This document shows positions 1 to 64,000 of a DNA stretch of 64,000 nt, piece by piece (position 1 is the first letter of the stretch; each line of letters opens with the position of its first letter). Location: positions 8,578 through 72,577 of the forward strand of contig DUOT01000109.1 of the NCBI GenBank assembly GCA_012838705.1, written 5' to 3'. The notes beneath the pieces were generated by a model. That model did no database searches. It was not told the origin of the DNA and saw only the letters and a program-made list of their open reading frames with translations. The DNA is from Acholeplasmataceae bacterium. GTDB taxonomy: Bacteria > Bacillota_I > Bacilli_A > ML615J-28 > CAG-698. The translations under genes were made by a program, and so were the position numbers.

Positions 1-1
1 T

Positions 2-271
2 GGACTTGCTTATCGAGCAAACTTTATAATCTCAGGAGAGGAAAGTGTCATTAAAGCCTTGCAGCAAAACAGACTTAAGATAGTTTTTATTGCAAGTGAT
101 GCTTCCCCGAAAACAATTGATAAATTTGTTCGAAAATGTTATTATTATAAAGTGGTGTATATTCTTGATTTTTCAAGTGAAGAGTTGTCATCAGCTATTG
201 GCAGAACGCGAAAAATAATCGGTTTAACTGACTTAGGATTTGCGAATGCCATCGAAAGATTAATGAGGTGA
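2..271 (+). CDS. ylxQ: L7Ae-family ribosomal protein (YlxQ-like), 5' end truncated by the window edge
   Basis: The frame is open from the window start. Small basic protein lying immediately upstream of infB, as ylxQ does in the Bacillus nusA-ylxR-ylxQ-infB order. Confidence 0.6.
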
Positions 272-275
272 TTAT

Positions 276-2561
276 ATGAAAGTAAAAGAAATTCTCGAAA
301 TTTTAAATGTTCCCGAAGAAGAATTACTACAGAAACTTGAAAATGTCGGAATTGAAGCTGATTTGGAAACAGAAATTGAAAGTAGAATTATAAAAAACTT
401 AAGTAAATTATATAAAGTAGAGATAAAACCTGCTAGGAAAAAGAAAACTACTCAAACTACGAAACCAAAAGTAGAAGAGAAAAAAGAAGAAGAAAAAAAG
501 GTAGTACCAAAACAAGAAAAAGAAGAACAGCCTAAAACAAAACCAAAAGAAACAAAGCCGCAGGAAGAGAAAAAGGAAAAACCAAAAGAAGAGAAAAAAG
601 AAAAACCGAAAGAACAAAAACAAACTAAAGAAGAGAAAGAGAAGAAACACGTGATAAAAACAAAATTTGACACTGAAGAAATTGAATTAAAAAGAGTATA
701 TGACGAAAAATATGAAGAGTTTGAAGAACCCACAAAAATCTATACACGTTTAAAGAATGTAAAAAGAAAAAATACTAGAAGTACAAAAAACCGTCAATCA
801 AATTTCCCACAAAAACAAGGAAAAGAAGACAGAACTTTATATTATTCTGAAGGAATGACAGTTGCAAAAGTTGCAGATGAATTAGGTGTTGGCATTGGCG
901 ATGTTGTTAGAAGACTTGTAATGATGGGATATATGGTTAGTGCCAGTCAAGTGTTAGATCGTGATATTGTTGAAATAATTGCATTAGAATATGGGTTTGA
1001 ATTAAAAGATCGCGTTGAAACCGATATTACTAAGTTTGAGCAAATGGATATTGTTGATGATCCATCATCATTAGTTCCACGTCCACCAATTGTTACAATT
1101 ATGGGGCATGTTGACCATGGTAAAACAACACTTCTAGATACAATTCGTAATACTCGTGTTGCTTCCCATGAGGCTGGAGGAATTACTCAACATATTGGTG
1201 CTTATCAAATTAATAAAGATGGTCAATTAATTACTTTTATTGATACTCCAGGACATGCGGCATTTACTGAAATGCGTGCACGAGGAGCAGAAATAACTGA
1301 TATCGTTGTATTAGTTGTTGCTGCTGATGATGGAGTAATGCCACAAACTGTCGAAGCGATTGAGCATGCTAAGGCAGCAAAAGTATCAATTATCGTTGCA
1401 ATTAATAAAATGGATAAACCAACAGCTAATCCAGAACGTATCAAACAAGAACTTGCAAATTATGGCCTTGTAAGTGAAGAATGGGGCGGAGATACGATTT
1501 TTGTACCGATATCAGCATTAAAAAATAAAGGTGTTGATGAATTACTCGATACTATTCTTTTGATTGCAGAAATGCAAGAATTAAAGGCTAATCCAAATCG
1601 TTTAGGTATTGGAACAGTCATTGAAGCAAAATTAGATAAAGGTCGTGGCGTTGTTGCAACATTACTAGTTAAGAACGGTTCTATAAAAGTTGGGGATCCA
1701 TTAGTAGTTGGAAATACATATGGAAAAATTAGAGCAATGCAAGATGAAAGCAGAACTAATATTAAAACAGCATTGCCATCAAAAGCAGTTGAAGTAATGG
1801 GTATTGTAGATGTACCTAATGCTGGAGATCCATTCATGGTCTTCGAAGATGAAAAAACAGCACGATTAATTGCTGAACAACGTGCTCAACGTGCTCAAGA
1901 ACAAGAATTAATAGGTAGACCAATAAGTCTTGCTAATTTATTTGACGATGAAGGCGAAAAAGAATTAAAACTAATTATTAAAGGTGATGTTCAAGGGTCA
2001 ATTGAAGCACTTAAAAACTCGCTTGCAAAATTGGATGTTGAAGGGGTAACAGTAGATGTTGTTCGAAGTGCTGTAGGTACAGTTACAGAAACTGATATTT
2101 CACTAGCTATTGCTGCTAATGCAATTATTATCGGATTTAATATAAGACCTTCAGCAAAAATTCTTGAATACGCTAAGGAAAAAGGAATTGAAGTTAGATT
2201 ATATAATGTAATTTATAAACTTCTTGAAGATATTGAAGATGCTATGAAGGGTATGCTTGATCCAGTTTATGAAGAAGATGTAATTGGTGAAGCTGAAGTA
2301 AGGCAAACATTTAAAGTTTCAAGAATCGGAACAATTGCTGGTTGTTATGTAACTCATGGATATATAACTCGAAATTGTCAAGTACGATTAATTCGTGATA
2401 GTATCGTTATTTATACTGGTAATTTATCATCATTAAAACGATTTAAAGATGATGTTCGTGAAGTTAAAGCTGGATATGAATGCGGTCTAACGATTGAAAA
2501 TTATAATGACATTAAAGTTGATGATGTTATTGAAGCTTTTGTTATGAAGAAGGTGGAATAA
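276..2561 (+). CDS. infB: Translation initiation factor IF-2
   Basis: G-domain motifs [12 protein letters not shown] and DTPGH. The K/E-rich low-complexity N-terminus is typical of IF-2. 761 aa. Confidence 0.95.
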
Positions 2562-2902
2562 TGGCTTATAAAAAAGAACGCTTGGAAAAGTTAATCGAGC
2601 GTGAACTAGGTCGTATTATCATAAACGAAACAAAAGATGAACGATTAAAATATATTACAATTACAAAAGTATTCCTAACAGAAGATTTATCAATCGCAAG
2701 AGTTTTTTATACTATTTTAGGTACCGATAATCAAATTGAAAAAACAAAACAAAACTTACAAGAAGCTAAAGGATTTTTACGTACGGCTTTAAGTAAAAAA
2801 ATTAAGGCTCGAAAGACTCCAGAATTACGTTTTCAATACGATGAATCATTTGAATATGGAAATAAAATTGAAAATATATTAAAAACAATTGAAAAAAAAT
2901 GA
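2561..2902 (+). CDS. rbfA: Ribosome-binding factor A
   Basis: About 113 aa, coupled to the infB stop. N-terminus [16 protein letters not shown] fits RbfA. Confidence 0.85.
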   Translation: MAYKKERLEKLIERELGRIIINETKDERLKYITITKVFLTEDLSIARVFYTILGTDNQIEKTKQNLQEAKGFLRTALSKKIKARKTPELRFQYDESFEYGNKIENILKTIEKK

Positions 2903-2977
2903 GTGGGATTTTATCTCACTCATTTATTGTAATATAGTACATAATATGATAAAATAAACAAAAGTAGTGTGATATAT

Positions 2978-4702
2978 ATGAATATAAAAGATAAATTACA
3001 AACACTTCCTCATAAGCCTGGTTGTTATTTAATGAAAGATGAGGAAGGGCAAATTATTTATGTTGGTAAAGCTAAAGATTTATATAATCGTGTTCGTAGT
3101 TATTTTGTTGGAAGTCATGATGCGAAAACAACAAAACTAGTTTCATTAATACATGATTTTGAATATATTATAACATCAAGCGAAACGGAAGCTTTTATTT
3201 TGGAAATGAATTTAATTAAAAAACATGATCCAAAATATAATATTTTGTTAACTGATGATAAATCTTATCCATATATATGTGTTACGGATGAAATGTATCC
3301 ACGAGTATTATATTCACGAGACGTCAATCAAAAACTCGGAAAGTATTATGGACCATATCCAAATGCGAAAGCAGCAAAAGAAATTGTTGATATGCTTAAT
3401 AAAATGTATCCATTTAGAAAGTGTAGGGTGTTACCAAAACGTGAATGTTTATATTATCATATAGGACAATGTCTTGCTCCATGTATTAAAAAAATTGACC
3501 CAAAGCAATATCAAGAAATGAAGAAAAGTGTTAATAATATATTAAAAGGGAATGTTACTTCAGAAATTAAAAAATTTGAAATATTAATGAATGAAGCTGC
3601 AAATAAATTAAATTATGAAAAAGCTATTGAGTATCGAAATTTAATAAATGATTTAAATGTTATTGGTGAACGCCAAAAGATGTCTGGCTTTTCTCAAGAT
3701 ACGGATGTTTTTGCTTATTATGCAAATGAAGAATATGTTAGTATTCAAGTATTTCATTTACGTAATGGGAATATGATTGAACGAAGTGGATTTTTATTCG
3801 ATAATTATGGTAATGCTCAAGATATATTCCAAGAGTTTATTGTTAAGTTTTATCAAGAGCAAAATAATCCAATTCCAAAGTTAATAATAGTTAGTTCTGG
3901 TGATAAAGAAGCATTAGAGGCAACATTAAAACATAGTGTTGAAATTCCAATACGAGGAAAGAAAAAAGAATTAGTTAAGCTTGTAGAGGATAATGCGATA
4001 AATAGGATTGATGCATTAATTAAAAGAAAAGAACTTGAATTCCAAAGAACTAGTGGTGCTAATAATGCTTTAGGAGAACTTTTAGGTATTGATAATCTAA
4101 AAGTAATTGAAGCTTTTGATAACTCTAATATATCCGGAACAAATGCTGTCAGTGCTATGGTAGTATTTATAGATGGAAAACCAAAGAAAAATTTATATCG
4201 AAAATATAAAATTAAAAGTGGTGCAGCAGGCGATACGCAAATGATGTATGAAGTAATATCACGAAGGTATAAAGATCCAAAAAATAATCCTGATTTGATA
4301 ATTGTTGATGGAGGCTTAGCGCAAGTAAATAGTGCTAATAAAGCATTAAATGATTTAGGTAGGGATTTAGAAGTTATTGGACTTGTTAAGGATGAAAAAC
4401 ACCGAACAAAATCAATTCTTTATAATAATGAAATCATTGATATTGAGAAAAATAGTTTTGAGTTTCGATTATTAGAAAGAATTCAAGAAGAAGTTCACCG
4501 TTTTGCAATTACATATTTCCACAAAACTCATTCAAAAAATACATTTACATCAAAACTTGATAATATAAAAGGAATTGGGAAAGTCAAGAAACAACAAATT
4601 CTAAAAATTTTAGGTGAAGATAATTTTGAAGAAAAGTTAAAATCATTAAAACTATCTGAAACGCAAATTAAAGAAGTTTTAAAACTGTTAAGTAGCAATT
4701 AA
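2978..4702 (+). CDS. uvrC: Excinuclease ABC subunit C
   Basis: GIY-YIG N-terminus (PGCYLMKDEEGQIIYVGKAKDLYNRVRSYF), a UvrC-sized protein, and a C-terminal HhH region. Start set at ATG 2978 (MNIKDKLQTLP) rather than the upstream GTG. Confidence 0.9.
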   Translation: MNIKDKLQTLPHKPGCYLMKDEEGQIIYVGKAKDLYNRVRSYFVGSHDAKTTKLVSLIHDFEYIITSSETEAFILEMNLIKKHDPKYNILLTDDKSYPYICVTDEMYPRVLYSRDVNQKLGKYYGPYPNAKAAKEIVDMLNKMYPFRKCRVLPKRECLYYHIGQCLAPCIKKIDPKQYQEMKKSVNNILKGNVTSEIKKFEILMNEAANKLNYEKAIEYRNLINDLNVIGERQKMSGFSQDTDVFAYYANEEYVSIQVFHLRNGNMIERSGFLFDNYGNAQDIFQEFIVKFYQEQNNPIPKLIIVSSGDKEALEATLKHSVEIPIRGKKKELVKLVEDNAINRIDALIKRKELEFQRTSGANNALGELLGIDNLKVIEAFDNSNISGTNAVSAMVVFIDGKPKKNLYRKYKIKSGAAGDTQMMYEVISRRYKDPKNNPDLIIVDGGLAQVNSANKALNDLGRDLEVIGLVKDEKHRTKSILYNNEIIDIEKNSFEFRLLERIQEEVHRFAITYFHKTHSKNTFTSKLDNIKGIGKVKKQQILKILGEDNFEEKLKSLKLSETQIKEVLKLLSSN

Positions 4703-4740
4703 AATCTCCCTTGCATATTATAATTTAGGGAGGGATTAAA

Positions 4741-4947
4741 TTGCGATCACACTTTTTAACAGCACGAGAGAAAGAAATATTTGATCTATTAGTGCAAAAT
4801 TATGATACATTAGAAATTTCTGATAAACTCAAAATTAGCGAAAAAACAGTTCGAAATCATATATCTAACGTTATTCAAAAGTTAGGTGTTAAAGGACGTA
4901 GCCAAGCAATTTTAGAATTAATAAGGATTGGCGAGTTAAAGTTATAG
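4741..4947 (+). CDS. gerE: LuxR/GerE-family HTH regulator, very close to sporulation regulator GerE
   Basis: 68 aa with TTG start. FLTAREKEIFDLLVQ...ISEKTVRNHISNVIQKLGVKGRSQAILELIRIGEL is near-identical in pattern to B. subtilis GerE. RBS AGGGAGGGA lies upstream. Confidence 0.8.
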   Translation: MRSHFLTAREKEIFDLLVQNYDTLEISDKLKISEKTVRNHISNVIQKLGVKGRSQAILELIRIGELKL

Positions 4948-4959
4948 AAAGGAAATAAC

Positions 4960-5811
4960 ATGAAAATTTACGGCAAGGTTTACAGTGTTGATAAAAAGCA
5001 AAGAATAATTTCAATAATAATAAATAAACGCTTAGAATACTTTCATATGTCGAATAAGGTTATGAGAGATTTCAAAGCGTATTTATATAAAAAACCATAT
5101 GTGTTTTTAGATGTGGAAGATGAAAAAGTAAGAATTAATGGTATTAAATGTTATCCAATTAAATATTTTATTAAGATAATTGTTCCAAGAATAAAAAGGA
5201 CTAATGTTTATTATGATTTATCAATGATTAGACGAAGCATTAGATCCTTGATGAATCGAATTGGGATGAAAATGTTTCTAGACTTAGAGTTTAGTTTGCC
5301 AACTAGTAATAGGAGACACATCCCAGAAATAATTCAATATGGAATGATTATTGAAGATGAAAATGGAAATATTGTTTTTGAAGATTCATCACTAGTAAAA
5401 CCAACACGCCGTAGTTCTTTAAATAAAAGAACATTAAAATTTTTATCATTAGATTATAAAAACTTTAATAATGCATGTTCTTATATAGAATTCTATCAAT
5501 TATTAGAAAGACTAATTAAAGAATATGATGTTAAGATAATTGCATGGGGTAAAAATGATATTATTGCCCTTGAAAAATCATTTAAAATCAATCACCTAAT
5601 GCCTTTAGATGTACAAAATAGATATATGAATTTAATGCAAGTAATGAAAAATTATTACAATTATAAACAGGAAAAGGGACTTTTTAGTACATATCATGAC
5701 TTAACAAATACAAAAGATGTTATTCAAACTCATGATGCATTTCAAGATGCATTTATTACGAGAGAAGTATTTCATCTTTTCAAACAAAAGATTAATGAGG
5801 ACGAAAACTAA
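4960..5811 (+). CDS. DEDDh 3'-5' exonuclease, KapD-like, with an extra N-terminal domain of about 100 aa
   Basis: Exo motifs FLDLEFS...EIIQYGMI (Exo I), AWGKNDIIAL (Exo II) and THDAFQDAF (Exo III, H-x4-D). The block is collinear with B. subtilis KapD. Good RBS AAAGGAAA before ATG 4960. Confidence 0.6.
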   Translation: MKIYGKVYSVDKKQRIISIIINKRLEYFHMSNKVMRDFKAYLYKKPYVFLDVEDEKVRINGIKCYPIKYFIKIIVPRIKRTNVYYDLSMIRRSIRSLMNRIGMKMFLDLEFSLPTSNRRHIPEIIQYGMIIEDENGNIVFEDSSLVKPTRRSSLNKRTLKFLSLDYKNFNNACSYIEFYQLLERLIKEYDVKIIAWGKNDIIALEKSFKINHLMPLDVQNRYMNLMQVMKNYYNYKQEKGLFSTYHDLTNTKDVIQTHDAFQDAFITREVFHLFKQKINEDEN

Positions 5812-5911
5812 AAAGTCCCATTATAATAATCCCTTTTGTATTTCTCTCTCTTTATAAACATAAGCGTAATGCTTATGTTTTTATTTTATAAATAAAAAAA
5901 TAGAAACGGTA

Positions 5912-7609
5912 TTATGCCGTTTCTACTTCCATAATGATAGGAATGATTATTGGTTTTCTTTCAGTTAGTTCATAAATAAAATTACTTAATTCATTAGAGA
6001 TAAATCCCTTTACAGAAGTATAATTTGGAACTTTATGTGTTTTCAAATAACGATCTAGCGTTGCTTTTGCTTTGTTTTGAATATTACTTACTAATTGTTC
6101 TGAGTTTTTCATATATATAAAGCCTCGTGATACAATTGCTGGATCAGCTATTTGTTTATGTTTATGAACAGTAAATATTGCTGTTACCATCCCATCTTCA
6201 GCTAAAAGCTTACGTTCTTTGATTATAGTTCCATCAATAACATGACCATTAGAATCGATATAAATTGTTCCCGATTTTACCATGTTATTTACATATGCAC
6301 CTTTTTTATTAATAGTTAATACTTCACCTAAATCTAAAGCGAAGCATTTGCTTTTTTCAATTCCAGTTTGAATTGCAAGGTTAATATGTTTGATTTGCAT
6401 TGCATATTCGCCATGGATCGGTGCAAAATACTCAGGTTTTGTTAGGACAAGCATTAATTTTAACTCTGTTTCCGAAGCATGACCAGAAGTATGGGTATCC
6501 GTTAGTGGGCTGTTAACAATTACTTCTGCACCAGCACGATATAGTTTGTTGATTGTAGAATTGATACTTTCTTGGTTCCCTGGAATTGGTGATGATGAAA
6601 AAACAACAGTATCACCAGGTATTAATTTAATTTGACGATGGGTACCATTAGCTATTCTTGATAGGGCAGCTAATGGTTCACCTTGAGAACCAGTACAGAG
6701 GATTGTAATCTTGTCTGGTGGTAAATGCGGGAATTCATTTGCTTTAATGAATGTTCCTTCTGGTGCCTTTATATAACCTAAGGATTGACCAACAGCGATA
6801 GTTTTTTCCATACTTCTTCCGAAAATAATAACTTTTCGGCCAACATTAACACTTGCCTCGATTATTTGTTGGACACGATAAACATTTGATGCAAAAGTTG
6901 CAATAATGATTCGACCTTTTATTTGTGAGAAGATTGTTCTTATATTTTTGCTTATTTCTTTCTCGGATGGTGACATAGCTTTTATACTAGCGTTTGTACT
7001 ATCGGAAAGTAAAAGTTTCACACCTCTTTTTGCATATGCAGTTAACTTATGATAGTCTGCTTGCTGGCCTAGTGGTGTTAAGTCGAATTTAAAATCTCCA
7101 GTATGAAGGATATAACCATACTTAGTTAATAAAGCTATTCCAAATGAGTCAGGAATACTATGATTTGTTCGAAAAAAGGAAACTTCAAAATGCTTAAATT
7201 TATAGACAGATTCATCATTAAATTCCACAATCTCACATTTTAATTGTGGGTATTCTTTTTGTTTATTTTTTATTAAGCCAACAGCAAGACCATTAGCATA
7301 AATTTTCGGGATTTTAACTGATTGTAATAAGTATGGAATTCCACCAATATGATCTTCGTGACCATGAGTAATAAAAAGGCCAACGATTTTGTCTTCATTA
7401 TCTTTTAGATATGTAAAATCGGGAAGTAAATAATCTATACCATAAGTACTGTCGGGGAAGAGGATTCCCGAATCAACAATGATTATTTCATCGCTGCATT
7501 CGAAAACATACATGTTTTTTCCTACTTCGCCGAGTCCACCTAAAGCAAAAAACTTTACATTATTGTCATTGAATCGTTCTACAATCGGCTTAGTATTATT
7601 TGAATTCAA
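5912..7609 (-). CDS. rnj: Ribonuclease J
   Basis: Metallo-beta-lactamase motif HGHEDHIGG followed by beta-CASP and a C-terminal domain. 565 aa. Confidence 0.9.
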   Translation of the reverse strand: MNSNNTKPIVERFNDNNVKFFALGGLGEVGKNMYVFECSDEIIIVDSGILFPDSTYGIDYLLPDFTYLKDNEDKIVGLFITHGHEDHIGGIPYLLQSVKIPKIYANGLAVGLIKNKQKEYPQLKCEIVEFNDESVYKFKHFEVSFFRTNHSIPDSFGIALLTKYGYILHTGDFKFDLTPLGQQADYHKLTAYAKRGVKLLLSDSTNASIKAMSPSEKEISKNIRTIFSQIKGRIIIATFASNVYRVQQIIEASVNVGRKVIIFGRSMEKTIAVGQSLGYIKAPEGTFIKANEFPHLPPDKITILCTGSQGEPLAALSRIANGTHRQIKLIPGDTVVFSSSPIPGNQESINSTINKLYRAGAEVIVNSPLTDTHTSGHASETELKLMLVLTKPEYFAPIHGEYAMQIKHINLAIQTGIEKSKCFALDLGEVLTINKKGAYVNNMVKSGTIYIDSNGHVIDGTIIKERKLLAEDGMVTAIFTVHKHKQIADPAIVSRGFIYMKNSEQLVSNIQNKAKATLDRYLKTHKVPNYTSVKGFISNELSNFIYELTERKPIIIPIIMEVETA

Positions 7610-7724
7610 GAGTGTATCTCCTTTCTAGTAGATATATTTTTATTATACACTAGATAAATGTAAAAATAAAGCAAAACATTTCATTTTTAAGTTTTATAGT
7701 GTATAATGGTTTGTGGTGATTTAG

Positions 7725-8501
7725 ATGGAGAAAAAATTATTTTTATTTGATGTAGACGGGACTTTATTTGATAATGCCAATAAATGCATCCGTCCATTAA
7801 CAGTCAAAGCATTAAAAAAGCTATATGAGAAAGGGCATGAAATTGTTATTGCTACGGGGAGAGCTTACTTCATGTTAGAAGCTTTAGATGAGATTAAACC
7901 TTTAATAAGTCATTATATATTAATTAATGGTCAACATGTAATTGCAAATGGCAAAGTAATTTATGAAGATACAATATCTAAAGAAGCTTTAGATAATTTA
8001 GTTTCATCTTTAAGAGAACTTGACATTGTTTATGGGTTTGAAGGAGCACATTCTGAAGCTATTAGTGCTATAAATGAAGAAGTAAAAGATACTTTTGAAG
8101 AACTTGATTTAAATTTACCACCAAAAAATAAAGATTATCATGAGGAAGAAAAAGTACATCAGATGTGGTGTTTTTGTTCGCCAGAACAAGTAAAAATATT
8201 AGAAGCAAAAAATCCTGAATTTGCTTTTCTTAAATGGCTTTCCGCTGGCTATGATATTATAAAAAAAGGACAATCAAAAGGGAAAGGTCTTATGAAACTT
8301 TTAAAACATCTAAACAAAACTACAGATGATGTTGTTGCTTTTGGTGATGGTGATAATGATATTGAAATGCTTGAGACTGCTGGATTAGGAATTGCAATGG
8401 GTAATGCAACAGAAGACTTAAAAAGAGTAAGTGATTATATTACCAAAAGCGTAGGTGAAGATGGAATATATTATGCATTAAAGCATTTTAAATATATTTA
8501 G
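7725..8501 (+). CDS. Cof-type HAD-IIB phosphatase
   Basis: N-terminal LFLFDVDGTL (DxD motif) and C-terminal GDGDNDIEM motif. 258 aa. Confidence 0.8.
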   Translation: MEKKLFLFDVDGTLFDNANKCIRPLTVKALKKLYEKGHEIVIATGRAYFMLEALDEIKPLISHYILINGQHVIANGKVIYEDTISKEALDNLVSSLRELDIVYGFEGAHSEAISAINEEVKDTFEELDLNLPPKNKDYHEEEKVHQMWCFCSPEQVKILEAKNPEFAFLKWLSAGYDIIKKGQSKGKGLMKLLKHLNKTTDDVVAFGDGDNDIEMLETAGLGIAMGNATEDLKRVSDYITKSVGEDGIYYALKHFKYI

Positions 8502-8540
8502 ACATATTTTTTACCCCCACTAAGTTAAACTTTATTAAAG

Positions 8541-9197
8541 GTGGGGATTTTTATTTATATATTACTTTCGATATCAATTATTCTGTTATTAGTATACATT
8601 GGTTTGTATAATAAATTAAAAGAAAAATTTGTTCTAAAAACTATTACTAGTTTGTCATTTTTAGTATTAGGTTTCTATAATTATATAAATAACCATGAGG
8701 CAATATTTATATTCTTAGGTTTACTATTTGGTTTTTGTGGAGATATTGTACTTGGCCTAAAAGAAAGATTTTCAAAAAACTTATGTATTATGCTAGGGAT
8801 TATTTTCTTTTTTATAGGTCATTTGTTTTATTTGATTGTTGTAATAAAAGGGCTTAAAGAAAACTTCCTTTATTCATTATTATTTACATTTTTATTAAGT
8901 ATTATTTTTATTTATTTCTTCAATAAGAAAAAATATAACTTTTCAAAACTCAAACCATTTTGCTATTTATATTTATTGATATCACTTTTACTTTTTTCCT
9001 TTAGTTTAGGAAATGTAGTTAATAAAATTGATACTTTTAAAATTGTTATTGCTTTAGGTGTTACTTTTTTTGTATTATCTGATTTGTTATTATGTCATTT
9101 GTATTTTAAGAAGCAAAATAATACCATAAAACTTTTTAATATTTTTCTTTATTATTCTGCGCAAATATTAATTGCTTTATCAATCTTTTGGTATTAA
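8541..9197 (+). CDS. Polytopic membrane protein, possibly YhhN/lysoplasmalogenase family
   Basis: Very hydrophobic 218 aa with repeated GD..L/SD.LL motifs (FGFCGDIVLGL, FFVLSDLLL). The family assignment is tentative. Confidence 0.4.
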   Translation: MGIFIYILLSISIILLLVYIGLYNKLKEKFVLKTITSLSFLVLGFYNYINNHEAIFIFLGLLFGFCGDIVLGLKERFSKNLCIMLGIIFFFIGHLFYLIVVIKGLKENFLYSLLFTFLLSIIFIYFFNKKKYNFSKLKPFCYLYLLISLLLFSFSLGNVVNKIDTFKIVIALGVTFFVLSDLLLCHLYFKKQNNTIKLFNIFLYYSAQILIALSIFWY

Positions 9198-9216
9198 AAA
9201 AATTCCTTTACGGAAT

Positions 9217-9795
9217 TTATTTTTCAGAAAATGATACTGGTGTAGAATTTGAAGGCACGAAAAATGGGTTTTGTTTATTGATATGATCAAAAAACAATAT
9301 TCCATGTAAGTGATCATATTCGTGTTGGAAAACAATAGCCATATACCCTTTAAGTTTTAAAGTTGTTTTTTTCGTTTCAAAAGTTTCAAAATCAAAAAGT
9401 GTGCACTTTGCAGTTATTCTCATAGGTCTATGAACTAGCCCATATGTTTCGCGGTCAACTGAAAGGCATCCTTCACCAGATTCTAAAAATGTTAGTTGTT
9501 CGGAATGTGATATAATTTTTGGATTTATAACACCATAGTGATGAAGATTATTATTTTCATCATAACCGCAAATTACAAACATTTGTTTTAGGATCCCGAT
9601 TTGGACAGCTGATAATCCGACGCCTGGTCTAATATTTAACTGTTTTGCTTTTTCTTCATCATAACCATTAAGTAAATATTCATTCATTAAAAGAAGTGTC
9701 TCGATATCCTCTTTCGATAATGGTAAGTTTACAGGTTCTGATTTTAGTCTTAATCTTGGATCATCCTCTTTAATAATATCTTTATATGTTAACAT
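9217..9795 (-). CDS. def: Peptide deformylase
   Basis: The three PDF motifs are present: GVGLSAVQIG, EGCLS and HEYDHLHG. Confidence 0.9.
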   Translation of the reverse strand: MLTYKDIIKEDDPRLRLKSEPVNLPLSKEDIETLLLMNEYLLNGYDEEKAKQLNIRPGVGLSAVQIGILKQMFVICGYDENNNLHHYGVINPKIISHSEQLTFLESGEGCLSVDRETYGLVHRPMRITAKCTLFDFETFETKKTTLKLKGYMAIVFQHEYDHLHGILFFDHINKQNPFFVPSNSTPVSFSEK

Positions 9796-9851
9796 TTTAT
9801 CACCTAAATTATTTTATCACATTTTAATCTTTATATCAACAAATCAACTTT

Positions 9852-9876
9852 AAAAAGGAGTCACCTGACTCCTTTT
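9852..9876 (-). terminator. Intrinsic terminator after the yjcZ-like gene, bidirectional shape
   Basis: Perfect inverted repeat AAAAGGAGTCA/TGACTCCTTTT flanked by A and T runs. Confidence 0.5.
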
Positions 9877-9882
9877 ATATGA

Positions 9883-10035
9883 TTATCGATAATTCCAAGA
9901 TGAACCTATGATTACAAGTAGAATAAATAATACTAGAATCAATGCGTATCCGCCGTAGCCATAACCAATACCAGTTCCATAGCCATAGCCACCGAAGCCA
10001 CCGCCGAAGCCACCGCAACAACCATAACCGTACAT
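9883..10035 (-). CDS. Small Gly/Tyr-rich protein, YjcZ-family sporulation-protein-like; not in the ORF track
   Basis: Reverse-strand ORF translating to [60 protein letters not shown] sits 6 nt upstream and a terminator follows. Confidence 0.5.
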
Positions 10036-10182
10036 ACTAATACCTCCTCTCATATCACTTTAATATATGATTAAAACATCCTAGTAGTTATTGGTTTTAC
10101 CTATATATTATTTTGTAAATATTATAAATTGTGATATAATATAAAAGCATAAACCAAAATACATAAATAGATTGGAGACAAA

Positions 10183-10425
10183 ATGGAAAAAGAATATTTA
10201 ATAGATTATGATATGTTTACTACAGGAGAAATTATTAAAATTATTAACTTTATGAGATTAATAGAAAGGACTAAAAATGAAAATATTGATCCTTCTCTAT
10301 TAAAGGAAAAGTATAATGAATATCGAAATATATTGAGAAATAAAGCATTAGAGAAAAAATATGATAAAATGCTGTATAATAAGTCTCAAGTATCTATTTA
10401 TGAAGTAATGAAATCCTTAAAATGA
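10183..10425 (+). CDS. Small hypothetical protein of 80 aa, possibly UPF0223/YktA-like
   Basis: ORF with a plausible RBS. The family guess rests only on remembered sequence pattern. Confidence 0.3.
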   Translation: MEKEYLIDYDMFTTGEIIKIINFMRLIERTKNENIDPSLLKEKYNEYRNILRNKALEKKYDKMLYNKSQVSIYEVMKSLK

Positions 10426-10722
10426 ATAATTTTGCGGAGATTCTTCTTCAAAATATCCACCGTCTGGGGTTTCGTGAATTCGTAAATAGTTTTCAAGTCG
10501 TGACACTCTTCTAGCAAGATTATTGAGTCGTCTTCTATTTTCGAGGATTTCTTGGATTAAACGATCGGATTGTAGTTGTGGATACATTCCTGCTTGCTGT
10601 CCAAAAGGACCTTGAAATTGCTGTGGACCTACACTAGGAAAAGGTTGCGGACCTCCTCCAGGAAAAGCTTGTGGGCCAACCCCAGGAAAAGGTTGATTAA
10701 ATCTTCTTTCCTTTTTAAACAT
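10417..10722 (-). CDS. Pro/Gly/Gln-repeat protein with a C-terminal coiled-coil-like tail
   Basis: Start set at MFKKERRF, which is preceded by RBS AAAGGAAGG. Repeats PFPGVGPQ / FPGGGPQ / FPSVGPQ, then DRLIQEILENRRRLNNLARRVSRLENYLRI. Confidence 0.4.
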   Translation of the reverse strand: MFKKERRFNQPFPGVGPQAFPGGGPQPFPSVGPQQFQGPFGQQAGMYPQLQSDRLIQEILENRRRLNNLARRVSRLENYLRIHETPDGGYFEEESPQNYSF

Positions 10723-10780
10723 ACTATTCCTTCCTTTCATTTTATAATATGAAGAAAAAATAAATTGGTGATGGTGGTTT

Positions 10781-11497
10781 ATGAGATTAGACAATTATCT
10801 TTCTAAGGCAATAAATGTTACGAGAAAAAAAGCACGTGAGTTAATAAAATCCGGAAAAGTTTCAGTTGAAGGGCATATTGTTTTAAAGCCTGATTATCAT
10901 ATTGATGAAAATGATGATAAAGTCTATTTTGAAAATAAACTTCTATCATATCGGAAATTTAAATATATTATGATAAATAAACCACAAGGAGTAGTTAGTG
11001 CTGTTACAGATCGAAAATATAAAACAATTGTTGATTTAGTAGGTGATGATACTTTATTTCCTGTTGGCAGACTTGATATTGATACTGAAGGCTTAATAAT
11101 TCTTACGAATAACGGAAGGCTATCTCATTTTCTTACTAGTCCAAAAAGTAACATTTGGAAAGGTTATTATTTTGAAGTAGCTAGTCCATTAACAGAAGAG
11201 AATGCTAATGCGCTTAAAAAAGGTGTTGAAATTCTAGATGGGAAAAACAAACCATTTATAACTAAACCTGCTAAGTTAAAATTAATTAGTGAAAATAAAG
11301 GGATTGTGGAGATTGTTGAAGGGAAGTTTCATCAAGTCAAAAGAATGTTTGAGAAAATAGGAAATAAAGTGATTTATTTAAAAAGAATTCATTTTGGTGG
11401 TTTATTCTTAGATGATAGTTTAAACTTAGGAGATTTTCGAGAATTAACAGATGACGAAGTAGAATATTTAAAAAAAATATGTAATTTTAAGGAGTAG
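10781..11497 (+). CDS. 16S rRNA pseudouridine synthase, RsuA/RluB family
   Basis: S4 domain (MRLDNYLSK...ARELIKSGKVSVEG) and the catalytic VGRLDIDTEGLIILTN motif. Confidence 0.85.
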   Translation: MRLDNYLSKAINVTRKKARELIKSGKVSVEGHIVLKPDYHIDENDDKVYFENKLLSYRKFKYIMINKPQGVVSAVTDRKYKTIVDLVGDDTLFPVGRLDIDTEGLIILTNNGRLSHFLTSPKSNIWKGYYFEVASPLTEENANALKKGVEILDGKNKPFITKPAKLKLISENKGIVEIVEGKFHQVKRMFEKIGNKVIYLKRIHFGGLFLDDSLNLGDFRELTDDEVEYLKKICNFKE

Positions 11498-11499
11498 AA

Positions 11500-11955
11500 A
11501 TGGCGATAGTATATATGATGATTGGGATACCGGGGTCAGGAAAATCAACTTATGCTTTATCCTTGAGTAAAGAAAAAGATATTCCAATTATATCTTCTGA
11601 TAAAGTAAGGGATATGCATCCTGATTGGGATGAAATTAAGATCTTTCCTGAAGTATATAGATTATGCGGAAAGTATTTAAAAGAAGAAAAAGATATTATT
11701 TTCGATGCAACAAATATTACTCCTAATGTTAGAGCAAGATTTGTAGAGAATGTAAAGAAATATGTAAGTGATTTTAAGATGCATGCAATAGTAATGATTG
11801 CAGATGTAAATACATGTGTTAGGCGTGTAAAGAAAAGAAATGAGGATAAAAATGAAAGATTTTTACCTCCGCATGTTGTTTATGTTTATAATGAAAAATT
11901 AATAATGCCTGATGAAAGTGAAGGGTTTATTGATATCAAAATCATAAATAATTGA
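11500..11955 (+). CDS. P-loop kinase, AAA_33/PNK-like
   Basis: Walker A GIPGSGKST and DATN (FDATNITP). Its start is coupled to the rsuA-like stop. Confidence 0.6.
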   Translation: MAIVYMMIGIPGSGKSTYALSLSKEKDIPIISSDKVRDMHPDWDEIKIFPEVYRLCGKYLKEEKDIIFDATNITPNVRARFVENVKKYVSDFKMHAIVMIADVNTCVRRVKKRNEDKNERFLPPHVVYVYNEKLIMPDESEGFIDIKIINN

Positions 11956-12002
11956 TTCACATATTTGCCCATATAGTAATAAATTATAATAGGAGGGATA
12001 AT

Positions 12003-12371
12003 ATGGAATCAAGAATGGACCGTTTTAGAGAATTTGCAAATAGACACCCCCTATTAAAAGATGAAGTTCGTAGTGGAAAAAGGACTTGGCAAAATATTTA
12101 CGAAGAATGGGTTTTATATGGAGAAAATGATTCCCAATGGAAACAATATGAAGTAAGTACAAATACGCAACCATCAAACGATCAAACTATGGACAGTATA
12201 AGGAATATCATTGGTTATATTCAGAAAATTAATCCCGATTCAATTACAAAAACATTAAATACAGTTCAAAAGGTTGTGCAAATAGTGCAAACATTAGGTG
12301 GCTCTTCAAGACGACCTATGCTACCAACCAATCAAATGATGCCAAGCATGTATAATGATTGGTGGGATTAA
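12003..12371 (+). CDS. ylbD: YlbD-like putative spore coat protein
   Basis: HPLLKDEVRSGKRTWQNIYEEWVLYGENDSQWKQY is collinear with B. subtilis YlbD. Start at MESRMDRF after RBS AGGAGGG. Confidence 0.45.
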   Translation: MESRMDRFREFANRHPLLKDEVRSGKRTWQNIYEEWVLYGENDSQWKQYEVSTNTQPSNDQTMDSIRNIIGYIQKINPDSITKTLNTVQKVVQIVQTLGGSSRRPMLPTNQMMPSMYNDWWD

Positions 12372-12597
12372 TTTGCGTGATGATATTTTGATAAAAATTT
12401 ATCAAAATCCTGAATATTTAGAATATCTTCGCTATCACCCGAAATGGTATCAATATTTAGATCAAAATCCTGAGAACTTTTCAATCTTCGAGCAAGTAGT
12501 GAAGAAGGAATTAAAAAGAACTTCATATGATAAAATTGAAAGATTAAAAAAACATGTCAACTTTGCTAATGCATTAATAAAATATCTCTCAAAATGA
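12355..12597 (+). CDS. ylbE: YlbE-like small protein
   Basis: 80 aa following ylbD as in Bacillus. Contains the YHPKWYQYL...NPENFSIFE pattern. Confidence 0.4.
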   Translation: MIGGINLRDDILIKIYQNPEYLEYLRYHPKWYQYLDQNPENFSIFEQVVKKELKRTSYDKIERLKKHVNFANALIKYLSK

Positions 12598-12599
12598 TT

Positions 12600-12633
12600 C
12601 TGTCAAGCAAAAAACCTTGACAGACATTTTTTT
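12600..12633 (+). terminator. Terminator after ylbE; its 3' arm overlaps the rpsP -35
   Basis: CTGTCAAG-caaaaaac-CTTGACAG followed by aca and a T7 run. Confidence 0.45.
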
Positions 12634-12645
12634 ATGTGGTATAAT
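12617..12645 (+). promoter_or_regulatory. Sigma-A promoter for the rpsP operon
   Basis: TTGACA, 17 bp spacer, extended -10 TGgTATAAT. Confidence 0.55.
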
Positions 12646-12673
12646 GTGTAAGTAAAAAAAGGAGGTTTAGAAA

Positions 12674-12937
12674 ATGGTTAAACTTAGATTACAAAGATTC
12701 GGCTCACATAAACGTCCATTTTATCGTTTAGTTGCAACAGAATCTAGAAATCCTCGTGATGGTCGCTTCATTGAAATTGTTGGAACTTATCAGCCTCTAG
12801 CGAAAGAAGAGCAAATTAAAGTCGATGAAGAAAAAGCTTTAAAATGGTTACGAAATGGTGCTCAACCTACTGAGACTGTAAAATCTATTTTTAAAAAGCT
12901 TGGCATCAACGAAAAATTTGCTAAAAGCAAAAAGTAG
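12674..12937 (+). CDS. rpsP: 30S ribosomal protein S16
   Basis: [34 protein letters not shown]. Confidence 0.95.
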
Positions 12938-12945
12938 GTGATTAA

Positions 12946-13197
12946 GTGGTTGATATTGATTATGAAAAATTCTTAAGTGATTTAATCAAACCTTTGGTTG
13001 TATATCCTGAGGAAGTAAAGGTAAAAATATTCTCTGAAGAGGATGATAATATCGTTATCCAAGTTATGGTTAGTAAGCACGACTTAGGAAGAGTTATTGG
13101 TAGAAGAGGCCGCGTTGCTAATGCGATAAGAACACTTGCTTTTGCTTGTGCTGCTAAGAATGGAAAAAAATTAGAAATATCTATTGATTCATTTTAA
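12946..13197 (+). CDS. ylqC: KH-domain RNA-binding protein (YlqC/UPF0109)
   Basis: GTG start. GRVIGRRGRVANAIRTL KH motif. Sits after rpsP as in Bacillus. Confidence 0.8.
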   Translation: MVDIDYEKFLSDLIKPLVVYPEEVKVKIFSEEDDNIVIQVMVSKHDLGRVIGRRGRVANAIRTLAFACAAKNGKKLEISIDSF

Positions 13198-13293
13198 AAA
13201 TCGATTTATATCGGTTTTTTTCTATTTTTAGGTCGTTTGACATCTATCCATTTTTACGGTATAATTAAGAGAATAATATTGTGGGGTAGAGAC

Positions 13294-15657
13294 ATGAAGA
13301 AAGAGATTATACTCCAAAATGCGAGTAATGAAGAAGTAAAAAATATAGTAAATATAGTAAAAGAAAATCGTAAAAACTTACTTATTACAAATAATAATAA
13401 TGGGATAATTATAAAGTATTATGATAACGACAGTCATGATGATGATAATAAATATATTAAAGATATAATTAAGAAACATTATCCTCATATTTCAATTGAA
13501 AAAGAGATTCTATTACCAACTATTAGGAGAGTACTATATTTGGATGGACTTGACTGTCCTAACTGTGCAGCTAAGGTTGAAAGAATTTCTAAAAGAACTT
13601 TAGATCATGAAAATATTGTTGTCGATTTCGCAACCACTCGATTTATTATTGAAACGACAGATAAAGACTTAATTGATAATTTAGTAAGTACTGTTCAAAA
13701 AATTACATCTAAAGTTGATGCACAAATTAAAGTTAAAACAAAAGCTGAGTATTTTGCTGAGAAGGAAAAGGATACAATTCCTAAAAGTGAAAAACTATTT
13801 TTCATTTTTGGTGTTTCATTATTTATTATTGGAGTAATTGTTAGATATTCACTCCTTGAATTTGGAATTAAAATTCCTTCATGGGGAGTAATAATAATGT
13901 ATACAATTGCTTATGCCCTTTTAGGAAAAGATATAATATATAGTGCAATTAAAAATATTATTTCCGGACGAATTTTTGATGAAAAGTTTTTAATGACAAT
14001 TGCAACATTAGGTGCTTTAGGTATTGGGTATTATGAAGAAGCAGTTTCGGTAATGATATTTTATAAAATTGGAGAGATGTTTCAAGAACATGCTGTTAAT
14101 AAATCACGTCATTCAATTGCATCTCTTTTAGATATTAAACCTGAATTTGCAAATTTGATTGTTGAGGGAGAATTAAAAGAAGTTGATCCAATCGAAGTTG
14201 TTTCTGGTGATATTATTTTAATTAGACCTGGTGAACGTGTTCCCCTCGATGGTGTAATTATTGAAGGGGAGGCAGCTTTAGATGTTTCTGCTTTAACTGG
14301 TGAAGCAAAGTATTTGGATGTAGGAAGCGGCGATAACGTTATTTCAGGGTCAATCAATATTAACGGAACATTAAAAGTAAAAGTATTAAAACCATATCAA
14401 GAATCAATGGTTGCGAAGATTTTAGATATGGTGGAAAATGCAAGTAGTTTAAAATCGAAATCAGAAAACTATATTTCAAAATTTGCAAGATATTATACTC
14501 CTGCAATTTGTCTATTTGCAATTTTTGTTGCTTTACTTCCGTTTTTTACTAAAACAAATCCAGTATGGAATGATTTTCAAGAATCGATTTATGCAGCAAT
14601 GATATTTTTGGTTGCTTCTTGCCCTTGTGCTTTAGTTATTTCAATTCCACTAGGATTCTTCGGGGGGATTGGAGGAGCGAGCAGACACGGGATTTTAGTT
14701 AAAGGAAGTAACTACTTAGAAGCTTTATCAAATGTAGATACGGTTATATTTGATAAGACAGGAACACTTACAAAAGGGACTTTTAAAGTTGAAAAGATTA
14801 ATCCGATTTCATGTACTAAAGAAGAACTTTTAATGTATGCTGCATATGCTGAGGTTACATCAAACCATCCGATAGCAAAATCAATTGTAAATTTATATGG
14901 AAGTCAAAATATTGATATTTCAAGAGTGAAAAGTCACCCAGAGCAACCGAAATCAGGAAATAGGATATTTTTAGATTGTTGGGATATAATTGCTGCAAAT
15001 GATTATTATTTACAGAAACTGAAAATTAAGTATAAAAAATTCACAACTGAAGGTGTTGTTGTTCATATTGTAAAGGATATGGAATATCAAGGCTATATCG
15101 TCATGAAAGATGAAGTTCGCCCAGAAGCAAAAGAAGCAATTAGTGAATTAAAAGAAATGAAGATAAATACATTAATGTTTACTGGTGATAAAGAACTTGA
15201 AGCAAGAGGTATAGCTAAGGAAGTAGGCATTAATCATGTTTACTATAATATGAATCCAATAGATAAAGTTGAAAAACTTCAACAATTAAAATCAACAAAG
15301 AAACAAGAAGGTTTAAAACAAGCATTTATTGGTGATGGAATAAATGATGCACCAGTATTAAGTAGTGCTGATATAGGTATTGCAATGGGTGGTTTAGGAA
15401 GCGATGCTGCTATTAAAGTTGCAGATGTAATCTTAATGAATGATGACTTAACAAAGCTTCCAATGGCAATCAAAATATCTAAAAAGACAAAACGTATTGT
15501 CCTTCAAAATATTGTTTTTGCTTTAGTTGTTAAGCTTATAGTATTGAGTTTAGCACCACTTGGATTATCAAAAATGTGGGAAGCTATCTTTGCTGATGTA
15601 GGTGTTTCATTAATTGCAATACTTAATTCATTACGAGCTGCAAAAATAAAAAGGTGA
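13294..15657 (+). CDS. P1B-type heavy-metal (Cd/Zn/Co-type) translocating ATPase
   Basis: HMA motif GLDCPNCAAKVE, transmembrane CPC (ASCPCALVIS), DKTGTLT and GDGINDAP. The frame is open from 13237; ATG 13294 (MKKEIIL) is preferred. Confidence 0.85.
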   Translation: MKKEIILQNASNEEVKNIVNIVKENRKNLLITNNNNGIIIKYYDNDSHDDDNKYIKDIIKKHYPHISIEKEILLPTIRRVLYLDGLDCPNCAAKVERISKRTLDHENIVVDFATTRFIIETTDKDLIDNLVSTVQKITSKVDAQIKVKTKAEYFAEKEKDTIPKSEKLFFIFGVSLFIIGVIVRYSLLEFGIKIPSWGVIIMYTIAYALLGKDIIYSAIKNIISGRIFDEKFLMTIATLGALGIGYYEEAVSVMIFYKIGEMFQEHAVNKSRHSIASLLDIKPEFANLIVEGELKEVDPIEVVSGDIILIRPGERVPLDGVIIEGEAALDVSALTGEAKYLDVGSGDNVISGSININGTLKVKVLKPYQESMVAKILDMVENASSLKSKSENYISKFARYYTPAICLFAIFVALLPFFTKTNPVWNDFQESIYAAMIFLVASCPCALVISIPLGFFGGIGGASRHGILVKGSNYLEALSNVDTVIFDKTGTLTKGTFKVEKINPISCTKEELLMYAAYAEVTSNHPIAKSIVNLYGSQNIDISRVKSHPEQPKSGNRIFLDCWDIIAANDYYLQKLKIKYKKFTTEGVVVHIVKDMEYQGYIVMKDEVRPEAKEAISELKEMKINTLMFTGDKELEARGIAKEVGINHVYYNMNPIDKVEKLQQLKSTKKQEGLKQAFIGDGINDAPVLSSADIGIAMGGLGSDAAIKVADVILMNDDLTKLPMAIKISKKTKRIVLQNIVFALVVKLIVLSLAPLGLSKMWEAIFADVGVSLIAILNSLRAAKIKR

Positions 15658-15662
15658 AATAA

Positions 15663-16142
15663 ATGTATTTAGTTGGAAAGATTGTAAGTACTCATGGAAT
15701 TAAAGGTGAAGTTAAGGTAAGAGCTGATACTAGTTTTGATCGTTTTATACCTGGCAACACTTTATATATAAAAAAAGATGGTGATTATAAGGAAATTGTA
15801 ATAAATTCTCATCGTCATCATAAAAATTATGATTTAATAACTTTTAATAATATTAAAAATATTAATGACGTTTTAGAATATGTAGGCTCAGAAATATATG
15901 TAACCCATGATTATAAAGATCTTCAAGATAATGAATATTATTATGAAGATTTAATATCAAAAAAAGTTTATGATACTGATAATAATTATTTAGGTGTTGT
16001 AAAGGATATTAGGGAAGTACCTCAAGGAATTATTCTTGAAGTAAAAAATGAGAAAACTTTCCTTGTTCCATTTGTATCTGAATTTATTAAAGATATAGAA
16101 GATGATAAAATCATTATTAATGTTATTGAAGGGTTAATATGA
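15663..16142 (+). CDS. rimM: 16S rRNA processing protein RimM
   Basis: MYLVGKIVSTHGIKGEVKV with a PRC barrel. Position before trmD. Confidence 0.9.
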   Translation: MYLVGKIVSTHGIKGEVKVRADTSFDRFIPGNTLYIKKDGDYKEIVINSHRHHKNYDLITFNNIKNINDVLEYVGSEIYVTHDYKDLQDNEYYYEDLISKKVYDTDNNYLGVVKDIREVPQGIILEVKNEKTFLVPFVSEFIKDIEDDKIIINVIEGLI

Positions 16143-16858
16143 GAATTGATATTTTGACACTTTTTCCAGAAATGTTTGATGGAGTATTAAATCAATCGAT
16201 AATAAAAAGAGCTAGGGAAAAGGGACATGTAGAAATAAATGTAATTAATTTCCGCACCTTTGCAGATAACAAACATCAAAAAGTTGATGATACTCCTTAT
16301 GGTGGTGGTGCTGGAATGGTACTAACGATTCAGCCATTAGTATCTTGTCTTGAAAGTATTCCCAACTTTAAATCTGCAACAAAAATTCTAACAACACCAT
16401 CTGGTCATACTTATAATCAAAATAAAGCAAAGTCTTTAAGTGAGAAAAAACATCTTATTATTATATGTGGTCATTATGAAGGAATTGATGAAAGGATATT
16501 AAATTATATTGATGAAGAAATATCAATTGGGGATTATGTATTAACTGGTGGTGAAATTGCTGCTCTAGCAATAATCGATAGTGTAATACGTTTAATTCCT
16601 AATGTGATAAATAAAGAGTCAATAACCGAAGAAAGTTTTTCCGATAATCTTCTTGAATATCCTCAATATACAAAACCGTATGAATATAAAGGATTAAAAG
16701 TACCAGATGTGTTAATATCGGGTAATCATGAAGAAATAAGAAAGTTTAGACGTTTTGAAGCACTTAAAAAAACTTATTTTAGAAGACCAGATTTACTAGA
16801 AAAAGCAAAGTTAAATAATGAAGATATAAATTTTCTAAACAAAATAAAAAATGAATAA
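16139..16858 (+). CDS. trmD: tRNA (guanine37-N1)-methyltransferase
   Basis: MRIDILTLFPEMF...DDTPYGGGAGMVL...GHYEGIDER. Confidence 0.95.
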   Translation: MRIDILTLFPEMFDGVLNQSIIKRAREKGHVEINVINFRTFADNKHQKVDDTPYGGGAGMVLTIQPLVSCLESIPNFKSATKILTTPSGHTYNQNKAKSLSEKKHLIIICGHYEGIDERILNYIDEEISIGDYVLTGGEIAALAIIDSVIRLIPNVINKESITEESFSDNLLEYPQYTKPYEYKGLKVPDVLISGNHEEIRKFRRFEALKKTYFRRPDLLEKAKLNNEDINFLNKIKNE

Positions 16859-16865
16859 AAATTAT

Positions 16866-16975
16866 TGAAAATAATTAAATGTTGTGGTATAATAAGCAAG
16901 GTTAATACCAAATCACGATGTTCCGCTACTATTGTCATGATAGGTATGAACATTGGCAGAAGGAGCGTGAATTTA
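16866..16975 (+). promoter_or_regulatory. rplS promoter plus a 5' leader of about 80 nt (candidate L19 autoregulatory leader)
   Basis: TTGAAA, 16 bp spacer, TGgTATAAT. A structured leader follows, ending in RBS AGAAGGAG. The ORF-track protein [10 protein letters not shown].. across this region is non-coding. Confidence 0.4.
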
Positions 16976-17326
16976 ATGAGTCAAGAATTAATTAGAGCTG
17001 TGACTGAAGAATATCTACGTAAAGATATTCCTGAATTTCGTCCTGGAGATACTGTTCGTGTACATGTAAAGATTCGAGAAGGAAATCGCGAACGTATTCA
17101 AGTATTCGAAGGACTTGTTATTAAAAGACGTGGAGGCGGAATAAGCGAAACATTTACAGTTCGTAAAATTTCTTATGGCATTGGTGTTGAAAGAACTTTC
17201 CCAGTTCATACACCAAATATTGCTCAAATTGAAGTAGTTCGTCTTGGTAAAGTACGTCGTGCAAAACTTAATTATATTCGTCACTTATCAGCAAAAGCTG
17301 CACGAATTAAAGAAAGAAGAAAGTAA
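16976..17326 (+). CDS. rplS: 50S ribosomal protein L19
   Basis: [46 protein letters not shown]. Confidence 0.95.
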
Positions 17327-17330
17327 AAGA

Positions 17331-17352
17331 AAGCAGAATTTTCTGCTTTTTT
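17331..17352 (+). terminator. Intrinsic terminator after rplS
   Basis: AAGCAGAA/TTCTGCTT hairpin followed by T6. Confidence 0.6.
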
Positions 17353-17410
17353 CATTTACACCTGTTTCCTAATTATGCCCTCAGGCATATTATAAAGCGA
17401 GGTGTAAATT

Positions 17411-18685
17411 GTGGGCAAATATCATTTAATCGGAATTAAAGGCACGGGAATGTCAGCTCTAGCTGTTAGTTTAAAACAGTTAGGACATGAAGTTTCCGGT
17501 AGTGATGTCGAAGAACACTTTTTCACAACCCCCATTCTAAATGAAAATAATATATTAGTAACTTCTTTTGATGAAAAAAATATTACCGCAAATAAAACAT
17601 ATATAATTAGCACGGCTTTTGATAATAAAAATATTGAAGTTAAGAAAGTATTTTTAAAAAATTATAAATATTATTATTATCACGAATTTTTAGAAAAGTT
17701 TTATAAAGGTATTAAAATTGGTGTTAGTGGAGTTCATGGAAAAACCACAACAGCAATGTTAATAGCTTCTTTATTTGCTGATCAAAATATAAGTGCTGTT
17801 ATTGGTGATGGTACTGGAATTGGAAATAAAAATTATAAATATTTTATATTTGAAGCATGTGAATATAAAAATCATTTCCATATATTTAATTATGATTATT
17901 TAGTTATTAATAATATTGATTATGATCATCCTGATTTTTTTAATAGTTTAGAGGATGTAAAAAGGTCTTTTCAAATTGCGAGTGATAAAACTAAAGTATT
18001 AGTAATTAATGGCGATGATGAAAATGCAAAAGATATAAAAAATAATAATAAATATACATTCGGAATGAATGAAGCAAATTTTACTTCGTGTAAAATAAAG
18101 AAACAAGTTGAAACAGGATATTTTTTAGATATTATAATTGATAATAAACCTTATAAGTTTTATCTACCTTTCCTAGGAAAACATATGATTTATAATTTTC
18201 TTGCAAGTATTACTATTTATTATTTAACTGGTGGAAAGATGGATAATTTACAAGATAAAATATTGAAACTTAAATTACCAAAACGAAGAATGGAAGAACT
18301 CTTTTATTATGATAATATTATTATCGATGATTATGCACATCATCCAACAGAAATAAAAGCATGTATTAATGCTGTTAAGGAAAAGTATCCAAATAAAAAA
18401 ATTGTAGTATTATTTGAACCCCATACATACACTAGAACATTAGCACTAGAAGAAGATTTCAAAAATAGTTTTCAAGGTGCAGACGAAGTATATATTGCTA
18501 AGACATTTACATCGAAAAGAGAAAAGCATAATCCCTCATTAGAAAAGAAAGTTCGTGAGATTTTTGGGAATGCGAAAAGATTTCATTTAGGACTTTTATC
18601 AAGTTTAAAAAAATATCAAGGCAGCGTAATTATATTTATGGGGGCAGGAAATATTAGAAAATACATTTCAAAATTAATATCTTAA
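17411..18685 (+). CDS. murC: UDP-N-acetylmuramate--L-alanine ligase
   Basis: GTG start. KYHLIGIKGTGMSALA, and GVHGKTTT (GxxGKT P-loop). Confidence 0.9.
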   Translation: MGKYHLIGIKGTGMSALAVSLKQLGHEVSGSDVEEHFFTTPILNENNILVTSFDEKNITANKTYIISTAFDNKNIEVKKVFLKNYKYYYYHEFLEKFYKGIKIGVSGVHGKTTTAMLIASLFADQNISAVIGDGTGIGNKNYKYFIFEACEYKNHFHIFNYDYLVINNIDYDHPDFFNSLEDVKRSFQIASDKTKVLVINGDDENAKDIKNNNKYTFGMNEANFTSCKIKKQVETGYFLDIIIDNKPYKFYLPFLGKHMIYNFLASITIYYLTGGKMDNLQDKILKLKLPKRRMEELFYYDNIIIDDYAHHPTEIKACINAVKEKYPNKKIVVLFEPHTYTRTLALEEDFKNSFQGADEVYIAKTFTSKREKHNPSLEKKVREIFGNAKRFHLGLLSSLKKYQGSVIIFMGAGNIRKYISKLIS

Positions 18686-18780
18686 TAGAAACTAAAATTT
18701 ATATCAATAATTGTAGATAAAATATCTTGAAAACTCTTTCATTTTGTGATATAATATTATTACCAACGAGGTGGTAAAAG

Positions 18781-19764
18781 ATGAATCAACCAAAAATTTA
18801 TGATATTGCTGGTGCAGCAGGTGTTAGCCTTGCAACAGTATCAAGGGTTTTAAATCATCCGGAAAAAGTAAAGAAATCAACTCGTGAAAAAGTTTTACGA
18901 ATTATAAAAGAAAAAGGTTATAAACCTAATGCCAATGCTAGAGGATTAGCTAGTCGTAGATCAACTACAGTCGCGATTGTAGTTCCGACTGTTTTACGAG
19001 CATCGATTTCAGAAATGATTCAAGGAATTGTTGATAGTGCTAAAAATTTTGGCTATTCAATAAGACTTTTTGTTAATGATGAGGATGAGGATCAAGTTGA
19101 AACTTGGAGAGAAGTAATAGCTTCAAGCGTTGATGGAATTCTTTTCATGAGTGATGAAATGGATGATGAGACTTACGAGCTAATTGAAAATACTCCAGTG
19201 CCAGTTATTTTTGTTAATGCTATTTCAAAAAATTCTAATTATGGTAGTGTGAGTATTGACAATGAAGGCTGTGCATATAGAATTACTAAAGAAATGATTG
19301 ACCGCGGTAATAAAAATATATTATTCATTGGTACTGAACATAATTATGCTATTAATAACTTAAAAGAAATTGGTTATCGCAAAGCTATGGAAGAGGCAGG
19401 ACTTATTCCTAATACTATTAAATCTTCTGGTGATATAAGTAAAAATGAAGTTCAGTTTAATGAATACTTAGATAATAATCGACCTGAAGTTGTGCTTTCT
19501 GCTCGTGATTCAATTGCGATTTCATTTATGAATGTTGCAACCAAACGAGGAATTAAAGTACCAGACGAGATGCAAGTTATCGGTTTTCAAAACACAAGAT
19601 ATGCTGAACTATCAAATCCAAAACTAACTTGTGTTGAGACTCCTATTTATGAAATCGGTAATAAAGCAATGGCAAACCTGACACAGCTAATGAAAAATGA
19701 AGATGTAGAACCTGAAAATACATTTATTGATTATCAAGTTATATGGCGTGAATCAACTAAATAA
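18781..19764 (+). CDS. ccpA: LacI-family regulator, likely catabolite control protein A
   Basis: HTH IYDIAGAAGVSLATVSRVLN. Collinear with CcpA (RGLASRRSTTVAIVVP...). Lies next to tyrS, as ccpA does in B. subtilis. Confidence 0.5.
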   Translation: MNQPKIYDIAGAAGVSLATVSRVLNHPEKVKKSTREKVLRIIKEKGYKPNANARGLASRRSTTVAIVVPTVLRASISEMIQGIVDSAKNFGYSIRLFVNDEDEDQVETWREVIASSVDGILFMSDEMDDETYELIENTPVPVIFVNAISKNSNYGSVSIDNEGCAYRITKEMIDRGNKNILFIGTEHNYAINNLKEIGYRKAMEEAGLIPNTIKSSGDISKNEVQFNEYLDNNRPEVVLSARDSIAISFMNVATKRGIKVPDEMQVIGFQNTRYAELSNPKLTCVETPIYEIGNKAMANLTQLMKNEDVEPENTFIDYQVIWRESTK

Positions 19765-19789
19765 AAACGATGATTAAACCGAAGTATAA

Positions 19790-19955
19790 ATCTAATATGT
19801 AAAGTATAGAGAGATAGTGGTTGGTGAAAACTATCACATATGGATTTAGAATTACAGTTTAGGAGTTTTGTTATTATTAAAGTGCACATTTTATAAATGT
19901 GAACTAAGGTGGTACCGCTGGAAAAATTCTAGTCCTTAGATTTAAGGACTTTTTA
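19790..19955 (+). promoter_or_regulatory. T-box riboswitch leader of tyrS
   Basis: AGAGA / AGTGG stem-I elements; candidate Tyr specifier UACA near 19853; T-box AAGGTGGTACCGC (19906-19918); terminator AGTCCTTA..AAGGACT followed by TTTT. Confidence 0.8.
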
Positions 19956-19980
19956 TATTTAAAAGAAAGGACTGAAAAAT

Positions 19981-21237
19981 ATGAATGCTTTACTAGAAGA
20001 ATTAAAATGGCGTGGATTAATTTATGACATTGTTAATGAAGAAGAATTATCAAAACGCTTAGAAAAACCAATAACACTATATTGTGGTTTTGATCCAACT
20101 GCAGATAGTTTACATATTGGATCATTACTTCCTATTGTAACTTTAATGAGATTTAAAAAGGCAGGTCATCGTGTTATTGCTTTAACTGGTGGAGGTACTG
20201 GGTTAATTGGTGACCCGAGTGGAAAGAAAAATGAAAGAAGTTTAAATCCTTTAGATACAGTAAAGGAATGGAGTAAACTTTTTAAAAAGCAAATGTCTAA
20301 GTTTCTAAAATTTGATGATAAGACATCATTTTCAGTTGATAACTATAAATGGCTTGGAGAAATGAAAGCAATTGAATTATGGCGTGATTATGGTAGACAT
20401 TTTAATATTAACTATATGCTTGCGAAAGAATCAGTAAAATCAAGACTTGATACTGGCTTAACTTATTTAGAATTTTCATATATGATTCTTCAATCAATTG
20501 ACTTTTTAAAACTATACCAAGATCCAAAATATCGTTGTGAGATGCAAATTGGTGGTCAGGACCAATGGGGGAATATTACTGCAGGTATGGAACTAATAAG
20601 AAAAGTAGAAGGTCCAGAAGCAGAAGTATATGGTTTAACTGTTCCTCTTATTACAAAAAGTGATGGAACTAAATTTGGTAAGACTGAATCTGGAGCTGTT
20701 TGGCTTGATGAAGAAAAAACATCACCATATGAAATGTATCAATTCTTCATAAATACAGCAGATGATGATGTCATTAAACTATTAAAATATTTTACATTCC
20801 TATCTAAAGAAGAAATCGAAGACTTAGAAGAAAAAGTAAAAACCGAACCTCATCTTCGTGAAGCACAAAAAGTATTAGCTAGAGAAATAGTACTGTTAGT
20901 TCATGGTGAAAAAGGATTAGAAAATGCATTAAAACTTACTGATGCTTTATTTAGTGGAAATATTAAAGAGCTAGATGTTTCAGAAATCAAAATGTGTTTT
21001 AAAGATGTACCATCTATTGAAGAAGTAGATCCGATTAATATTATTGATGCTGTTGTAAAGGTTGGAGCTGCACAGTCAAAACGACAAGCTCGTGAATTTA
21101 TAACTAATGGTGCTATTAATATTAATGGAGATATCGTGAAGGATTTTGACTATACAATTACTAAAGAAAAAGCAATAGGTCAAACATTTACTGTTATCCG
21201 TAGAGGTAAGAAAAATTATTATTTAATTAAACATTAA
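19981..21237 (+). CDS. tyrS: Tyrosine--tRNA ligase
   Basis: HIGS (HIGH motif), KFGKTE (KMSKS) and a C-terminal S4 domain. Confidence 0.95.
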   Translation: MNALLEELKWRGLIYDIVNEEELSKRLEKPITLYCGFDPTADSLHIGSLLPIVTLMRFKKAGHRVIALTGGGTGLIGDPSGKKNERSLNPLDTVKEWSKLFKKQMSKFLKFDDKTSFSVDNYKWLGEMKAIELWRDYGRHFNINYMLAKESVKSRLDTGLTYLEFSYMILQSIDFLKLYQDPKYRCEMQIGGQDQWGNITAGMELIRKVEGPEAEVYGLTVPLITKSDGTKFGKTESGAVWLDEEKTSPYEMYQFFINTADDDVIKLLKYFTFLSKEEIEDLEEKVKTEPHLREAQKVLAREIVLLVHGEKGLENALKLTDALFSGNIKELDVSEIKMCFKDVPSIEEVDPINIIDAVVKVGAAQSKRQAREFITNGAININGDIVKDFDYTITKEKAIGQTFTVIRRGKKNYYLIKH

Positions 21238-21242
21238 AAAAA

Positions 21243-21285
21243 TTAATGCTTGCGCAAATTATTCAACGCAAGCATTTTTTCTTTA
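21243..21285. terminator. Bidirectional terminator between convergent tyrS and trpS
   Basis: GCTTGCG-caaattattcaa-CGCAAGC with an A-run before and a T-run after. Confidence 0.6.
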
Positions 21286-21351
21286 TTGAAAGTTATATTA
21301 ATAAAAAAACTCCTAAAATAGATATTATCTACTTTAAGAGTAATATAGGCT

Positions 21352-22347
21352 TTAATAACCAATGCCGATAAGTTTTTTGATTTTCTTCATTTTGCTACGA
21401 GCAAACATTGATGCTCTGCATTTACCTTCATAAAGAATTTGTTTAAGTTCTTTGGAATCATACCACTTTTCAAATTCTTTTTGAACTTTTGAAATTTCCT
21501 CAACAACAATCTCGGCTAGATCTTTTTTAAAGTCTCCATAACCTTTATCTTTATATTTGTTTTCAATTTCTTCATAAGATAAATCTGTGATTGATGAATA
21601 GATTGTCATTAAGTTAGATATTCCAGGTTTGTTTTCTTTATCATAATAAATTTTAGCTTCACTATCAGTAACTGCAGATTTTATTTTTTTTCGTATTACT
21701 GAAGGTGGATCTAATAAGAAGATACATCCTTTGTTTTCTTCTTCAGACTTAGCCATTTTTTTTGTAGGATCTTGTAGATCCATAATTCGTGAGCCTTTTT
21801 TACTTACGAGTGGCTCTGGAACAGTAAATGTTTCTCCGTAGCGGTTATTAAAACGATTTGCAAGATCACGTGTTAATTCTAAATGTTGCATTTGGTCATC
21901 ACCAACAGGTACATATTTTGCATCATATAATAGGATATCAGCAGCCATTAGTGATGGGTAAGTAAATAGGGCAGAAGATATTCCATGAGCCTGTTTTTGT
22001 TTTTTGTCTTTATATTGCGTCATACGTTCAAGTTCGCCCATATATGTTATTGACTGCATTATATACCCAAGTTCCACATGTTCCTTTACCTCTGACTGAA
22101 CAAAGAGTGTAAGGTTATCAGTATTTAATCCACAAGCTAAATATAATGCAGCAAGATTTTTAATATTTTGTTTTAATTCTTTAGGGTCTTGGTATACTGT
22201 AATTGCATGCATATCCGCAATAAAAAGTAAAAATTCATAATCTTGCATTTCATTTTGTAACTTAACAAAATTCTTCAAGGCTCCAAGATAATTACCTAGA
22301 GTCGGTATTCCAGTGGGTTTAATCCCAGATAATACAAATTTTATCAT
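21352..22347 (-). CDS. trpS: Tryptophan--tRNA ligase
   Basis: KPTGIPTLGNYLGAL (HIGH region) and KMAKSEEE (KMSKS). Confidence 0.95.
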   Translation of the reverse strand: MIKFVLSGIKPTGIPTLGNYLGALKNFVKLQNEMQDYEFLLFIADMHAITVYQDPKELKQNIKNLAALYLACGLNTDNLTLFVQSEVKEHVELGYIMQSITYMGELERMTQYKDKKQKQAHGISSALFTYPSLMAADILLYDAKYVPVGDDQMQHLELTRDLANRFNNRYGETFTVPEPLVSKKGSRIMDLQDPTKKMAKSEEENKGCIFLLDPPSVIRKKIKSAVTDSEAKIYYDKENKPGISNLMTIYSSITDLSYEEIENKYKDKGYGDFKKDLAEIVVEEISKVQKEFEKWYDSKELKQILYEGKCRASMFARSKMKKIKKLIGIGY

Positions 22348-22422
22348 GCTTAAAACTCCAATCTATAGATATTTTAATAATTCTTCTTATTATTATAACT
22401 CTTTTTTCCCAAATTGCAAGAA

Positions 22423-22450
22423 ATTATAACAAAATATATAGTATTTGCAA
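22423..22450 (-). promoter_or_regulatory. Probable trpS sigma-A promoter; no T-box present
   Basis: Minus strand: TTGCAA, 16 bp spacer, TATAAT. No GGTGGTACC-type T-box in the roughly 70-nt leader. Confidence 0.4.
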
Positions 22451-22518
22451 TGTAAGCGTTTGCTATGCTAAAAAAAGACGCTATTTTGGCAAAATAGTCG
22501 CTGATAAAAGCGTTTACA
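22451..22518. promoter_or_regulatory. Two cre-like (CcpA-box-like) sites between the divergent trpS and opp promoters
   Basis: TGTAAGCGTTTGCT (22451-64) and TAAAAGCGTTTACA (22505-18) against cre consensus TGWAANCGNTNWCA: 12/14 and 13/14 matches. Confidence 0.35.
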
Positions 22519-22540
22519 TTTACAAAATATAAAAAAATAG

Positions 22541-22568
22541 TTGACAATTAATGCAATTTTAGTATAAT
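22541..22568 (+). promoter_or_regulatory. Sigma-A promoter of the opp operon
   Basis: TTGACA, 16 bp spacer, TATAAT. Confidence 0.5.
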
Positions 22569-22622
22569 ATTTACATACACTATGATATAAGTGTTAATAT
22601 TAATGATATGGAGGAAGAGAGA

Positions 22623-24482
22623 ATGAAATTAGTTAAAAAACTATTTCTTTTAGCATTATTTGCTCTTTCTGCTGTCGCTTTAGTAGGGTGCGACAAGAAG
22701 GGTGCAAATACACTCATCGTTGGTACTCCAGAAATGAACCAAGATTTCATCAGTGGATGGGATAACAATGCATACGATATGTATGTACGTGACTTAATCC
22801 ATGGTTATGGAACTCTTGTGGAGACTGAACTTGGTGAGTATGTTTGGGACTTAGAAGCTGTGTTAGCTAAAGCTCCTGAAACACAAACGGATTCTGAAGG
22901 TAATAAAACATATAAATTTACCTTACAAGAAGATTTAAAATGGAATAATGGTGAGCCTATCAATGCTAAACATTATGTGGCTAATATGTTATTATATTCA
23001 TCTGCAGAATGGGAAGAAATTTCAACTGCAGGGGCAACAGCTGGTTATGATTTAGTAGGATATGCAGCTTATCATGATGGTGACGGAAGCGATGATTACA
23101 CTGTATTGAATGTTCCTTTTGAAGGTGTTAGATTACTAGGCGATTATCAATTCTCATTCACAATTGCTGAAGAAAGTCTACCTTACTTCTATGAGAAAGT
23201 TCTAGTAGCTGCTAGCCCTATTTATTATCCAAATTATTTACCTGGATATGATGTAAAAGATGATGGCGAAGGAGCATACTTTACTACTACTGATACTTCT
23301 AAAAAAATGGTTGACCTTTTAGAAGAAACAGTTCTTGATACAGAAACTGGTCAACGTTATATGCCTTTAGTAACTTGTGGACCTTACAAACTTGTAAGTT
23401 TTGCAAACCAAGTTGCAACATTAGAATTAAATAAACATTTTAAAACTAATTATGAAGGCAAAAAACCAACAATTAAAAATATTCAAATTAAAGCTATTAA
23501 CCAAGAAACTGACGTTGAGCAAGTAATTGCTGGTACAGTAGACATCGTTAACGGTGTTATTGAAGCTGAAAAAATCAATGCAGCAAGAGAAGATGAAAAT
23601 ACAGATATGGTTTCTTATCCACGTAATGGTTACGGATACCTAGGATTTGCGAATTATTGGGGACCTACTAAATATGCCGAAGTACGTCGTGGCTTAGGTT
23701 ACTTAGTAGACCGTCAAAAATTCCTAACTCAATACTTAGGTGGATTCGGATCATTAGTTAATGGACCTTATGGTGAAGCTCAATGGTTCTACCAAGAAAC
23801 TAAAGATGAGTTAGAAGAAAAATTAACAAACTACGTATATGATATTAATAAAGCTAACGAAGAATTAGATAAGAGTCCATACAAATTTGAATCTGATGGT
23901 GTAACACCATGGGATGCTTCAAAAGCAAAAGCTGATGGATCATACTTACGCTATAATGCTAATAAAGAACCACTATCAGTATATCACTGTGGTACTCCAG
24001 ATAACCCAGTAACTGACATACTTCAAATGGAATTTGAAGCTAATGCTTGGAAAGCAGGGGTTAAATATCGAATCGATATCGCAACTTTTGATGTATTATT
24101 ACAACACTATGGCAGTGGTTATTCAATGTCTGATACTGAAAGAAAATATCACATGTTTAACCTAGCTACTGGTTATACTTCTGCATATGATCCATACTAT
24201 TACTTCCATTCTGAATGGGCTGGAAAAACTAACCCACTAGGAGTGGTAGATAGTGAACTTGATGAATTAACTGTTAAGTTAAGAAGAGTGGATAGTAACG
24301 ATAAAGACAAATTTAAAGAAATATTTGTTCAAGTGGTAGATAGATGGAATGAAATTTTACCAACTCTTCCATTATATTCTAACGAATATTTCGATATTTA
24401 TAATAAGAGGGTTAAGGGATTAAAAACTAGTCCAGTTTGGACATGGGCTAATGATATTTGTGATTTAACTCTTGAAAAATAA
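22623..24482 (+). CDS. oppA: Oligopeptide ABC transporter substrate-binding lipoprotein (SBP family 5)
   Basis: Signal peptide with lipobox LVGC. SBP_bac_5-like length. RBS GGAGGAAGAG before ATG 22623. Confidence 0.85.
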   Translation: MKLVKKLFLLALFALSAVALVGCDKKGANTLIVGTPEMNQDFISGWDNNAYDMYVRDLIHGYGTLVETELGEYVWDLEAVLAKAPETQTDSEGNKTYKFTLQEDLKWNNGEPINAKHYVANMLLYSSAEWEEISTAGATAGYDLVGYAAYHDGDGSDDYTVLNVPFEGVRLLGDYQFSFTIAEESLPYFYEKVLVAASPIYYPNYLPGYDVKDDGEGAYFTTTDTSKKMVDLLEETVLDTETGQRYMPLVTCGPYKLVSFANQVATLELNKHFKTNYEGKKPTIKNIQIKAINQETDVEQVIAGTVDIVNGVIEAEKINAAREDENTDMVSYPRNGYGYLGFANYWGPTKYAEVRRGLGYLVDRQKFLTQYLGGFGSLVNGPYGEAQWFYQETKDELEEKLTNYVYDINKANEELDKSPYKFESDGVTPWDASKAKADGSYLRYNANKEPLSVYHCGTPDNPVTDILQMEFEANAWKAGVKYRIDIATFDVLLQHYGSGYSMSDTERKYHMFNLATGYTSAYDPYYYFHSEWAGKTNPLGVVDSELDELTVKLRRVDSNDKDKFKEIFVQVVDRWNEILPTLPLYSNEYFDIYNKRVKGLKTSPVWTWANDICDLTLEK

Positions 24483-24501
24483 TAACTTAAATAAACAAAA
24501 G

Positions 24502-24535
24502 GAGAGAGTTACCTCTCTCCCTTTGTTTAGTTTTA
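24502..24535 (+). terminator. Partial terminator/attenuator hairpin after oppA
   Basis: GGAGAGAG-ttac-CTCTCTCC followed by cTTTGTTTAGTTTT. Confidence 0.5.
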
Positions 24536-24538
24536 ATA

Positions 24539-24589
24539 TCTTATTATTACTATCAGCAAGGGGCTCGATATGATAGTAATAATAAGATC
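24539..24589. repeat. Perfect 18-bp inverted repeat with a 15-nt loop in the oppA-oppB intergenic region
   Basis: ATCTTATTATTACTATCA ...loop gcaaggggctcgata... TGATAGTAATAATAAGAT. Confidence 0.6.
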
Positions 24590-24610
24590 AAGATTTAGTT
24601 GGAGGTTTAT

Positions 24611-25606
24611 ATGGGAAAATATTTATTAAAAAGATTCTTATCTTTAATTCCTGTTGTATTTATAATTTCGATAATATTATTTGTTATTGTAAAGACAGTT
24701 CCTGGTGATCCAGTTGAAATTATGTATTATGAACAATTAAATAGTCCTGAAATGCAAAGATATCCAGAAAAACGTGAAGAATTCTATCAAAAAAAATGGG
24801 AAGAGATGGGATTAAATGATTCGCTTATTGTTCAATATCTTCGCTGGATGGAAAGAACATTAAAAGGGGATTTAGGATATTCGCATTGGAAAAAGGCTAA
24901 GGTAAAAGATGTTATTTCAGAACCTTTAAAAGTATCAATAATTATCAATATTATTTCGATTACACTTGCTTTTGTTCTTGCGATAATAATTGGAATAAAA
25001 TCTGCAGTGAAGCGGTACTCTTTTTATGACACCTGGTGGCAGGTATCATCCTTAGTATTTACTTCAATGCCATCATTTTTTATCGGAATGGGGTTAATTT
25101 TTATATTCCCTGTTACTTTAAGAATATTTCAGTTTGGTGGTTTACCAGCCTTAAGAGGTGGAGAATCATTTTTCTACGCAATATTTAAATGGGCTGAGCA
25201 TTTATTCTTACCGGTGCTAACTCTTACAATTGGAAGTTTAGCCGGGACAATACGTTATGTACGTAATGCAATGATTGAAATTTTGAAAAAAGATTATATA
25301 AAAACTGCACGTTCCAAAGGATTAAAAGAAAAAGTAGTTATATATTCACATGCATTCCGTAATGCTTTAATTCCTGTTGTTACAATTGTGTCTGGAAGTT
25401 TAGTAGCTATTTTTGGTGGATCAGCAATAACTGAATCTGTGTTTGCAATAAACGGTATTGGACGTTTATTAGTAGATGCCCTTAATGCCCGTGATTTCTC
25501 AATTGTATTAACTATGAACCTATTTTATGCTGTTTTGGGTTTATTAGCAAACGTAATTATGGATATAAGTTATGCAATGGTTGATCCACGCGTTAAACTA
25601 GAATAG
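24611..25606 (+). CDS. oppB: Oligopeptide ABC transporter permease
   Basis: MGKYLLKRF N-terminus and an ABC-TM1 (BPD_transp_1) domain. Start ±1 nt. Confidence 0.85.
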   Translation: MGKYLLKRFLSLIPVVFIISIILFVIVKTVPGDPVEIMYYEQLNSPEMQRYPEKREEFYQKKWEEMGLNDSLIVQYLRWMERTLKGDLGYSHWKKAKVKDVISEPLKVSIIINIISITLAFVLAIIIGIKSAVKRYSFYDTWWQVSSLVFTSMPSFFIGMGLIFIFPVTLRIFQFGGLPALRGGESFFYAIFKWAEHLFLPVLTLTIGSLAGTIRYVRNAMIEILKKDYIKTARSKGLKEKVVIYSHAFRNALIPVVTIVSGSLVAIFGGSAITESVFAINGIGRLLVDALNARDFSIVLTMNLFYAVLGLLANVIMDISYAMVDPRVKLE

Positions 25607-25618
25607 GGGGTAGAATAT

Positions 25619-27889
25619 ATGAATAACAATCAAAATTTTTGGAGCAAAATTTGGTCATCAATAAAGGATTTATTTGTTCGTCTTTTTGGAATTGGAAAAT
25701 CAAAAGATAGAGCAACTTCTGTTCTTGAAGAAGAAGAAATAGTAAGCCCCTCAAAACAAATATTTAGAAATTTTATTCGCAATAAAGTTGCAATAATAGG
25801 TCTTACAATCTTTGTTGCTATCGTATTATTTGTTGTTATTGGTAGAGCTGTTATTGACTTTGATCATCGATATACTGAGAGTTCACAAATCTATATCGAG
25901 CCCGGAACAGATCACTTAAAAATACCAAAAGGTTTAAAAAAATCTGGTATTAAGGTTGTAAAGGATTTTGAAGGCAATGACCAATATCTAATGGGTGTTG
26001 GAAATGCTTTTACTATTGCAATTTCTAATGATAATAAAATATATGTTTGGGGAGCTAATGAAGAAAAAATTAAAAAAGTTCCTAAAGAAATTCAAGAAAA
26101 TGCAGATAAAATAGTACAACTTGCAGTTGGTGCAGACCATGCAGTTGTTCTAACGAGTGATGGAAAGCTTCTTGCTTGGGGTTCTAATGGTCAACAACAA
26201 GCACAGATTCCAACATTTAATATGGATACAGACGATTTCTATGGTTTATATAAAAAATCTATTGAAGCATATTTTAAACCAGAAGTTCGTTATTTGTATC
26301 CAGATGATTTAATTACAACAATTGAAGAAGATCCAATAAAAAAAGTTGTAGCTGGATATCAATATACAAGTATTCTCACTGAGAGTGGAATCATTTATTC
26401 TTGGGGAAATACTAAAGAAGTACGTATTTCTGAAGAACGCTATTCTTATCGTTTTACGGAAATAGAAATAAAATATGATGGAGAAAAATTGACTTGGAAA
26501 TATATTGGTCCAAATATTACATTTAATATTGCTACTAACGAAGAAATAATAGATTATTATAATCTTCCAACTGAAGAAGACCGTGAAATTGAATTAACAT
26601 ATTCAAAAAATGCTTTATCTTGGCGTTATGATGATGAAGAAGAATGGACTACTCTAGCAACAAAAGAAGATATTCTTGAATATATTAAACCAAATATTAA
26701 AAAGGTTACTAATATTTATGCTTTAGAGTCCCATATGGTTTACGAGTTTGAAGATAATAGTATTTTCATTATGGGTCAAGCTGGATCTATTATGTCTCAA
26801 CTTACTGAAGACTTACGAGTAGAATTATTCAAAAGTGCTGAAGAACGTGGTTATCGTGTTGAAAAAGTTGTTGGAACTGAACGTAATGCGTTTGTATTAA
26901 CATCTGAAGGAAATATCTTTGGTTGGGGTGAATCAACAACTGAAGCATTGCCGTTAATTACTATTCCAGATGAAGTTAAAAATAGTAAAATTGTTGATCT
27001 TGTAAGTGGAAAATATCATTTAGTAGCTAGAGATGATAAGGGTAATGTATATACTTGGGGAAGTAAAAATTCATTAAATCAATTAGACATTCCAAAGAAG
27101 CTTGCAAAATCAGAAAAGATTATATCTAATTATTTTATAAATTATTCAATAGGTGAAGATGGCTCTATCCAAGCATGGGGTCATAAAGGATATATATTCG
27201 GTACCGATTTAGCTGGTGCTGACGTGTTTAAACGTATTATAGCTGGTGGTGCTATGTCATTATCATTAGCACTAGTTGCAGTTGTTGTATCATTAATCAT
27301 TGGATTAATTATTGGTTTAGTAGCTGGATTCTATGGTAAATGGGTAGACAATTTATTAATGAGATTTGGTGAAATTATCTCCGCATTCCCATTCTTACCG
27401 TTGGCGATGACTCTTGCTAAGATTGTACAAGAGGCAGAAATAGATGAAACATATCGTGTATATATGATAATGGTTGTCCTAGGATTACTTTCATGGCCAG
27501 GTCTTGCACGTTTAGTACGCGGTCAAATTCTAAAAGAACGCGAACAAGATTTCGTATTAGCAGCTAAAGCATTAGGTATAAAAGAAAAACATATTATTAC
27601 TCGTCATATTTTACCTAATGTCATTAATGTTGTTATTGTTAGTACAACATTAAGTTATGCTGGTGCATTATTAACTGAATCTGGATTATCATTCCTTGGA
27701 TTTGGCGTAAGATATCCAAAACCATCTTGGGGTAATATGTTAACAGGAACACAAAGCATGACCGTATTAAGATATTATTGGTGGGCATGGATTATTCCTG
27801 CAATCTTCATAATTTTAACTGCCCTAAGTGTTAACTTGGTAGGTGATGGTTTACGTGAGGCAATGGATCCAAAGGCGAATGAAAGATAG
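25619..27889 (+). CDS. oppC: Oligopeptide ABC permease OppC with an extracytoplasmic RCC1-like beta-propeller of about 470 aa inserted after TM1
   Basis: OppC N-terminus and TM1, then seven repeats ending in xWGxN/xWGS (VWGAN, AWGSNGQQQ, YSWGNTKE, FGWGESTTE, YTWGSKNSLNQ, QAWGHKGY), then a canonical OppC TM domain. Confidence 0.8.
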   Translation: MNNNQNFWSKIWSSIKDLFVRLFGIGKSKDRATSVLEEEEIVSPSKQIFRNFIRNKVAIIGLTIFVAIVLFVVIGRAVIDFDHRYTESSQIYIEPGTDHLKIPKGLKKSGIKVVKDFEGNDQYLMGVGNAFTIAISNDNKIYVWGANEEKIKKVPKEIQENADKIVQLAVGADHAVVLTSDGKLLAWGSNGQQQAQIPTFNMDTDDFYGLYKKSIEAYFKPEVRYLYPDDLITTIEEDPIKKVVAGYQYTSILTESGIIYSWGNTKEVRISEERYSYRFTEIEIKYDGEKLTWKYIGPNITFNIATNEEIIDYYNLPTEEDREIELTYSKNALSWRYDDEEEWTTLATKEDILEYIKPNIKKVTNIYALESHMVYEFEDNSIFIMGQAGSIMSQLTEDLRVELFKSAEERGYRVEKVVGTERNAFVLTSEGNIFGWGESTTEALPLITIPDEVKNSKIVDLVSGKYHLVARDDKGNVYTWGSKNSLNQLDIPKKLAKSEKIISNYFINYSIGEDGSIQAWGHKGYIFGTDLAGADVFKRIIAGGAMSLSLALVAVVVSLIIGLIIGLVAGFYGKWVDNLLMRFGEIISAFPFLPLAMTLAKIVQEAEIDETYRVYMIMVVLGLLSWPGLARLVRGQILKEREQDFVLAAKALGIKEKHIITRHILPNVINVVIVSTTLSYAGALLTESGLSFLGFGVRYPKPSWGNMLTGTQSMTVLRYYWWAWIIPAIFIILTALSVNLVGDGLREAMDPKANER

Positions 27890-27897
27890 GTGAGAAG

Positions 27898-28899
27898 ATG
27901 AAAACACTATTAGAAATAAATAACCTACATACATACTTTTCAACAAAACGAGGTCTTGTAAAGGCTGCCAATGGAGTAACGTTAAGAGTTAATGAAGGCC
28001 AAACTTTAGGTATTGTTGGGGAAAGTGGTTCTGGTAAAAGTGTTACTGCAATGTCAATATTACAACTTTTTGAAGAAAATCAAAAAATTCATGATGGTGA
28101 AATTATCTTTGATGGAAAAGTTCTTTCTGAATTACCAGAAGACGAACTTCGTCATATTAGAGGTAATGACATTTCAGTAATTTTCCAAGAACCGATGACA
28201 AGTTTAAACCCAGTATTTAAAGTAAGTAGACAAATAAGCGAAGTTTTGATGCTTCATCAAAACTTGACAAAAAAACAAGCATATAAAAAAGCAATTGAAT
28301 TATTAGCTGATGTTGGTATTTCCAACCCTGAAAAAGTAGTTGACCAATATTCGTTCCAACTATCAGGGGGAATGTGTCAAAGGGTTATGATTGCAATGGC
28401 TCTTGCATGTCGTCCTAAGCTGTTAATTGCAGATGAACCAACAACAGCACTTGACGTAACAATTCAAGCGCAAATATTAAAACTTATGAATGATTTGAAA
28501 AAGCAATATAATACAGCGATTATTTTCGTTACTCACGACTTAGGAGTAATTAATGAAATGGCTGATGATGTTGCGGTTATGTATTGCGGGCAAGTAGTTG
28601 AATCAGCTTCCGCAAAAACAATCTTTGGTGAAAATCCAACATATTCACATCCTTATACAGAAGGGTTAATGAATTCAATTCCAAGATTAGATACACCAAA
28701 GGGTAAAAAATTAGAAGTAATACCAGGTTCCGTACCTCATCCATTAAATCTACCTGTAGGATGTAAATTTGCACCACGATGCAAATATGCTACAGATAGA
28801 TGTCGTGAGAAAGAAATTGACTTCTTTGAAGTTGAACCAAATCATTTCGTAAGATGCTTATATCCAAAGCGAGGTGCAAGAGATGAAGCAATTGAATAA
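27898..28899 (+). CDS. oppD: Oligopeptide ABC transporter ATP-binding protein
   Basis: Walker A GESGSGKS, signature LSGGMCQRV, and a C-terminal oligopeptide-type extension. Confidence 0.9.
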   Translation: MKTLLEINNLHTYFSTKRGLVKAANGVTLRVNEGQTLGIVGESGSGKSVTAMSILQLFEENQKIHDGEIIFDGKVLSELPEDELRHIRGNDISVIFQEPMTSLNPVFKVSRQISEVLMLHQNLTKKQAYKKAIELLADVGISNPEKVVDQYSFQLSGGMCQRVMIAMALACRPKLLIADEPTTALDVTIQAQILKLMNDLKKQYNTAIIFVTHDLGVINEMADDVAVMYCGQVVESASAKTIFGENPTYSHPYTEGLMNSIPRLDTPKGKKLEVIPGSVPHPLNLPVGCKFAPRCKYATDRCREKEIDFFEVEPNHFVRCLYPKRGARDEAIE

Positions 28900-30793
28900 G
28901 GAACCTTTAATTGAAATTAGAAAGTTGAAAAAGTTTTTCCCATTAAAGAAAAAACATCCTTTCCAACTCAAAAGATATTATGTTCGTGCTAACGAAGATA
29001 TTTCACTAACAATATATAGAGGGGAAACTTTAGGGCTAGTTGGTGAAAGTGGTTGCGGAAAGTCAACATTAGGTCGTGTTATCCTTCAACTATATTCACC
29101 TACAAGTGGTAGTGCCCTATATTATGGAGTGCCTTTACGTGAAGCAAATCCAAAATATGTTATAAGGGAAATTAAAAAACTTCCAAAATATCAAAAAAGG
29201 GCAAGTAATGCATATAAAAAGTCTTTAAGAGTAGACGAAAGAATTAAAAAACTAAAAGAAAAAGCACAAAATATCGATAGAGAAGAATTTAAAGCACAAG
29301 TTGCAGCAAAATTACAACAATATGATATTAAGCTTGAAGAATTAAAACTACAAGAAGAAAACTATCGAGCACAAACTATTGAAGCAATAAAAAAAGCTAC
29401 TAATGAGTATAAGGCTTTTATTAAGGATAATACTAAAATAAAATCATTTGATCCTAATTGGGAAGATGATGTTAATAACGTTCTAAACATGCTTGCAAAT
29501 GATGATGGAAGAACTAGTATTATAGATTATATCGAATTATTGCAAATCCCTAACAAAGAAGCAATAAAAAATTATAAAAAAGTTATTGTTGCTCAAAGCA
29601 AACAAGATGCTATTGAAGGGAAAAAAGCACAAGTAAATGTTACATTTACTGACCGCTTAATTAAATACTTAGAATATAGATCTAAAGAATTGAAGAAAGA
29701 AGCTTCCCGTCAATTACGTGAGGGAAGTAGAACTGCCGGCGAATATATTCTTGAAGCCGACTTACCTATTATCTCTCAGTTAATGCTTGAAGAAGAGTTA
29801 ATACATCGTCGAAACTTTGCTAGAAGAAAGCATATTAAAAAACTGAAAGAACAAGATGCGGAAAAAAATAGAGAAGTAATAGAGAGATTGGAAAAAGAAA
29901 TTGTTGATGGAGAAAAACGTCAAAAAGAAGTATTAGAAGAACTTGAAAAATATCATTTTAAAGAAGTTCTTCCAATTACTGAACGTTGCTTAAATCCTGA
30001 ATATCAAAAGAAATTAGAAAGAAATCGCGAATATGCAATTAACTTACAAAAGTTAAATAAACACGAAATGCGAGTTCTTCGTCAAAAATTACAAATGATT
30101 TTCCAAGATCCATATTCTTCACTTAATCCTCGTATGACAGTAGGGCAAGCAATAAGCGAAGCTGTTGTTGAGCATGGATTATTCCCTAAAAACTCTCCAG
30201 AACTAGAACAATATGTTATTGATGTTATGGCGAAATGTGGTCTTGACCATTATATGGTTCACCGTTACCCACATCAATTCTCTGGAGGTCAAAGACAAAG
30301 AATTGTTATTGCTCGTGCTCTAGCATTACAACCAGAATTCGTAGTTTGTGACGAATCAGTAAGTGCTTTGGACGTTTCTATCCAATCACAAATCCTAAAC
30401 TTACTTGATGAATTAAAGAAGGATCGAAACTTAACGTATTTATTTATATCTCATGACTTAAGTGTTATTAAGCATATAAGCGATCGAATTGGTGTAATGT
30501 ACTTAGGTAATGTTGTTGAGTTGTGTGAAGCAGAAACATTATATGAAAATCCATTACATCCATATTCGAAAGCATTAATTTCTGCTATTCCAACAACTAG
30601 TCAAGAGAAGAGGGAAAGAATTATTCTTGAAGGAGATATTCCATCAAATATTTTCCCACCTTCTGGATGTAAGTTTAGAACTAGATGTCCATTAGCTCGT
30701 GGTATATGTGCGAAGGTTGAACCAAAATTAGAAGAGGTAGAACCAGGTCATAAGGTAGCGTGTCATTTCTATGAAGAAACGAAAAACTTATAA
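28883..30793 (+). CDS. oppF: Oligopeptide ABC ATP-binding protein OppF with a K/E-rich insertion of about 320 aa between Walker A and the Q-loop
   Basis: Walker A GESGCGKST, then a long charged coiled-coil-like segment, then FSGGQRQRIVIARAL, Walker B and a C-terminal Cys motif. Start at ATG 28883 after RBS GAGGTG. Confidence 0.85.
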   Translation: MKQLNKEPLIEIRKLKKFFPLKKKHPFQLKRYYVRANEDISLTIYRGETLGLVGESGCGKSTLGRVILQLYSPTSGSALYYGVPLREANPKYVIREIKKLPKYQKRASNAYKKSLRVDERIKKLKEKAQNIDREEFKAQVAAKLQQYDIKLEELKLQEENYRAQTIEAIKKATNEYKAFIKDNTKIKSFDPNWEDDVNNVLNMLANDDGRTSIIDYIELLQIPNKEAIKNYKKVIVAQSKQDAIEGKKAQVNVTFTDRLIKYLEYRSKELKKEASRQLREGSRTAGEYILEADLPIISQLMLEEELIHRRNFARRKHIKKLKEQDAEKNREVIERLEKEIVDGEKRQKEVLEELEKYHFKEVLPITERCLNPEYQKKLERNREYAINLQKLNKHEMRVLRQKLQMIFQDPYSSLNPRMTVGQAISEAVVEHGLFPKNSPELEQYVIDVMAKCGLDHYMVHRYPHQFSGGQRQRIVIARALALQPEFVVCDESVSALDVSIQSQILNLLDELKKDRNLTYLFISHDLSVIKHISDRIGVMYLGNVVELCEAETLYENPLHPYSKALISAIPTTSQEKRERIILEGDIPSNIFPPSGCKFRTRCPLARGICAKVEPKLEEVEPGHKVACHFYEETKNL

Positions 30794-30965
30794 AAAATTA
30801 ACCCCTGAAGAAGAAGCACAAATAAGAAAAAAACTTCAGGAAACTCCATTAGAAAAAAAAGATACTTTTGCGTTAATAATATCAATGTTAATTACATTGT
30901 TACCAAGGGTACTTTTGATTCTAGGAATCTTTGTGTTCTTTATATGGCTCTTCTTTCTTCGATAA
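30771..30965 (+). CDS. Possible small single-TM protein overlapping the oppF 3' end
   Basis: 64-aa ORF with a C-terminal hydrophobic helix. No clear RBS; could be spurious. Confidence 0.2.
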   Translation: MKKRKTYKKLTPEEEAQIRKKLQETPLEKKDTFALIISMLITLLPRVLLILGIFVFFIWLFFLR

Positions 30966-30973
30966 TATAAAAA

Positions 30974-31012
30974 AGGCAGTAATTTCTATTACTACCTTTT
31001 ATTTTTTTGTAA
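30974..31012 (+). terminator. Terminator of the opp operon
   Basis: GGCAGTAAT-ttct-ATTACTACC followed by TTTTATTTTTTT. Confidence 0.55.
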
Positions 31013-31075
31013 AAAAGTGTTTATTTTTTTGTAAAATCGTGATAAAATGTAATAAACCAAGAAAGGAGAAGAATT

Positions 31076-31531
31076 ATGATTACTTTATATACATCTCCTA
31101 GTTGTCTTTCATGTCGTAAAGTAAAAAAGTATTTTGATAAATATAATATCAAATATATTGAAAAGAATATTATGCATACACGTTTAACACGTGATGATAT
31201 TTTCAATATGCTTGTTAATAGCGAAAATGGATTTGAAGATATTATTTCTCCACGTTCAAAAGTCTTTAAAGAAGCAAATGTGGATTTTAATAGTATGACA
31301 ATACATGAACTTGTTGACTTTATCGTCGACAATCCAACGATATTGAAACGTCCAATCATCGTTACCGAAACAGATCTTCAAGTGGGTTATAATGATGATG
31401 ATATTACATTATTTTTACCACCTGAAATACGTAATCGTGAATGTAGTTTCTGTTTAGGACCTCATGAAAATTGTGATTATGTAAAAGCATTAAAAGTAGA
31501 TAATGAATCTAGTAAAGAGGCTGTTGAGTGA
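31076..31531 (+). CDS. spx: Spx-family (ArsC-fold) global regulator with a Cys-rich C-terminal extension
   Basis: MITLYTSPSCLSCRK (CxxC), RPIIV and LQVGYNDDDI. About 20 extra C-terminal residues: RNRECSFCLGPHENCDY. Confidence 0.8.
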   Translation: MITLYTSPSCLSCRKVKKYFDKYNIKYIEKNIMHTRLTRDDIFNMLVNSENGFEDIISPRSKVFKEANVDFNSMTIHELVDFIVDNPTILKRPIIVTETDLQVGYNDDDITLFLPPEIRNRECSFCLGPHENCDYVKALKVDNESSKEAVE

Positions 31532-31607
31532 TCAACAGTTTTTTTATTAAATAGTATTAGCATTTTAGAGCATTTTATATTATAATTTATAATAGGAGGT
31601 AGAGAGT

Positions 31608-33386
31608 ATGAAGTTTATAAAAAGATTATTACTTGTTGTACTCTTTATTTTCTCACTTAATATATTAGTGGGTTGCAACAATAATAAAATAGACACTCTA
31701 TTAGTTGGCGTACATGAAATCGAAGAAAATTTTTTAGTAAATGCTAATAATTATGTAAGTGATTTAGTACATGGTTATAGTACATTAGTAAAAACAGAAA
31801 ATGGTGAATATGTTTGGGATACAAATATCGTATTAACTAAAGCCCCAGAAGTAAAATTTGATGATGATGGCAACAAAACATACCATTTTACACTCCGTAA
31901 AAATCTAGAATGGAATAATGGAAGTAAAATTACAGCTAAAGATTATGTTGCAAGTATTCTCCTATTTTCTTCATCAGAATGGAATACTTTATCACCATCT
32001 AATGTTGGATCTAAGCTTTTAGGATATAATGAATATCGAAAAGGAATAAAATCAAAAAATAACTATACGTCGATACACGAAATTTTTAGAGGAGTAAGAT
32101 TAACAGATGACTATACATTTTCCTTAACAATAGATAAGAAATATATCCCTAATTTTTATGAATCAGCTTTTGTTGCAGCAAAGCCAATATATCTTGAATC
32201 TTTTCTTCCTGGATTTGATATTAAAGATGATGGTGAAGGGGCATATTTGAAATCAAGTGATTCATTAAATGTATTAGAGCTTCTACAAATCAATGTTTTT
32301 AGTGAAAATGGTGAAAAACTAAATCCAAAGGTTACTTGTGGACCATATAATTTTATTAGTTTTGATAAAAATAATATTTTTCTTGAAGTAAATCCTCATT
32401 ACCAAGGTAATTATGAAAAGAAAAAACCGAAGATAGAAATAATCGAAATTAAAGAAATAACACCATTAACTGATGTCGAACAAGTGATTGCTGGCTCTGT
32501 TGATTTAGTTATAGGAATAAATGATCCCAATAAAATAAAGATTGCGAAAGAAACAACTAATGTAGGATTATGCAATTACTTAGAAAATGGATTTAGATTT
32601 ATTGGAATTGCTAATGATAAAGAACCAACTTCATATCCAGAAGTAAGAAGAGCAATTGCTTATTTAATAGATCGTAATAAATTATTAACTTATGAAGCAT
32701 CAGGTTACGGTGCAATAATTAATGCACCATATTCTAAAGATGATTGGTATTATTTAGAATCTAAAAATGAGTTAGAAAGTAAACTTGCAACTTATTCTCA
32801 AAGTATTAACAGTGCAAATATAGAATTAAATATGAGCCCTTATAAATATGAAGAGGATGGTGAAACTTTATATAACCCTGAAAAGGCTGCTAATGATTAT
32901 TTTCGTCATGATGCCGATGGAAACATATTAGAAATCACACAATGCATTAAAACAAAAAACATGTTATCTCTCGATTTAAGTTTACATGCTTGGAAAGTTG
33001 GAATAAAGTTTCAATATGATGAAGTGGAAAGTGAAGAATTTATTGAAAGAATAAATGAAAAACATTATCATCTTTATGAGCTTTCAATAAGCTTTGATGA
33101 CTTTGATCCATATTTATATTGGCATAGTGATGTTGTGGATACTGATTTAATGGCAGTAAGTGATATGATTATTGATGAAATGGTTCTGAAAATGCATAGG
33201 GCGCAAAGTAAAGAAGATTTTGTAGAAGCATTTATTAATTTCTCAACAAGATGGAATCGAATATTACCATGTATTCCTTTATATTCTTCAGAATATTATG
33301 ATGTATATAATAAAAAGGTTAAAGGATTAAAGACAAATGCTCATTGGACTTGGGCAAATGATATTTGTGATATTTACATAGATTAA
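31608..33386 (+). CDS. Second oligopeptide-type substrate-binding lipoprotein, an orphan OppA paralog
   Basis: Lipobox LVGC. Collinear with the first SBP (VTCGPY, VEQVIAG, ...WTWANDICD C-terminus). Confidence 0.8.
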   Translation: MKFIKRLLLVVLFIFSLNILVGCNNNKIDTLLVGVHEIEENFLVNANNYVSDLVHGYSTLVKTENGEYVWDTNIVLTKAPEVKFDDDGNKTYHFTLRKNLEWNNGSKITAKDYVASILLFSSSEWNTLSPSNVGSKLLGYNEYRKGIKSKNNYTSIHEIFRGVRLTDDYTFSLTIDKKYIPNFYESAFVAAKPIYLESFLPGFDIKDDGEGAYLKSSDSLNVLELLQINVFSENGEKLNPKVTCGPYNFISFDKNNIFLEVNPHYQGNYEKKKPKIEIIEIKEITPLTDVEQVIAGSVDLVIGINDPNKIKIAKETTNVGLCNYLENGFRFIGIANDKEPTSYPEVRRAIAYLIDRNKLLTYEASGYGAIINAPYSKDDWYYLESKNELESKLATYSQSINSANIELNMSPYKYEEDGETLYNPEKAANDYFRHDADGNILEITQCIKTKNMLSLDLSLHAWKVGIKFQYDEVESEEFIERINEKHYHLYELSISFDDFDPYLYWHSDVVDTDLMAVSDMIIDEMVLKMHRAQSKEDFVEAFINFSTRWNRILPCIPLYSSEYYDVYNKKVKGLKTNAHWTWANDICDIYID

Positions 33387-33415
33387 AAAAAGATTGCACT
33401 AACGCAATCTTTTTA
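33385..33415. terminator. Bidirectional terminator
   Basis: AGATTGC-actaac-GCAATCT flanked by an A-run and a T-run. Confidence 0.55.
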
Positions 33416-33995
33416 ATATTGAATAAGCCCTTTTAATTTTTTTATCAGCTTTTGTGTATTTAATATTAAGTTCACTAATTATTTCTACAAACTCTTTTTT
33501 ACCTTGATAATATGATTGTGCGATATATTCAATTTCGTGATCAAAATATCCAGAATAAGTTTTGCCATCTATATAAAAAGTGTAGTCACTTTTATCGATA
33601 AAAAGAATACCATTTTTATAAGGCAAATACATTCGTTTGGTTGCTAAACTTAGAAAGCGAAATACTCTTTGCCCATTAATTAGAGGTGATAGTGCATTTT
33701 GAATTTCCGGAAATGGAATTGCACCTGTTTCAATCATGTCTTCAAATTGTTCTTGACTTAATGGAAATGTGTTAACGTTGATAGAATAGCCTTTTTTCCT
33801 TTTTAATGTTATTTCTAAGTTATCGCGTTCTCTTACTCTAAGAGATGTACTATATCCTTTTAGTGAAAAACGAGGTGTATCAAAGTAATGATTAGTTTGG
33901 AAATCGAATTTGCTCCCCTTAAATTGATTTATTAATCTGTCATACTCAGCTTCAGTAATTAAACTTTTAAAACCAACTTCGGTGCCTTTTTGCAT
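33399..33995 (-). CDS. CYTH-domain protein (YjbK-like triphosphate tunnel metalloenzyme)
   Basis: N-terminal TEVGFKSLITEAEY (ExExK pattern). Sits next to relQ-ppnK as yjbK does in B. subtilis. Confidence 0.65.
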   Translation of the reverse strand: MQKGTEVGFKSLITEAEYDRLINQFKGSKFDFQTNHYFDTPRFSLKGYSTSLRVRERDNLEITLKRKKGYSINVNTFPLSQEQFEDMIETGAIPFPEIQNALSPLINGQRVFRFLSLATKRMYLPYKNGILFIDKSDYTFYIDGKTYSGYFDHEIEYIAQSYYQGKKEFVEIISELNIKYTKADKKIKRAYSILKRLR

Positions 33996-34165
33996 TCTAT
34001 CTCTCCTTCTATTTGATTTATATTATATTATACAATATAAAAAGTAAATTGCAATACTATTTTCGTCAAATTTTTCATTTATATTATAAGAATCTTTGAA
34101 AAAGACTTAAAAAAATCTTAAAAATATGATAAAATAATAATGGTGTTGCATAGGAGGCAAGATAT

Positions 34166-34852
34166 ATGATTAGTGAAGAAATGTTAATTGATGATTTTAA
34201 TTGGGATGTTTTCCTTCAGCCTTATGAACTAGCAATTAATGAATTTATTATTAAACTTGAATCAATGAAAAAACAATATATACTAAAAAAAGCAAAAAAT
34301 CCAATTGAATCAATTACAGGAAGGATTAAAACTCCTTCTAGTATAATAGAAAAGGCAAAACGTTTAAATGTTAGTTTTTCAGATATTCCTGAAGCAATAC
34401 AAGATATTGGTGGTATTCGAATTACATGTAAATATGTAGAAGATGTATATGAAATATATAATTTATTGCAAGCTCGAAAAGATATTAAAATTGCATATGT
34501 CAAGGATTATATTAAAAATCCTAAACCTTCAGGATATCGTTCACTACATATTATTGCAAAGCATGATGTTGAAACAATAGATGGGTTAAAACAAATATAT
34601 ATCGAATTTCAAATTAGAACACTAGCGATGCATTTATGGGCTACAATTGAGCATTCGTTAAAATATAAATATTTTCAAAATATTCCAGAACAAATAAAAG
34701 CAAAATTACAAGATGCAGCTGCGATAACTATGGATCTTGATGAAAAGATTTCTAAAATCCATCATGAAGTTGAAACTTTAAATGATACTCATTCACGCCA
34801 TGAATATGAACTAGAATGGGAAGAACATATGATAAAGCGAGGAAGTATATGA
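34166..34852 (+). CDS. relQ: Small alarmone synthetase (GTP pyrophosphokinase, RelQ/SAS1-like)
   Basis: RelA/SpoT synthetase domain: GRIKTPSSIIEK, DIGGIRITC, SGYRSLHII. Linked to ppnK as yjbM is in Bacillus. Confidence 0.85.
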   Translation: MISEEMLIDDFNWDVFLQPYELAINEFIIKLESMKKQYILKKAKNPIESITGRIKTPSSIIEKAKRLNVSFSDIPEAIQDIGGIRITCKYVEDVYEIYNLLQARKDIKIAYVKDYIKNPKPSGYRSLHIIAKHDVETIDGLKQIYIEFQIRTLAMHLWATIEHSLKYKYFQNIPEQIKAKLQDAAAITMDLDEKISKIHHEVETLNDTHSRHEYELEWEEHMIKRGSI

Positions 34853-35613
34853 TTTATGGACTATTTGGTGAACATGAATTTACAAAGGAAGTTAATGAAA
34901 TATTAGAAAAGCGTGGACATATTCGTGATGATGAAAATCCTGAATTTGTTTTTTCCATTGGTGGCGACGGAACAATATTAAAAGCAATTAAGAAATATCA
35001 AAAACAAGTTGAAAATATTAAGTTTATTGGAATAAATCTTGGAAAACTCGGCTTTTATACAAGTTTTGAAAAGAAAGAATTAGAAGACGCAATTACTTTA
35101 GTTGAATCTGGTCAATATGAACTTGCTAAGTATAATCTTTTAGAATATTTATTAAAATCTAAGAATTTATATAAAAGTGGATTTGGGTTAAACGAAATTG
35201 CAATTATTAATCCAGTTCATACGCAAATTATTGATGTATATATTAATGATAAGCATTTTGAAACATTTAGGGGAACAGGTTTTCTAGCTTCAACTCCAAC
35301 TGGTTCAACTGCTTATAATAAATCTTTAGGTGGAAGTGTCATTGACCCAAATATTTGTGCTTTACAATTAACTGAAATAGCATCAATTAATAATCGTGTC
35401 TATAAAACTTTGGGTTCTCCTTTAGTTTTATCACAAAAGACATTGATTAAACTTAAGTCTGATTTTAGAAATACATATATTACTGTTGATGGTATGTATG
35501 AACATTTTAATAATATCGATGAAATAATTATTCGTTTATCAACAAGAACAGCTCAATTTATTGTTAAGCATGAAACGGATTTTTGGGATCGAGTTAAAAG
35601 AAGTTTTTTATAG
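34849..35613 (+). CDS. ppnK: NAD kinase
   Basis: GGDGTIL motif. ATGA start/stop overlap with relQ. Confidence 0.9.
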   Translation: MIYGLFGEHEFTKEVNEILEKRGHIRDDENPEFVFSIGGDGTILKAIKKYQKQVENIKFIGINLGKLGFYTSFEKKELEDAITLVESGQYELAKYNLLEYLLKSKNLYKSGFGLNEIAIINPVHTQIIDVYINDKHFETFRGTGFLASTPTGSTAYNKSLGGSVIDPNICALQLTEIASINNRVYKTLGSPLVLSQKTLIKLKSDFRNTYITVDGMYEHFNNIDEIIIRLSTRTAQFIVKHETDFWDRVKRSFL

Positions 35614-35627
35614 TGAGGAGTGAAATA

Positions 35628-36149
35628 ATGCCATATATTAAACCAGTATATGTTGCCTATGATGGCGCAAATGATTTAGAACATTACAAAGAAATGCAAG
35701 AATGGACCCAAAGTGATGGTTCAAAATTTAATTTTTATGATGGATTAGATTTATCTAAAAAAATTGATAAATTACCAGATGAAGAAGTAAAAAAATTAAT
35801 ATCAGAGCGAATTGATCAATCGGAAGTATTTGTATTATTGATAACAAAATTTACAAAAAGATATCGTAAATTTATCCGTTGGCAAGTTGAAGCTGCAATG
35901 AATTTACAAAAACCAATAATTGTTTTAAATATTAATAAAATTCGTTCAGTTGATTATGACCGTGTTCCGATGGTATTTAAACGAAAAAATTTATCTTTAC
36001 ATATAACATTCCAAGCACCAATTTTAGAATTTGCCCTTGAAAATTGGCCTAAGAGTCATTATGAACATTTAGAAAAGGAAGAAATTAAAACATATCGATA
36101 TACTGTAGATGTATATGAAAGCTTAAATTTATTTACAAGTGATAATTAA
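35628..36149 (+). CDS. TIR-like / nucleoside-2-deoxyribosyltransferase-like flavodoxin-fold domain protein (DUF1863/ThsB-like pattern)
   Basis: RBS GAGGAG 14 nt after the ppnK stop. N-terminal beta-strand plus acidic patch KPVYVAYDGANDL. RYRKFIRWQVEAAMNLQKPIIVL resembles ThsB RRWVRYEIMKS..KIIGI and NDT WEIGYAYALGKPVIGL, with the Glu conserved. Confidence 0.35.
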   Translation: MPYIKPVYVAYDGANDLEHYKEMQEWTQSDGSKFNFYDGLDLSKKIDKLPDEEVKKLISERIDQSEVFVLLITKFTKRYRKFIRWQVEAAMNLQKPIIVLNINKIRSVDYDRVPMVFKRKNLSLHITFQAPILEFALENWPKSHYEHLEKEEIKTYRYTVDVYESLNLFTSDN

Positions 36150-36177
36150 AAGGCTAGAAAATTTCTAGCCTTTATTA
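36148..36177. terminator. Bidirectional terminator between the relQ operon and clpP
   Basis: AGGCTAGAAA/TTTCTAGCCT with flanking A and T runs. Confidence 0.55.
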
Positions 36178-36759
36178 TTTTTGCTTAACCATTATTTCAT
36201 CCACAATGCCATATTCTTTAGCTTCTTCCGCAAACATATAATTGTCTCTTTCAGTATCAAGTGTTATAGTTTCAATTGATTTTCCAGTTTTTTCAGCTAA
36301 AATTTTATTGATACGTTCACGGATTCTAATAATATGTTTTGCTGCAATTTGAATTTCAGTAGCTTGACCTTGAGCTCCACCTAATGGTTGATGAATTAAT
36401 ACTTCACTATTAGGTAAGGCATATCGTCTTCCTTTTTCACCACTTGCGAGGATGAAAGCAGCCATTGAAGCAGCAAGTCCAAGACAAATAGTACATACTG
36501 GTGGTGAAATTAAATTCATTGTATCATAAATTGCCATTCCAGCAGTTACAGATCCACCAGGTGAGTTAATATATAAATATATTTCTTTCTCAGGGTCTTC
36601 TGCAGCAAGAAATAAAAGTTGTGCTACGACACTATTTGCTAGGGAATCATTAATTTCCCCGCAAAGCATTACGATTCGATCTTTTAATAATCGTGAATAA
36701 ATATCGTATGATCTTTCTCCACGAGAAGTTTGTTCAATAACAATCGGTGTATAATACAT
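36175..36759 (-). CDS. clpP: ATP-dependent Clp protease proteolytic subunit
   Basis: [29 protein letters not shown].., Ser-His-Asp triad context, 194 aa. Confidence 0.95.
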
Positions 36760-36781
36760 AAATCATTCTCCTTTTAAAATT

Positions 36782-36810
36782 ATTTTATAATAATATTACT
36801 TTGATGTCAA
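36782..36810 (-). promoter_or_regulatory. Probable clpP sigma-A promoter
   Basis: Minus strand: TTGACA, 17 bp spacer, TAAAAT. Confidence 0.4.
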
Positions 36811-36898
36811 CTAATAAAAATGTTAGATTTTGTATTATGACATTAACACATTCTTTTTTTTAATCATATCGTATAATGATAGTAAAGGAGGTGTGGCT

Positions 36899-37222
36899 AT
36901 GAACTTTTCCCCATTTACTCCACCATTCGTAACAAACTTACCAGCAACAGTAACAACTTTACCACCAATTATTACTCGTAGTATGAATGTTGTGCATCGC
37001 TATAATATCATTAATCAACCGCATATACATGAACATTTAACACAAGTATGTACTCATAATATTAAACGTCATTTCTGCTGTCAAAGACCATTGTGTCAAG
37101 AGCATTGTACATTCAAAGAAGAATTTTGTGGGTGCCCAGGTCCAATGGGGCCAGGATCATGTGGTCGTCCGCTTGCGGATGTAGATTTTGATAACTTTGA
37201 TGATGTACCTATGTTTCAATAA
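36899..37222 (+). CDS. His/Cys-rich protein, CotD-like spore coat protein candidate
   Basis: Start MNFSPF after RBS AAAGGAGGTG. HRYNIINQPHIHEHLTQVCTHNIKRHFCCQ...CGCPGP resembles the CotD family. CATATCGTA (36865-73) upstream fits the sigma-K -10 CATAnnnTA. Confidence 0.4.
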   Translation: MNFSPFTPPFVTNLPATVTTLPPIITRSMNVVHRYNIINQPHIHEHLTQVCTHNIKRHFCCQRPLCQEHCTFKEEFCGCPGPMGPGSCGRPLADVDFDNFDDVPMFQ

Positions 37223-37275
37223 TTGAATATTCCGAATGAAAGATTATTTTAGATAATCTTTTGTTCTATTTAATA

Positions 37276-37295
37276 AGTACCGAAAGGTACTTTTT
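37276..37295 (+). terminator. Terminator after the cotD-like gene
   Basis: GTACC-gaaa-GGTAC followed by T5. Confidence 0.5.
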
Positions 37296-37322
37296 ATTGT
37301 TTTAAAAATAATTTAAAATATC

Positions 37323-37567
37323 TTGAATATAAAATACCTTCGTGATATAATAATATTAAATCGATGAGAAAGAAGTAGTAGTATTGCTTACTTATTCAAG
37401 AGAGGAAAACATTGGTGGAAGTTTTCTATAAGGACAATATGAATTCATCTTTCGAGAGGTTCTAATCAAACCCGCTTAAGTAGCGTTAAAAACTTGCGAG
37501 GGCATCGAAAGATGAACTAAGGTGGTACCGCGAAATATTCGTCCTTAGATTTTCTAAGGATTTTTTT
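37323..37567 (+). promoter_or_regulatory. pheST promoter and T-box riboswitch leader
   Basis: TTGAAT, 17 bp spacer, TATAAT (37323-51). T-box AAGGTGGTACCGCG (37519-32). Terminator TCCTTAG..CTAAGGA followed by T7. UUC codons occur in the stem-I region. Confidence 0.8.
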
Positions 37568-37580
37568 ATTGGAGGTTGTT

Positions 37581-38597
37581 ATGGATTTAAAAAATTTAGA
37601 ATTAGAAGCGATTAAAGCTATTGAAGAAGTAAATTCGATTCATAAGCTTAATGAAGTTAAGTCTATATTTTTAGGTAAGAAAAGTAAACTTCAAGAAGTT
37701 ATGAAGAGAATGAAAGATTTATCAATTGAAGAAAAGAAAGCATTAGGAATTGAAATCAATCAGTATAAAAATAAAATTGAAACATTGATTAATGAAAAGA
37801 AAGAAAAGTTAGATCAAGAAGAAGTCTTAAAAAAATTAGAAAGCGAAGCAATTGATGTAACTTTACCAGGAAAAAAGTTTAGTCGCGGAAAACTTCATCC
37901 GTTAACACAAGTACAACAAGAAATTGAAGAAATATTTATTGGTATGGGATATAGGGTTGCTGAAGGACCAGAAGTTGAACTTGATTTATATAATTTCGAG
38001 ATGCTAAATATTCCAAAAGGTCATCCGGCACGAGAAATGCAAGATACATTCTATATTGATGAAAATACATTACTACGTACTCATACCTCTCCTGTACAAG
38101 TAAGGACATTACTGAAAGCTAAAGGTGCACCGATAAAGATTATTTGTCCAGGGAAGACATATCGTCGTGATGAAGATGATTCAACACATTCACATCAATT
38201 TAGCCAAATTGAAGGTTTAGTTGTTGATAAAAATATTACAATGTCAGATTTAAAAGGTACTTTAACTTTTCTATTACAAAAACTATTTGGAGAACATAGA
38301 AATATTCGCCTTCGTCCATCATTTTTCCCATTTGTGGAACCGGGAGTTGAAGTAGATGTTAGTTGCTTCAAATGTGATGGAAAAGGATGCTCGCTTTGTA
38401 AAGGCAGTGGATGGATTGAAATTCTTGGAGCGGGAATGGTTCATCCAAGGGTATTAGAAATGAGTGGATATGATCCGAAAATATATCAAGGATTTGCACT
38501 TGGTATGGGAATTGAAAGAATAACAATGCTGAAATATGGAATTGATGATATTCGTGACTTTTACCAAAACGATATTCGATTCTTAAATCAATTCTAG
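37581..38597 (+). CDS. pheS: Phenylalanine--tRNA ligase alpha subunit
   Basis: Class II aaRS motifs, [12 protein letters not shown], and position before pheT. RBS GGAGG. Confidence 0.95.
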
Positions 38598-38606
38598 GAG
38601 GTTATA

Positions 38607-40991
38607 ATGAACGTAAATTTAAAATGGTTAAATGAACTTGTTGATATACAAAATATTCCGATAAATGATATTGTTAATACCTTATCACTTCATGCAGTAG
38701 AAGTTGAAGGATTTGGAAAATTAATCGAAGCAAATAATATTGTTGTTGGACATGTTCTTACAAAAGAGCTTCATCCAAATAGTGATCATTTAAGTTTACT
38801 TACAGTTGATGTAGGTAATGAAATTTTAGAAATAGTATGTGGAGCACCGAATGTAGAAGCAGGTCAATATGTTATCGTTGCATTAGAAGGTGCTGTCCTT
38901 CCTGGTGGCTTTAAAATAAAAAGATCAAAAATTAGAGGAATTTATTCTAATGGAATGGTATGTTCTTTACAAGAATTAGGTATTGAAAAAAAATATGTTA
39001 GTGAAGAATATGTAGATGGAATTTTCTATTTTAAAGAGCCTCAAGAAATAGGTATCGATGCAACAAAAGCATTGTATTTAGATGATTTTATTATTAATAT
39101 TGATATTACTCCTAACCGTGGAGATTTGCTTTCAATGCTTGGTGTTGCAATTGAATTTAGTGCATTATTCAATCGTCCATTAAAACGATTGGCTTATGAC
39201 TTAGTAAAAACAAAAGCAACAAGTGGAGATAAAATTAAAGTTGAAATTAAGACAGATAAGTGTAATACGTATTATGCACAGCTTATAAAGGATGTTAAGA
39301 TAAAAGAATCACCACAATGGCTAATTTCGCGTCTAATCGCGTTTGGTATTAGACCGATTAATAACTGTGTCGATATTACAAACTACATTCTCGCGCTATT
39401 TGGACAGCCTTTACACGCTTTTGACTATGATGTTCTTGGTAATGAAATTGTTATAAGAAATGCAAATGAAAATGAGTCAATGACAACTTTAGACGGAATT
39501 AAGCGAGATTTACTACCAAGTGACATTGTTATTACAGATGGTAAAAGGCCTGTCGCACTTGCTGGTGTTATGGGTGGATTAGATACTGAAATAACAGAAA
39601 GAACAAAAAACATTGTTATTGAAGCAGCTGTTTTTGATCCACTAACAATTCGTAAAACATCATCACGATTAGGATTAAGAAGTGAATCATCATATCGGTT
39701 TGAACGTGGAGTTGATTTAAATCGGACAAAACTTGCTTTAGATTATGCATGTTATTTATTCCAAACATTAGCTGATGGAAAAGTAGTCGATGAAGTTAAT
39801 TTTGATGGAATTGTAAAGTTGCCTGATAAAGAAATAGTTGTTACTGAAAAGGATGTAGAAAATTTATTAGGAATAAAGATTCCTCAAGATACTATCAATA
39901 AATTACTTACCTCTTTAGGATTTACTGTTGCGGGAAATAAAGTATATGTTCCTAACCGTAGAAGTGATATTAATATTAAAGAAGATTTAATCGAAGAAAT
40001 TGGAAGATTATATGGTTATGATAAACTTCTATCAACACTTCCAAAAGATGATATGGTCGGAGAATTTACGATATCGCAAAAAAATATTCGAAATATTAAA
40101 ATGCTTCTTTCTAATATAGGTTTAAATGAAGTAGTAACATATTCTTTGGTAAGCAAAAACAAACTAAATGAGTTTAATTTATTAGTAGAAGAAAATGCCA
40201 GCTCAATTTCACTGTTAATGCCACTATCTGAAGAGCATGAATATTTTCGCTATAGTTTAGTTCCTTCATTAATTGATGTTTGCAAATATAACTTTTCAAG
40301 AAAAAATACGAACTTAGCATTATTTGAAATTGGTAATATATATTATAAAGATGAAGAAACTAAAGAAAACTTACATCTTGCTGGTGTAATGGCCAATGAG
40401 TTTTCTAATACATTATGGGATAAAAAACAAGAAGTAGTTGATTTTTATCTAGTTAAGGGTGTATTAGATTTAGTGTTTTCAAAACTTGGTATTGATGTAG
40501 AATATAGAGCATTAACTAAGGATGTAAAAGAACTTCATCCGAAACGAACAGCAGAAATAGTTTATAATGATAAAATTATAGGCTACTTAGGAGCTATACA
40601 TCCGCAATATGCAATTGAAAATGACTTGGAAGGAGTATATGTTTTTGAAATAAATCTTGAAAATATTATTAATCAAGAACCTAAGCATATAATGTATAAA
40701 AAAGTATCGAAACTTCCAAGTGTTGAAAGAGATATTGCAATTGTTTTAAAACGTGATATTCCAGCATCAAAAGTACTGTCAGTAATAAAAAATGCGGAAA
40801 GAAATATTTTAGAAGATGCTGTGATATTTGATGTTTATGAAGGTGAGCATGTAAAAGAGGATGAAAAATCAATTGCATGCAAATTGAAATTTACATCAAG
40901 TGTTGCTCTAACAGATGAAGAAATAAACTCAAAAGTTAATCGAATTGTTAAGAGTTTAGAATATCATTTAGGAGCTACATTAAGAGGATAA
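38607..40991 (+). CDS. pheT: Phenylalanine--tRNA ligase beta subunit
   Basis: 794 aa. tRNA-binding N-terminal domain, B3/4, B5 and FDX-ACB domains in order. Confidence 0.95.
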   Translation: MNVNLKWLNELVDIQNIPINDIVNTLSLHAVEVEGFGKLIEANNIVVGHVLTKELHPNSDHLSLLTVDVGNEILEIVCGAPNVEAGQYVIVALEGAVLPGGFKIKRSKIRGIYSNGMVCSLQELGIEKKYVSEEYVDGIFYFKEPQEIGIDATKALYLDDFIINIDITPNRGDLLSMLGVAIEFSALFNRPLKRLAYDLVKTKATSGDKIKVEIKTDKCNTYYAQLIKDVKIKESPQWLISRLIAFGIRPINNCVDITNYILALFGQPLHAFDYDVLGNEIVIRNANENESMTTLDGIKRDLLPSDIVITDGKRPVALAGVMGGLDTEITERTKNIVIEAAVFDPLTIRKTSSRLGLRSESSYRFERGVDLNRTKLALDYACYLFQTLADGKVVDEVNFDGIVKLPDKEIVVTEKDVENLLGIKIPQDTINKLLTSLGFTVAGNKVYVPNRRSDINIKEDLIEEIGRLYGYDKLLSTLPKDDMVGEFTISQKNIRNIKMLLSNIGLNEVVTYSLVSKNKLNEFNLLVEENASSISLLMPLSEEHEYFRYSLVPSLIDVCKYNFSRKNTNLALFEIGNIYYKDEETKENLHLAGVMANEFSNTLWDKKQEVVDFYLVKGVLDLVFSKLGIDVEYRALTKDVKELHPKRTAEIVYNDKIIGYLGAIHPQYAIENDLEGVYVFEINLENIINQEPKHIMYKKVSKLPSVERDIAIVLKRDIPASKVLSVIKNAERNILEDAVIFDVYEGEHVKEDEKSIACKLKFTSSVALTDEEINSKVNRIVKSLEYHLGATLRG

Positions 40992-41013
40992 GTGCTAGAA
41001 ATAGCACTTTTTT
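40991..41013 (+). terminator. pheT terminator
   Basis: AGTGCTA-gaaa-TAGCACT followed by T6. Confidence 0.55.
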
Positions 41014-41016
41014 AAA

Positions 41017-41045
41017 TAAAAAAGTACTTAAATAAATTTAAGTAC
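41017..41045 (-). terminator. ispH terminator; hairpin overlaps the stop codon
   Basis: GTACTTAAA-taaa-TTTAAGTAC with a T-run on the minus strand. Confidence 0.45.
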
Positions 41046-41922
41046 GATAGTTTAAATAATCATGATCAGTAAGTTTAGTATTAAAATCTTTAGTTTTAAT
41101 TGCATCAATAATTTCATTTACAATCGCAGGTGGTGTTGATGCACCAGCTGTAATCGCTACTTTATTAATGCCTTCAAAATTAATATTTTTTAAATCTAAT
41201 GTATTTTCAATCATTACTGTCTTGCGATTCATTTTCTCGCAAATTTCTCGTAATTTATTAGTATTATTGCTTGTAGGGTCGCCAACAATAATATATAGAT
41301 CAGCATCAACTGTTTCGATTAGTGCGTTTTGACGAAGTTTAGTAGCAGTACATACTTCTTCATAAGTTTCAATATGAGGATATTTTAACTTTAATTTTTC
41401 AATTATTTTTAATACGTCTGAATAACCCATAGTAGTTTGTGTAGCAAATGCAAGTTTTAAGTTATTAATATTTAAATTATCAATATCATTTATAGATTCA
41501 ATTAAGTTGATTTTATCACTAATTCCTAAAATACCTTTTGTTTCTGGGTGTTTACTCTTACCGTAAAGAATAATGTCATAACCTTCATCTAGTTTTTTCT
41601 GAATTAAATCATGTGTTTTTAAAACATCAAAACAGGTTGCATTAATAATATCAAGGCCACGGTCTTTAATTTCCTTAATTATTTTTTTACTAATTCCATG
41701 GGCAGTTATTATAATTGTACCATTATGTATATTATCGATAGAATCGATAATTATAATTCCTTTGTTTTTATATGCATTAATAATATGTTTATTATGAACT
41801 AATCCCCCAAGCATATATATTGGTCTTTTAATATTAGGGTTTTCTAACGCTTTATTTATAATTGCAATAGCGCGAATTACACCTTTACAAAAACCTTGGG
41901 GAGTTATTTTTACTATTTCCAC
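41038..41922 (-). CDS. ispH: 4-hydroxy-3-methylbut-2-enyl diphosphate reductase (IspH/LytB)
   Basis: VEIVKITPQGFCKGV N-terminus. GTG start preferred over the longer ORF-track start (41967). Confidence 0.85.
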   Translation of the reverse strand: MEIVKITPQGFCKGVIRAIAIINKALENPNIKRPIYMLGGLVHNKHIINAYKNKGIIIIDSIDNIHNGTIIITAHGISKKIIKEIKDRGLDIINATCFDVLKTHDLIQKKLDEGYDIILYGKSKHPETKGILGISDKINLIESINDIDNLNINNLKLAFATQTTMGYSDVLKIIEKLKLKYPHIETYEEVCTATKLRQNALIETVDADLYIIVGDPTSNNTNKLREICEKMNRKTVMIENTLDLKNINFEGINKVAITAGASTPPAIVNEIIDAIKTKDFNTKLTDHDYLNYRT

Positions 41923-42053
41923 ATAAATCACCGATAATATTATAACAAAGATATACAAAAAAACCAAGGATTATGATTATATAAAAAAGGTTTGAGTAAT
42001 TATCTAAAATATTGTATAATATAAAATGAAGGTAGCAAATAGAAAGGAACTAT

Positions 42054-42620
42054 ATGAAAAAGTTATGGGAATTATTCATTACTTTCTTTAAAATCGGCCT
42101 TTTTACCTTTGGTGGTGGGCTGGCAATGATTCCTCATGTCCAGCACGAGGTTGTACAAAAGAAGAAATGGATTACAGATGATGAAATGCTAGATATGATT
42201 GCAATTGCTGAATCAACTCCAGGAGTAATTGCTGTTAATACAGCAACGTATGTAGGCTATAGAGTCGGTAAATTCTGGGGTAGCTTAGTAGCAACAATCG
42301 GAGTAGTTATTCCTTCGGTTATTATAATTTGTATTATTTCAGTATTTTTTAATCGTTTTTCTGAAAACAAGGTAATAATGGCAATATTTAATGGAATAAG
42401 AGTTGGAGTACTTTATTTGATTTTTAATGCTGGATTAAAAATTTATAAAAAAACTCATAAAACATTAATTTCATACTTTATTATTTTACTAGCATTAGTC
42501 TTAAGCATTACAAAAATATTTGACTCAATTTTTATTATTTTAATTGGTGCTAGTATAGGAATAATATCACAAATAATAATGCCAAGAATAAAGAAAGTAG
42601 AAATGCAAGATGATAATTAA
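42054..42620 (+). CDS. chrA: Chromate transporter family protein, half 1 of a split ChrA pair
   Basis: FKIGLFTFGGGLAMIPHV..ESTPGVIAVNTATYVGY. Confidence 0.75.
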   Translation: MKKLWELFITFFKIGLFTFGGGLAMIPHVQHEVVQKKKWITDDEMLDMIAIAESTPGVIAVNTATYVGYRVGKFWGSLVATIGVVIPSVIIICIISVFFNRFSENKVIMAIFNGIRVGVLYLIFNAGLKIYKKTHKTLISYFIILLALVLSITKIFDSIFIILIGASIGIISQIIMPRIKKVEMQDDN

Positions 42621-43170
42621 ATTATTAGAACTATTTGGTAACTTCTTTTTAATAGGTTTATTTACTATTGGCGGCGGATATGCGATGATTCCAATGATTG
42701 AGGATGTAGTCGTCGGCAAAGGGTGGTTAACGTATGATGAGTTAATTAACTTCTTTGCGATTGCGGAATCAACGCCAGGACCATTCGCGGTAAATACTGC
42801 AACACTTGTTGGATTTAATCAAATACCGGAAGCGCCAATTTTAGGTGCAATTGTAACAACAACTGCAGTTATATTACCATCGTTTATAATTATTTTAATA
42901 ATAGCAATCTTTGTAAATAATTTCTTGCAGAAGAAAACTATTAGATGGGCTTTAGATGGAATCAAAGCAACAGTAGTTGGACTAATTTTTGCGGTTGTTT
43001 ATTCGCTTTTTGTAACTTTAAAGTCAGATGAATCACTAAATATTTATTATTCATTAATTATTTTAGGAACAATTATTGCTCTGAAATTGATCTTTAAAAA
43101 GAAAATTGGTCCGATTCCAATAATTATAATATCTGGCTTTTTAGGATTTATATTTTATTATTTAATATAA
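42610..43170 (+). CDS. chrA: Chromate transporter family protein, half 2
   Basis: Paralogous repeat: FLIGLFTIGGGYAMIPMI..ESTPGPFAVNTATLVGF. Confidence 0.75.
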   Translation: MIIKLLELFGNFFLIGLFTIGGGYAMIPMIEDVVVGKGWLTYDELINFFAIAESTPGPFAVNTATLVGFNQIPEAPILGAIVTTTAVILPSFIIILIIAIFVNNFLQKKTIRWALDGIKATVVGLIFAVVYSLFVTLKSDESLNIYYSLIILGTIIALKLIFKKKIGPIPIIIISGFLGFIFYYLI

Positions 43171-43183
43171 AAAAGGGGAAGTT

Positions 43184-44050
43184 ATGGATTACAAAATTAA
43201 AAATCAGTATTTAGAGTTAACTGTTAGTAGTCAAGGGGCGGAAAAAAGAGCATTAAAATCATCAAAGGTTAATTACCTACGCGATGTTGATCAATTTTGG
43301 GATCGAATAGCACCATTTCTATTTCCGAATGTCGGTTCTTTGCGTGATGGATATACAATTATTAATAATGAAAAGTATTACTTAAATCAACATGGATTTT
43401 TACGTGATCAAGAATTTGAAGTACTTAATCACAAGGAAGATGAAATAAGTCTAGTTAATGTCTATAATGAAAAGACTTTAGAAAAATATCCATTTAAATA
43501 TAAAGTAATTGTGACATATCAACTTATTGATAAAACATTAATTACTCAAATTGATATTCACAATGAAGATGACAAAGATATGATATTTAATATAGGTGGC
43601 CATCCAGGGTTTAGATGTCCTTTATATCCTGATGAGAAATTCGAAGATTATCGATTAGTATTCGAAAAACCTGAATCTTTTTCATCACCAAAAGTTGAAA
43701 AGAACGCAACACTCAATTTTTATGAACCTGCTGCGAAATTTTCAAAATTACAAGAATTAAGATTAAAATATGATCTTTTCCAAAATGATGCCATAGTAAT
43801 TCCAAGAATAAAATCAAAATTTGTAAAACTAGTTAATGATAAAAATTTAGGAATAAAGTTTGATTTTCAAGGTTTTGTATCTCTTGGTATTTGGACTAAA
43901 CCAAATGCACCATTTATTTGTTTAGAACCTTGGATAGGTTATGCTGATCGTTTTGATACTGATCATGAGTTTATAAATAAAGATAATATTATTACTTTAC
44001 CTTCTTTAGCAGTTCATACTGTTAAATATAAAATTACAATTATAGATTAA
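43184..44050 (+). CDS. Aldose 1-epimerase family protein (LacX/YihR-like)
   Basis: GGHPGF motif and a mutarotase-like length. Confidence 0.55.
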   Translation: MDYKIKNQYLELTVSSQGAEKRALKSSKVNYLRDVDQFWDRIAPFLFPNVGSLRDGYTIINNEKYYLNQHGFLRDQEFEVLNHKEDEISLVNVYNEKTLEKYPFKYKVIVTYQLIDKTLITQIDIHNEDDKDMIFNIGGHPGFRCPLYPDEKFEDYRLVFEKPESFSSPKVEKNATLNFYEPAAKFSKLQELRLKYDLFQNDAIVIPRIKSKFVKLVNDKNLGIKFDFQGFVSLGIWTKPNAPFICLEPWIGYADRFDTDHEFINKDNIITLPSLAVHTVKYKITIID

Positions 44051-44062
44051 AGGAGATTTTTT

Positions 44063-44620
44063 ATGATTTCAACAAGCGATTTTAAAACAGGAATGACAAT
44101 TGAATATGAAGGCAATATTTATCAAATTTTAGAGTTCCAACATGTAAAACCGGGGAAAGGTCAAGCATACGTTCGTACTAAGCTTCGTAACTTACGTACT
44201 GGTGCTAATATCGATTATACATTTAGTGCTGGTGAGAAAATGGAACAAGCAATGATAGAAAAACGTAAAATGCAATATTTATATTCAACTGGTGAAGCTT
44301 ATTCATTTATGGATATGGATACTTTCGAACAAATTGATATTCCTGCTGAACGTTTAGAATATGAAAAAGCATTTATGCTTGAAGGAATGGAAGTAACAAT
44401 TGTTGTTTTTCAAGGAGAAATTTTAGGTGTTAATTTACCGGAAAAAGTTGTTTTGGAAGTAACTGAATGTGCTCCTGGTGTTAAAGGTAATACTGCAGCA
44501 AATGCAACTAAGGATGCAATTTTGGAAACAGGACATCGCATATTAGTTCCGCTTTTTGTAGAGCAAGGCGATAAAATCATCGTTTCCACAATCGATGGAA
44601 AATATCATTCACGAGCATAA
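44063..44620 (+). CDS. efp: Elongation factor P
   Basis: MISTSDFKTGMTIEYEGNIYQILEFQHVKPGKGQAYVRTKLRN. Confidence 0.95.
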   Translation: MISTSDFKTGMTIEYEGNIYQILEFQHVKPGKGQAYVRTKLRNLRTGANIDYTFSAGEKMEQAMIEKRKMQYLYSTGEAYSFMDMDTFEQIDIPAERLEYEKAFMLEGMEVTIVVFQGEILGVNLPEKVVLEVTECAPGVKGNTAANATKDAILETGHRILVPLFVEQGDKIIVSTIDGKYHSRA

Positions 44621-44629
44621 GGTTAAATT

Positions 44630-45400
44630 ATGTTACTTTGCGTTGATGTAGGAAATACAAGTATAGTTTTCGGTGTCTATGATGATAAACTCATTGACAC
44701 TTTTCGCTTAGAAACAAAATTATTACGAACAGAAGATGAATATGGCCTTAAGATTATTGATAATCTTTCTTATATGAATATTAAAACAAGTGATATTGAT
44801 GGCCTTATTATTGCTTCTGTTGTTCCTGAGGTTGATGCAACTTTAGAACATGCATTTGTAAAGTATTTTAACTTGAAACCATTATTTGTAGAGACGGGAG
44901 TAAAAACAGGGATATCAGTAAGAATTGATAATCCAAGACAATTAGGTGCTGATTTATTAGTTGGTGCTGTCGCTAGTGTTAATAAATATGGAGCACCTTG
45001 TATTGTTGTTGATATGGGAACAGCAATCACTTTAAGTTATGTGAATGCGAAAAAGGAATTTTTAGGGGGAGTTATTTATCCTGGAATAGTTCCTGCATTT
45101 TCAAGCTTAATTAAAGCAACTTCATTATTAGAAGCTGCTAAACTAAAAGTTCCTGACAATATTATTGGTCGTGACACAAATCAATCAATCCAAAGTGGAA
45201 TGATTTATGGTACTGCTGGTGCAATTAATGGTATGGTAAAAAATATTTTTGAAGAATATGGAAAAGCAAAAGTAATTGTTACTGGTGGCTTAAGTAAATT
45301 TATTTTTCCATATTTAGAACATGATCCAATCTATGATGAGAACTTAGTCATGGATGGCTTAAAAATAATTTATGAAAAAAACTGTAAAAAAATGTTGTAA
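44630..45400 (+). CDS. coaX: Type III pantothenate kinase
   Basis: MLLCVDVGNTSIVFGVY with an ASKHA fold. Confidence 0.9.
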   Translation: MLLCVDVGNTSIVFGVYDDKLIDTFRLETKLLRTEDEYGLKIIDNLSYMNIKTSDIDGLIIASVVPEVDATLEHAFVKYFNLKPLFVETGVKTGISVRIDNPRQLGADLLVGAVASVNKYGAPCIVVDMGTAITLSYVNAKKEFLGGVIYPGIVPAFSSLIKATSLLEAAKLKVPDNIIGRDTNQSIQSGMIYGTAGAINGMVKNIFEEYGKAKVIVTGGLSKFIFPYLEHDPIYDENLVMDGLKIIYEKNCKKML

Positions 45401-45433
45401 TAAAAAAATCGCCCACTACATATGATGTAATGG
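45401..45433 (+). terminator. coaX terminator abutting the next RBS
   Basis: Imperfect hairpin ATCGCCCACTACAT/ATGTAATGGGTGAT followed by TTTT. Confidence 0.4.
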
Positions 45434-45763
45434 GTGATTTTAATGACAGATGATAATGGTCCATTATTGTTTATAAAATCTGTTAGCACCGAGGCAAAAG
45501 CACATAATCAAACTATTTTTGATAGTAGAAAACATATTATCAATAGTAAATTATCTGCTCGAGAGTATAATAAATTACTTAGAATAATAGAAATGTATAA
45601 GAAGAATCGACCGGTTTTGTGTAAGGTAGTTACTAAAAATCGTGTTGTGGAAGCAATCCCTTACCAATTAGATGACCGAATCTTATTATTGAAGACCCAA
45701 GATGGAAAGACAGAAAAACTTGATTCTTACTTAATTGAAAGTATTGAAATCATTAGTTTTTAG
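45434..45763 (+). CDS. Hypothetical protein, YolD-like pattern
   Basis: 109 aa. C-terminal pattern (REYNKLLRII..VVEAIPYQLDDRILLLKTQDG...IESIEII) resembles YolD-like proteins. Confidence 0.3.
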   Translation: MILMTDDNGPLLFIKSVSTEAKAHNQTIFDSRKHIINSKLSAREYNKLLRIIEMYKKNRPVLCKVVTKNRVVEAIPYQLDDRILLLKTQDGKTEKLDSYLIESIEIISF

Positions 45764-46185
45764 AATTCACAAACATCTTTTTCTTTAATACCTAATTTTA
45801 CAGGTTTGAAGCATTGAATACCACAAATGCAATCAACTTTAAGGATCGCTGTTAATTTTGTTGGTTTTAAGCATCCACCATCACGATCTAATAGTCTTAA
45901 TAATACGCAGCCATCTTTAATATCTTCAACGCGGAACACATTTGTTGTTTCGCTGAATACATCTAAGAATGCTGTGAATTTTGCATCGTTAGCAAGTGTT
46001 AGCATTACAGGACGTGTATCAAATGCTTTCATGATTAGCGGACCAGTACAGCCTACACAATCGTCATCAATAAAAGCTTCCTTTTGAATTTGGTCAATCT
46101 TCTTTAAAACTCGTAGAATACAATCAGTATCACGATGTTTATCATATCTGTTATCGTAATAATTATTTACTCTTTCACATGACAT
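45760..46185 (-). CDS. CotZ/CotY-family spore coat protein
   Basis: Cys-rich. VFRVEDIKDGCVLLRLLDRDGGC parallels CotZ FFRVERVHGSCATLSLL. The minus-strand upstream region has CATATATTA, a sigma-K -10-like element. Confidence 0.55.
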   Translation of the reverse strand: MSCERVNNYYDNRYDKHRDTDCILRVLKKIDQIQKEAFIDDDCVGCTGPLIMKAFDTRPVMLTLANDAKFTAFLDVFSETTNVFRVEDIKDGCVLLRLLDRDGGCLKPTKLTAILKVDCICGIQCFKPVKLGIKEKDVCEF

Positions 46186-46249
46186 TAAAAATCACCTCGC
46201 TTTCAATTTTAATATATGAAGATTGACAATATATGTATAGTCTATAACA

Positions 46250-46284
46250 CAAAAAGATGATGGGATTTCATCATCTTTCATTTT
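46250..46284. terminator. Bidirectional terminator after uppP
   Basis: AAGATGATG-ggattt-CATCATCTT with flanking A and T runs. Confidence 0.5.
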
Positions 46285-46290
46285 TTATTT

Positions 46291-47121
46291 TTATTTAATT
46301 AAAGCGAGATAAAATAATACAGCTAACGATACAGTAAGGCAATAATAGCCGAAGTATCGCAAGTTGTTTTTTTGTACTAGTTTAAAAAAGTATTTAATAG
46401 CATAGTAAGTACCAAAAATACTTACAACGAATGCTCCGAGGTATCCGGGAATATAAGTAGTACTAGCATCAAAGTCAAGTAAACCTAATAGTAGCGAGGC
46501 AAGGCTAATAGGTATATACATCATAAAAGAAAATCTTAAGGCTGCATTTAAATCGGTTTTATTTAATACCCCTATGCTTGTCGTTGATCCGGAGCGAGAT
46601 ATTCCTGGAAAAAGTCCTATGATTTGAGCAAGTCCCATAAGGATACTAGTTTTTAAAGTGATTTTTTTATAATGAGCATTTTTTGCTTGATTGTGGATAA
46701 ACAAAAGTAATAATCCAGTTATAAATAAGCATATTCCAACTGATAATAAAGAAGAGAAAGTATTATCAATCACATCTTTTAGAAGTAACCCGGCAATACC
46801 TGCTGGTATTGTTGCAACTATAACTAATAAGCAGTATAAAAAATCATCTTTCTTTTCTTTGTCTTTTTGAAAAATAAATCTAAATGCTCCACCTATTATA
46901 TCTTTTAAGAAAAGACGATAATAGAAGATGATTGCTAGTAGTGAACCAAAATTTACAAAAATATCAAAATTGATATCTCCTTCAAGATGAAGTCCAAATA
47001 TAGATTTGAATATTTGGAGGTGGCCACTTGATGATATTGGTAATGGTTCTGTAATTCCTTGGATGAGTCCTAGTAAAATATATTTTATAAAATTATTTAT
47101 TTCAAGAAACACTAATATCAC
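46291..47121 (-). CDS. uppP: Undecaprenyl-diphosphatase
   Basis: GITEPLPISSSGHL and an eight-TM BacA pattern. Confidence 0.9.
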   Translation of the reverse strand: MILVFLEINNFIKYILLGLIQGITEPLPISSSGHLQIFKSIFGLHLEGDINFDIFVNFGSLLAIIFYYRLFLKDIIGGAFRFIFQKDKEKKDDFLYCLLVIVATIPAGIAGLLLKDVIDNTFSSLLSVGICLFITGLLLLFIHNQAKNAHYKKITLKTSILMGLAQIIGLFPGISRSGSTTSIGVLNKTDLNAALRFSFMMYIPISLASLLLGLLDFDASTTYIPGYLGAFVVSIFGTYYAIKYFFKLVQKNNLRYFGYYCLTVSLAVLFYLALIK

Positions 47122-47226
47122 CTCTAATAGTATAAGTATATCATAAAAGTATAAATAAGAATACGTTTTTTTATTTAAATTTATTTTTTTTGTGTTATAA
47201 TAAAGAAAAAGTAATGAAAGGAGTTC

Positions 47227-47613
47227 TTGCTTGCAAGAAAAGAAATTATGATTTATTTAGCTATTGAAAATGCATTATTATATTTAATATTAGTTCCAAT
47301 AGCAATAATATTTATTTTAATTATTGTTGCTTTTGTATTGAGAATTAAAAAGTATAATCAGTTAAAAAAGGTTAGCGAAGAAGTTGTTGATTCCTTCCAG
47401 CAAAAAGAATTTCTTGATATTTATGGTGGACAGGACAATATTATTAATGTTAATCACGAAATGTCTAGAATAACAGTTGAAGTTAGAAGTGTTGAAAAAG
47501 TAAATTTAGAAAAATTACAAGAATTTGGTGCTAAAGGAGTATTAGTAACTGGAAATACAGTTAAAGCTTCATTTGGAGATCGTGCACAATATATTTATAA
47601 ATTATTAAAATAG
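47227..47613 (+). CDS. Membrane-anchored PTS EIIB(Glc)-like domain protein lacking the phospho-Cys
   Basis: N-terminal TM helix. C-terminal YGGQDNIINVNHEMSRITVEV...FGAKGVLVTGNTVKASFG parallels the EIIB LGGKENI..DHCATRLR..GAKGV fold, with Cys replaced by Glu/Met. Confidence 0.4.
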   Translation: MLARKEIMIYLAIENALLYLILVPIAIIFILIIVAFVLRIKKYNQLKKVSEEVVDSFQQKEFLDIYGGQDNIINVNHEMSRITVEVRSVEKVNLEKLQEFGAKGVLVTGNTVKASFGDRAQYIYKLLK

Positions 47614-47626
47614 AAAGGTAAGTATT

Positions 47627-49570
47627 ATGAGTAATATCGACAAATTATCAATTCAAACATTAAGACAACTTGCAATCGAAGCAATTGATAATGCTAATTC
47701 AGGGCATCCTGGGATTGCTCTTGGTGCTGCCCCAACCATCCATACTTTGTATACAAAATTTTTAAATATTTATCCTCATGAGGATAAATGGCTTAATCGT
47801 GACCGTTTTGTTTTATCTGCTGGTCATGGTTCATCATTACTTTATGCTGTATTACATTTAAGTGGATATCTATCGATTGAAGATTTAAAAAACTTTCGAA
47901 ATTTAAATAGTATAACTCCAGGTCATCCAGAATCTCATATCACCCCTGGTGTTGATGCAACTAGTGGGCCACTAGGACAAGGGATTGGGGAAGCAGTTGG
48001 GATTGCGATTGCGGAAGCACATTTACATGGAAAGTTTCCAAATATTATTGATCATTATACTTATTGCTTATGTGGTGATGGTGACCTGCAAGAAGGTGTT
48101 GCGCAGGAAGCACTTAGTTTAGCTGGTAATTTATCATTAAACAAATTAATTCTTTTATATGATTCGAATGATATTCAGTTAGATAGTAAAGTTCAAGATA
48201 CTAATACTGAAAATACTCGTGATAAGATTCTCGCAATGAATTGGAATTATATATTAGTAAGTGATGGCGAAAATATTGAAGAATTAGAGAAGGCTATAGT
48301 AAATGCGCAAAATTCAGATAAACCAACATTGATTGAAATAAAAACAATTATTGGAATTGGAGCAAGTAATGCTGGTACTCCAAGTGTTCATGGTGCACCC
48401 CTTAAGCATGATGAAGTTGTTGCTATGAGAAAGGCTTTAGGTGGAGAGCCATTTACAGTTAGTGACGAAGTTTATAAGTATTATGAAGAAAAGTTAATAA
48501 ATAAAGGTAAAGAAAAATATTTAGCTTGGAAACAAAACCTTAATGATGAGTTTTTAAGTCTTTTAGAGCCTATAAAAGTTGATTTAGATAAAATGCCTAC
48601 TTTTCCAGATGACTATAAAGCAGCAACAAGAGTATCTAGTGGAAAAGTATTAGATAGCCTAAGTAAAGAATTCCCACAATTAATTGGTGGATCAGCAGAC
48701 TTATCCTCATCTACAAAAGTAGCAGGAGCTGATGGTGACTTCACACAAACAAATCGTCTTGGAAGAAATATTAAATTTGGAGTTCGTGAACATGCGATGG
48801 CAGCAATCACAAATGGAATAGCTTTACATGGTGTCTTAAGGCCATTTTGTAGTGGGTTCTTTGTCTTTAGTGATTATATGAAACCTGCAATTCGTCTATC
48901 AGCCCTAATGGAACTACCTGTAATTTATATCTTTACTCATGATTCTATAGCTGTAGGTGAAGATGGTCCTACTCATCAGCCAATTGAGCAACTAACAATG
49001 CTTCGAAGTATTCCTAATCTTAATGTTATTCGTCCTGCTGATGCAAACGAAGTTAAAGTTGCTTATAAACTTGCTTTAGAAAGTAAAAAGACACCAACAG
49101 TTATTGTCCTAACAAGACAAGATGTAGGAAATGTTGTAAAAGGGGAAGTGGAACTTGAAAAAGGTGGATATATAGCTAAAGATGAAGAGAATTTTGAAGG
49201 AATTTTAATTGCTTCAGGATCAGAATTAGAACTAGCATTAAATGCACAAAAGCTATTAAAAGAAAAAGGCGTAAACGTGCGTGTTGTTAGTATGCCAAGC
49301 ACGAATCTCTTTGATAAACAAGATGAAAGCTATAAAGAAAAAGTGTTGCCACCTCATATTACAAAAAGACTTGCGATTGAGTTAAGTGAAGGAGCACATC
49401 TATATAAATATGTTGGCCTATTTGGAGATGTATATGGAATGTGTGAATTTGGTCGTAGTGGAAAAGGAAGTGTGGTTATAAATCACTTTGGATTTACACC
49501 AGAAAAAATAGTAGAAAGATATTTAAAACTGCCTAATATTGATATTATCCGTTATATAAATAATGATTAA
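47627..49570 (+). CDS. tkt: Transketolase
   Basis: TPP motif GDGDLQEGV, N-terminal SGHPG, 647 aa. Confidence 0.95.
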   Translation: MSNIDKLSIQTLRQLAIEAIDNANSGHPGIALGAAPTIHTLYTKFLNIYPHEDKWLNRDRFVLSAGHGSSLLYAVLHLSGYLSIEDLKNFRNLNSITPGHPESHITPGVDATSGPLGQGIGEAVGIAIAEAHLHGKFPNIIDHYTYCLCGDGDLQEGVAQEALSLAGNLSLNKLILLYDSNDIQLDSKVQDTNTENTRDKILAMNWNYILVSDGENIEELEKAIVNAQNSDKPTLIEIKTIIGIGASNAGTPSVHGAPLKHDEVVAMRKALGGEPFTVSDEVYKYYEEKLINKGKEKYLAWKQNLNDEFLSLLEPIKVDLDKMPTFPDDYKAATRVSSGKVLDSLSKEFPQLIGGSADLSSSTKVAGADGDFTQTNRLGRNIKFGVREHAMAAITNGIALHGVLRPFCSGFFVFSDYMKPAIRLSALMELPVIYIFTHDSIAVGEDGPTHQPIEQLTMLRSIPNLNVIRPADANEVKVAYKLALESKKTPTVIVLTRQDVGNVVKGEVELEKGGYIAKDEENFEGILIASGSELELALNAQKLLKEKGVNVRVVSMPSTNLFDKQDESYKEKVLPPHITKRLAIELSEGAHLYKYVGLFGDVYGMCEFGRSGKGSVVINHFGFTPEKIVERYLKLPNIDIIRYINND

Positions 49571-49572
49571 TT

Positions 49573-49598
49573 ATGCCACAAAAGTGTGGCATTTTTTA
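49573..49598 (+). terminator. tkt terminator
   Basis: ATGCCACA-aaag-TGTGGCAT followed by T6. Confidence 0.6.
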
Positions 49599-49683
49599 TA
49601 TATAATGTGATAAAATAACAGTAGAAGGTAAAATAAAAGTTTTACCTCTATATAAGTGAATATAAAGATAAAAAGGTGAGAAT

Positions 49684-50604
49684 ATGAAAAAAACATTTTT
49701 TATAGTTTTGATGTTTCTATGTATGTTTGTTTTATCTGGTTGTCCACCAAAAGTAAAAGAAGAAATTGGATTGATTGAAAATAATAAATTTGGAAATGTT
49801 TATATAAATTTTATAACTGTGTATCAAGAGAATGAAGATTATATAGTTTTAAATATTGAACATAAAAATTCACTTAAAAACTTTTATATTACTGGAAATA
49901 GTTTAGATATCCTTGGTGGTGTTGCTTTTGGGTATGAGCTTGAGAGAAAATCAATTGATGGCCGTGAGTTTTTTTATGTTGACTTAAATGAATTTGACGT
50001 GGGAAAAAATGATTCATTTTACCTAATTTTATCACTACCTAAAAATAGTGTATATGAAAATATATATTATGAAGAAATTGTTGATAGTGAAATAGTAGCA
50101 CATTCTTTTGATATATGTTTAAATTATGATAACAATAAAAATAACAAGATAGAAAACTATAAATTTTTTATTTATGCTAGAAGTGATAGTGAAGAAGGAA
50201 GATATGACCAAAACGGTAAAATAATCATTTATAATAATATAGATGACTTTTTAGATAACAATGGTTTTTATGAATATATATATTTACCTCATATTAATTG
50301 TGAAATGGCAAGTTTATCTAAAGAAATAATATATTATCCTAATTATGAACATACATTATTTTTATCTAGTGATAACTTTACGTTAAGAGTTTGGGAAAGT
50401 AATACGGGAATTGTATATGGTAACCAGCAAAAACAATATTATGAATATAATGGTATTAATTATACAATCATTCTTCAAGAAGCAGAAAGAGGCTTTAATA
50501 TTGATTTTGTAATTGATGAATGTATTCAATATCATTATAATGTTTTTAATAATAATATTGATTTTGACTTAACTTTTATTCACTCTCTTCAGAAATATTC
50601 ATAA
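49684..50604 (+). CDS. Hypothetical lipoprotein
   Basis: Signal peptide with lipobox LSGC. No recognisable family. Confidence 0.5.
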   Translation: MKKTFFIVLMFLCMFVLSGCPPKVKEEIGLIENNKFGNVYINFITVYQENEDYIVLNIEHKNSLKNFYITGNSLDILGGVAFGYELERKSIDGREFFYVDLNEFDVGKNDSFYLILSLPKNSVYENIYYEEIVDSEIVAHSFDICLNYDNNKNNKIENYKFFIYARSDSEEGRYDQNGKIIIYNNIDDFLDNNGFYEYIYLPHINCEMASLSKEIIYYPNYEHTLFLSSDNFTLRVWESNTGIVYGNQQKQYYEYNGINYTIILQEAERGFNIDFVIDECIQYHYNVFNNNIDFDLTFIHSLQKYS

Positions 50605-50640
50605 TAAAAAACTCCTAATTATTTAGGAGTTTAGCTTTTT
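50605..50640. terminator. Bidirectional terminator shared by the lipoprotein gene and sspI
   Basis: AACTCCTAA-ttatt-TTAGGAGTT with flanking A and T runs. Confidence 0.55.
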
Positions 50641-50840
50641 ACCGCCTCCACAATATGATTGATAATTGTGTTTTTCATATTGGGATCAGATCTTTGCCAG
50701 AGGACTTCAAACATTACTCCAAGTCCAGGTAATACTTTTTCTTCTTGGATGGAGATTGCATCTTCAATTGTGTTTCTCACAACATCAAAATTTGCATTAT
50801 TTAAATTTTGTAATACATACTTACGAATATTAATGTCCAT
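50631..50840 (-). CDS. sspI: Small acid-soluble spore protein I
   Basis: MDINIRKYVLQNL...EEKVLPGLGVMFEVLWQ is collinear with B. subtilis SspI (EEKMLPGLGVLFEVIWQ). Confidence 0.8.
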   Translation of the reverse strand: MDINIRKYVLQNLNNANFDVVRNTIEDAISIQEEKVLPGLGVMFEVLWQRSDPNMKNTIINHIVEAVKS

Positions 50841-50924
50841 AATTTTCTCCTTTTTTGTGTTTTCTTATATTAATTTTGCCCTAATAATGGTATAATATAC
50901 AAAAGAATTAAAAAGGAGTAGATT

Positions 50925-52283
50925 ATGGATTTTTTAAAACTAGTTAAGGAAAATAAAGAAAATTTATTAAAAGATTTAGTAACATTATTACAAATGGATA
51001 CTGTTGGTAAAGAGCAGTTGCATGTAAAAGAGGCACCATTTGGTGAAAATGTTCGTGATGCTCTTTTATATATGTTAAGACTTGGAGAAAAAGAAGGTTT
51101 TAAAACTGAAAATATTGATAATGTTGCTGGTCATATTGAATATGGTGAGGGAGAAGAAATTATTGGAGTTTTATGCCATCTTGATGTTGTTCCTGCTGGT
51201 GATGGATGGACTTATCCACCATTTGGCGGAACGATTGTTGATGGAAAAATATATGCTCGTGGAGCTTTAGACGATAAAGGTCCTGCAATGAGTAGCTTTT
51301 ATGCATTAAAAATATTAAAAGATGCTGGTGTAAAATTAAATAAACGCGTTAGGTTAATTTTAGGAACTGATGAAGAATCTGGAATGAGGTGCGTAAAAAG
51401 ATATTTAGAAGTTTGTAAGATGCCTGATTTAGGTTTTTCTCCTGATGCTAATTTTCCTTTAATCTATGGTGAAAAAGGAATAATGTCGATTGATTTATTA
51501 AGTGAAGAAAAAGAAAGTTTTTCACTTACTTCTGGTGAGCGATATAATGTCGTTCCTGACAGTGCAAGTGTTAAAATAAATCAAGACTTAAAAGAAGAAT
51601 TTACAAAATACTTAGAAACTCATAAGTTCCAAGGCGAAATTAAGGAAAGTGAATATAAACTTTTTGGAGTAAGTAGTCATGCAATGGAACCGGAAAAAGG
51701 AGTTAATGCTTTAATAAATCTTTCAATATTTTTAAGCAAATATACAAGTAATAATTTAGTAAGATTTATTGCGGAGAAGTTAAATGATACAAGGTTTAAA
51801 ACATTAAAACTAGATTTTTCTGATTCGGAGATGAAAGATTTAACTGTCAATGTTGCCTTTGCAAGAATTGATGAAAATGGTGGTAAAGTAGGATTAAACT
51901 TACGTTATCCAATAAATTGGGATAAAGATACATTTTTAGATAAATTTTCAAAAGAAGCAGAAAATTATGGGATAAAGGTTGTTGTGAAGGAAGATAGTAA
52001 TCCACATTTTGTTGATCGAAACAGCAAACTTGTAAGAACGCTTCATGATGCTTATATAAAATATACTGGTGATGACAAAACTAAACTTATGACGATTGGT
52101 GGTGGGACTTATGCGCGAACATTAGGTAATGCTGTTGCATTTGGAATGTTAATGCCTGGTCGTGAAGATGTTGTTCATAAACGTGATGAATATATTTATA
52201 TCGATGATTTAATTACATCAATAGCAATATATGCAGAAGCAATTTACAAATTGGGGACTAAAAATGAGACTAAGGAAAATTAA
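50925..52283 (+). CDS. pepV: M20-family dipeptidase (PepV/Sapep-like)
   Basis: HLDVVPAGDGW, DDKGP and a dipeptidase-like length. Confidence 0.8.
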   Translation: MDFLKLVKENKENLLKDLVTLLQMDTVGKEQLHVKEAPFGENVRDALLYMLRLGEKEGFKTENIDNVAGHIEYGEGEEIIGVLCHLDVVPAGDGWTYPPFGGTIVDGKIYARGALDDKGPAMSSFYALKILKDAGVKLNKRVRLILGTDEESGMRCVKRYLEVCKMPDLGFSPDANFPLIYGEKGIMSIDLLSEEKESFSLTSGERYNVVPDSASVKINQDLKEEFTKYLETHKFQGEIKESEYKLFGVSSHAMEPEKGVNALINLSIFLSKYTSNNLVRFIAEKLNDTRFKTLKLDFSDSEMKDLTVNVAFARIDENGGKVGLNLRYPINWDKDTFLDKFSKEAENYGIKVVVKEDSNPHFVDRNSKLVRTLHDAYIKYTGDDKTKLMTIGGGTYARTLGNAVAFGMLMPGREDVVHKRDEYIYIDDLITSIAIYAEAIYKLGTKNETKEN

Positions 52284-52908
52284 AAATGCTGATGAGATAC
52301 TCCAAAATTCTAGTATAGTTATTAAAAATGCGGAAATGAATTTTGGAAAATGGCACAGTTATTTTCAAAATCAAAATCCAATATATTTAGAAATAGGAAT
52401 GGGGAAAGGAAAATTCATCATTGAACACGCTAGAAGAAATCCTCATATTAATTTTATGGGTTTTGAAAAGGAACCAACAGTTATATGTAAAGCATTACGA
52501 AAAATAGATGATAGTATTAATAATCTAAAAATTATATGTGATGATGCAGAAAACTTAGATAAAATATTTTCCGAAGGCGAAATTGAGAGAATCTTTTTAA
52601 ACTTTAGTGATCCATGGCCTAAAAACCGTCATGAGAAAAGAAGATTAACATATGATACAAAACTTGACATTTATAAAAAAATATTAAATAATAATAATAA
52701 GATAGAACTTAAAACTGATAATCGTCATTTTTTTGAATATAGTTTAATGCAATTTAATAAAAACAAATTTACTTTTTCTAATTTAAGTTTAAATCTTCAT
52801 GAAGATTATGATGATATAATTACAACAGAATATGAAGATAAATTTAAAGAAATGGGAAAACAAATATATTATGTAGAGGTTAGTTATGGAAAGAATGAAA
52901 CTTTATGA
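52264..52908 (+). CDS. trmB: tRNA (guanine46-N7)-methyltransferase
   Basis: MRLRKIKNA..GKW..NPIYLEIGMGKGKFI is collinear with B. subtilis TrmB. The frame is open from 52231. Confidence 0.85.
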   Translation: MRLRKIKNADEILQNSSIVIKNAEMNFGKWHSYFQNQNPIYLEIGMGKGKFIIEHARRNPHINFMGFEKEPTVICKALRKIDDSINNLKIICDDAENLDKIFSEGEIERIFLNFSDPWPKNRHEKRRLTYDTKLDIYKKILNNNNKIELKTDNRHFFEYSLMQFNKNKFTFSNLSLNLHEDYDDIITTEYEDKFKEMGKQIYYVEVSYGKNETL

Positions 52909-53950
52909 AAAACTAGTAAATCTTAATGGGATTTCAGGATACGAAAGTAGTGTCAGAAAATTTGTTCGTGAAGAACTTGAAAAAGTTAGTGATGAAATCG
53001 TTCAAGATAAATTAGGTAGTGTTTTTGGTATTAGTCATGGTAATGGACCAAAAATAATGATTGCAGGACATATGGATGAAGTTGGAGCAATGGTTGTCAA
53101 GATAACTGATAAAGGATTTATTAAAATGATTCCAATCGGAGGTATTGATCCAAAAGTATTATTATCACAAAACGTTAATATTGTCGTTAGTGAGGACAAA
53201 TTAATCCGTGGTGTTATTGGGGCAGTTCCACCTCATATTAGTAGAGGGCTAGATGAACGAAAAGATATTACATTTGATGACCTACTTCTTGATATTGGTG
53301 CAGAATCAAAAGAACACGCAATGGAAATGGGAGTAAGAATTGGTCAACAAGTTGTTCCAGTTAATAATTATTATGTCATGGAAGATGGAAATAAAATTGT
53401 ATCAAAAGCATGGGATAATCGTTTTGGTGTTGGTATGGCAATTGAAATCATGCGTGAAATCCATGGTACTAATCATCCGAATACTGTTATTGCTGGAGCA
53501 ACAGTTCAAGAAGAAGTTGGCTTAAGAGGTGCAATTACAGCAACAAATCTAATCAAACCTGATTTATTTATTGCGATTGATGTATCTCCAGTAGGTGACT
53601 TTTTAGATAGTAATCATCCACGTGCTTTTGGTAAATTAGGTGAAGGCTTTTTAGTACGTTTCTATGATCCAAGATGTATAATGCATCAAGGCATAAAGAA
53701 ATTTATAGAAAACTTAGCGCAAGAGAAAAACATTAAATATCAACAGTTTTTATCTATGGGAGGAACAGATGCTGCTGCAGCTCAATATTCTGGTGCTGTC
53801 GTAGCAACAATTGGACTTCCTGGTCGATATATTCATACTACAGCAGCAATAATTGATGTAAGAGATGTAGAAGAAGTTAAGAAAATGGTTCTTGCGATTA
53901 TTGAAAATTTTGATCAAAAAGCATTAGATGAAGTAAATGCAAATGTATAA
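52886..53950 (+). CDS. M42-family aminopeptidase (glutamyl aminopeptidase/YsdC-like)
   Basis: MIAGHMDEVG and an M42 architecture. Confidence 0.8.
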   Translation: MERMKLYEKLVNLNGISGYESSVRKFVREELEKVSDEIVQDKLGSVFGISHGNGPKIMIAGHMDEVGAMVVKITDKGFIKMIPIGGIDPKVLLSQNVNIVVSEDKLIRGVIGAVPPHISRGLDERKDITFDDLLLDIGAESKEHAMEMGVRIGQQVVPVNNYYVMEDGNKIVSKAWDNRFGVGMAIEIMREIHGTNHPNTVIAGATVQEEVGLRGAITATNLIKPDLFIAIDVSPVGDFLDSNHPRAFGKLGEGFLVRFYDPRCIMHQGIKKFIENLAQEKNIKYQQFLSMGGTDAAAAQYSGAVVATIGLPGRYIHTTAAIIDVRDVEEVKKMVLAIIENFDQKALDEVNANV

Positions 53951-54449
53951 AGTGTATGTTGGGACAAAAAACCCTGTTAAGCTCGAAGCAGTAAGAAAAG
54001 TACTTTCAGACTTTGAAGTTATTGGCTTAGACGTTAATAGTGGGGTTGGAAGTCAACCATTATCAGATGAAGAAACGATAATAGGTGCTAGGAATCGTGC
54101 TGAAAGTCTACCGAAAGGGTATTTTCGGATTGGTTTAGAGGCTGGTGTACAGGAGTGTTTAGGTGTTTTGTATCTTGTTAACTGGGGAGTATTAATTGAT
54201 GAAAAAGATAATTATTACTATGCAGGAGGAACAAGAATACCACTTCCAAAATTCATTAAGGACAAACTGTTTACCGAAGGAAAAGAACTAGCTGAAGTTA
54301 TGGACGAATATTTTAATACTGTCAATATAAAACATCATGAAGGGGCGATTGGCATCTTTACAAACTCTCTTGTAAAAAGGGTTGATATTTTTGTTCATAT
54401 TGTGAAACTTTTATATGGACAATATTTATCAAAAAATATAAATTTTTAA
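53937..54449 (+). CDS. Non-canonical purine NTP phosphatase (YjjX/inosine-xanthosine triphosphatase family)
   Basis: N-terminal VYVGTKNPVKLEAV..SGV..QP pattern. 170 aa. Confidence 0.65.
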   Translation: MQMYKVYVGTKNPVKLEAVRKVLSDFEVIGLDVNSGVGSQPLSDEETIIGARNRAESLPKGYFRIGLEAGVQECLGVLYLVNWGVLIDEKDNYYYAGGTRIPLPKFIKDKLFTEGKELAEVMDEYFNTVNIKHHEGAIGIFTNSLVKRVDIFVHIVKLLYGQYLSKNINF

Positions 54450-54459
54450 GGAGGTTTTT

Positions 54460-55011
54460 ATGAAAGGTTTAATTGTTTTAGCAAATGGTTTCGAGGATAC
54501 TGAAGCGATTTGTACAATCGATATTTTAAAACGTAGTGGAATGACTATCGTATCCGCAACCCCTCATGAAAACTTAGAAGTAGTAAGTCGATACGGGCTC
54601 AATGTAAAGGCAGATATTCATTTAGCTGAAGCGACAGAAAAAGACTTTGATTTTCTAGTTATTCCAGGGGGGAGAGCAGTATTTGAAGTTTGGGATAAAA
54701 ATGAAGAAATATCTAAACTAATTAAAGACTTTATTGGTGCTAAGAAATTAGTAGCTGCAATATGTGCTGCACCTTTGTTAGTAGGTAAAATTGGTGGTTA
54801 TGAAAACGAAAAATATACATGTTTCCCAGGATGTGATGAAAAGGTTACTAGTGGCAAACTTAAAGGATGTTGTGGTACTATTACTTCAGGTAACTTTATC
54901 ACTGGTAAAGCAATGTATTATACAACCGATTTTGCCTTAGCGATTGTAGAAAAGCTATTAGGAAAAGAAAAGAAAAAAGAAATACTAAGAAAAATTAAAG
55001 GACGAGGTTAA
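54460..55011 (+). CDS. DJ-1/PfpI-family protein
   Basis: The nucleophile elbow AAICAAPLLV is conserved. Confidence 0.8.
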   Translation: MKGLIVLANGFEDTEAICTIDILKRSGMTIVSATPHENLEVVSRYGLNVKADIHLAEATEKDFDFLVIPGGRAVFEVWDKNEEISKLIKDFIGAKKLVAAICAAPLLVGKIGGYENEKYTCFPGCDEKVTSGKLKGCCGTITSGNFITGKAMYYTTDFALAIVEKLLGKEKKKEILRKIKGRG

Positions 55012-55030
55012 TTAATTATTAACCTCTTTT
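54995..55030 (+). terminator. Terminator after the DJ-1 family gene
   Basis: GAGGTTAAT-taat-TATTAACCTC followed by T6. Confidence 0.5.
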
Positions 55031-55064
55031 TTATTACAATTTAAGGCATTTATCATATAATATA

Positions 55065-55877
55065 TTGGTGATATATGTGAATGTAGTGTTTCAAGGAGGA
55101 GGGATTAAGGGTCTTGCATATGTCGGGGCTTTAAAATATTTAGAAGAAAGAGGCTTGCATATAAAAAAGTGTGCAGGAACAAGTATTGGTGCTATTATGG
55201 CCGCTTTGGTTTGTGCTGGATATAAATCATATGAATTAGTTGAAATTCTAAATAATTTAGATATTGATATGTTATGGCCAAAAAAGAAAAACATCATTGA
55301 TAAAACAATAAGTACTGTAAAGCAAAAAAGTTTATATACATTAGATGTCCTTGAAAGATTTCTCCATTCACTATTTTCTAAAAAAGGAGTAACTAAATTT
55401 TCGGATTTAAAAGTGGGGAATGACTATCAAGTGAAAATGATAACAACATTTTTAAAAGAAAAGAAACTCATTGTTATACCAAATGATTTAAAATATTTTG
55501 GAATAAATCCAGACACTTTCCCACTTGCAAAAGGTGCATGTATGTCATCTGCACTTCCGTTAGTATATTCACCATATAAATTAAACGAGTATAAATTTAT
55601 CGATGGAGGTGTTATAGATAATTTTCCTATTTGGTTATTTGATGAAGCATTAGGGTTTAAATTAAGTAAAGAAAGTGATATTATTAATTATGCTCAAAGA
55701 AAAATCTTTAAAGCACCAAAAAAAAAAGAAAAAAATATTATTTTAATTGATACATCAAAATATAAAGCAACAGATTTTCGAAAAGGATATGAAGAAAGAT
55801 ATTATTTATTTAATTCAGGATATTATCATACTAAGGTGTTTTTTGATAATTATTTCCGGAAAAGGCTCGAAATATAG
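55065..55877 (+). CDS. Patatin-like phospholipase
   Basis: GGGIKG oxyanion motif, GTSIG (GxSxG) and DGG. Confidence 0.8.
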   Translation: MVIYVNVVFQGGGIKGLAYVGALKYLEERGLHIKKCAGTSIGAIMAALVCAGYKSYELVEILNNLDIDMLWPKKKNIIDKTISTVKQKSLYTLDVLERFLHSLFSKKGVTKFSDLKVGNDYQVKMITTFLKEKKLIVIPNDLKYFGINPDTFPLAKGACMSSALPLVYSPYKLNEYKFIDGGVIDNFPIWLFDEALGFKLSKESDIINYAQRKIFKAPKKKEKNIILIDTSKYKATDFRKGYEERYYLFNSGYYHTKVFFDNYFRKRLEI

Positions 55878-55947
55878 TGAAAATAAGACTTGAAGAAAAT
55901 ATTAAATTATGGTAGAATAAAAATTGAAATATGTGGTGGTGAGAGAT

Positions 55948-58443
55948 ATGATCGAAGAAAAAAATATAAAAACTAATACGGAAATCGTTGCCGAAGAAGA
56001 AAAAACTGAAGTAGTAGAACAATATGTTTTTGAAAGAATTAATTCCGATTTTAAAACAGGATTAACTGAAGATGTTGTATTAAAAAGGCAAGAACATGGA
56101 TATAGTAATGTTGCCGATACAAATAAAGGTAAAACTGTTGGTAGAATTATTCGAGACAACCTACTCACCTTTTTTAATATTCTTTATTTTGTAATTACAG
56201 TTCTTCTTTGTGTTGCTCAAAGTTGGAATAATCTCACCTTTTTGCCCGTAATTCTTTTAAACTTAGCAATAGGAATTTATCAAGAAATTAAAGCAAAAAG
56301 AATGATAGATAAATTATCATTAGTATCAGCACCACTAGCAACTGTTATTCGTGATGGTGAAAAACGGGAAGTACCAACTAGTGAAGTTGTTATTGATGAT
56401 ATTGTTGTATTTACTGCTGGTAATCAAATTTATACTGATAGTATAGTTGTTGATGGTTTTGTAGATGTTAATGAAGCGATGATTACTGGTGAATCTGATG
56501 CGATTTCAAAAAAACCAGGAGATATGTTATTCTCTGGAAGTTATATCGTTAGTGGTTCTTGTCATGCTCGAGTTGAACATGTCGGAAAGAATAATTATAT
56601 TGAAAAACTAGCAAGTGAAGCTCGTAAGCATCAAAAACCAAAATCCGAGTTATTAAGAACACTTACAATTATTATTAAAATTGTTGCTGTTATTATTATT
56701 CCGCTAGGACTTTTAACTTTCTTCCAAAACTGGACAATCAATGGACAAAGTGATCTAACAATATTAGAAAGATATGCATTTTCAATCAATAAAACTTCTG
56801 CGGTTGTTATTGGGATGATACCTGCAGGATTATTTTTACTAACAAGTATTGCACTTTTTGTTGGTGTTAGAAAACTTGGAAGAAATAAAACATTAGTTCA
56901 AGAATTATATTGTATTGAAATGCTTGCTCGTGTTGATGTTTTATGTCTTGATAAAACAGGAACAATAACAGACGGAACAATGCGAGTAATTGATTGTGTT
57001 GAAGTGAAAAATTCAACTGACTATACAATCCGAGAAATAGTCGGTTCAATGATGAATAGTTTTGATGATATTAACCCAACGAGTGAAGCTTTAATTAAAT
57101 ATTTTGATAAAAATAAAGTTTTAACTGCAGTTGAGAAATTACCATTTTCATCAAAACGTAAATATAGTGCTGTTACATTTGTAGATAGTAATAGTGAAAA
57201 TAAAGTTGGTTCATTTTTCTTAGGTGCTCCTGAATTTGTATTGACTGATCAATATGATAAAGTTAAATCAAAAGTTGAAAGATTAGCATCTGAAGGATAT
57301 AGAGTATTAGTATTAGGACATAATAATGGTCCTATCAAAGAAAAAAAGCCAACTAAATCAGTTAAGCCAATTGCTTTAATTGTTCTTCAAGATCATATTC
57401 GAGAAGAAGCCCCTGATACAATAAATTATTTTAAAGAAAATGGGGTTGAAATTAAAGTTATTTCTGGTGATAATCCAATGACGGTTGCGGAAATAGCACG
57501 TCGTGCTGGAATTGATAATGCAAATAAATTTATTAGTTTAGAAGGATTATCTGATGAAGAAGTTAGTGCAATTGCATTTGATTACACTGTTTTTGGAAGA
57601 GTTTCACCAACTCAAAAACGTGTATTAGTTCAAACGTTTAAAGAAAACAAAAAAACAGTTGCGATGACTGGTGACGGTGTTAATGATATTCTTGCTTTAA
57701 AAGAAGCAGATTGCTCAATTGCGATGGCATCAGGTAGTGAAGCTGTACGTTATGTTTCTCATTTAGTATTAACAGATTCTAATTTCGCATCTATGCCGAA
57801 GGTTGTTGCGGAAGGAAGAAGAGTAATAAATAATATTCAACGTACATCATCACTATTTCTAGTGAAGACAATCTTTACAACACTCCTTACAATTATGTAT
57901 TTAATTTTAGGAAAAGTTACAAATAATAGTATTGTTTATCCATTTGAACCATCACAATTAATTTTAATCGAATTATTAATATTAGGACTTCCTGCAACTA
58001 TTCTTGCTTTGCAACCAAATAATGAAAAAGTTGAAGGTAAGTTTATTATTAATGTTTTAAGAAGGACCCTTCCGGGAGCTTTAACTGTTGTATTATGTCA
58101 TGGAATATTATATTACTTGCAACCAAGCTTTGGTTGGACCCAAGCTGAATATTCCACATTCACAATAATACTTACAACAGCTATTTGTTTCTATGTATTA
58201 TTCCAAGTTACAAAACCATTTAATTGGTGGAAAATATTAATGTATGTTTCCATGGTAGCATTATGTTTAATTGCAATTTTCTACTATGGTGATGGATTAA
58301 TCTTTGGGAAACCATTACTTAATCTTGTTCAGTTTAGTCATCGTGAATCAAGGATATTATTATTACTGTTCATGGTGTCATCTTATCCAGTTATGTTACT
58401 TATTGATAAGCTATTTGTAAGGGTCGGCCTATTTAAAAAATAA
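55948..58443 (+). CDS. P-type ATPase, type II (Ca2+/cation-transporting E1-E2)
   Basis: N-terminal TGLTEDVVLKRQEHGYSN, DKTGTIT and GDGVNDILALKEAD. The frame is open from 55924. Confidence 0.85.
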   Translation: MIEEKNIKTNTEIVAEEEKTEVVEQYVFERINSDFKTGLTEDVVLKRQEHGYSNVADTNKGKTVGRIIRDNLLTFFNILYFVITVLLCVAQSWNNLTFLPVILLNLAIGIYQEIKAKRMIDKLSLVSAPLATVIRDGEKREVPTSEVVIDDIVVFTAGNQIYTDSIVVDGFVDVNEAMITGESDAISKKPGDMLFSGSYIVSGSCHARVEHVGKNNYIEKLASEARKHQKPKSELLRTLTIIIKIVAVIIIPLGLLTFFQNWTINGQSDLTILERYAFSINKTSAVVIGMIPAGLFLLTSIALFVGVRKLGRNKTLVQELYCIEMLARVDVLCLDKTGTITDGTMRVIDCVEVKNSTDYTIREIVGSMMNSFDDINPTSEALIKYFDKNKVLTAVEKLPFSSKRKYSAVTFVDSNSENKVGSFFLGAPEFVLTDQYDKVKSKVERLASEGYRVLVLGHNNGPIKEKKPTKSVKPIALIVLQDHIREEAPDTINYFKENGVEIKVISGDNPMTVAEIARRAGIDNANKFISLEGLSDEEVSAIAFDYTVFGRVSPTQKRVLVQTFKENKKTVAMTGDGVNDILALKEADCSIAMASGSEAVRYVSHLVLTDSNFASMPKVVAEGRRVINNIQRTSSLFLVKTIFTTLLTIMYLILGKVTNNSIVYPFEPSQLILIELLILGLPATILALQPNNEKVEGKFIINVLRRTLPGALTVVLCHGILYYLQPSFGWTQAEYSTFTIILTTAICFYVLFQVTKPFNWWKILMYVSMVALCLIAIFYYGDGLIFGKPLLNLVQFSHRESRILLLLFMVSSYPVMLLIDKLFVRVGLFKK

Positions 58444-58544
58444 TCTTTACTTTTCTTAAGTATTATGGTAAAATATATAAATGTGAGTGATTGTCACTCC
58501 TTGCTTCAATATGAAGCCGTAAAGACCAAAAGGAGGTATAGAAA
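58444..58544 (+). promoter_or_regulatory. rpsF promoter and leader (candidate S6:S18 autoregulatory leader)
   Basis: Extended -10 TGgTAAAAT. Hairpin GAGTGA-ttg-TCACTC before RBS AAAGGAGG. Confidence 0.35.
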
Positions 58545-58832
58545 ATGAAACATTATAAGGGTATGTATATTATTCGCCCAGATCTAACAGAAGAACAAAC
58601 AAAAACTGTTGTTGAGGAAATTAATAAAATATTTGTTGATCACAACGGAACTGTTCTTAGTGTTGATGAATGGGGATTAAAGGATATGGCATACGAAATT
58701 CAAGACTTCAGAAAAGGTTATTATGTTGTGTTCACTGTAGAAGCGGATGCAGCAGCAGTTGAAGAATTTAACCGTATTGCTAATATTCGTGAAGATATTA
58801 TCCGTCATATAATCATTAAAGAGGATGATTAA
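58545..58832 (+). CDS. rpsF: 30S ribosomal protein S6
   Basis: MKHYKGMYIIRPDLTEEQ. Confidence 0.95.
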   Translation: MKHYKGMYIIRPDLTEEQTKTVVEEINKIFVDHNGTVLSVDEWGLKDMAYEIQDFRKGYYVVFTVEADAAAVEEFNRIANIREDIIRHIIIKEDD

Positions 58833-59299
58833 TGAATAGAGTTATTTTAGTTGGTAGAATTACCAAAGATCCTGAACTTCGCAGAACAAATTCTGATATC
58901 CCATATTGCTTTTTTACACTTGCTGTAAATAGGAGATATCAAAATAAAAACGGCGAAAAACAAACGGATTTTATCAATTGCGTAGCTTGGCGTCAAACAG
59001 CTGAATTACTTGCAAGATATATTACTAAAGGTAGTCAAATTGGTGTCGAAGGACAAATCCAAACACGTACTTACGATGAACCAACAGGGAATCGTAGATA
59101 TATTACTGAAGTAGTATGTGATTCAATTACATTTTTAGATACAAGAAGACAAGCTGATCGTGATTCGTTCCGTCAAGACTATGGACAATTTGATAATTAT
59201 TTTGATAATTATAATGATAATAATAAAGAGAATAAAAATCACGAAGATCCATTTTTAGATATCGATACTGATATCTCAAGTGATGATTTACCATTTTAA
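58832..59299 (+). CDS. ssb: Single-stranded DNA-binding protein
   Basis: OB fold [17 protein letters not shown] and an acidic tail ending DDLPF. Confidence 0.95.
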
Positions 59300-59310
59300 G
59301 GAGGTATATA

Positions 59311-59532
59311 ATGGCAGGCTATCGTCGACGTAAAAAAGTTTGTTATTTTACAGAGAATAAAATAGAAAAAATAGATTTTACAAACTATGAATTATTAAAG
59401 AGATTTATTTCTGATCGCGGTAAAATTTTACCACGTCGTGTTACTGGTACAAAAGCTAAATATCAACGTAAATTAGCTACCGCAATTAAACGTGCTCGTC
59501 ATATGGCTTTATTACCATTTGTAAAGGAATAA
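59311..59532 (+). CDS. rpsR: 30S ribosomal protein S18
   Basis: [24 protein letters not shown]. Confidence 0.95.
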
Positions 59533-59558
59533 CCATAACTTTCGTTATGGTTTTTTTA
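59531..59558 (+). terminator. Terminator of the rpsF-ssb-rpsR operon
   Basis: AACCATAAC-tttcg-TTATGGTT followed by T7. Confidence 0.6.
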
Positions 59559-59677
59559 ATGGCTTTAGTAAATAATATTTTATTTTTCCTTTAAATGTGT
59601 TATAATAAAATAGGAACTAATCAATAAAACCTAATGACACAGAAAGGAGAAAGTAGAAATATTCTACTAACAATAAA

Positions 59678-61663
59678 ATGAAAAATAATAAGATTAAGCA
59701 TTTCAGTATTCTATTTATATTAAGTATTGCAATTTTAATAATTTTTATAAATTTTTTAATATATGACCTTCCTGATGTTTTATTATATCTAGGTTTTGTT
59801 TTATTAGGTTTAGGTTTAAGTTTAGAGATTAGTTTTTTCTCTCTTTATCACCAGCGTAATCGTATGAAGTTTTTAGAAGATCGAATGAAACTATGGAATA
59901 GTATTTCTTTCCGTGTCAAAAAGGCTGGAGAAATAGCTTTTAATGAAATGCCGATTGGGATTGTTGTTTTTAATCCTAATTTACAAATTGAATGGGCAAA
60001 TAATTATGCAAAAGAAATATTTTTAAGTCCATTAGTAGATCGTAATTTTCGAAATATAGATATTAATTTAGCGGACAATATTATTAAAAATAAAAAAGAG
60101 TTTATTGTAACTTTATACGGTAAGACATATTCATGTAGATTATTAATATCTGAAAATATTATATATTTAACTGATATTACTGAAAAAATTGCTTTAATGG
60201 AAAAATATGATCGGAGAATACTAGCCTTAGGAATTGTTAATTTAGATAATTTTGAAACTGCTTTAGGAGTTTTAGATGCTAAGGATCGTTCAATTCAAGT
60301 AAGTAATTTAATTGGAATATTAACTGAATGGGCAGATAAATATAATGTGTCTATAAAAGGTTATAGTGATGAGAGATTTATATTAATTCTTGATAAACAA
60401 AATTTAAATAGTTTAATTCAATCTAAATTTGATGTTCTTGATAATATTAAAGAATATTGTAATCGTGAGAATTTACGGATTACTGCTAGTATGGGTATTG
60501 CTTGTCGTGATATTGATACTATTGACTTAATGGATGAAGCAAATGAACAGCTTGAGCTAGCACTTAATCGTGGTGGTAATCAAGTAGTTGTAAAGGTAGA
60601 TGATGAAACACTTTACTTCGGTGCTAAAACAGAATCTATTGAAGCGAGAACTCCAATTAGTATTCGTTTCAAAACTGAAGAGTTAGTAGAACTAATTAAA
60701 AATGCAAGTAATATATTCATTCTAAGTCATAAATATATGGATGCGGATGGATTTGGATCTGCAATCGCACTCCGTGCAATTTGTAAGTCATTAGATCGAG
60801 AAGCAAAAATAATTTTTGATGAAGATTTAGTTGATGAAACAGTTGCAAATATTTATCAATCGATTAAAAAAGAACATATTATTTTTTTAAATGCTTTAAT
60901 TGATCCAAAAAAAGCTTATAATGAAATGACTGATGATTCACTTTTAATAATTACTGATTGTCAGTATCAAAGTCTTTTAATGGATGAAAAAGTATTTAAA
61001 AGGGCAAAACAAATTGCAATCATTGACCATCATCGTCAAAATACGATGGCAATTAGTGAAGCAAATTATATATATATTAATCCATCTGCTTCATCATCAG
61101 TAGAATTAATTGTAGAGATGCTAGATTTTATTGATGGTTATTATCTTTCTGAAATTGAAGCAACATGGTTATTAATTGGTATTCGTGTTGATACTAATAA
61201 CTTTGCATATCGAACAACAAGTCGAACATTTAATGTAGTTGCGAAACTGCAATCACTTGGTGCTGATATGGGGAAGGTCAGAAGGTATCTACGTGAAGAA
61301 TTTACTGATTATGTAAAGAGGACATCAATTCTAAACAATATGGAAATATTTGATGGTGAATATGGTATTGCTCTTTGCGATGATGATATTTATGAGCGGG
61401 CATTCCTTGCTAAGGTTGCTGACAATATGATTGGTGTTAAAGGAATTAAAATTGCATTTTGTATTGGTAAAATAAGTGAAGATACAGTTGGGATAAGTGC
61501 TCGTAGTTTAGAAGATGTAAATGTTCAAGTGATTATGGAGCGTCTTGGTGGTGGTGGACATTTTAATAATGCTGCTACACAAATAAAAGATATTACGATT
61601 GAAGATGCGAAAAAATTACTTGAAAAAACATTAAAATTATATGAAGGAGAAGGTCGTAAAAAT
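59678..61663 (+). CDS. gdpP: Cyclic-di-AMP phosphodiesterase GdpP (2TM-PAS-degenerate GGDEF-DHH/DHHA1), no stop codon before rplI
   Basis: Two N-terminal TM helices, a PAS-like region, DHH (AIIDHHRQN) and DHHA1 (GGGGH). The frame continues directly into rplI. Confidence 0.8.
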
Positions 61664-62110
61664 ATGAAAATTATACTAACAAAAGACATTAAAGGTCGTG
61701 GAAAGAAAAATGATATAATTGAGGTTCCGACAGGATATGCAAACCATCTTCTCAGAAATAAACAAGCAATTGCTGCTACTCCAGATAATATTAAGCAATT
61801 AGAATATGAAAAAAATCTTGAAAAAGAACGTGAATTAAAACATCTTAAAGAGATGGAAGCATTGAAGGAAAAAGTAGATTCTTCACCTCTAAAAATTGAA
61901 GTCAAAGTAGGAGAAAGTGGAAAGTTATTTGGTTCTGTAAGTACTAAAAATATTGTTGATGAATTTAAAAAACAATATGGTATTGAATTAGATAAAAGAA
62001 AATTAATATTAGATAGTGAGATTAATGGCCTTGGTACTTATCAAATTCCAATTCAATTACATAAAAATATTGTAGCCACAATCACACTATTTGTAGTTGA
62101 GAAAGTATAA
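61664..62110 (+). CDS. rplI: 50S ribosomal protein L9
   Basis: MKIILTKDIKGRGKKNDIIEVPTGYANHLL is collinear with B. subtilis L9. An internal RBS GGAGAAGG lies 10-14 nt upstream of the ATG. Confidence 0.85.
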   Translation: MKIILTKDIKGRGKKNDIIEVPTGYANHLLRNKQAIAATPDNIKQLEYEKNLEKERELKHLKEMEALKEKVDSSPLKIEVKVGESGKLFGSVSTKNIVDEFKKQYGIELDKRKLILDSEINGLGTYQIPIQLHKNIVATITLFVVEKV

Positions 62111-62112
62111 CT

Positions 62113-63441
62113 ATGGAAAAAAGAGAGAGAAGAATTCCTTATAATTTAGAAGCAGAGAAATATATTCTTGGTTGTATGTTGCTTGAACCAACCATTATTG
62201 GTGAGGTTGTATCGCGAATTTCCGCTAATAATTTTTATGGTGCGGAAAATAAAAATATTATGAAGGCGATAACAAATCTTTATGAAAATAATGAAGTAAT
62301 CGACCAAGTGAAAGTTGCTGATGAATTACAAAGGATGAATTTGCTAGAAGCTAGTGGGGGGATTAATTATTTGTTCGATATTATCGAAAGTATTCCTTCA
62401 GTAGCTAATGTAGATGCATATCTTGAAGTTATTGAAGAAAAGTCGCTTTTAAGAGAACTTTTAAGAGTTACTGATCGTGTTCGCGATAAGGTTCTTGAAG
62501 GTGATTTATCGTTTTCCGATATTGGTGCCAAAGCTGAAGAAGAAATGTTACGCGTTATTAATATGCGGAGAACTGAAGATGTAAAGAAGATTCATCGATT
62601 TACTAACCGTGTTTTAGAAATTATCGAAACAAATAAAAATAGCGATGGTCGGGTAACCGGACTTGATACTGGTTTTGAAGATTTAAATAAACTTACCTTT
62701 GGTTTCCAGAAAGGTGAATTAATAGTATTAGCTGCTCGTCCGGGGATTGGTAAATCAGCATTCGCATTAAATGTTGCCGCACATGCTTGTCAACATCATA
62801 ATGCAAGTGTTGCTTTCTTCTCATTAGAAATGGGAATTGACCAATTAACGATGCGACTTTTTAGTAGTTTTTCAGGACTATCAATTTCAAAAATTCGAAG
62901 TGGTAAATTAACAAGCAAAGAAATGGCAGCATTACTAGTTGCTAAGGCAGCTGTCGATAAGTTGAACTTATATTTAGATGAAACAAGTAATACTAATTTA
63001 AATGATATTAAAGCAAAATGTTTGAAATTAAAACGTGAAGGCTTATTAGATTTAATAATTATTGACTACTTACAATTAATCCAAGTACCGAATTTTAAAG
63101 GTACTAGAAATGAAGAAGTAGGAAGAATATCGAGAGGATTAAAACTTATGGCTCGGGAATTAGAGGTTCCTGTCCTTGCACTATCACAACTTTCTCGTGG
63201 TGTGGAATTAAGTGAAGATAAAAGACCACGTCTTGCCCATCTTCGAGAATCAGGTAGTATTGAGCAAGATGCCGATATCGTTATGTTCCTTCATCGTGAT
63301 CAACCAAGTAAAGATGAAGCAGTTCAAGTTCGTAACCATCGAACTGAGTTAATAGTTGCTAAGAATAGGCAAGGAGCAACCGATAGTATTTTCCTACTAT
63401 TTAAAGGAGCCCAAAGTACGTTTTGTAAGTATGAAGGATAA
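62113..63441 (+). CDS. dnaB: Replicative DNA helicase (DnaB family; dnaC in B. subtilis nomenclature)
   Basis: Walker A GIGKSAFALN, an N-terminal DnaB domain, and position after rplI. Confidence 0.95.
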   Translation: MEKRERRIPYNLEAEKYILGCMLLEPTIIGEVVSRISANNFYGAENKNIMKAITNLYENNEVIDQVKVADELQRMNLLEASGGINYLFDIIESIPSVANVDAYLEVIEEKSLLRELLRVTDRVRDKVLEGDLSFSDIGAKAEEEMLRVINMRRTEDVKKIHRFTNRVLEIIETNKNSDGRVTGLDTGFEDLNKLTFGFQKGELIVLAARPGIGKSAFALNVAAHACQHHNASVAFFSLEMGIDQLTMRLFSSFSGLSISKIRSGKLTSKEMAALLVAKAAVDKLNLYLDETSNTNLNDIKAKCLKLKREGLLDLIIIDYLQLIQVPNFKGTRNEEVGRISRGLKLMARELEVPVLALSQLSRGVELSEDKRPRLAHLRESGSIEQDADIVMFLHRDQPSKDEAVQVRNHRTELIVAKNRQGATDSIFLLFKGAQSTFCKYEG

Positions 63442-63456
63442 ATAACAGGAGGTAAA

Positions 63457-64000
63457 ATGTTAGATAGATTAGACATCATAGAAAGTCGTTATCAGAAATT
63501 ACATGAAATGCTACAAGAACCTGAAAATATAAATGATATAAAAAAATATACAAATATAATGAAAGAACTTCGTGGTCTTGAAGAAGTTGTACTAACATAC
63601 AGGGAATATAAAAAAGTTTTAGAAACTATTAAAGATTTAAAGGAATTAATATCTGAAGAAAAAGATCAAGAACTAAAAGAACTAGCGGATGCAGAATTAA
63701 AAGAAAATCTTGAAAAAGAAGAAAAACTTGAAGAAAAATTAAAAATATTATTAATTCCTAAAGATGAAAATGATGAGAAAAATGTAATTGTACAAATACG
63801 AGGAGCTGCTGGAGGTGAAGAAGCAAACCTCTTCGCTGCTGATTTATATAGAATGTATACTAAGTATGCAGAAAGCAAAAATTGGCGTGTTGAAGTAACG
63901 AATGCTGATGAAACAGGTATTGGTGGCTTTTCCGCAATTGACTTTATTATCTCTGGAGATTCTGTATATTCTTATTTGAAATATGAATCTGGTGCTCATC
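63457..64000 (+). CDS. prfA: Peptide chain release factor 1, 3' end truncated by the window edge
   Basis: MLDRLDIIESRYQKLHEML...VIVQIRGAAGGEEANLFAADLYRMYTKYAE is collinear with RF1. RBS GGAGGT. The frame is open to the window end. Confidence 0.85.
   Translation, partial: MLDRLDIIESRYQKLHEMLQEPENINDIKKYTNIMKELRGLEEVVLTYREYKKVLETIKDLKELISEEKDQELKELADAELKENLEKEEKLEEKLKILLIPKDENDEKNVIVQIRGAAGGEEANLFAADLYRMYTKYAESKNWRVEVTNADETGIGGFSAIDFIISGDSVYSYLKYESGAH

Follow-up and report, generated by a model that had tools for sequence, protein, structure and literature searches.

A GerE orthologue and a KapD-like OB-fold exonuclease encoded directly behind uvrC in a Bacilli genome labelled Acholeplasmataceae

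We analysed a gene pair located in a 64,000-nucleotide stretch of DNA, hereafter the window, in which a gerE-like gene and a gene for a DEDDh exonuclease follow uvrC. The promoter in front of the pair, the packing of the genes, their linkage to uvrC and the pattern of gerE loss among relatives make it most likely that the pair is transcribed late in the mother cell from within the uvrC operon. On balance, we favour a single uvrC-gerE-exonuclease transcription unit with two promoters, in which the exonuclease would be partnered with UvrC and, in spore formers, boosted together with GerE.

Results

Organization of the locus

The features of the locus are given below, with the strand where it was assigned.

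2561-2905: rbfA, which precedes uvrC and is followed by a terminator-like hairpin
2927-2955, plus strand: candidate sigma-A-type promoter of uvrC, TTGTAA-17-TAAAAT with TG just before the second hexamer, after rbfA and the hairpin
2969-4702, plus strand: uvrC, excinuclease C subunit, with GIY-YIG, UVR and UvrC RNase H-like domains
4692-4722, plus strand: putative internal sigma-K-type promoter, -35 GTAGCA at 4692-4697 and -10 CATATTATA at 4714-4722
4705-4733, plus strand: tentative inverted repeat, TCTCCCT (4705-4711) and AGGGAGG (4727-4733)
4741-4947, plus strand: gerE orthologue, TTG start, 68 aa, stand-alone LuxR-type helix-turn-helix (HTH) protein
4948-4959, plus strand: spacer AAAGGAAATAAC, 12 nt, holding the Shine-Dalgarno (SD) sequence of the exonuclease gene
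4960-5811, plus strand: exonuclease ORF, 283 aa, two domains
4960-5265, plus strand: N-terminal OB-fold domain of the exonuclease, aa 1-102, b1-b2-b3-helix-b4-b5
5266-5811, plus strand: ERI-1/3'hExo/KapD-type DEDDh 3'-5' exonuclease domain, aa ~103-283
5856-5880, plus strand: intrinsic-terminator-like hairpin that would close the uvrC-gerE-exonuclease unit
36899-37222: CotD-like ORF

The uvrC product carries the Pfam domains PF08459 (164.7 bits), PF22920, PF01541 and PF02151. The promoter proposed for uvrC comes from a consensus scan and is to be taken as a weak candidate, because such matches occur at chance frequency. The stop codon of gerE (TAG, 4945-4947) and the ATG of the exonuclease gene (4960) confirmed the 12-nt distance given in a preliminary description of this DNA, and the spacer is too short for a promoter or a terminator. 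AAAGGA at the position of the exonuclease SD sequence is kept in many related loci, and the SD sequence of gerE, GGGAGGG, is located 6-7 nt upstream of the TTG start. From uvrC to the end of the exonuclease gene, the scan showed no terminator-like site. The hairpin at 5856-5880 is faced by the terminator of rnj (5930-5896, minus strand), and the exonuclease gene is convergent with the RNase J gene.

The regulator is related to GerE along its whole length

The regulator matched the Pfam GerE family (PF00196) with 67 bits (cut-off 23.5) over residues 6-58 of 68, meaning that this domain makes up the whole protein, without a receiver or ligand domain. When compared with PDB sequences by phmmer, it retrieved B. 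subtilis GerE (1FSE) with E=1.2e-23 and 85 bits, 44 of the 64 residues (69%) being identical as counted from the printed alignment, and the GerE homologue 6JQS with E=1.2e-25, 91.5 bits and 48/64 identical residues. The best non-GerE chain was far lower, at 46 bits. The resemblance to B. subtilis GerE noted in the preliminary description was thus borne out, and by these alignments the protein is a true GerE orthologue. Over the 51 related loci that carry gerE, GerE identity ranges from 65 to 96%, while that of UvrC is only 46-84%. A look by eye for GerE boxes around the promoter, with the consensus RWWTRGGYnnYY, gave only 7/8 matches, overlapping the SD sequence.

A sigma-K-type promoter straddles the uvrC stop codon

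In the sigma-K signature, about 17 nt separate a -35 AC from a -10 CATAnnnTA (Saujet 2013, PMC3789822). The preliminary description had proposed that the element at 4714-4722 fits this -10, and it proved to be part of a promoter, GTnAC[C/A], 16 nt, GCATAnnnTA, conserved in 51 related loci. In the logo built from these loci, which were anchored on CATA so that CATAnnnT[A/G] is found in 51/51 by construction, we observed G at -22 (40/51), T at -21 (45/51), A at -19 (42/51), C at -18 (43/51), C or A at -17 and G at -1 (36/51), followed by CATAnnATA; one further gerE-containing locus had no match. The spacing of the promoter is fixed while the uvrC stop shifts from -5 to -32. A single CATAnnnTA is not significant at 30% GC, whereas conservation at a fixed position in 51 loci is. 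The -35 of the window, GTAGCA, is located within the final uvrC codons and has G instead of A at -19, that is GC instead of AC, and the window copy therefore meets the sigma-K -10 and spacing only. Its predicted transcription start is at about 4729-4731. Taken over the loci, the conserved element looks like a promoter of the sigma-K type, and sigma-K would presumably be the factor using it.

The two arms of the inverted repeat pair with -12.4 kcal/mol (shuffle mean -6.6), and 3/100 shuffles were as good. Of the 51 loci, only some showed significant pairing (Wilcoxon p=5e-4, loci not being independent). Tentatively, the repeat could pair with the gerE SD sequence, and this would be confined to uvrC read-through RNA, since the upstream arm precedes the predicted internal start. 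An anti-SD hairpin as a universal feature was discarded, as only some loci beat their shuffles.

Sporulation-type genes share the promoter motif

The window also contains a CotZ-family gene (34.4 bits, cut-off 24), a YlbD_coat gene (82.7 bits, above its curated cut-off), a YjcZ-family gene (26.8 bits vs 21.35) and murC. The promoter motif was found again upstream of the yjcZ-like, Q/P-rich and CotZ-family genes and of the CotD-like ORF; the latter and the Q/P-rich ORF had no match in Pfam or NCBIfam. In other loci, the motif precedes the Q/P-rich gene in 12/20 cases and CATAnnnTA precedes the yjcZ-like gene in 20/28, against 0/40, 0/41, 0/22 and 0/12 for housekeeping genes. An apparent sigma-K-like motif upstream of infB in 12/72 loci was a slicing artefact that picked up gerE promoters.

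Neither sigK nor sigE nor spo0A was seen in the 64 kb of this genome or in the 7-13 kb covered per relative. In the orders RF39, RFN20, ML615J-28 and Acholeplasmatales, sporulating species occur beside non-sporulating ones, spore formers being predicted there by genome surveys, and sporulation was lost independently multiple times (Field et al. 2024, PMC10868615); a search of that source for presence tables of gerE, sigK, kapD, cotZ and ylbD gave nothing usable. The NCBI label suggested a non-sporulating mollicute, a reading that we rejected in view of the CotZ, YlbD_coat and YjcZ family genes, of murC and of that survey. Metagenome-assembled genomes (MAGs) labelled Acholeplasmataceae can contain spore-coat and cell-wall genes.

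The exonuclease combines an OB fold with a KapD-like DEDDh core

The only NCBIfam match of the 283-aa protein, and the only family with E<0.1, was NF005838 (KapD), with E=3.4e-20 and 72.4 bits for an equivalog cut-off of 169 bits. Amino acids 105-276 align to positions 7-178 of the 207 of this model, in agreement with the collinearity with KapD noted at the outset. Pfam RNase_T (PF00929), which had been suggested as a check, scored 22.3 bits, below the gathering score of 24, and a precomputed PF00929 match exists for many close homologues. Because phmmer against PDB sequences gave only a marginal match to CRN-4 (E=0.012), a fold search was needed. Foldseek against the PDB gave the clear match that the profile had not, the exonuclease domain retrieving ERI2 (7n8v) at 1e-8, then CRN-4, 3'hExo and ERI3. 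None of the DEDDh residues D108, E110, D200, H258 and D263 varies among 26 homologues, and the motif is intact in all 80 translated genes (79 related loci and the window).

The first ~100 aa, described earlier as a domain of unknown type, are indeed a domain, and its type could be recognized. M1, G5, R15, F38, Y41, F70, K72 and Y85 are conserved family-wide. Since conservation extends over these ~100 aa along the whole family, the start at MKIYGK is real; a start at MKMFLDLEF, which had been envisaged, disagrees with residues conserved from M1 onward. The domain is a barrel of five strands, in which a helix separates strands 3 and 4, and structurally matches SSB, RPA, PriB and the N-domains of aminoacyl-tRNA synthetases: it is a real, conserved OB fold. 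Because the NF005838 cut-off was missed and the architecture differs, we call the protein KapD-like and not KapD. Judged from its sequence and fold, it would be a previously undescribed OB-fold KapD-like DEDDh protein with a candidate exonuclease activity.

uvrC is the invariant neighbour, and gerE was lost repeatedly

In all 77 informative loci, those with upstream DNA, uvrC is found directly upstream of the exonuclease gene or of gerE. The gap between gerE and the exonuclease gene is 7-34 nt in 48 of the 52 gerE-containing loci (window included), leaving no room for a terminator. In 27 loci, gerE and its promoter are absent and the exonuclease gene abuts or overlaps uvrC, with gaps from -11 to 26 nt and one of 50 nt. 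The two ORFs are separate throughout, either adjacent or, in gerE-less and remote loci, overlapping by 8-17 nt. In the remotest members, P0189 and P0202, the exonuclease start overlaps the uvrC stop, and one of the two has a different upstream context (recD2-tkt-gmk-rpoZ-uvrC). The junction is kept down to 33% exonuclease identity. The search of the literature found no link of KapD to uvrC or of gerE to RF39.

On the tree of UvrC and exonuclease, gerE was lost at least nine times. The yjcZ-like gene is present in 30/33 gerE-containing loci vs 0/13 gerE-less ones, ylbD in 24 vs 0 and the Q/P-rich gene in 20 vs 0, while the housekeeping neighbours def, rluB and HAD remain in both. This co-loss gave a Fisher p=5.5e-9 for related loci and genes within 6 kb only; like the Wilcoxon value above, it overstates independence because the loci share ancestry. 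In 27-28 gerE-less loci the exonuclease persists and its DEDDh and OB residues are intact, showing that it is not sporulation-specific. Therefore, of the late-sporulation pair put forward in the preliminary description, the tight packing and the promoter hold, and a sporulation-specific exonuclease, given its retention in 27 gerE-less loci, does not. The linkage of gerE to the exonuclease gene was recovered by profiling, and the invariant partner, uvrC, had been missed; adjacency alone does not prove a shared pathway.

Discussion

A possible mode of action

A vegetative promoter upstream of uvrC would read through all three genes, and the sigma-K-type promoter straddling the uvrC stop would give a short mRNA of gerE and the exonuclease gene at a late stage of the mother cell, where GerE would be the late HTH regulator. 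The OB fold may hold single-stranded nucleic acid, DNA or RNA, and feed its 3' end into the ERI-1/KapD-type DEDDh site. The primary and older partnership of the exonuclease, physical or functional, would be that with UvrC, and we infer that it could trim or degrade the 3'-ended single strand after UvrC incision, or the excised oligonucleotide. In spore formers, it would be boosted together with GerE, mirroring B. subtilis, where sigma-K and GerE drive KapD. Non-sporulating lineages would have cleanly deleted gerE and its promoter and kept uvrC and the exonuclease gene translationally coupled.

Other explanations have to be weighed against this one. If the hosts did not sporulate, the element could be a sigma-A promoter or the operator of a vegetative GerE-like protein, with the inverted repeat as binding site. 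The NCBI label would fit, as would the repeat on either side of the element, seen in the window and some clades, the lack of core spo genes in 64 kb and an alternative reading of the -10 as a sigma-A hexamer, TAnnnT, behind a spacer of 18 nt. However, the G of TTGACA, the best-conserved base of the sigma-A -35, is variable, while G-22, T-21 and the CA preceding the -10 are conserved. Moreover, the motif is absent upstream of housekeeping genes and present upstream of small sporulation-type genes, among them those of the CotZ and YjcZ families, CotZ, YlbD_coat and YjcZ score above curated cut-offs, the gerE cassette is co-lost with sporulation-type genes, and published surveys predict spore formers in these orders, all of which makes a vegetative element very unlikely. 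We also hold as quite improbable that the exonuclease is a KapD orthologue dedicated to sporulation, working with GerE in the late mother cell only, on RNA (for example sigK mRNA, like KapD), and maybe built into the coat via a CotY/Z homologue. KapD is its sole NCBIfam match, its fold is ERI-1/3'hExo-like, a sigma-K-type promoter and a CotZ-family gene are at hand, and in B. subtilis GerE activates kapD and KapD binds CotY. Yet the score is far under the KapD equivalog cut-off, there is an extra OB domain, the gene is always within the uvrC transcription unit, and it stays intact in the 27-28 loci devoid of gerE and promoter, which, where downstream DNA is available, are devoid of the yjcZ-like, ylbD and Q/P-rich genes too.

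That the protein serves these reduced genomes as a housekeeping 3'-5' exoribonuclease that matures or degrades RNA, its gene hitch-hiking after uvrC, with a sigma-K promoter that matters only for gerE, seems to us rather unlikely. Among characterised proteins, those nearest to the catalytic domain (KapD, ERI-1 and 3'hExo) are RNases and not DNA-repair enzymes, ERI3 is an RNase as well, OB folds of the anticodon-binding type found in aminoacyl-tRNA synthetases bind RNA, the gene is convergent with that of RNase J, and it is kept whatever the sporulation status. Nevertheless, the junction with uvrC, present in every locus, often as an overlap, is more than drift usually preserves, and it survives where exonuclease identity has fallen to 33% and where the upstream genes are rearranged. 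Among DEDDh exonucleases with this fold, CRN-4, TREX and DnaQ have DNA as substrate, and a fusion of a UvrC-type nuclease to a DEDDh exonuclease is known. Beyond the two-promoter unit that we prefer, a stronger proposal would make the OB-fold/KapD-like protein an accessory exonuclease dedicated to UvrC-dependent excision repair across the Acholeplasmatales/RF39/RFN20/ML615J-28 radiation, the two-protein equivalent of Cho-epsilon; this is unlikely as it stands. If true, capture of the exonuclease by a sigma-K/GerE cassette would illustrate how a repair exonuclease came to join the late mother-cell programme, and would suggest a path along which the KapD-GerE-sigma-K circuit of Bacillus may have evolved.

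Significance

We know of no 3'-5' exonuclease of the OB-fold DEDDh kind assigned to bacterial nucleotide excision repair, and the tighter, older link to uvrC points to one that may act there. In 2025, KapD was shown to be a sigma-K/GerE-driven 3'-exoribonuclease in B. subtilis (PMC11736430). An operon of gerE and a KapD-like gene behind a sigma-K-type promoter, in distant, reduced Bacilli, would be independent comparative evidence that GerE and such an exonuclease belong together late in sporulation. Since the presence or absence of the gerE cassette at its fixed site follows whether neighbouring sporulation-type genes were lost, the cassette could also serve as a one-locus marker of the capacity to sporulate in uncultured genomes of RF39, RFN20, ML615J-28 and Acholeplasmatales.

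Comparison with known systems

Like B. subtilis GerE (PDB 1FSE), the regulator of the window is a stand-alone LuxR-type HTH protein of ~70 aa; the two do not differ in the recognition-helix stretch ISEKTVRNHISN..QKLGVKGRSQA. As for the sigma-K-dependent gerE of B. subtilis, a promoter of the AC-17-CATAnnnTA type precedes the gene. Unlike the B. subtilis gene, gerE of the window belongs to a reduced-genome host among Bacilli labelled Acholeplasmataceae or Mollicutes, and is nested in the uvrC operon with the exonuclease gene 12 nt downstream. In B. subtilis, gerE is presumably monocistronic and a few genes away from uvrC, an order on which the literature search gave nothing.

B. subtilis KapD belongs to the ERI-1/3'hExo family and acts as a 3'-exoribonuclease; its gene depends on sigma-E and sigma-K for transcription and is activated by GerE, and the protein is tied to the spore crust by CotY (PMC11736430). 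A functional link between GerE and KapD therefore has a precedent. Both proteins share the ERI-1/3'hExo-like fold and a DEDDh core collinear with nearly the whole KapD model, and a gene of the family of CotY, the partner of KapD, is present in this genome too. The sigma-K/GerE link is regulatory for B. subtilis kapD and here would pass through a transcript shared with gerE. KapD is a single domain of ~205 aa, whereas the protein of the window has 283 aa with an additional N-terminal OB fold, and its family, unlike KapD, is always attached to uvrC and persists where gerE and neighbouring sporulation genes are lost. An OB fold is also joined to an exonuclease in the ExoVII large subunit XseA and in YhaM, the latter being in B. 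subtilis an OB and HD 3'-5' exonuclease, but their catalytic domains are unrelated to DEDDh and neither has sequence similarity to the exonuclease of the window.

Finally, mycobacteria possess a Cho-like GIY-YIG nuclease fused to an epsilon (DnaQ-type) 3'-5' exonuclease, which was proposed to digest the damaged strand from the 3' incision (PMC1564403). As in this fusion, an incision nuclease of the UvrC family is coupled here to a DEDDh 3'-5' exonuclease, in our case at the level of the genes alone. The mycobacterial protein is a single chain whereas we find two separate proteins from coupled genes, which makes it an analogy and not membership. The partner is Cho in the fusion and full-length UvrC here, and, unlike the epsilon-type exonuclease of mycobacteria, the exonuclease of the window is of the ERI-1/KapD branch and carries an OB fold.

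Organization of the uvrC-gerE-exonuclease region

At NCBI, the 283-aa exonuclease has a match of 100% identity, a protein of a MAG called 'Acholeplasmataceae bacterium'. The exonuclease gene lies in the following context, the GC content of the window being ~30%.

Features around the exonuclease gene
2561-2905: rbfA, then followed by a terminator-like hairpin
2927-2955: sigma-A-like promoter candidate after this hairpin
2969-4702, + strand: uvrC ORF
4705-4711 and 4727-4733: inverted repeat (TCTCCCT/AGGGAGG), left arm upstream of the predicted internal transcription start, right arm at the gerE SD
4741-4947, + strand: 68-aa ORF (gerE), TTG start preceded by GGGAGGG
4960-5811, + strand: 283-aa ORF (exonuclease)
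5856-5880: terminator-like site 3' of the exonuclease gene
5912-7609: RNase J gene, convergent with the exonuclease gene

No terminator-like site was found in the window from the uvrC promoter candidate up to 5856-5880. The preliminary description had placed an element fitting the sigma-K -10, CATATTATA, at 4714-4722 and a 12-nt spacer between gerE and the exonuclease gene, and both are exactly as given there. It had also likened the 68-aa regulator to B. subtilis GerE. Indeed, the protein is a full-length GerE-type HTH (PF00196, 67 bits) and, in a PDB sequence search, it matched the GerE homologue 6JQS (E=1.2e-25) and the B. subtilis GerE crystal structure 1FSE (E=1.2e-23, 44/64 identical), the best sequence after these two being much weaker (46 bits).

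An OB fold joined to a KapD-like domain

The proposed likeness of the exonuclease core to KapD was retained in part. KapD (NF005838) was the sole NCBIfam match and was collinear over 172 residues, but its score of 72.4 bits is under the cut-off of 169, and the Pfam RNase_T family (PF00929) also scored slightly under threshold. A homologue search returned 316 matches, and almost all of the 120 listed are 278-294 aa long with 97-100% query coverage. When 26 sequences were aligned, the DEDDh residues D108, E110, D200, H258, and D263 were invariant and the N-terminal 100 residues were conserved as well as the catalytic part, indicating that this region is translated and functional rather than lying upstream of a later true start. 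AlphaFold2 gave a confident two-domain model (pLDDT 89.7). By Foldseek, the C-terminal domain groups with ERI2, CRN-4, 3'hExo, and ERI3, the group to which KapD was assigned (PMC11736430), while the OB fold resembles ssDNA-binding as well as tRNA-binding OB domains. The OB profile, run against 1.84 billion representative proteins, retrieved only 92 clusters, all with the same ~276-310 aa architecture or fragments of it: the family is narrow and its architecture fixed. The substrate may be DNA, RNA, or both, the sequence relatives being RNases and the genomic partner a DNA-repair nuclease.

uvrC is the constant neighbour

A scan with one genome per species gave 80 related loci, from MAGs and isolates labelled Bacilli, Acholeplasmatales, Mollicutes, Anaeroplasma, or similar, including 'Coprobacillus sp. 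CAG:698' and 'Staphylococcus sp. CAG:324'. By tblastn, uvrC was directly upstream in 77/77 loci with upstream DNA. The gerE gene lay between uvrC and the exonuclease gene in 51 loci and in the window, and was absent from 27 informative loci. With gerE in place, uvrC and gerE are separated by an estimated 30-67 nt, and gerE and the exonuclease gene by 7-34 nt, with four exceptions to the latter. Without gerE, the distance between the uvrC stop and the exonuclease start is -11 to 26 nt (50 nt in one locus), with nothing but an SD in between. The two remotest full-length members found with the OB profile even begin within the last uvrC codons, one of them having other upstream neighbours (recD2-tkt-gmk-rpoZ). 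Therefore, uvrC and the exonuclease gene form an invariant pair, probably translationally coupled, and gerE is a facultative insert. The suggested gerE-exonuclease linkage is thus tight where gerE exists, but uvrC is the constant partner. B. subtilis gerE presumably lies only a few genes away from uvrC, in which case the uvrC-gerE adjacency would be a relic of ancestral gene order.

In three loci (L005, L011, and L041), the gerE-exonuclease spacer is widened to 58-82 nt, is AT-rich, and holds sigma-A-like TATACT/TATAAT strings; there, the exonuclease gene may have an additional promoter.

A conserved sigma-K-type promoter ahead of gerE

The 51 gerE-containing loci were aligned on CATA. The resulting logo conserved G-22 (40/51), T-21 (45/51), A-19 (42/51), C-18 (43/51), C/A at -17, and G-1 (36/51), next to CATAnnATA; the window copy has GTAGCA as its -35, with G replacing A. 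The G of TTGACA is the most needed -35 base for sigma-A, and the matching position is the variable one in this footprint. The motif spacing is constant while the distance between the uvrC stop and the CATA downstream of it varies between 5 and 32 nt, so that the -35 box frequently lies within the uvrC coding sequence, an arrangement hard to explain without selection on the promoter. In 48/51 loci, CATA is 24-41 nt from the gerE start, which fits a short leader with an SD. AC 17 nt ahead of CATAnnnTA is the sigma-K signature, sigma-E sharing the -10 but having ATA at -35 (PMC3789822).

The inverted repeat could mask the gerE SD solely in uvrC read-through RNA. Vegetative cells would then make no GerE, and the exonuclease, with its own SD, would still be translated. 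Similar pairings with other sequences occur in several clades, e.g. CCTCCTATAT/ATATAGGAGG in locus L032, and the pairing is better than shuffled controls in only ~1/3 of loci; we regard this as a lead.

Sporulation-type genes and loss of the gerE cassette

The survey covered 64 kb of this genome and 7-13 kb per relative, and no sigK, sigE, or spo0A gene was seen in that DNA. In the window, we found the following genes.

Sporulation-type genes of the window
9883-10038, - strand: YjcZ family (TIGR01732, 26.8 bits against 21.35), tiny Gly/Tyr-rich membrane protein
10088-10061, - strand: its promoter, exact AC-17-CATATATTA
10417-10722, - strand: Q/P-rich, C-terminal coiled-coil-like segment, preceded by AC-16-CATATTATA
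11952-12371, + strand: YlbD_coat family (Pfam, 82.7 bits), CATATAGTA upstream, true start probably the ATG near 12003
36846-36873, + strand: promoter of the next ORF, exact AC-17-CATATCGTA
36899-37222, + strand: Cys/His-rich 107-aa ORF, like inner spore-coat CotD by eye
45760-46185, - strand: CotY/CotZ-family spore-coat gene (Spore-coat_CotZ, 34.4 bits against a cut-off of 24), CATATATTA ~27 nt ahead of the start and AC 16 nt upstream of it

Three of these (CotZ, YlbD_coat, and YjcZ) exceed curated family thresholds. The CotD-like ORF had no Pfam or NCBIfam match, and the Q/P-rich protein, also without a family match, could be a coat or late mother-cell protein not yet described. AC-16/17-CATAnnnTA thus precedes four window genes besides gerE (YjcZ-family, Q/P-rich, CotZ-family, and CotD-like). 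Among related loci, the full motif was upstream of the Q/P-rich gene in 12/20 and the -10 CATAnnnTA alone upstream of the yjcZ-like gene in 20/28, and the motif was absent upstream of the housekeeping genes HAD (0/40), def (0/41), rluB (0/22), and YhhN (0/12). A signal at infB was rejected as a scripting artefact.

Three other genes were noticed. A MurC-like UDP-N-acetylmuramate-alanine ligase gene (17411-18685, + strand), identified by eye only, suggests that the organism has a wall and that the label Acholeplasmataceae on the MAG is misleading. A stand-alone ThsB-type TIR-like protein (35613-36149, + strand; Pfam ThsB_TIR, 49.3 bits) has a NAD kinase gene just upstream and no ThsA-like partner noticed nearby. 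An 810-aa ORF (59678-62110, + strand) reads by eye as a membrane-anchored DHH/GdpP-like part, then, without a stop codon between, a ribosomal protein L9-like part (MKIILTKDIKGRGKK...); this could be a true fusion, or two genes could run on in frame.

On a neighbour-joining tree of UvrC and the exonuclease, gerE presence requires at least nine changes. The cassette being homologous and at one site, repeated loss appears far more likely than repeated gain. The loci share downstream synteny (rnj, HAD, def, orf80, and rluB), and co-loss was counted only in those retaining def (33 with gerE, 13 without). The yjcZ-like gene was present in 30/33 against 0/13 (Fisher p=5.5e-9, the loci not being independent), ylbD in 24 against 0, and the Q/P-rich gene in 20 against 0, while housekeeping neighbours were kept in both. 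The DEDDh and conserved OB residues were retained in 52/52 exonuclease genes with gerE, the window counted, and in 28/28 where gerE was undetected (the 27 informative loci and one at a contig end). This argues that the exonuclease is under selection with or without sporulation-type genes.

Comparison with known systems

The idea of a late mother-cell gerE-exonuclease pair is supported by the conserved promoter, the coat-type genes in the window, and the B. subtilis precedent, in which kapD is driven by sigma-E/sigma-K and activated by GerE, and KapD is a 3'-exoribonuclease that CotY tethers and recruits to the crust (2025; PMC11736430). However, the exonuclease gene belongs primarily to the uvrC operon. 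Already known kinds are GerE, sigma-K-type promoters, KapD/ERI-1 exonucleases, and OB folds; we found no literature description of the OB plus KapD-like architecture, of its universal coupling to uvrC, or of a sigma-K-type gerE cassette that is nested in this way and has been cleanly excised repeatedly. For the uvrC-exonuclease pair, the nearest functional analogy is a fusion protein of mycobacteria, in which a Cho-like nuclease is joined to an epsilon-type exonuclease and which was proposed to resect the damaged strand starting at the 3' incision (PMC1564403).

Follow-up and report, generated by a model that had tools for sequence, protein, structure and literature searches.

A seven-bladed RCC1-like beta-propeller inserted into the OppC permease of a conserved Opp/Dpp-type ABC importer cassette

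Type I ABC importers rarely have folded accessory domains in their permease subunits, and the textbook case, the P2 loop of MalF, has shaped our understanding of how binding proteins dock. This loop forms an additional domain in the periplasm, which binds MalE with a micromolar Kd and does so throughout the transport cycle (PMC6906923). In the E. coli Dpp importer, the TM1-TM2 region of DppC is periplasmic, DppB and DppC are capped by DppA at this side, and the partner ATPase of DppC is DppF (PMC12136057). Here, we describe an OppC permease that carries a seven-bladed propeller in the corresponding TM1-TM2 connection. A literature search found no description of an RCC1-type propeller within OppC or an ABC permease. 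This design is widely conserved in anaerobes yet undescribed, and its public annotation is restricted to "ABC transporter permease subunit"; indeed, the OppC analyzed here is an exact match to the NCBI protein [quoted passage not shown].

The gene lies within an importer operon in the window, by which we mean the whole stretch of 64,000 nucleotides that was analyzed. The features of the operon and of the propeller-bearing gene are as follows:

22541-22568, + strand: promoter-like TTGACA-16-TATAAT 5' of the operon, 12/12 matches (consensus match only)
22608-24482, + strand: SBP1, substrate-binding lipoprotein, 624 aa, SBP_bac_5, lipobox LVGC
24501-24520, + strand: G+C-rich hairpin after the SBP1 gene, a possible intra-operon attenuator (pattern only)
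24599-25606, + strand: OppB-type permease, 335 aa
25619-27889, + strand: OppC-type permease with inserted propeller, 756-aa ORF
25619-25843, + strand: OppC cytoplasmic N-terminal tail (residues 1-56, 10 K/R) and TM1 (57-75); OppC_N
25949-27190, + strand: seven-bladed RCC1-like beta-propeller including inserts, residues ~111-524
26192-26323, + strand: 44-aa helical insert between blades 2 and 3, residues 192-235
26417-26692, + strand: 92-aa insert between blades 3 and 4, residues 267-358
27191-27253, + strand: conserved pre-TM2 OppC motif KGYIFGTDLAGADVFKRIIAGG, the C-terminal limit of the insertion
27254-27889, + strand: permease core TM2-TM6 (BPD_transp_1)
27898-28899, + strand: OppD ATPase, 333 aa, four-cysteine motif at the C terminus
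28874-30793, + strand: OppF ATPase, 639 aa, with a ~305-aa insertion
29129-30049, + strand: OppF insertion, residues ~86-392, between the post-Walker A strand and the Q-loop
30771-30965, + strand: small membrane protein, 64 aa, overlapping the end of oppF
30971-31000, + strand: hairpin and T run after the small ORF, a likely operon terminator (pattern only)
31608-33386, + strand: SBP2, second substrate-binding lipoprotein, 592 aa, 45% identical to SBP1

Outside the propeller, the protein has the features of an ordinary OppC/DppC-type permease. The Pfam models for the permease core (BPD_transp_1, PF00528; residues 562-753) and for OppC_N (PF12911; residues 43-84) matched it at 115.5 and 33.7 bits, against cut-offs of 26.4 and 23.9, respectively, and its six-helix fold superposes on solved OppC/DppC structures. 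Its expected partners are encoded in the same operon, namely OppB, a family-5 substrate-binding protein, and two ATPases of the oligo_HPY type. These features identify the protein as the OppC subunit of a type I ABC importer of the Opp/Dpp type. Its best NCBIfam equivalog was Opp4C (NF045476), which scored 320.9 bits and fell below the curated cut-off of 350, so the transported substrate cannot be read from this model. Similarly, the best NCBIfam match of SBP1 was Opp4A at 90 bits with a cut-off of 650, which places this binding protein in a distant subfamily.

The original prediction had located a propeller-like segment behind TM1 at positions 25844-27251, and these do correspond to OppC residues 76-545. 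Hydropathy analysis identified a transmembrane helix at residues 57-75, which contains the proposed TM1 sequence IIGLTIFVAIVLFVVIG, and placed the next one at 550-568. When the propeller was deleted, the remaining OppC aligned end to end with residues 15-298 of E. coli DppC, with the motif KGYIFGTDLAGADVFKRIIAGG paired with HLLGTDDVGRDV. At the site of the propeller, where the window OppC has ~420 extra residues, E. coli DppC has only ~12 (PPAWQEGGSMAH). The N-terminal tail contains 10 lysines or arginines and the stretch just after TM1 contains 2, which fits an N-in orientation. Together, DppC homology and this charge bias put the propeller in the first extracytoplasmic connection, in agreement with the outside location proposed for it. 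The domain is cleanly inserted in the TM1-TM2 connection, between the proline motif that follows TM1 and the "xxGTDxxGxD" that precedes TM2. Ordinary OppC loops had been estimated at about 60 aa, which proved too long, as E. coli DppC has ~32 residues from TM1 to the GTD motif.

Profile searches and structure prediction both identified the segment as the seven-bladed RCC1-like propeller that had been predicted. The Pfam model RCC1_2 matched the window OppC over five stretches with an E value of 9.8e-31 (105.2 bits, cut-off 22), and RCC1 reached 38.8 bits (cut-off 21.7). The whole-domain model WD40_RLD (PF25390) stayed short of its cut-off of 150, with 119.3 bits over two stretches, probably because the 44-aa and 92-aa inserts interrupt the domain. 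In the AF2 model of the propeller-bearing OppC (pLDDT 83.9), the seven blades close as one propeller that is structurally nearest to the RCC1 type and not to WD40, Kelch, or other propellers; the top structural matches included RCC1, BLIP-II, UVR8, and RPGR-type propellers. The repeats were expected to end in WG, and six blades do so (W144, 187, 262, 436, 480, and 520), while blade 4 ends in "IFIMGQAG". The conserved residues of the propeller are mostly structural (WG, G, H, and P), and no conserved surface patch was identified among the conserved positions.

The propeller is interrupted by three inserts. An insert of about 90 aa had been anticipated between blades 3 and 4, and the 92 aa found there consist of two tandem ~40-aa beta-beta-beta-alpha units with the consensus ..LQW[KR]Y......W..L.T.EEI., for which no solved relative was found. 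Family members of the short form (~600 aa) lack the 44-aa helical insert, and a further 20-aa insert follows blade 4. Pfam searches with the 92-aa and 44-aa inserts returned sub-threshold noise only. Within the clade, the number of ~40-aa units varies from 2 to about 10, and the propeller of one relative (P0038) carries a coiled-coil insert. The two ~40-aa units and the helical insert appear to be lineage-specific decorations of the wall-less clade.

Among the best 150 matches, propeller-bearing OppC proteins formed at least 48 clusters at 50% identity, and they occur in the genomes of at least 21 species, which represent Clostridia, Erysipelotrichaceae, Sphaerochaeta, and Treponema among others. 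Sixteen relatives that are 51-61% identical share the same architecture, and more distant short forms exist besides. The hosts of the cassette are many anaerobic Bacillota, Acholeplasmataceae-like bacteria, and some spirochaetes, with gut, rumen, and digester Clostridia among the carriers. Sphaerochaeta, Proteiniborus, Caldicoprobacter, and Clostridium sp. Cult1 are carriers that can be cultivated. The order SBP-OppB-OppC-OppD-OppF was constant in the loci examined, and the cognate binding protein, an orthologue of SBP1, was encoded directly upstream in every propeller-OppC locus whose contig reaches that far. A homologous OppF insertion was present in 18/19 propeller-OppC loci versus 0/27 other Opp loci (Fisher p about 7e-12), and the gene for the small membrane protein in 17/18 versus 0/59; these counts are not phylogenetically independent, and the association is largely a clade property. 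All four sampled homologues of the small protein sit in propeller-OppC cassettes. Together, these data define a conserved cassette composed of SBP, OppB, OppC with the propeller, OppD, OppF with the long insertion, and the small membrane protein.

The OppF insertion is rich in charged residues and matched no Pfam family beyond sub-threshold noise. The N-terminal half of the small protein is charged and its tail is hydrophobic; it also contains the motif ..EK.D..A(L/M)IIS....P. The protein belongs to a family of at least 314 homologue clusters that had no match in Pfam or NCBIfam and whose source-named members are called "hypothetical protein". The three accessory features do not form one obligatory unit, because two loci separate them: L013 has the propeller with a short OppF and no small protein, while L092 has the small protein without the propeller or the OppF insertion. 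The flanking genes of the cassettes were variable and gave no hint of the substrate. A further 52 clusters of OppC proteins have long loops of a non-RCC1 type. Whether they belong to the same system was considered with P0104: its loop is unrelated, its OppF is short, and its small ORFs are different, so P0104 is a separate case.

Which function might such a domain serve? [quoted passage not shown] In this position, it could recruit and orient the cognate membrane-anchored lipoproteins, here SBP1 and its paralogue SBP2, and thereby keep them at the translocator throughout the transport cycle, as MalF P2 does for MalE. Solved RCC1-type propellers are protein-binding platforms, as exemplified by RCC1-Ran, BLIP-II-beta-lactamase, UVR8-COP1, and RPGR-PDE6D. 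Moreover, the same propeller-bearing OppC occurs in wall-less, walled, and diderm carriers, which makes it more likely that the shared function is intrinsic to the transporter. Several points speak against docking: an ordinary Opp importer needs no such domain to dock its binding protein, the mostly structural conservation picks out no surface patch, and a docking role leaves unexplained the OppF insertion and the small membrane protein that accompany the propeller. The variable decorations would also fit binding of a ligand at the cell surface.

Such surface binding was the core of the original prediction, which suggested an adhesin-like function. As a surface adhesin or environmental ligand binder, the propeller would contact host, prey, or polymer and tether the cell or its importer to a nutrient source. 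In the wall-less Acholeplasmataceae, the domain would be directly exposed at the cell surface; large surface proteins of bacteria often contain RCC1-repeat propellers; and the more distant matches (P0020-P0033) carry Gram-positive anchors, Flg_new, FN3, and TIG domains. The expandable loop decorations of this clade point in the same direction. However, the core propeller is kept in opp cassettes of Sphaerochaeta and Treponema, which are diderm, so that the domain is periplasmic there, and of thick-walled Clostridia, where it lies under the wall. Exposure at the surface thus applies to the wall-less lineage only. Furthermore, the propeller was never detached from the opp cassette among the loci examined, and Pfam searches of the propeller and its inserts matched no carbohydrate-binding or adhesin family. 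As originally worded, the adhesin-like function is therefore not supported, and we regard this reading as quite unlikely, although an extra surface role may exist in the Acholeplasmataceae lineage because the lineage-specific decorations occur there. Alternatively, the propeller could capture, filter, or funnel peptides or another oligomer toward the binding protein or the pore, much like the propellers that gate enzymes of the prolyl-oligopeptidase type. It adjoins the entrance of the translocation pathway, and the distance of the binding protein from characterized OppA proteins leaves the substrate unassigned. Nevertheless, a dedicated binding protein is always present, and no RCC1-type propeller is known to thread peptides through its axis, so such substrate handling seems unlikely.

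It is also conceivable, albeit improbable, that the propeller, the small membrane protein, and the cytoplasmic OppF insertion act as one regulatory or signalling unit in the OppC-OppF half of the importer and convey an external cue to the ATPase or a cytoplasmic partner. The co-occurrence of the three features, the placement of all sampled small-protein homologues in these cassettes, and the pairing of DppC with DppF in E. coli are consistent with this idea. In contrast, the features are separable, their co-occurrence largely follows the clade, long OppF insertions occur in Mycoplasma without an OppC propeller, and no signalling domain was detected with Pfam. A related and similarly doubtful proposal is a class of "decorated" Opp importers, made up of all three features, in which the propeller would bind a protein partner other than, or besides, the binding protein. 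The ATPase insertion would then receive, across the membrane, a signal of whether the partner is bound, so that sensing or proteolysis outside the cell is coupled directly to uptake. Candidate partners would be secreted proteases, peptide-signal carriers, and host proteins. Last, the gene might be an assembly chimera or a non-functional, decaying fusion, and in one relative (L009, Subdoligranulum) it is indeed broken up into separate ORFs of 383 and 331 aa. However, the window ORF is intact and preceded by a ribosome-binding site (GGGGG, 8 nt 5' of the ATG), the identical protein is found on 8 contigs, and the fold is predicted with confidence. The same architecture recurs at 30-60% identity in dozens of independent assemblies from different phyla, which indicates purifying selection. 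The conservation data effectively refute an artefact, and the chance of one is negligible.

Irrespective of its function, the propeller, together with the OppF insertion and the small membrane protein, defines a six-gene importer type. The latter two add a pair of unannotated features to the propeller, which in wall-less bacteria is a conspicuous surface-exposed domain. The cassette thus offers a well-defined target for structural and transport studies.

A likeness to the enlarged Opp loops of Mollicutes had been proposed, and it is only loosely apt. As in the window, the Opp importers of these wall-less bacteria (NCBIfam MMSYN1_0165-0168) have enlarged subunits; however, the enlargement concerns mainly the ATPases and not OppC. 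The Mycoplasma mycoides syn1.0 profiles span 388 (OppB), 561 (OppD), and 649 (OppF) positions, while that of OppC has 307 and hence no propeller. The OppF profile has its insertion at a comparable place and matched the window OppF at 279 bits, although the window proteins score far below the cut-offs of these models. Compared with the solved Opp/Dpp importers of E. coli (8Z21 and 8Z1V) and M. tuberculosis (8J5Q and 8WD9), the window system has the 305-aa OppF insertion and adds a sixth, small membrane protein.

The nearest propellers are the RCC1-like domains (HERC2 RLD3, UVR8, RPGR, RCC1, and Ats1/Kti13) and Streptomyces BLIP-II, which is bacterial and extracytoplasmic. These are separate proteins or terminal domains, whereas the window propeller interrupts a loop of a polytopic membrane protein and has three inserts, including a novel tandem mini-domain. 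As it is extracytoplasmic, GEF activity is not expected. The eukaryotic CRINKLY4 ectodomain belongs to a single-pass receptor kinase of plants and functions in signalling; it has no demonstrable relation by descent to the window propeller. Like MalF P2, the window propeller is a folded extracytoplasmic domain inside the permease of a type I importer. However, P2 is an Ig-like fold of ~185 aa between TM3 and TM4 of MalF, while the domain described here takes up ~415 aa in the TM1-TM2 connection of OppC and folds as an RCC1-type propeller. Because fold and position differ, the relationship is one of analogy only, and the RCC1-type propeller of OppC represents a second such accessory domain, unrelated to MalF P2.

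We found that the OppC permease of the window (propeller-OppC), whose sequence is that of an Acholeplasmataceae MAG protein listed at NCBI only as "ABC transporter permease subunit," carries an RCC1-like β-propeller between its first two transmembrane segments. Its operon encodes a substrate-binding lipoprotein (SBP1), OppB, propeller-OppC, OppD, OppF with a long insertion, and a small membrane protein, and a second lipoprotein (SBP2) follows.

22541-22568, perfect sigma-70-like promoter (consensus match only)
22608-24482 (+), SBP1
3′ of the SBP gene of the operon, hairpin (consensus match only)
25619-27889 (+), propeller-OppC, 756 amino acids
28874-30793, oppF, with an insertion of ~305 amino acids at 29129-30049
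30771-30965 (+), small membrane protein of 64 amino acids, MKKRKTYKKLTPEEEAQIRKKLQETPLEKKDTFALIISMLITLLPRVLLILGIFVFFIWLFFLR, overlapping the oppF end
30971-31000, hairpin with a T run (consensus match only)
31076-31531 (+), Spx/ArsC-family gene, between the operon and the SBP2 gene
31608-33386 (+), SBP2, a paralogue of SBP1 (45% identity)

In the Pfam search, OppC_N covered residues 43-84, and BPD_transp_1, the permease core, covered residues 562-753. Between them, both RCC1_2 (five stretches, E 9.8e-31, 105 bits, cut-off 22) and RCC1 (38.8 bits, cut-off 21.7) were detected, while the whole-domain model WD40_RLD (119 bits, cut-off 150) and the nearest NCBIfam model, Opp4C (320.9 bits, cut-off 350), remained below threshold. 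Hydropathy showed one transmembrane segment ahead of the repeats (57-75) and the following one at 550-568. An AlphaFold2 model for which 18 family members were aligned (mean pLDDT 83.9, pTM 0.75) was seven-bladed, with strand triplets at ~121-148, 161-191, 236-266, 359-389, 410-440, 454-484, and 494-524, and Foldseek aligned ~470 columns to the UVR8, RPGR, RCC1, and HERC2 RLDs in the PDB (E ~1e-11 to 1e-12). Profiles and structure prediction thus both bear out the original prediction of an RCC1-like propeller; the coordinates given with that prediction correspond to residues 76-545. Its seven xWG repeats are correct for the fold and slightly off for the motif, as six of the seven blades end in WG and blade 4 ends in IFIMGQAG. 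The propeller is a real feature of this OppC.

The predicted insert of about 90 residues between blades 3 and 4 measured 92 (residues 267-358) and consists of two tandem ~40-residue β-β-β-α units (consensus ..LQW[KR]Y......W..L.T.EEI), which matched no family in a Pfam search. The unit is an expandable module, as shown by P0037, a relative of 1072 amino acids with about ten copies between blades 3 and 4. A second, helical insert of 44 residues lies between blades 2 and 3; shorter members (~600 amino acids), such as P0018 from Caldicoprobacter, have neither insert. Other giant variants are P0038 and P0017 (1142-1143 amino acids), and P0038 has other insertions, including a ~230-residue segment of helical or coiled-coil appearance by sequence.

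After in silico deletion of residues ~111-510, the permease aligned to residues 15-298 of E. coli DppC in one piece. A dozen DppC residues, PPAWQEGGSMAH, just before the conserved LLGTDDVGRD motif, stand where the propeller sits, and the spacing from TM1 to this motif is ~32 residues in DppC versus ~450 in propeller-OppC. Structures of E. coli DppBCDF show the segment of DppC from TM1 to TM2 in the periplasm, the side on which DppA caps both DppB and DppC (PMC12136057). The N-terminal tail contains 10 lysines and arginines, and the first 20 residues beyond TM1 contain 2. Because of this homology and charge bias, the propeller is predicted, with good support, to lie outside the cytoplasm, consistent with the first-loop location proposed originally. 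The TM1-to-GTD loop seems to be a site at which OppC proteins often gain extracytoplasmic domains. In at least 52 other OppC representatives (among P0098-P0183), it holds 150-650 residues that are not RCC1-like, and the five sampled gave no Pfam match in this loop. The SBP at the locus of one such protein, P0104 (L086:6001-7884), is 797 amino acids long; OppF is short there, and the two small membrane ORFs are different ones. In P0022 (836 amino acids), an Opp-type permease core (137-335) carries a fused M28/M20 peptidase domain (636-824) at its C-terminal side, outside this loop.

Sixteen relatives of 750-785 amino acids share 51-61% identity with propeller-OppC. When 1.84 billion representatives were searched exhaustively with HMMER, the best 150 matches included about 48 clusters (50% identity) combining propeller and OppC core. 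Scanning a single genome for each species identified at least 21 carriers: Erysipelotrichaceae, Tissierellaceae, Oscillospiraceae, Lachnospiraceae, Peptostreptococcales, and Clostridium sp. Cult1 in the Bacillota and, among spirochaetes, Treponema and three genomes of Sphaerochaeta or Sphaerochaetaceae. All have the order SBP-OppB-OppC(propeller)-OppD-OppF. In Subdoligranulum sp. (L009:8001-9973), propeller-OppC is split into two ORFs (383 and 331 amino acids), reflecting either a frameshift/pseudogene or an assembly error. The closest long-contig relatives, L084 and L085, have the ArsC-family gene in the same position, with no second SBP seen there. Downstream of the cassette, at a distance of a few genes, both also have a ThsB-like gene with a TIR domain, of the Thoeris-type defence family (L084:18345-18863, L085:12772-13290).

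OppF measured 499-608 amino acids (639 in the window) in 18 of 19 propeller loci and 248-371 in 27 Opp loci without a propeller, and a profile, made with sequences from most of the loci scored as positive, detected the small protein in 17 of the 18 propeller loci extending far enough and in 0 of 59 other Opp loci, these co-occurrence counts being clade properties rather than independent events. The extra OppF segment, flanked by the strand that follows Walker A and by the Q-loop, is rich in charged residues and homologous across lineages (~190 amino acids in Clostridia and spirochaete cassettes), and it matched no Pfam family. Both ATPases keep a four-cysteine motif (C termini of OppD, ~28720-28830, and OppF, ~30640-30760); in OppF, the spacing C-x6-C-x7-C-x18-C, counted Cys to Cys, equals that of Cys284/290/297/315 in E. 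coli DppD, which ligate a [4Fe-4S] cluster (PMC12136057). The small-protein family (~65 amino acids, encoded 3′ of oppF; invariant D31, A34, and P45) comprises at least 314 clusters in the public collection, those named at source all being "hypothetical protein," with no Pfam or NCBIfam match. Its place was nearly always behind the long OppF of a propeller-OppC cassette, and all four homologues picked from the cluster list lay behind a long OppF and a propeller-OppC. Propeller, OppF insertion, and small protein are nevertheless separable, because L013 has only the propeller, and L092, a close propeller-less relative, has the small protein (L092:3946-4146) with a short OppF.

Propellers of the RCC1 type, of which BLIP-II is a secreted bacterial example, serve as platforms for protein binding and are, BLIP-II included, among the top structural matches of the window propeller. 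To our knowledge, no accessory domain of a type I importer permease other than the MalF P2 loop has been studied well. Throughout the transport cycle this loop binds MalE, with an affinity in the micromolar range (PMC6906923), and the propeller insertion site, judged from E. coli DppBCDF, lies beside the SBP docking place (PMC12136057). We therefore favor, at somewhat less than an even chance, the reading that the propeller would be a docking or retention platform for lipoprotein SBPs, here SBP1 and SBP2. Less probably, it may capture or filter substrate.

In the wall-less clade, the propeller may also have gained a surface-binding role, though this is less likely. Across carriers as different as Acholeplasmataceae, which lack a wall, Clostridia with their thick walls, and diderm spirochaetes, neither peptidoglycan nor a host surface is likely to be the common partner of the propeller, and a component of the transport system is more likely. 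Another, less likely alternative would be a trans-membrane regulatory unit of propeller, OppF insertion, and small protein, which mostly occur together and can occur apart. Docking of SBPs remains the reading we prefer.

In the literature searched, we found no description of the propeller-OppC combination, of a propeller inside the TM1-TM2 connection, or of the conserved six-gene cassette; the architecture is already visible in public databases through Pfam matches, yet uninterpreted. The suggested likeness to Mollicutes is loose: enlarged Opp subunits do occur there, but in M. mycoides these are OppD and OppF, while the OppC model has 307 positions. The parts themselves are familiar, the permease core being an ordinary OppC/DppC and the propeller an ordinary RCC1-type fold.

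Follow-up and report, generated by a model that had tools for sequence, protein, structure and literature searches.

Organization of the relQ-nadK-TIR Operon

The DNA analyzed in this study is a single stretch of 64 kb (the window), the whole of which consists of housekeeping genes. Upstream of the operon under study, and divergent from it, is a CYTH-domain gene similar to yjbK (33399–33995, minus strand; Pfam PF01928, E = 2.4e-18), which is found upstream in all NadK-TIR loci seen (synteny in the related loci L001–L012, L015–L022, and L028). The intergenic region (33996–34165, plus strand) contains promoter-like sites for the operon, TTGAAA-18-AAAAAT at 34096–34125 and TTAAAA-17-TAAAAT with an upstream TG at 34107–34135; both are candidates from a consensus scan only, and a match of this kind is no evidence of function. 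The first gene, relQ (34166–34852, plus strand), encodes a YjbM-like small alarmone synthetase that matches Pfam RelA_SpoT (E = 3e-32) and scores 235.8 bits against NCBIfam NF053588, under the cut-off of 320 for that family. It is followed by nadK, also designated ppnK (34849–35613, plus strand), for an NAD kinase that is recognized by NCBIfam NF003424 (259.7 bits against a cut-off of 220) and by the Pfam domains NAD_kinase and NAD_kinase_C. The ATGA at 34849–34852 is common to the relQ stop and the nadK start, and relatives have the same 4-nt overlap. With its coupled reading frames, and with relatives that are arranged alike, the pair belongs to the relQ-nadK (yjbM-yjbN type) operons of Bacilli.

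The last gene of the operon (35628–36149, plus strand) encodes a ThsB-like TIR protein of 173 residues that is of the subfamily-9 (EcThsB2) type and has Gln at the catalytic position. Its ATG at 35628, a start that is backed by homologues, lies 14 nt past the nadK stop and 7 nt downstream from the Shine-Dalgarno sequence GAGGAG (35615–35620, plus strand), and the nadK-TIR junction is unstructured (z = +0.8). A bidirectional intrinsic terminator (36149–36173, both strands) is common to the operon and the convergent clpP gene; the hairpin has an 11-bp stem and U-rich tails on both sides, with folding energies of −15.4 and −14.3 kcal/mol and z values of −4.7 and −4.9 for the two strands. The clpP gene (36175–36759, minus strand), assigned from its ORF and the synteny of ClpP in relatives, is outside the unit, and other genes take its place in L012, L022, and L028. 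The RluB-like gene of the window is located elsewhere, at 10781–11497. An earlier, sequence-only reading of this DNA had described an operon with the ATGA overlap, the 14-nt gap with its ribosome binding site, and the bidirectional terminator, all of which are present in the sequence, and its inclusion of the TIR ORF in the operon is supported.

Family and Fold of the TIR Protein

The sequence-only reading had proposed a ThsB/DUF1863 TIR-like fold that resembles nucleoside deoxyribosyltransferases (NDTs) and had suggested three Pfam profiles as checks. PF08937 matches residues 8–104 with 49.4 bits against a cut-off of 21.2 (E = 6.3e-13), PF13676 (TIR_2) reaches only 13.2 bits against a cut-off of 28 (E = 0.13), and PF05014 (nucleoside deoxyribosyltransferase) gave no match at E ≤ 1 in a Pfam scan of the TIR protein. 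The PADLOC ThsB1 profile PDLC00429 matches the full length of the protein (E = 2.6e-46). The predicted structure (pLDDT 95) has a TIR-like flavodoxin fold, for which the closest solved relative is EcThsB2 (Protein Data Bank code 8V6T). The proposed fold holds. It is common to the TIR protein and the NDT/DNPH1 group, a likeness at the superfamily level only, and identification as an NDT or salvage enzyme proper was rejected on this ground and because PF05014 does not match.

The codon TAT at 35649–35651 (plus strand) encodes Y8, which is the equivalent in the HMMER alignment of the active-site Tyr Y8 of EcThsB2. Among the 63 members of the clade to which the window protein belongs, this position is Tyr in 51 and Phe in 11. 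The C-terminal tail segment with Y158 and Y163 (36099–36116, plus strand) aligns with Y159 and Y164 of EcThsB2 in 8V6T, and the two residues are 90 and 100% conserved, respectively, in the clade. In the predicted model the tail includes a strand (residues 155–157) and a helix (residues 160–165), both with high pLDDT, and, as a two-Tyr segment of ~20 residues, it would fold back on the TIR domain like the tail of EcThsB2 (PMC11204291). Domain fusions that might hint at a partner were not found in the family: the ten longer members carry PF08937 alone or nothing.

Residue at the Catalytic Position

The active-site residues of EcThsB2 are Y8 and E89, the latter equated with the Glu of NDT and DNPH1 (PMC11204291). 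In BcThsB the catalytic residue is E85, and the E85Q substitution abolishes both NAD consumption and production of the cADPR isomer (PMC10022894). HMMER alignments place the sequences H-E-I-D of EcThsB2 and Y-E-I-M of BcThsB opposite W85-Q86-V-E88 of the window protein (motif R-W-Q-V-E). By these alignments, Q86 (codon CAA, 35883–35885, plus strand) occupies the catalytic position beside Y8, and E88 (codon GAA, 35889–35891, plus strand) does not; the equivalent of E88 is Met in BcThsB, Asp in EcThsB2, and Asn in the structure 3HYN. Because the catalytic Glu of both characterized proteins aligns with Q86, the window protein appears to carry a natural form of the standard inactivating E-to-Q change and to lack the catalytic glutamate of the ThsB family. 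Likewise, of the Glu nucleophile and the N-terminal Tyr to which it is bonded in NDT and DNPH1, the window protein has only the Tyr, as Y8; Gln stands in place of the Glu in a mapping to NDTs that is indirect, via E89 of EcThsB2. The sequence-only reading had taken the Glu of WQVE as catalytic, had suggested that the protein uses it to cleave N-glycosidic bonds, and had proposed an E-to-A mutant at this site. E88 is indeed a conserved residue, yet the catalytic Glu does not align with it; the enzymatic assignment is not supported with Gln at the aligned position, and the mutation would be directed at the wrong residue.

The residue at position 86 separates the family according to context. It is Gln in 63/63 members of the clade but Glu in 7/7 relatives that adjoin a macro-domain ThsA and in 97/112 other family members. 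Family members outside the clade that also bear Gln are P0073, P0087, P0088, P0106, P0125, P0129, P0130, P0139, P0144, P0172, and P0174. At the nucleotide level, the codon is CAA or CAG in all 25 loci with a housekeeping context (24 fetched loci and the window) and GAA or GAG in all six macro-adjacent loci. Position 88 is Glu in 61/63 clade members.

Genomic Context and Evolution of the Gln Clade

The Gln clade (n = 63) is split from the Thoeris-linked ThsBs with 100% neighbor-joining bootstrap support (500 replicates), and all members with a visible context are in housekeeping operons. The metagenome scan for relatives was made with a 9-sequence alignment. The arrangement [RelQ]-NadK-TIR is found in ~12 distinct lineages with TIR identities of 45–76%. 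In addition to the assembly of the window, the TIR gene is present in the metagenome-assembled genomes GCA_041670865.1, GCA_964516425.1, GCA_031553555.1, DATCKF01, and JAEYQM01. In these relatives the nadK and TIR genes are separated by a gap of 6–23 nt or joined by a 4-nt overlap, and each related locus with such a gap has a GGAG-type ribosome binding site in it. The pair is kept with a different downstream gene in L012, L022, and L028. Two lineages, L022 and L028, keep it without relQ, and the conserved core pair is therefore NadK-TIR and not RelQ-TIR. The sequence-only reading had named recurrence of the ppnK/relQ linkage among homologues as its own test. The linkage does recur, NadK-TIR being kept in the ~12 lineages; RelQ as the conserved partner was rejected. 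NAD kinase is itself not a universal partner because a sister group in the same clade has the arrangement Gmk-TIR-PduL(-like) without nadK and one further member lies between htpG and a TPR gene. Gmk and NAPRTase are the neighbors in the sister group.

The TIR protein co-diverges with its neighbors. Mantel correlations of TIR pairwise identity are 0.74 for NadK (p = 0.001), 0.70 for CYTH, and 0.80 for ClpP, which is the pattern of vertical inheritance. The gene is under purifying selection, with dN/dS of 0.17–0.38 as compared with 0.03–0.2 for the neighbors, values that are rough because dS is near saturation. The ORF is intact and full length in all clade members that were recovered whole (36–76% identity), and many positions are invariant. 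Residues in common with active ThsBs that are nearly invariant in the clade include D12, D16, K55, W85, N101, N103, R106, and D109. The clade also has fixed residues of its own (K48, D51, S78, R80, I105, V108, and K118) and a C-terminal extension of 4–5 residues. The GC content of the TIR gene matches that of its neighbors, and a recently acquired island was rejected by the GC profile, the synteny, and the Mantel tests. No TIR relatives were found in phage records or in IMG/VR viral contigs, and a phage origin was rejected on this basis.

Absence of a Thoeris Effector

Outside the clade, the closest relatives are genuine ThsBs of type II Thoeris systems. Of the plasmid relatives inspected (28–40% identity), each of the five whose annotated TIR gene is intact adjoins a macro-domain gene; a sixth (H2) has only a degraded TIR fragment. 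At the locus studied here, neither a TM-macro nor a SIR2-SLOG ThsA is adjacent to the TIR gene, and the gene is not in a defense-island or mobile context with a patchy distribution but in a position after nadK that is conserved in ~12 lineages. A Pfam scan found no SIR2, SLOG, or Macro domain in 58/58 ORFs of the window. An HMM of the TM-macro ThsA, built from six proteins, had no hits at E ≤ 1, either in the window or in L001–L024, L027, and L028, a tblastn search with one ThsA found no nearby effector, and there is no ThsA within about 6 kb of the TIR gene in any clade locus. These searches covered the 64-kb window and the related loci. They agree with the sequence-only reading that no ThsA-like partner is nearby, and the possibility that the Thoeris system is intact, its effector encoded close by, was rejected.

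Proposed Role of the TIR Protein

From the sequence, we judge it an even chance that the protein is a domesticated or exapted ThsB-type TIR, probably without NADase activity, that binds a nucleotide and serves as a partner or regulator linked to NAD kinase. An immune enzyme that has become a housekeeping nucleotide-binding protein is suggested by the Gln in place of the catalytic Glu, the absence of a nearby effector, and the vertical inheritance beside NAD kinase. The ancestor would have been the TIR sensor of a type II (TM-macro) Thoeris system whose ThsA effector was lost in a lineage of uncultured low-GC Bacilli. The TIR gene may then have settled as the last cistron of a core [relQ-]nadK operon, and the catalytic glutamate is fixed as glutamine, the same change as the laboratory mutation E85Q that abolishes NADase activity and signal synthesis in ThsB. 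The rest of the fold, including the active-site Tyr, the conserved Asp, Lys, Asn, and Arg positions, and the fold-back C-terminal tail, is kept. The present protein may have as its ligand a nucleotide of the NAD(P) type or one related to it, and NAD kinase, made from the same mRNA, would be the enzyme that it works with or acts upon. NADase activity has probably been lost, by homology to E-to-Q mutants of other TIRs. Because the rest of the fold is kept while the catalytic Glu is Gln, binding and not cleavage is the most likely mode of action; we infer that a ligand may still be bound and that NAD kinase may be the functional partner. A more specific proposal, which we put forward only tentatively, is that the catalytically dead ThsB has become a core metabolic regulator. 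It would respond to NAD(P)+ or to a similar nucleotide, perhaps one linked to the alarmones, and would govern NAD kinase or, in the sister lineage, enzymes of guanylate or NAD salvage.

The protein could still be an enzyme with altered chemistry, a TIR/NDT-like N-glycosidase or transferase that acts on NAD(P)+, deoxynucleotides, or an alarmone-related nucleotide and serves nucleotide salvage or pool control in the relQ-nadK operon, with E88, Y8, or another residue replacing the Glu. Nucleotide enzymes as neighbors (NadK and RelQ, and Gmk and NAPRTase in the sister group), the retention of the eight residues of active ThsBs listed above, and the conservation of Y8 and E88 are all compatible with this. 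However, 6/7 macro-linked relatives carry E88 together with the catalytic Glu, and the residue is Glu in 67/112 sequences outside the clade, indicating that E88 is ancestral and not compensatory. It is also two helix residues from position 86 and should face another way. An enzyme of this kind is unlikely, given also that the E-to-Q change at this position inactivates the TIR in which it was tested (BcThsB) and that there is no match to PF05014. Loss of the catalytic Glu would fit a protein with no small-molecule ligand that serves purely as a protein-protein scaffold or adaptor, in the manner of the animal adaptor TIRs. The positions in common with active ThsBs would be expected to drift in a protein that binds no ligand, but they are nearly invariant, and we give a pure scaffold very little credence.

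A continuing role as an anti-phage sensor, in which a Thoeris-like TIR would have its effector elsewhere or would signal via RelQ or NAD kinase to arrest growth, is improbable. It would account for the type II Thoeris ThsBs as nearest relatives outside the clade, for the retention of the C-terminal tail, a putatively autoinhibitory feature of the sensor class, and for the somewhat faster evolution of the TIR than of its neighbors. On the other hand, the Glu needed for signal synthesis is missing in the entire clade, ThsA is absent from the window and from the surroundings of the clade loci, and relQ is dispensable for the linkage. The fixed core-genome position, the co-divergence with ClpP, NadK, and CYTH, and the unexceptional GC content also differ from the patchy occurrence of the relatives on islands and plasmids. 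A decaying, functionless remnant of a defense gene would be in keeping with the loss of the catalytic residue and the effector, but the intact ORFs, the dN/dS below 0.4, the conserved ribosome binding site and tight coupling, and the many invariant positions leave it hardly any probability; the conservation data effectively refute it.

In the current view, bacterial TIRs of the ThsB type are enzymes that phage infection triggers to synthesize immune signals derived from ADPR. NAD kinase is the sole enzyme that makes NADP. Here, a whole clade of the Tyr-containing subfamily is without the effector and the catalytic Glu, yet it is conserved under purifying selection and predicted to be cotranscribed with NAD kinase. 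Should the protein prove to be a regulator that binds a nucleotide, it would clearly exemplify the exaptation of a defense gene to housekeeping, would add a hitherto unknown level of control to NADP synthesis beside an alarmone synthetase, and would provide a natural substrate-trapping TIR for structural work. If the more specific proposal of a catalytically dead core regulator is true, the protein would be the first TIR pseudoenzyme with a housekeeping role in bacteria and a prokaryotic counterpart of the adaptor TIRs of animals, which are likewise non-catalytic. Systematic surveys seek TIRs in defense islands and discard stand-alone TIRs (10.64898/2025.12.03.692087). Profile-based defense finders, such as PADLOC with its ThsB1 profile, will label genes of this kind as ThsB components despite the missing catalytic residue and ThsA partner.

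Comparison with Known Systems

EcThsB2, whose active site resembles that of the nucleoside deoxyribosyltransferases, is a TIR of type II Thoeris (PMC11204291). The window protein resembles it in the active-site Tyr, in the fold-back tail, and in size (about 170 residues) but has Q86 where EcThsB2 has the catalytic E89. The Tyr-containing ThsB subfamily 9, which includes EcThsB2, is found solely with TM-macro ThsA within the dataset of known Thoeris systems (Sci Adv 2024, PMC11204291), whereas the window clade is without ThsA, in nadK or gmk operons. Further differences from EcThsB2 are the fixed residues (K48 to K118) and the C-terminal extension that are peculiar to the clade. ThsB of Bacillus amyloliquefaciens Y2, from the same Tyr-containing class (PMC11204291), is a type II, phage-activated His-ADPR synthase that uses NAD+ as substrate and has a macro-domain effector (bioRxiv 10.1101/2024.01.03.573942). 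The class is a point of likeness, as is the tie to NAD metabolism that the NAD+ substrate gives the Y2 protein, but the chemistry of the Y2 protein requires the catalytic Glu that the window protein does not have. In BcThsB E85Q, an engineered, catalytically dead mutant of the Bacillus cereus protein (PMC10022894), the same Glu-to-Gln change was made that is natural in the window protein at the aligned position.

Other comparisons are more distant. The nucleoside 2'-deoxyribosyltransferases and DNPH1 (PF05014) differ in the lack of a profile match, in the Gln at the position of the Glu nucleophile, and in that the window protein has no sign of deoxynucleoside chemistry. The animal adaptor TIRs (MyD88, TIRAP, and TRIF) are eukaryotic receptor adaptors with no specific sequence relationship to the window protein and no link to NAD kinase. 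In the literature we found nothing relevant on ThsB, TIR, or DUF1863 together with NAD kinase or RelQ and no paper that describes such a protein. In Bacillus subtilis the gene order is yjbK-yjbM(relQ)-yjbN(ppnK)-yjbO, with relQ and nadK coupled and yjbO encoding a pseudouridine synthase. The order of the CYTH, alarmone synthetase, and NAD kinase genes is thus the same as in the window, and the slot after nadK is occupied by the pseudouridine synthase gene in B. subtilis and by the TIR-like gene here.

Organization of the Operon

The operon comprises relQ (34166-34852; Pfam RelA_SpoT, E 3e-32), nadK (34849-35613; NCBIfam NF003424, 259.7 bits against a cut-off of 220) and the gene for a ThsB-like protein of 173 residues, designated TIR (35628-36149), in a region with a uniform GC content of ~27%. 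The arrangement given in the sequence-only reading is present throughout: relQ and nadK share an ATGA overlap (34849-34852), a gap of 14 nt with a ribosome-binding site, GAGGAG (35615-35620, 7 nt before the ATG), separates the nadK stop from the TIR start, and a bidirectional terminator precedes clpP. The ATG at 35628 is taken as the start because all homologues begin with M-[AP]-Y there, and the GTG at 35613, an ORF-finder entry, was rejected. No RNA structure was found at the nadK-TIR junction (z +0.8). Folding energies are -15.4 and -14.3 kcal/mol (z -4.7 and -4.9) for the two strands of the hairpin at 36149-36173, which is stable in both orientations; with U-rich tracts on either side, it therefore terminates both the TIR operon and the convergent clpP (36175-36759). 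Upstream lies a divergent CYTH gene (33399-33995, minus strand). An extra gene for an OppA-like solute-binding protein (31608-33386, plus strand) separates the CYTH gene from spx (31076-31531); relatives such as loci L001 and L005 have spx and the CYTH gene in direct succession.

Other Features of the Window

The host, an uncultured bacterium of low GC content, belongs to the Bacilli. Its PheS is 100% identical to the database protein P0213, which carries the NCBI label "MAG TPA: Acholeplasmataceae bacterium"; the label on its relatives is "Bacilli bacterium." In a collection of 5.8 billion proteins, PheS has a 100% match but TIR has none, its best matches being 75% and 74% identical. Genes for the spore-coat-like YlbD_coat (11952-12371, plus) and CotZ (45760-46185, minus), a Mur ligase (17411-18685, plus) and UppP/BacA (46291-47121, minus) fit a walled, possibly sporulating host, which is odd with the Acholeplasmataceae label. 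T-boxes before pheS (37355-37549) and tyrS (19761-19940) and an L19 leader before rplS (16915-16956), all on the plus strand, are ordinary Bacilli features.

Three further plus-strand ORFs stand out. An 810-residue ORF (59678-62110) encodes a GdpP-type c-di-AMP phosphodiesterase with its full domain set (PAS, GGDEF-like, DHH and DHHA1) together with both ribosomal protein L9 domains (residues 663-807), with no stop codon between the two parts; the corresponding B. subtilis genes, gdpP and rplI, are neighbouring but separate. An OppC-type permease (25619-27889) has a large RCC1/WD40-like repeat insertion between the N-terminal transmembrane segment and the permease domain, and the insertion is kept in related lineages (755-1072 residues; L001 129-2396, L005 1-2021). 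Between clpP and the pheS T-box, a Cys/His/Pro-rich ORF of 130 residues (36830-37222) has no Pfam match, and the same slot holds ORFs of 105-138 residues in L001, L009 and L010.

Family, Fold and Catalytic Position of the TIR Protein

Sequence and structure both place TIR in the ThsB_TIR fold family. The protein passed the Pfam profile PF08937 (ThsB_TIR; 49.4 bits against 21.2), matched the PADLOC ThsB1 model PDLC00429 end to end (E 2.6e-46) and, with a profile from 66 homologues, matched PDB entry 8V6T over its full length (E 2.6e-31), other ThsBs scoring far lower. The fold proposed earlier, TIR-like or nucleoside-deoxyribosyltransferase (NDT)-like, is thus borne out by PF08937 and 8V6T but not by the other two Pfam profiles named with it: TIR_2 (PF13676) was not passed (13 bits against 28) and PF05014 gave no match, so that membership in the NDT family was rejected. 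Entry 8V6T is EcThsB2, a ThsB of a Thoeris system in Escherichia coli whose ThsA is of the TM-macro type (PMC11204291). The same paper defines a "subfamily 9," found in its dataset exclusively with TM-macro ThsA, in which the catalytic Glu and an active-site Tyr form a hydrogen bond, an arrangement shared with NDTs and DNPH1, and the C-terminal ~20 residues fold back onto the domain as a tail (PMC11204291). TIR has the fold of this subfamily. Tyr8 of TIR (codon 35649-35651) corresponds to Tyr8 of EcThsB2, and Tyr158 and Tyr163 in the tail to Tyr159 and Tyr164.

The catalytic site was mapped from profile alignments and published residue numbers. In the HMMER alignment, Glu89 of EcThsB2, the Glu of H-E-I-D as counted along the 8V6T sequence, lies opposite Gln86 of the W85-Q86-V87-E88 stretch, and Asp91 lies opposite Glu88. 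The same stretch is aligned with Y-E-I-M of BcThsB, in which the Glu is Glu85 after correction for the two-residue tag offset of 6LHY; Glu85 is catalytic, and E85Q abolishes NAD+ consumption, production of the cADPR isomer and stimulation of ThsA (PMC10022894). Two other ThsB structures, 9UV0 and 3HYN, have Glu at the Gln86 position and Asp or Asn at the Glu88 position. The Glu88 that the sequence-only reading took as the active-site residue is therefore displaced from that role, since the known catalytic Glu aligns with Gln86 (codon CAA, 35883-35885). From these alignments, TIR naturally bears the classical inactivating Glu-to-Gln change, and Glu88 is a separately conserved residue of the subfamily.

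Distribution of the Substitution and Genomic Contexts

Sixty-five full-length relatives of ~170 residues, with identities down to 36%, were recovered in homologue searches, and an exhaustive profile search gave 530 family representatives. Gln occupies the catalytic position in 63/63 members of the clade that holds the housekeeping-context proteins, encoded by CAA or CAG in all 25 housekeeping-context loci (24 fetched and the window), as compared with Glu in all seven Thoeris-linked proteins (GAA or GAG in 6/6 macro-adjacent loci) and in 97 of 112 other family members. In a neighbour-joining tree of 100 sequences, the 63 proteins form a clade with 100% support (500 bootstrap replicates) and all seven Thoeris-linked proteins fall outside. 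About 11 representatives beyond the clade also bear Gln (P0073, P0087, P0088, P0106, P0125, P0129, P0130, P0139, P0144, P0172 and P0174) and may represent independent losses of catalysis.

The order CYTH (minus), [RelQ], NadK, TIR recurs in ~12 distinct lineages (window, L001/L009, L005, L010, L011, L012, L015, L016, L017, L018/L020, L022 and L028) with TIR identities of 45-76%, and in all of these loci the NadK stop and TIR start are 6-23 nt apart with a GGAG-type ribosome-binding site or overlap by 4 nt. The pair survives altered surroundings, with an endonuclease gene in the place of clpP in L012 and relQ missing from L022 and L028, so that NadK-TIR, not RelQ-TIR, is the conserved core; of the linkage to ppnK and relQ suggested earlier, only the NadK part holds in all of these lineages. 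In the tree, the NadK-linked proteins do not emerge as a single monophyletic group (26% bootstrap). A sister group that is monophyletic in the same tree (100%) has the housekeeping order [NAPRTase]-Gmk-[GNAT]-TIR-PduL-like phosphotransacylase (L013, L023 and L027, TIR at 6001-6516 in each), with a 4-nt overlap of the TIR start and gmk stop in L023. In a third clade context, without nadK or gmk, the gene for P0035 (L024 6001-6522; 46% identity, Gln) lies between genes for HtpG (HSP90) and a large TPR protein. P0066, a database protein of 147 residues encoded on a 639-bp contig, has a ribosomal S8 domain (PF00410) fused to sequence matching the C-terminal half of a clade TIR (63% identity over 45% of the query), a combination that probably arose from faulty assembly or gene calling.

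More distant relatives have other neighbours. A ThsA_Macro gene follows the TIR gene of Epilithonimonas hungarica (L014, 36% identity). Of the plasmid-borne relatives inspected (28-40% identity), the five whose TIR gene is annotated and intact (Carnobacterium, Synechococcus, Enterococcus, Vibrio and Brucella) all adjoin a macro-domain gene, and several adjoin restriction-modification or toxin-antitoxin genes. In the sixth, Lactococcus pLLUC310B (L026), the stretch 3608-4474 inside a type I restriction-modification locus has an unannotated ThsB-like ORF and, of ThsA, only a degraded macro fragment (43 bits); this is apparently a type II Thoeris system in decay.

Proposed Role and Alternatives

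By analogy with the E-to-Q mutants, TIR would have lost NADase and signal-synthase activity. It would still bind a nucleotide-type ligand, because Asp12, Asp16, Lys55, Trp85, Asn101, Asn103, Arg106 and Asp109, common with active ThsBs, are near-invariant and the tail has retained its autoinhibitory architecture; TIR may act with or on NAD kinase, because one mRNA makes both in every NadK-linked lineage. Loss of catalysis would explain how TIR can be constitutively co-expressed with an essential gene and NAD+ not drained. We give even chances to this composite, an inactive, nucleotide-binding ThsB-type TIR working with or on NAD kinase. The clade has also gained basic or polar residues (Lys48, Ser78, Arg80 and Lys118), and we speculate that these could have come with a change of ligand, such as to one that, like NADP+, has an additional phosphate. 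The sister group, with its Gmk/NAPRTase context, points to sensing of NAD and guanine-nucleotide pools as the common theme, not to NAD kinase specifically. It is unlikely that TIR is instead an enzyme with altered chemistry, and a scaffold that binds no ligand, to be set beside the near-invariant residues shared with active ThsBs, is decidedly improbable.

Over 10-12 lineages, Mantel tests on pairwise identities show a correlation of TIR with NadK (r 0.74, p 0.001), CYTH (r 0.70) and ClpP (r 0.80); mean pairwise identities are 0.51 for TIR, 0.59 for NadK and 0.83 for ClpP, and dN/dS, a rough estimate with dS near saturation, is 0.17-0.38 for TIR and 0.03-0.2 for most neighbours. TIR is inherited vertically and is under purifying selection, and we regard a decaying relic as extremely improbable. 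A role in defence as a sensor, with the effector encoded at an unlinked site, is rather improbable. The phage genomes and viral contigs searched contained no relative of TIR, and the 64-kb window is all housekeeping (IF2, UvrC, RNase J, TrmD, TyrS, TrpS, Opp, Spx, PheST, IspH, EF-P, transketolase, GdpP, DnaB and others). As noted from the sequence at the outset, no ThsA-like partner is nearby: SIR2, SLOG and Macro domains are all missing from the window, and an HMM of the TM-macro ThsA built from six proteins had no match at E<=1 in the window or any clade locus.

Comparison with Known Systems

Three features tested for the functional definition of a Thoeris ThsB are absent from TIR: the catalytic Glu, a neighbouring ThsA and placement in a defence island. 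No paper connecting ThsB, TIR or DUF1863 with NAD kinase or RelQ came up in a literature search, and a recent systematic survey of TIR systems covered defence islands only and discarded stand-alone TIRs (10.64898/2025.12.03.692087). What is new here relative to the known Thoeris systems is a ThsB paralogue that has been exapted into a core operon with its catalytic site substituted.
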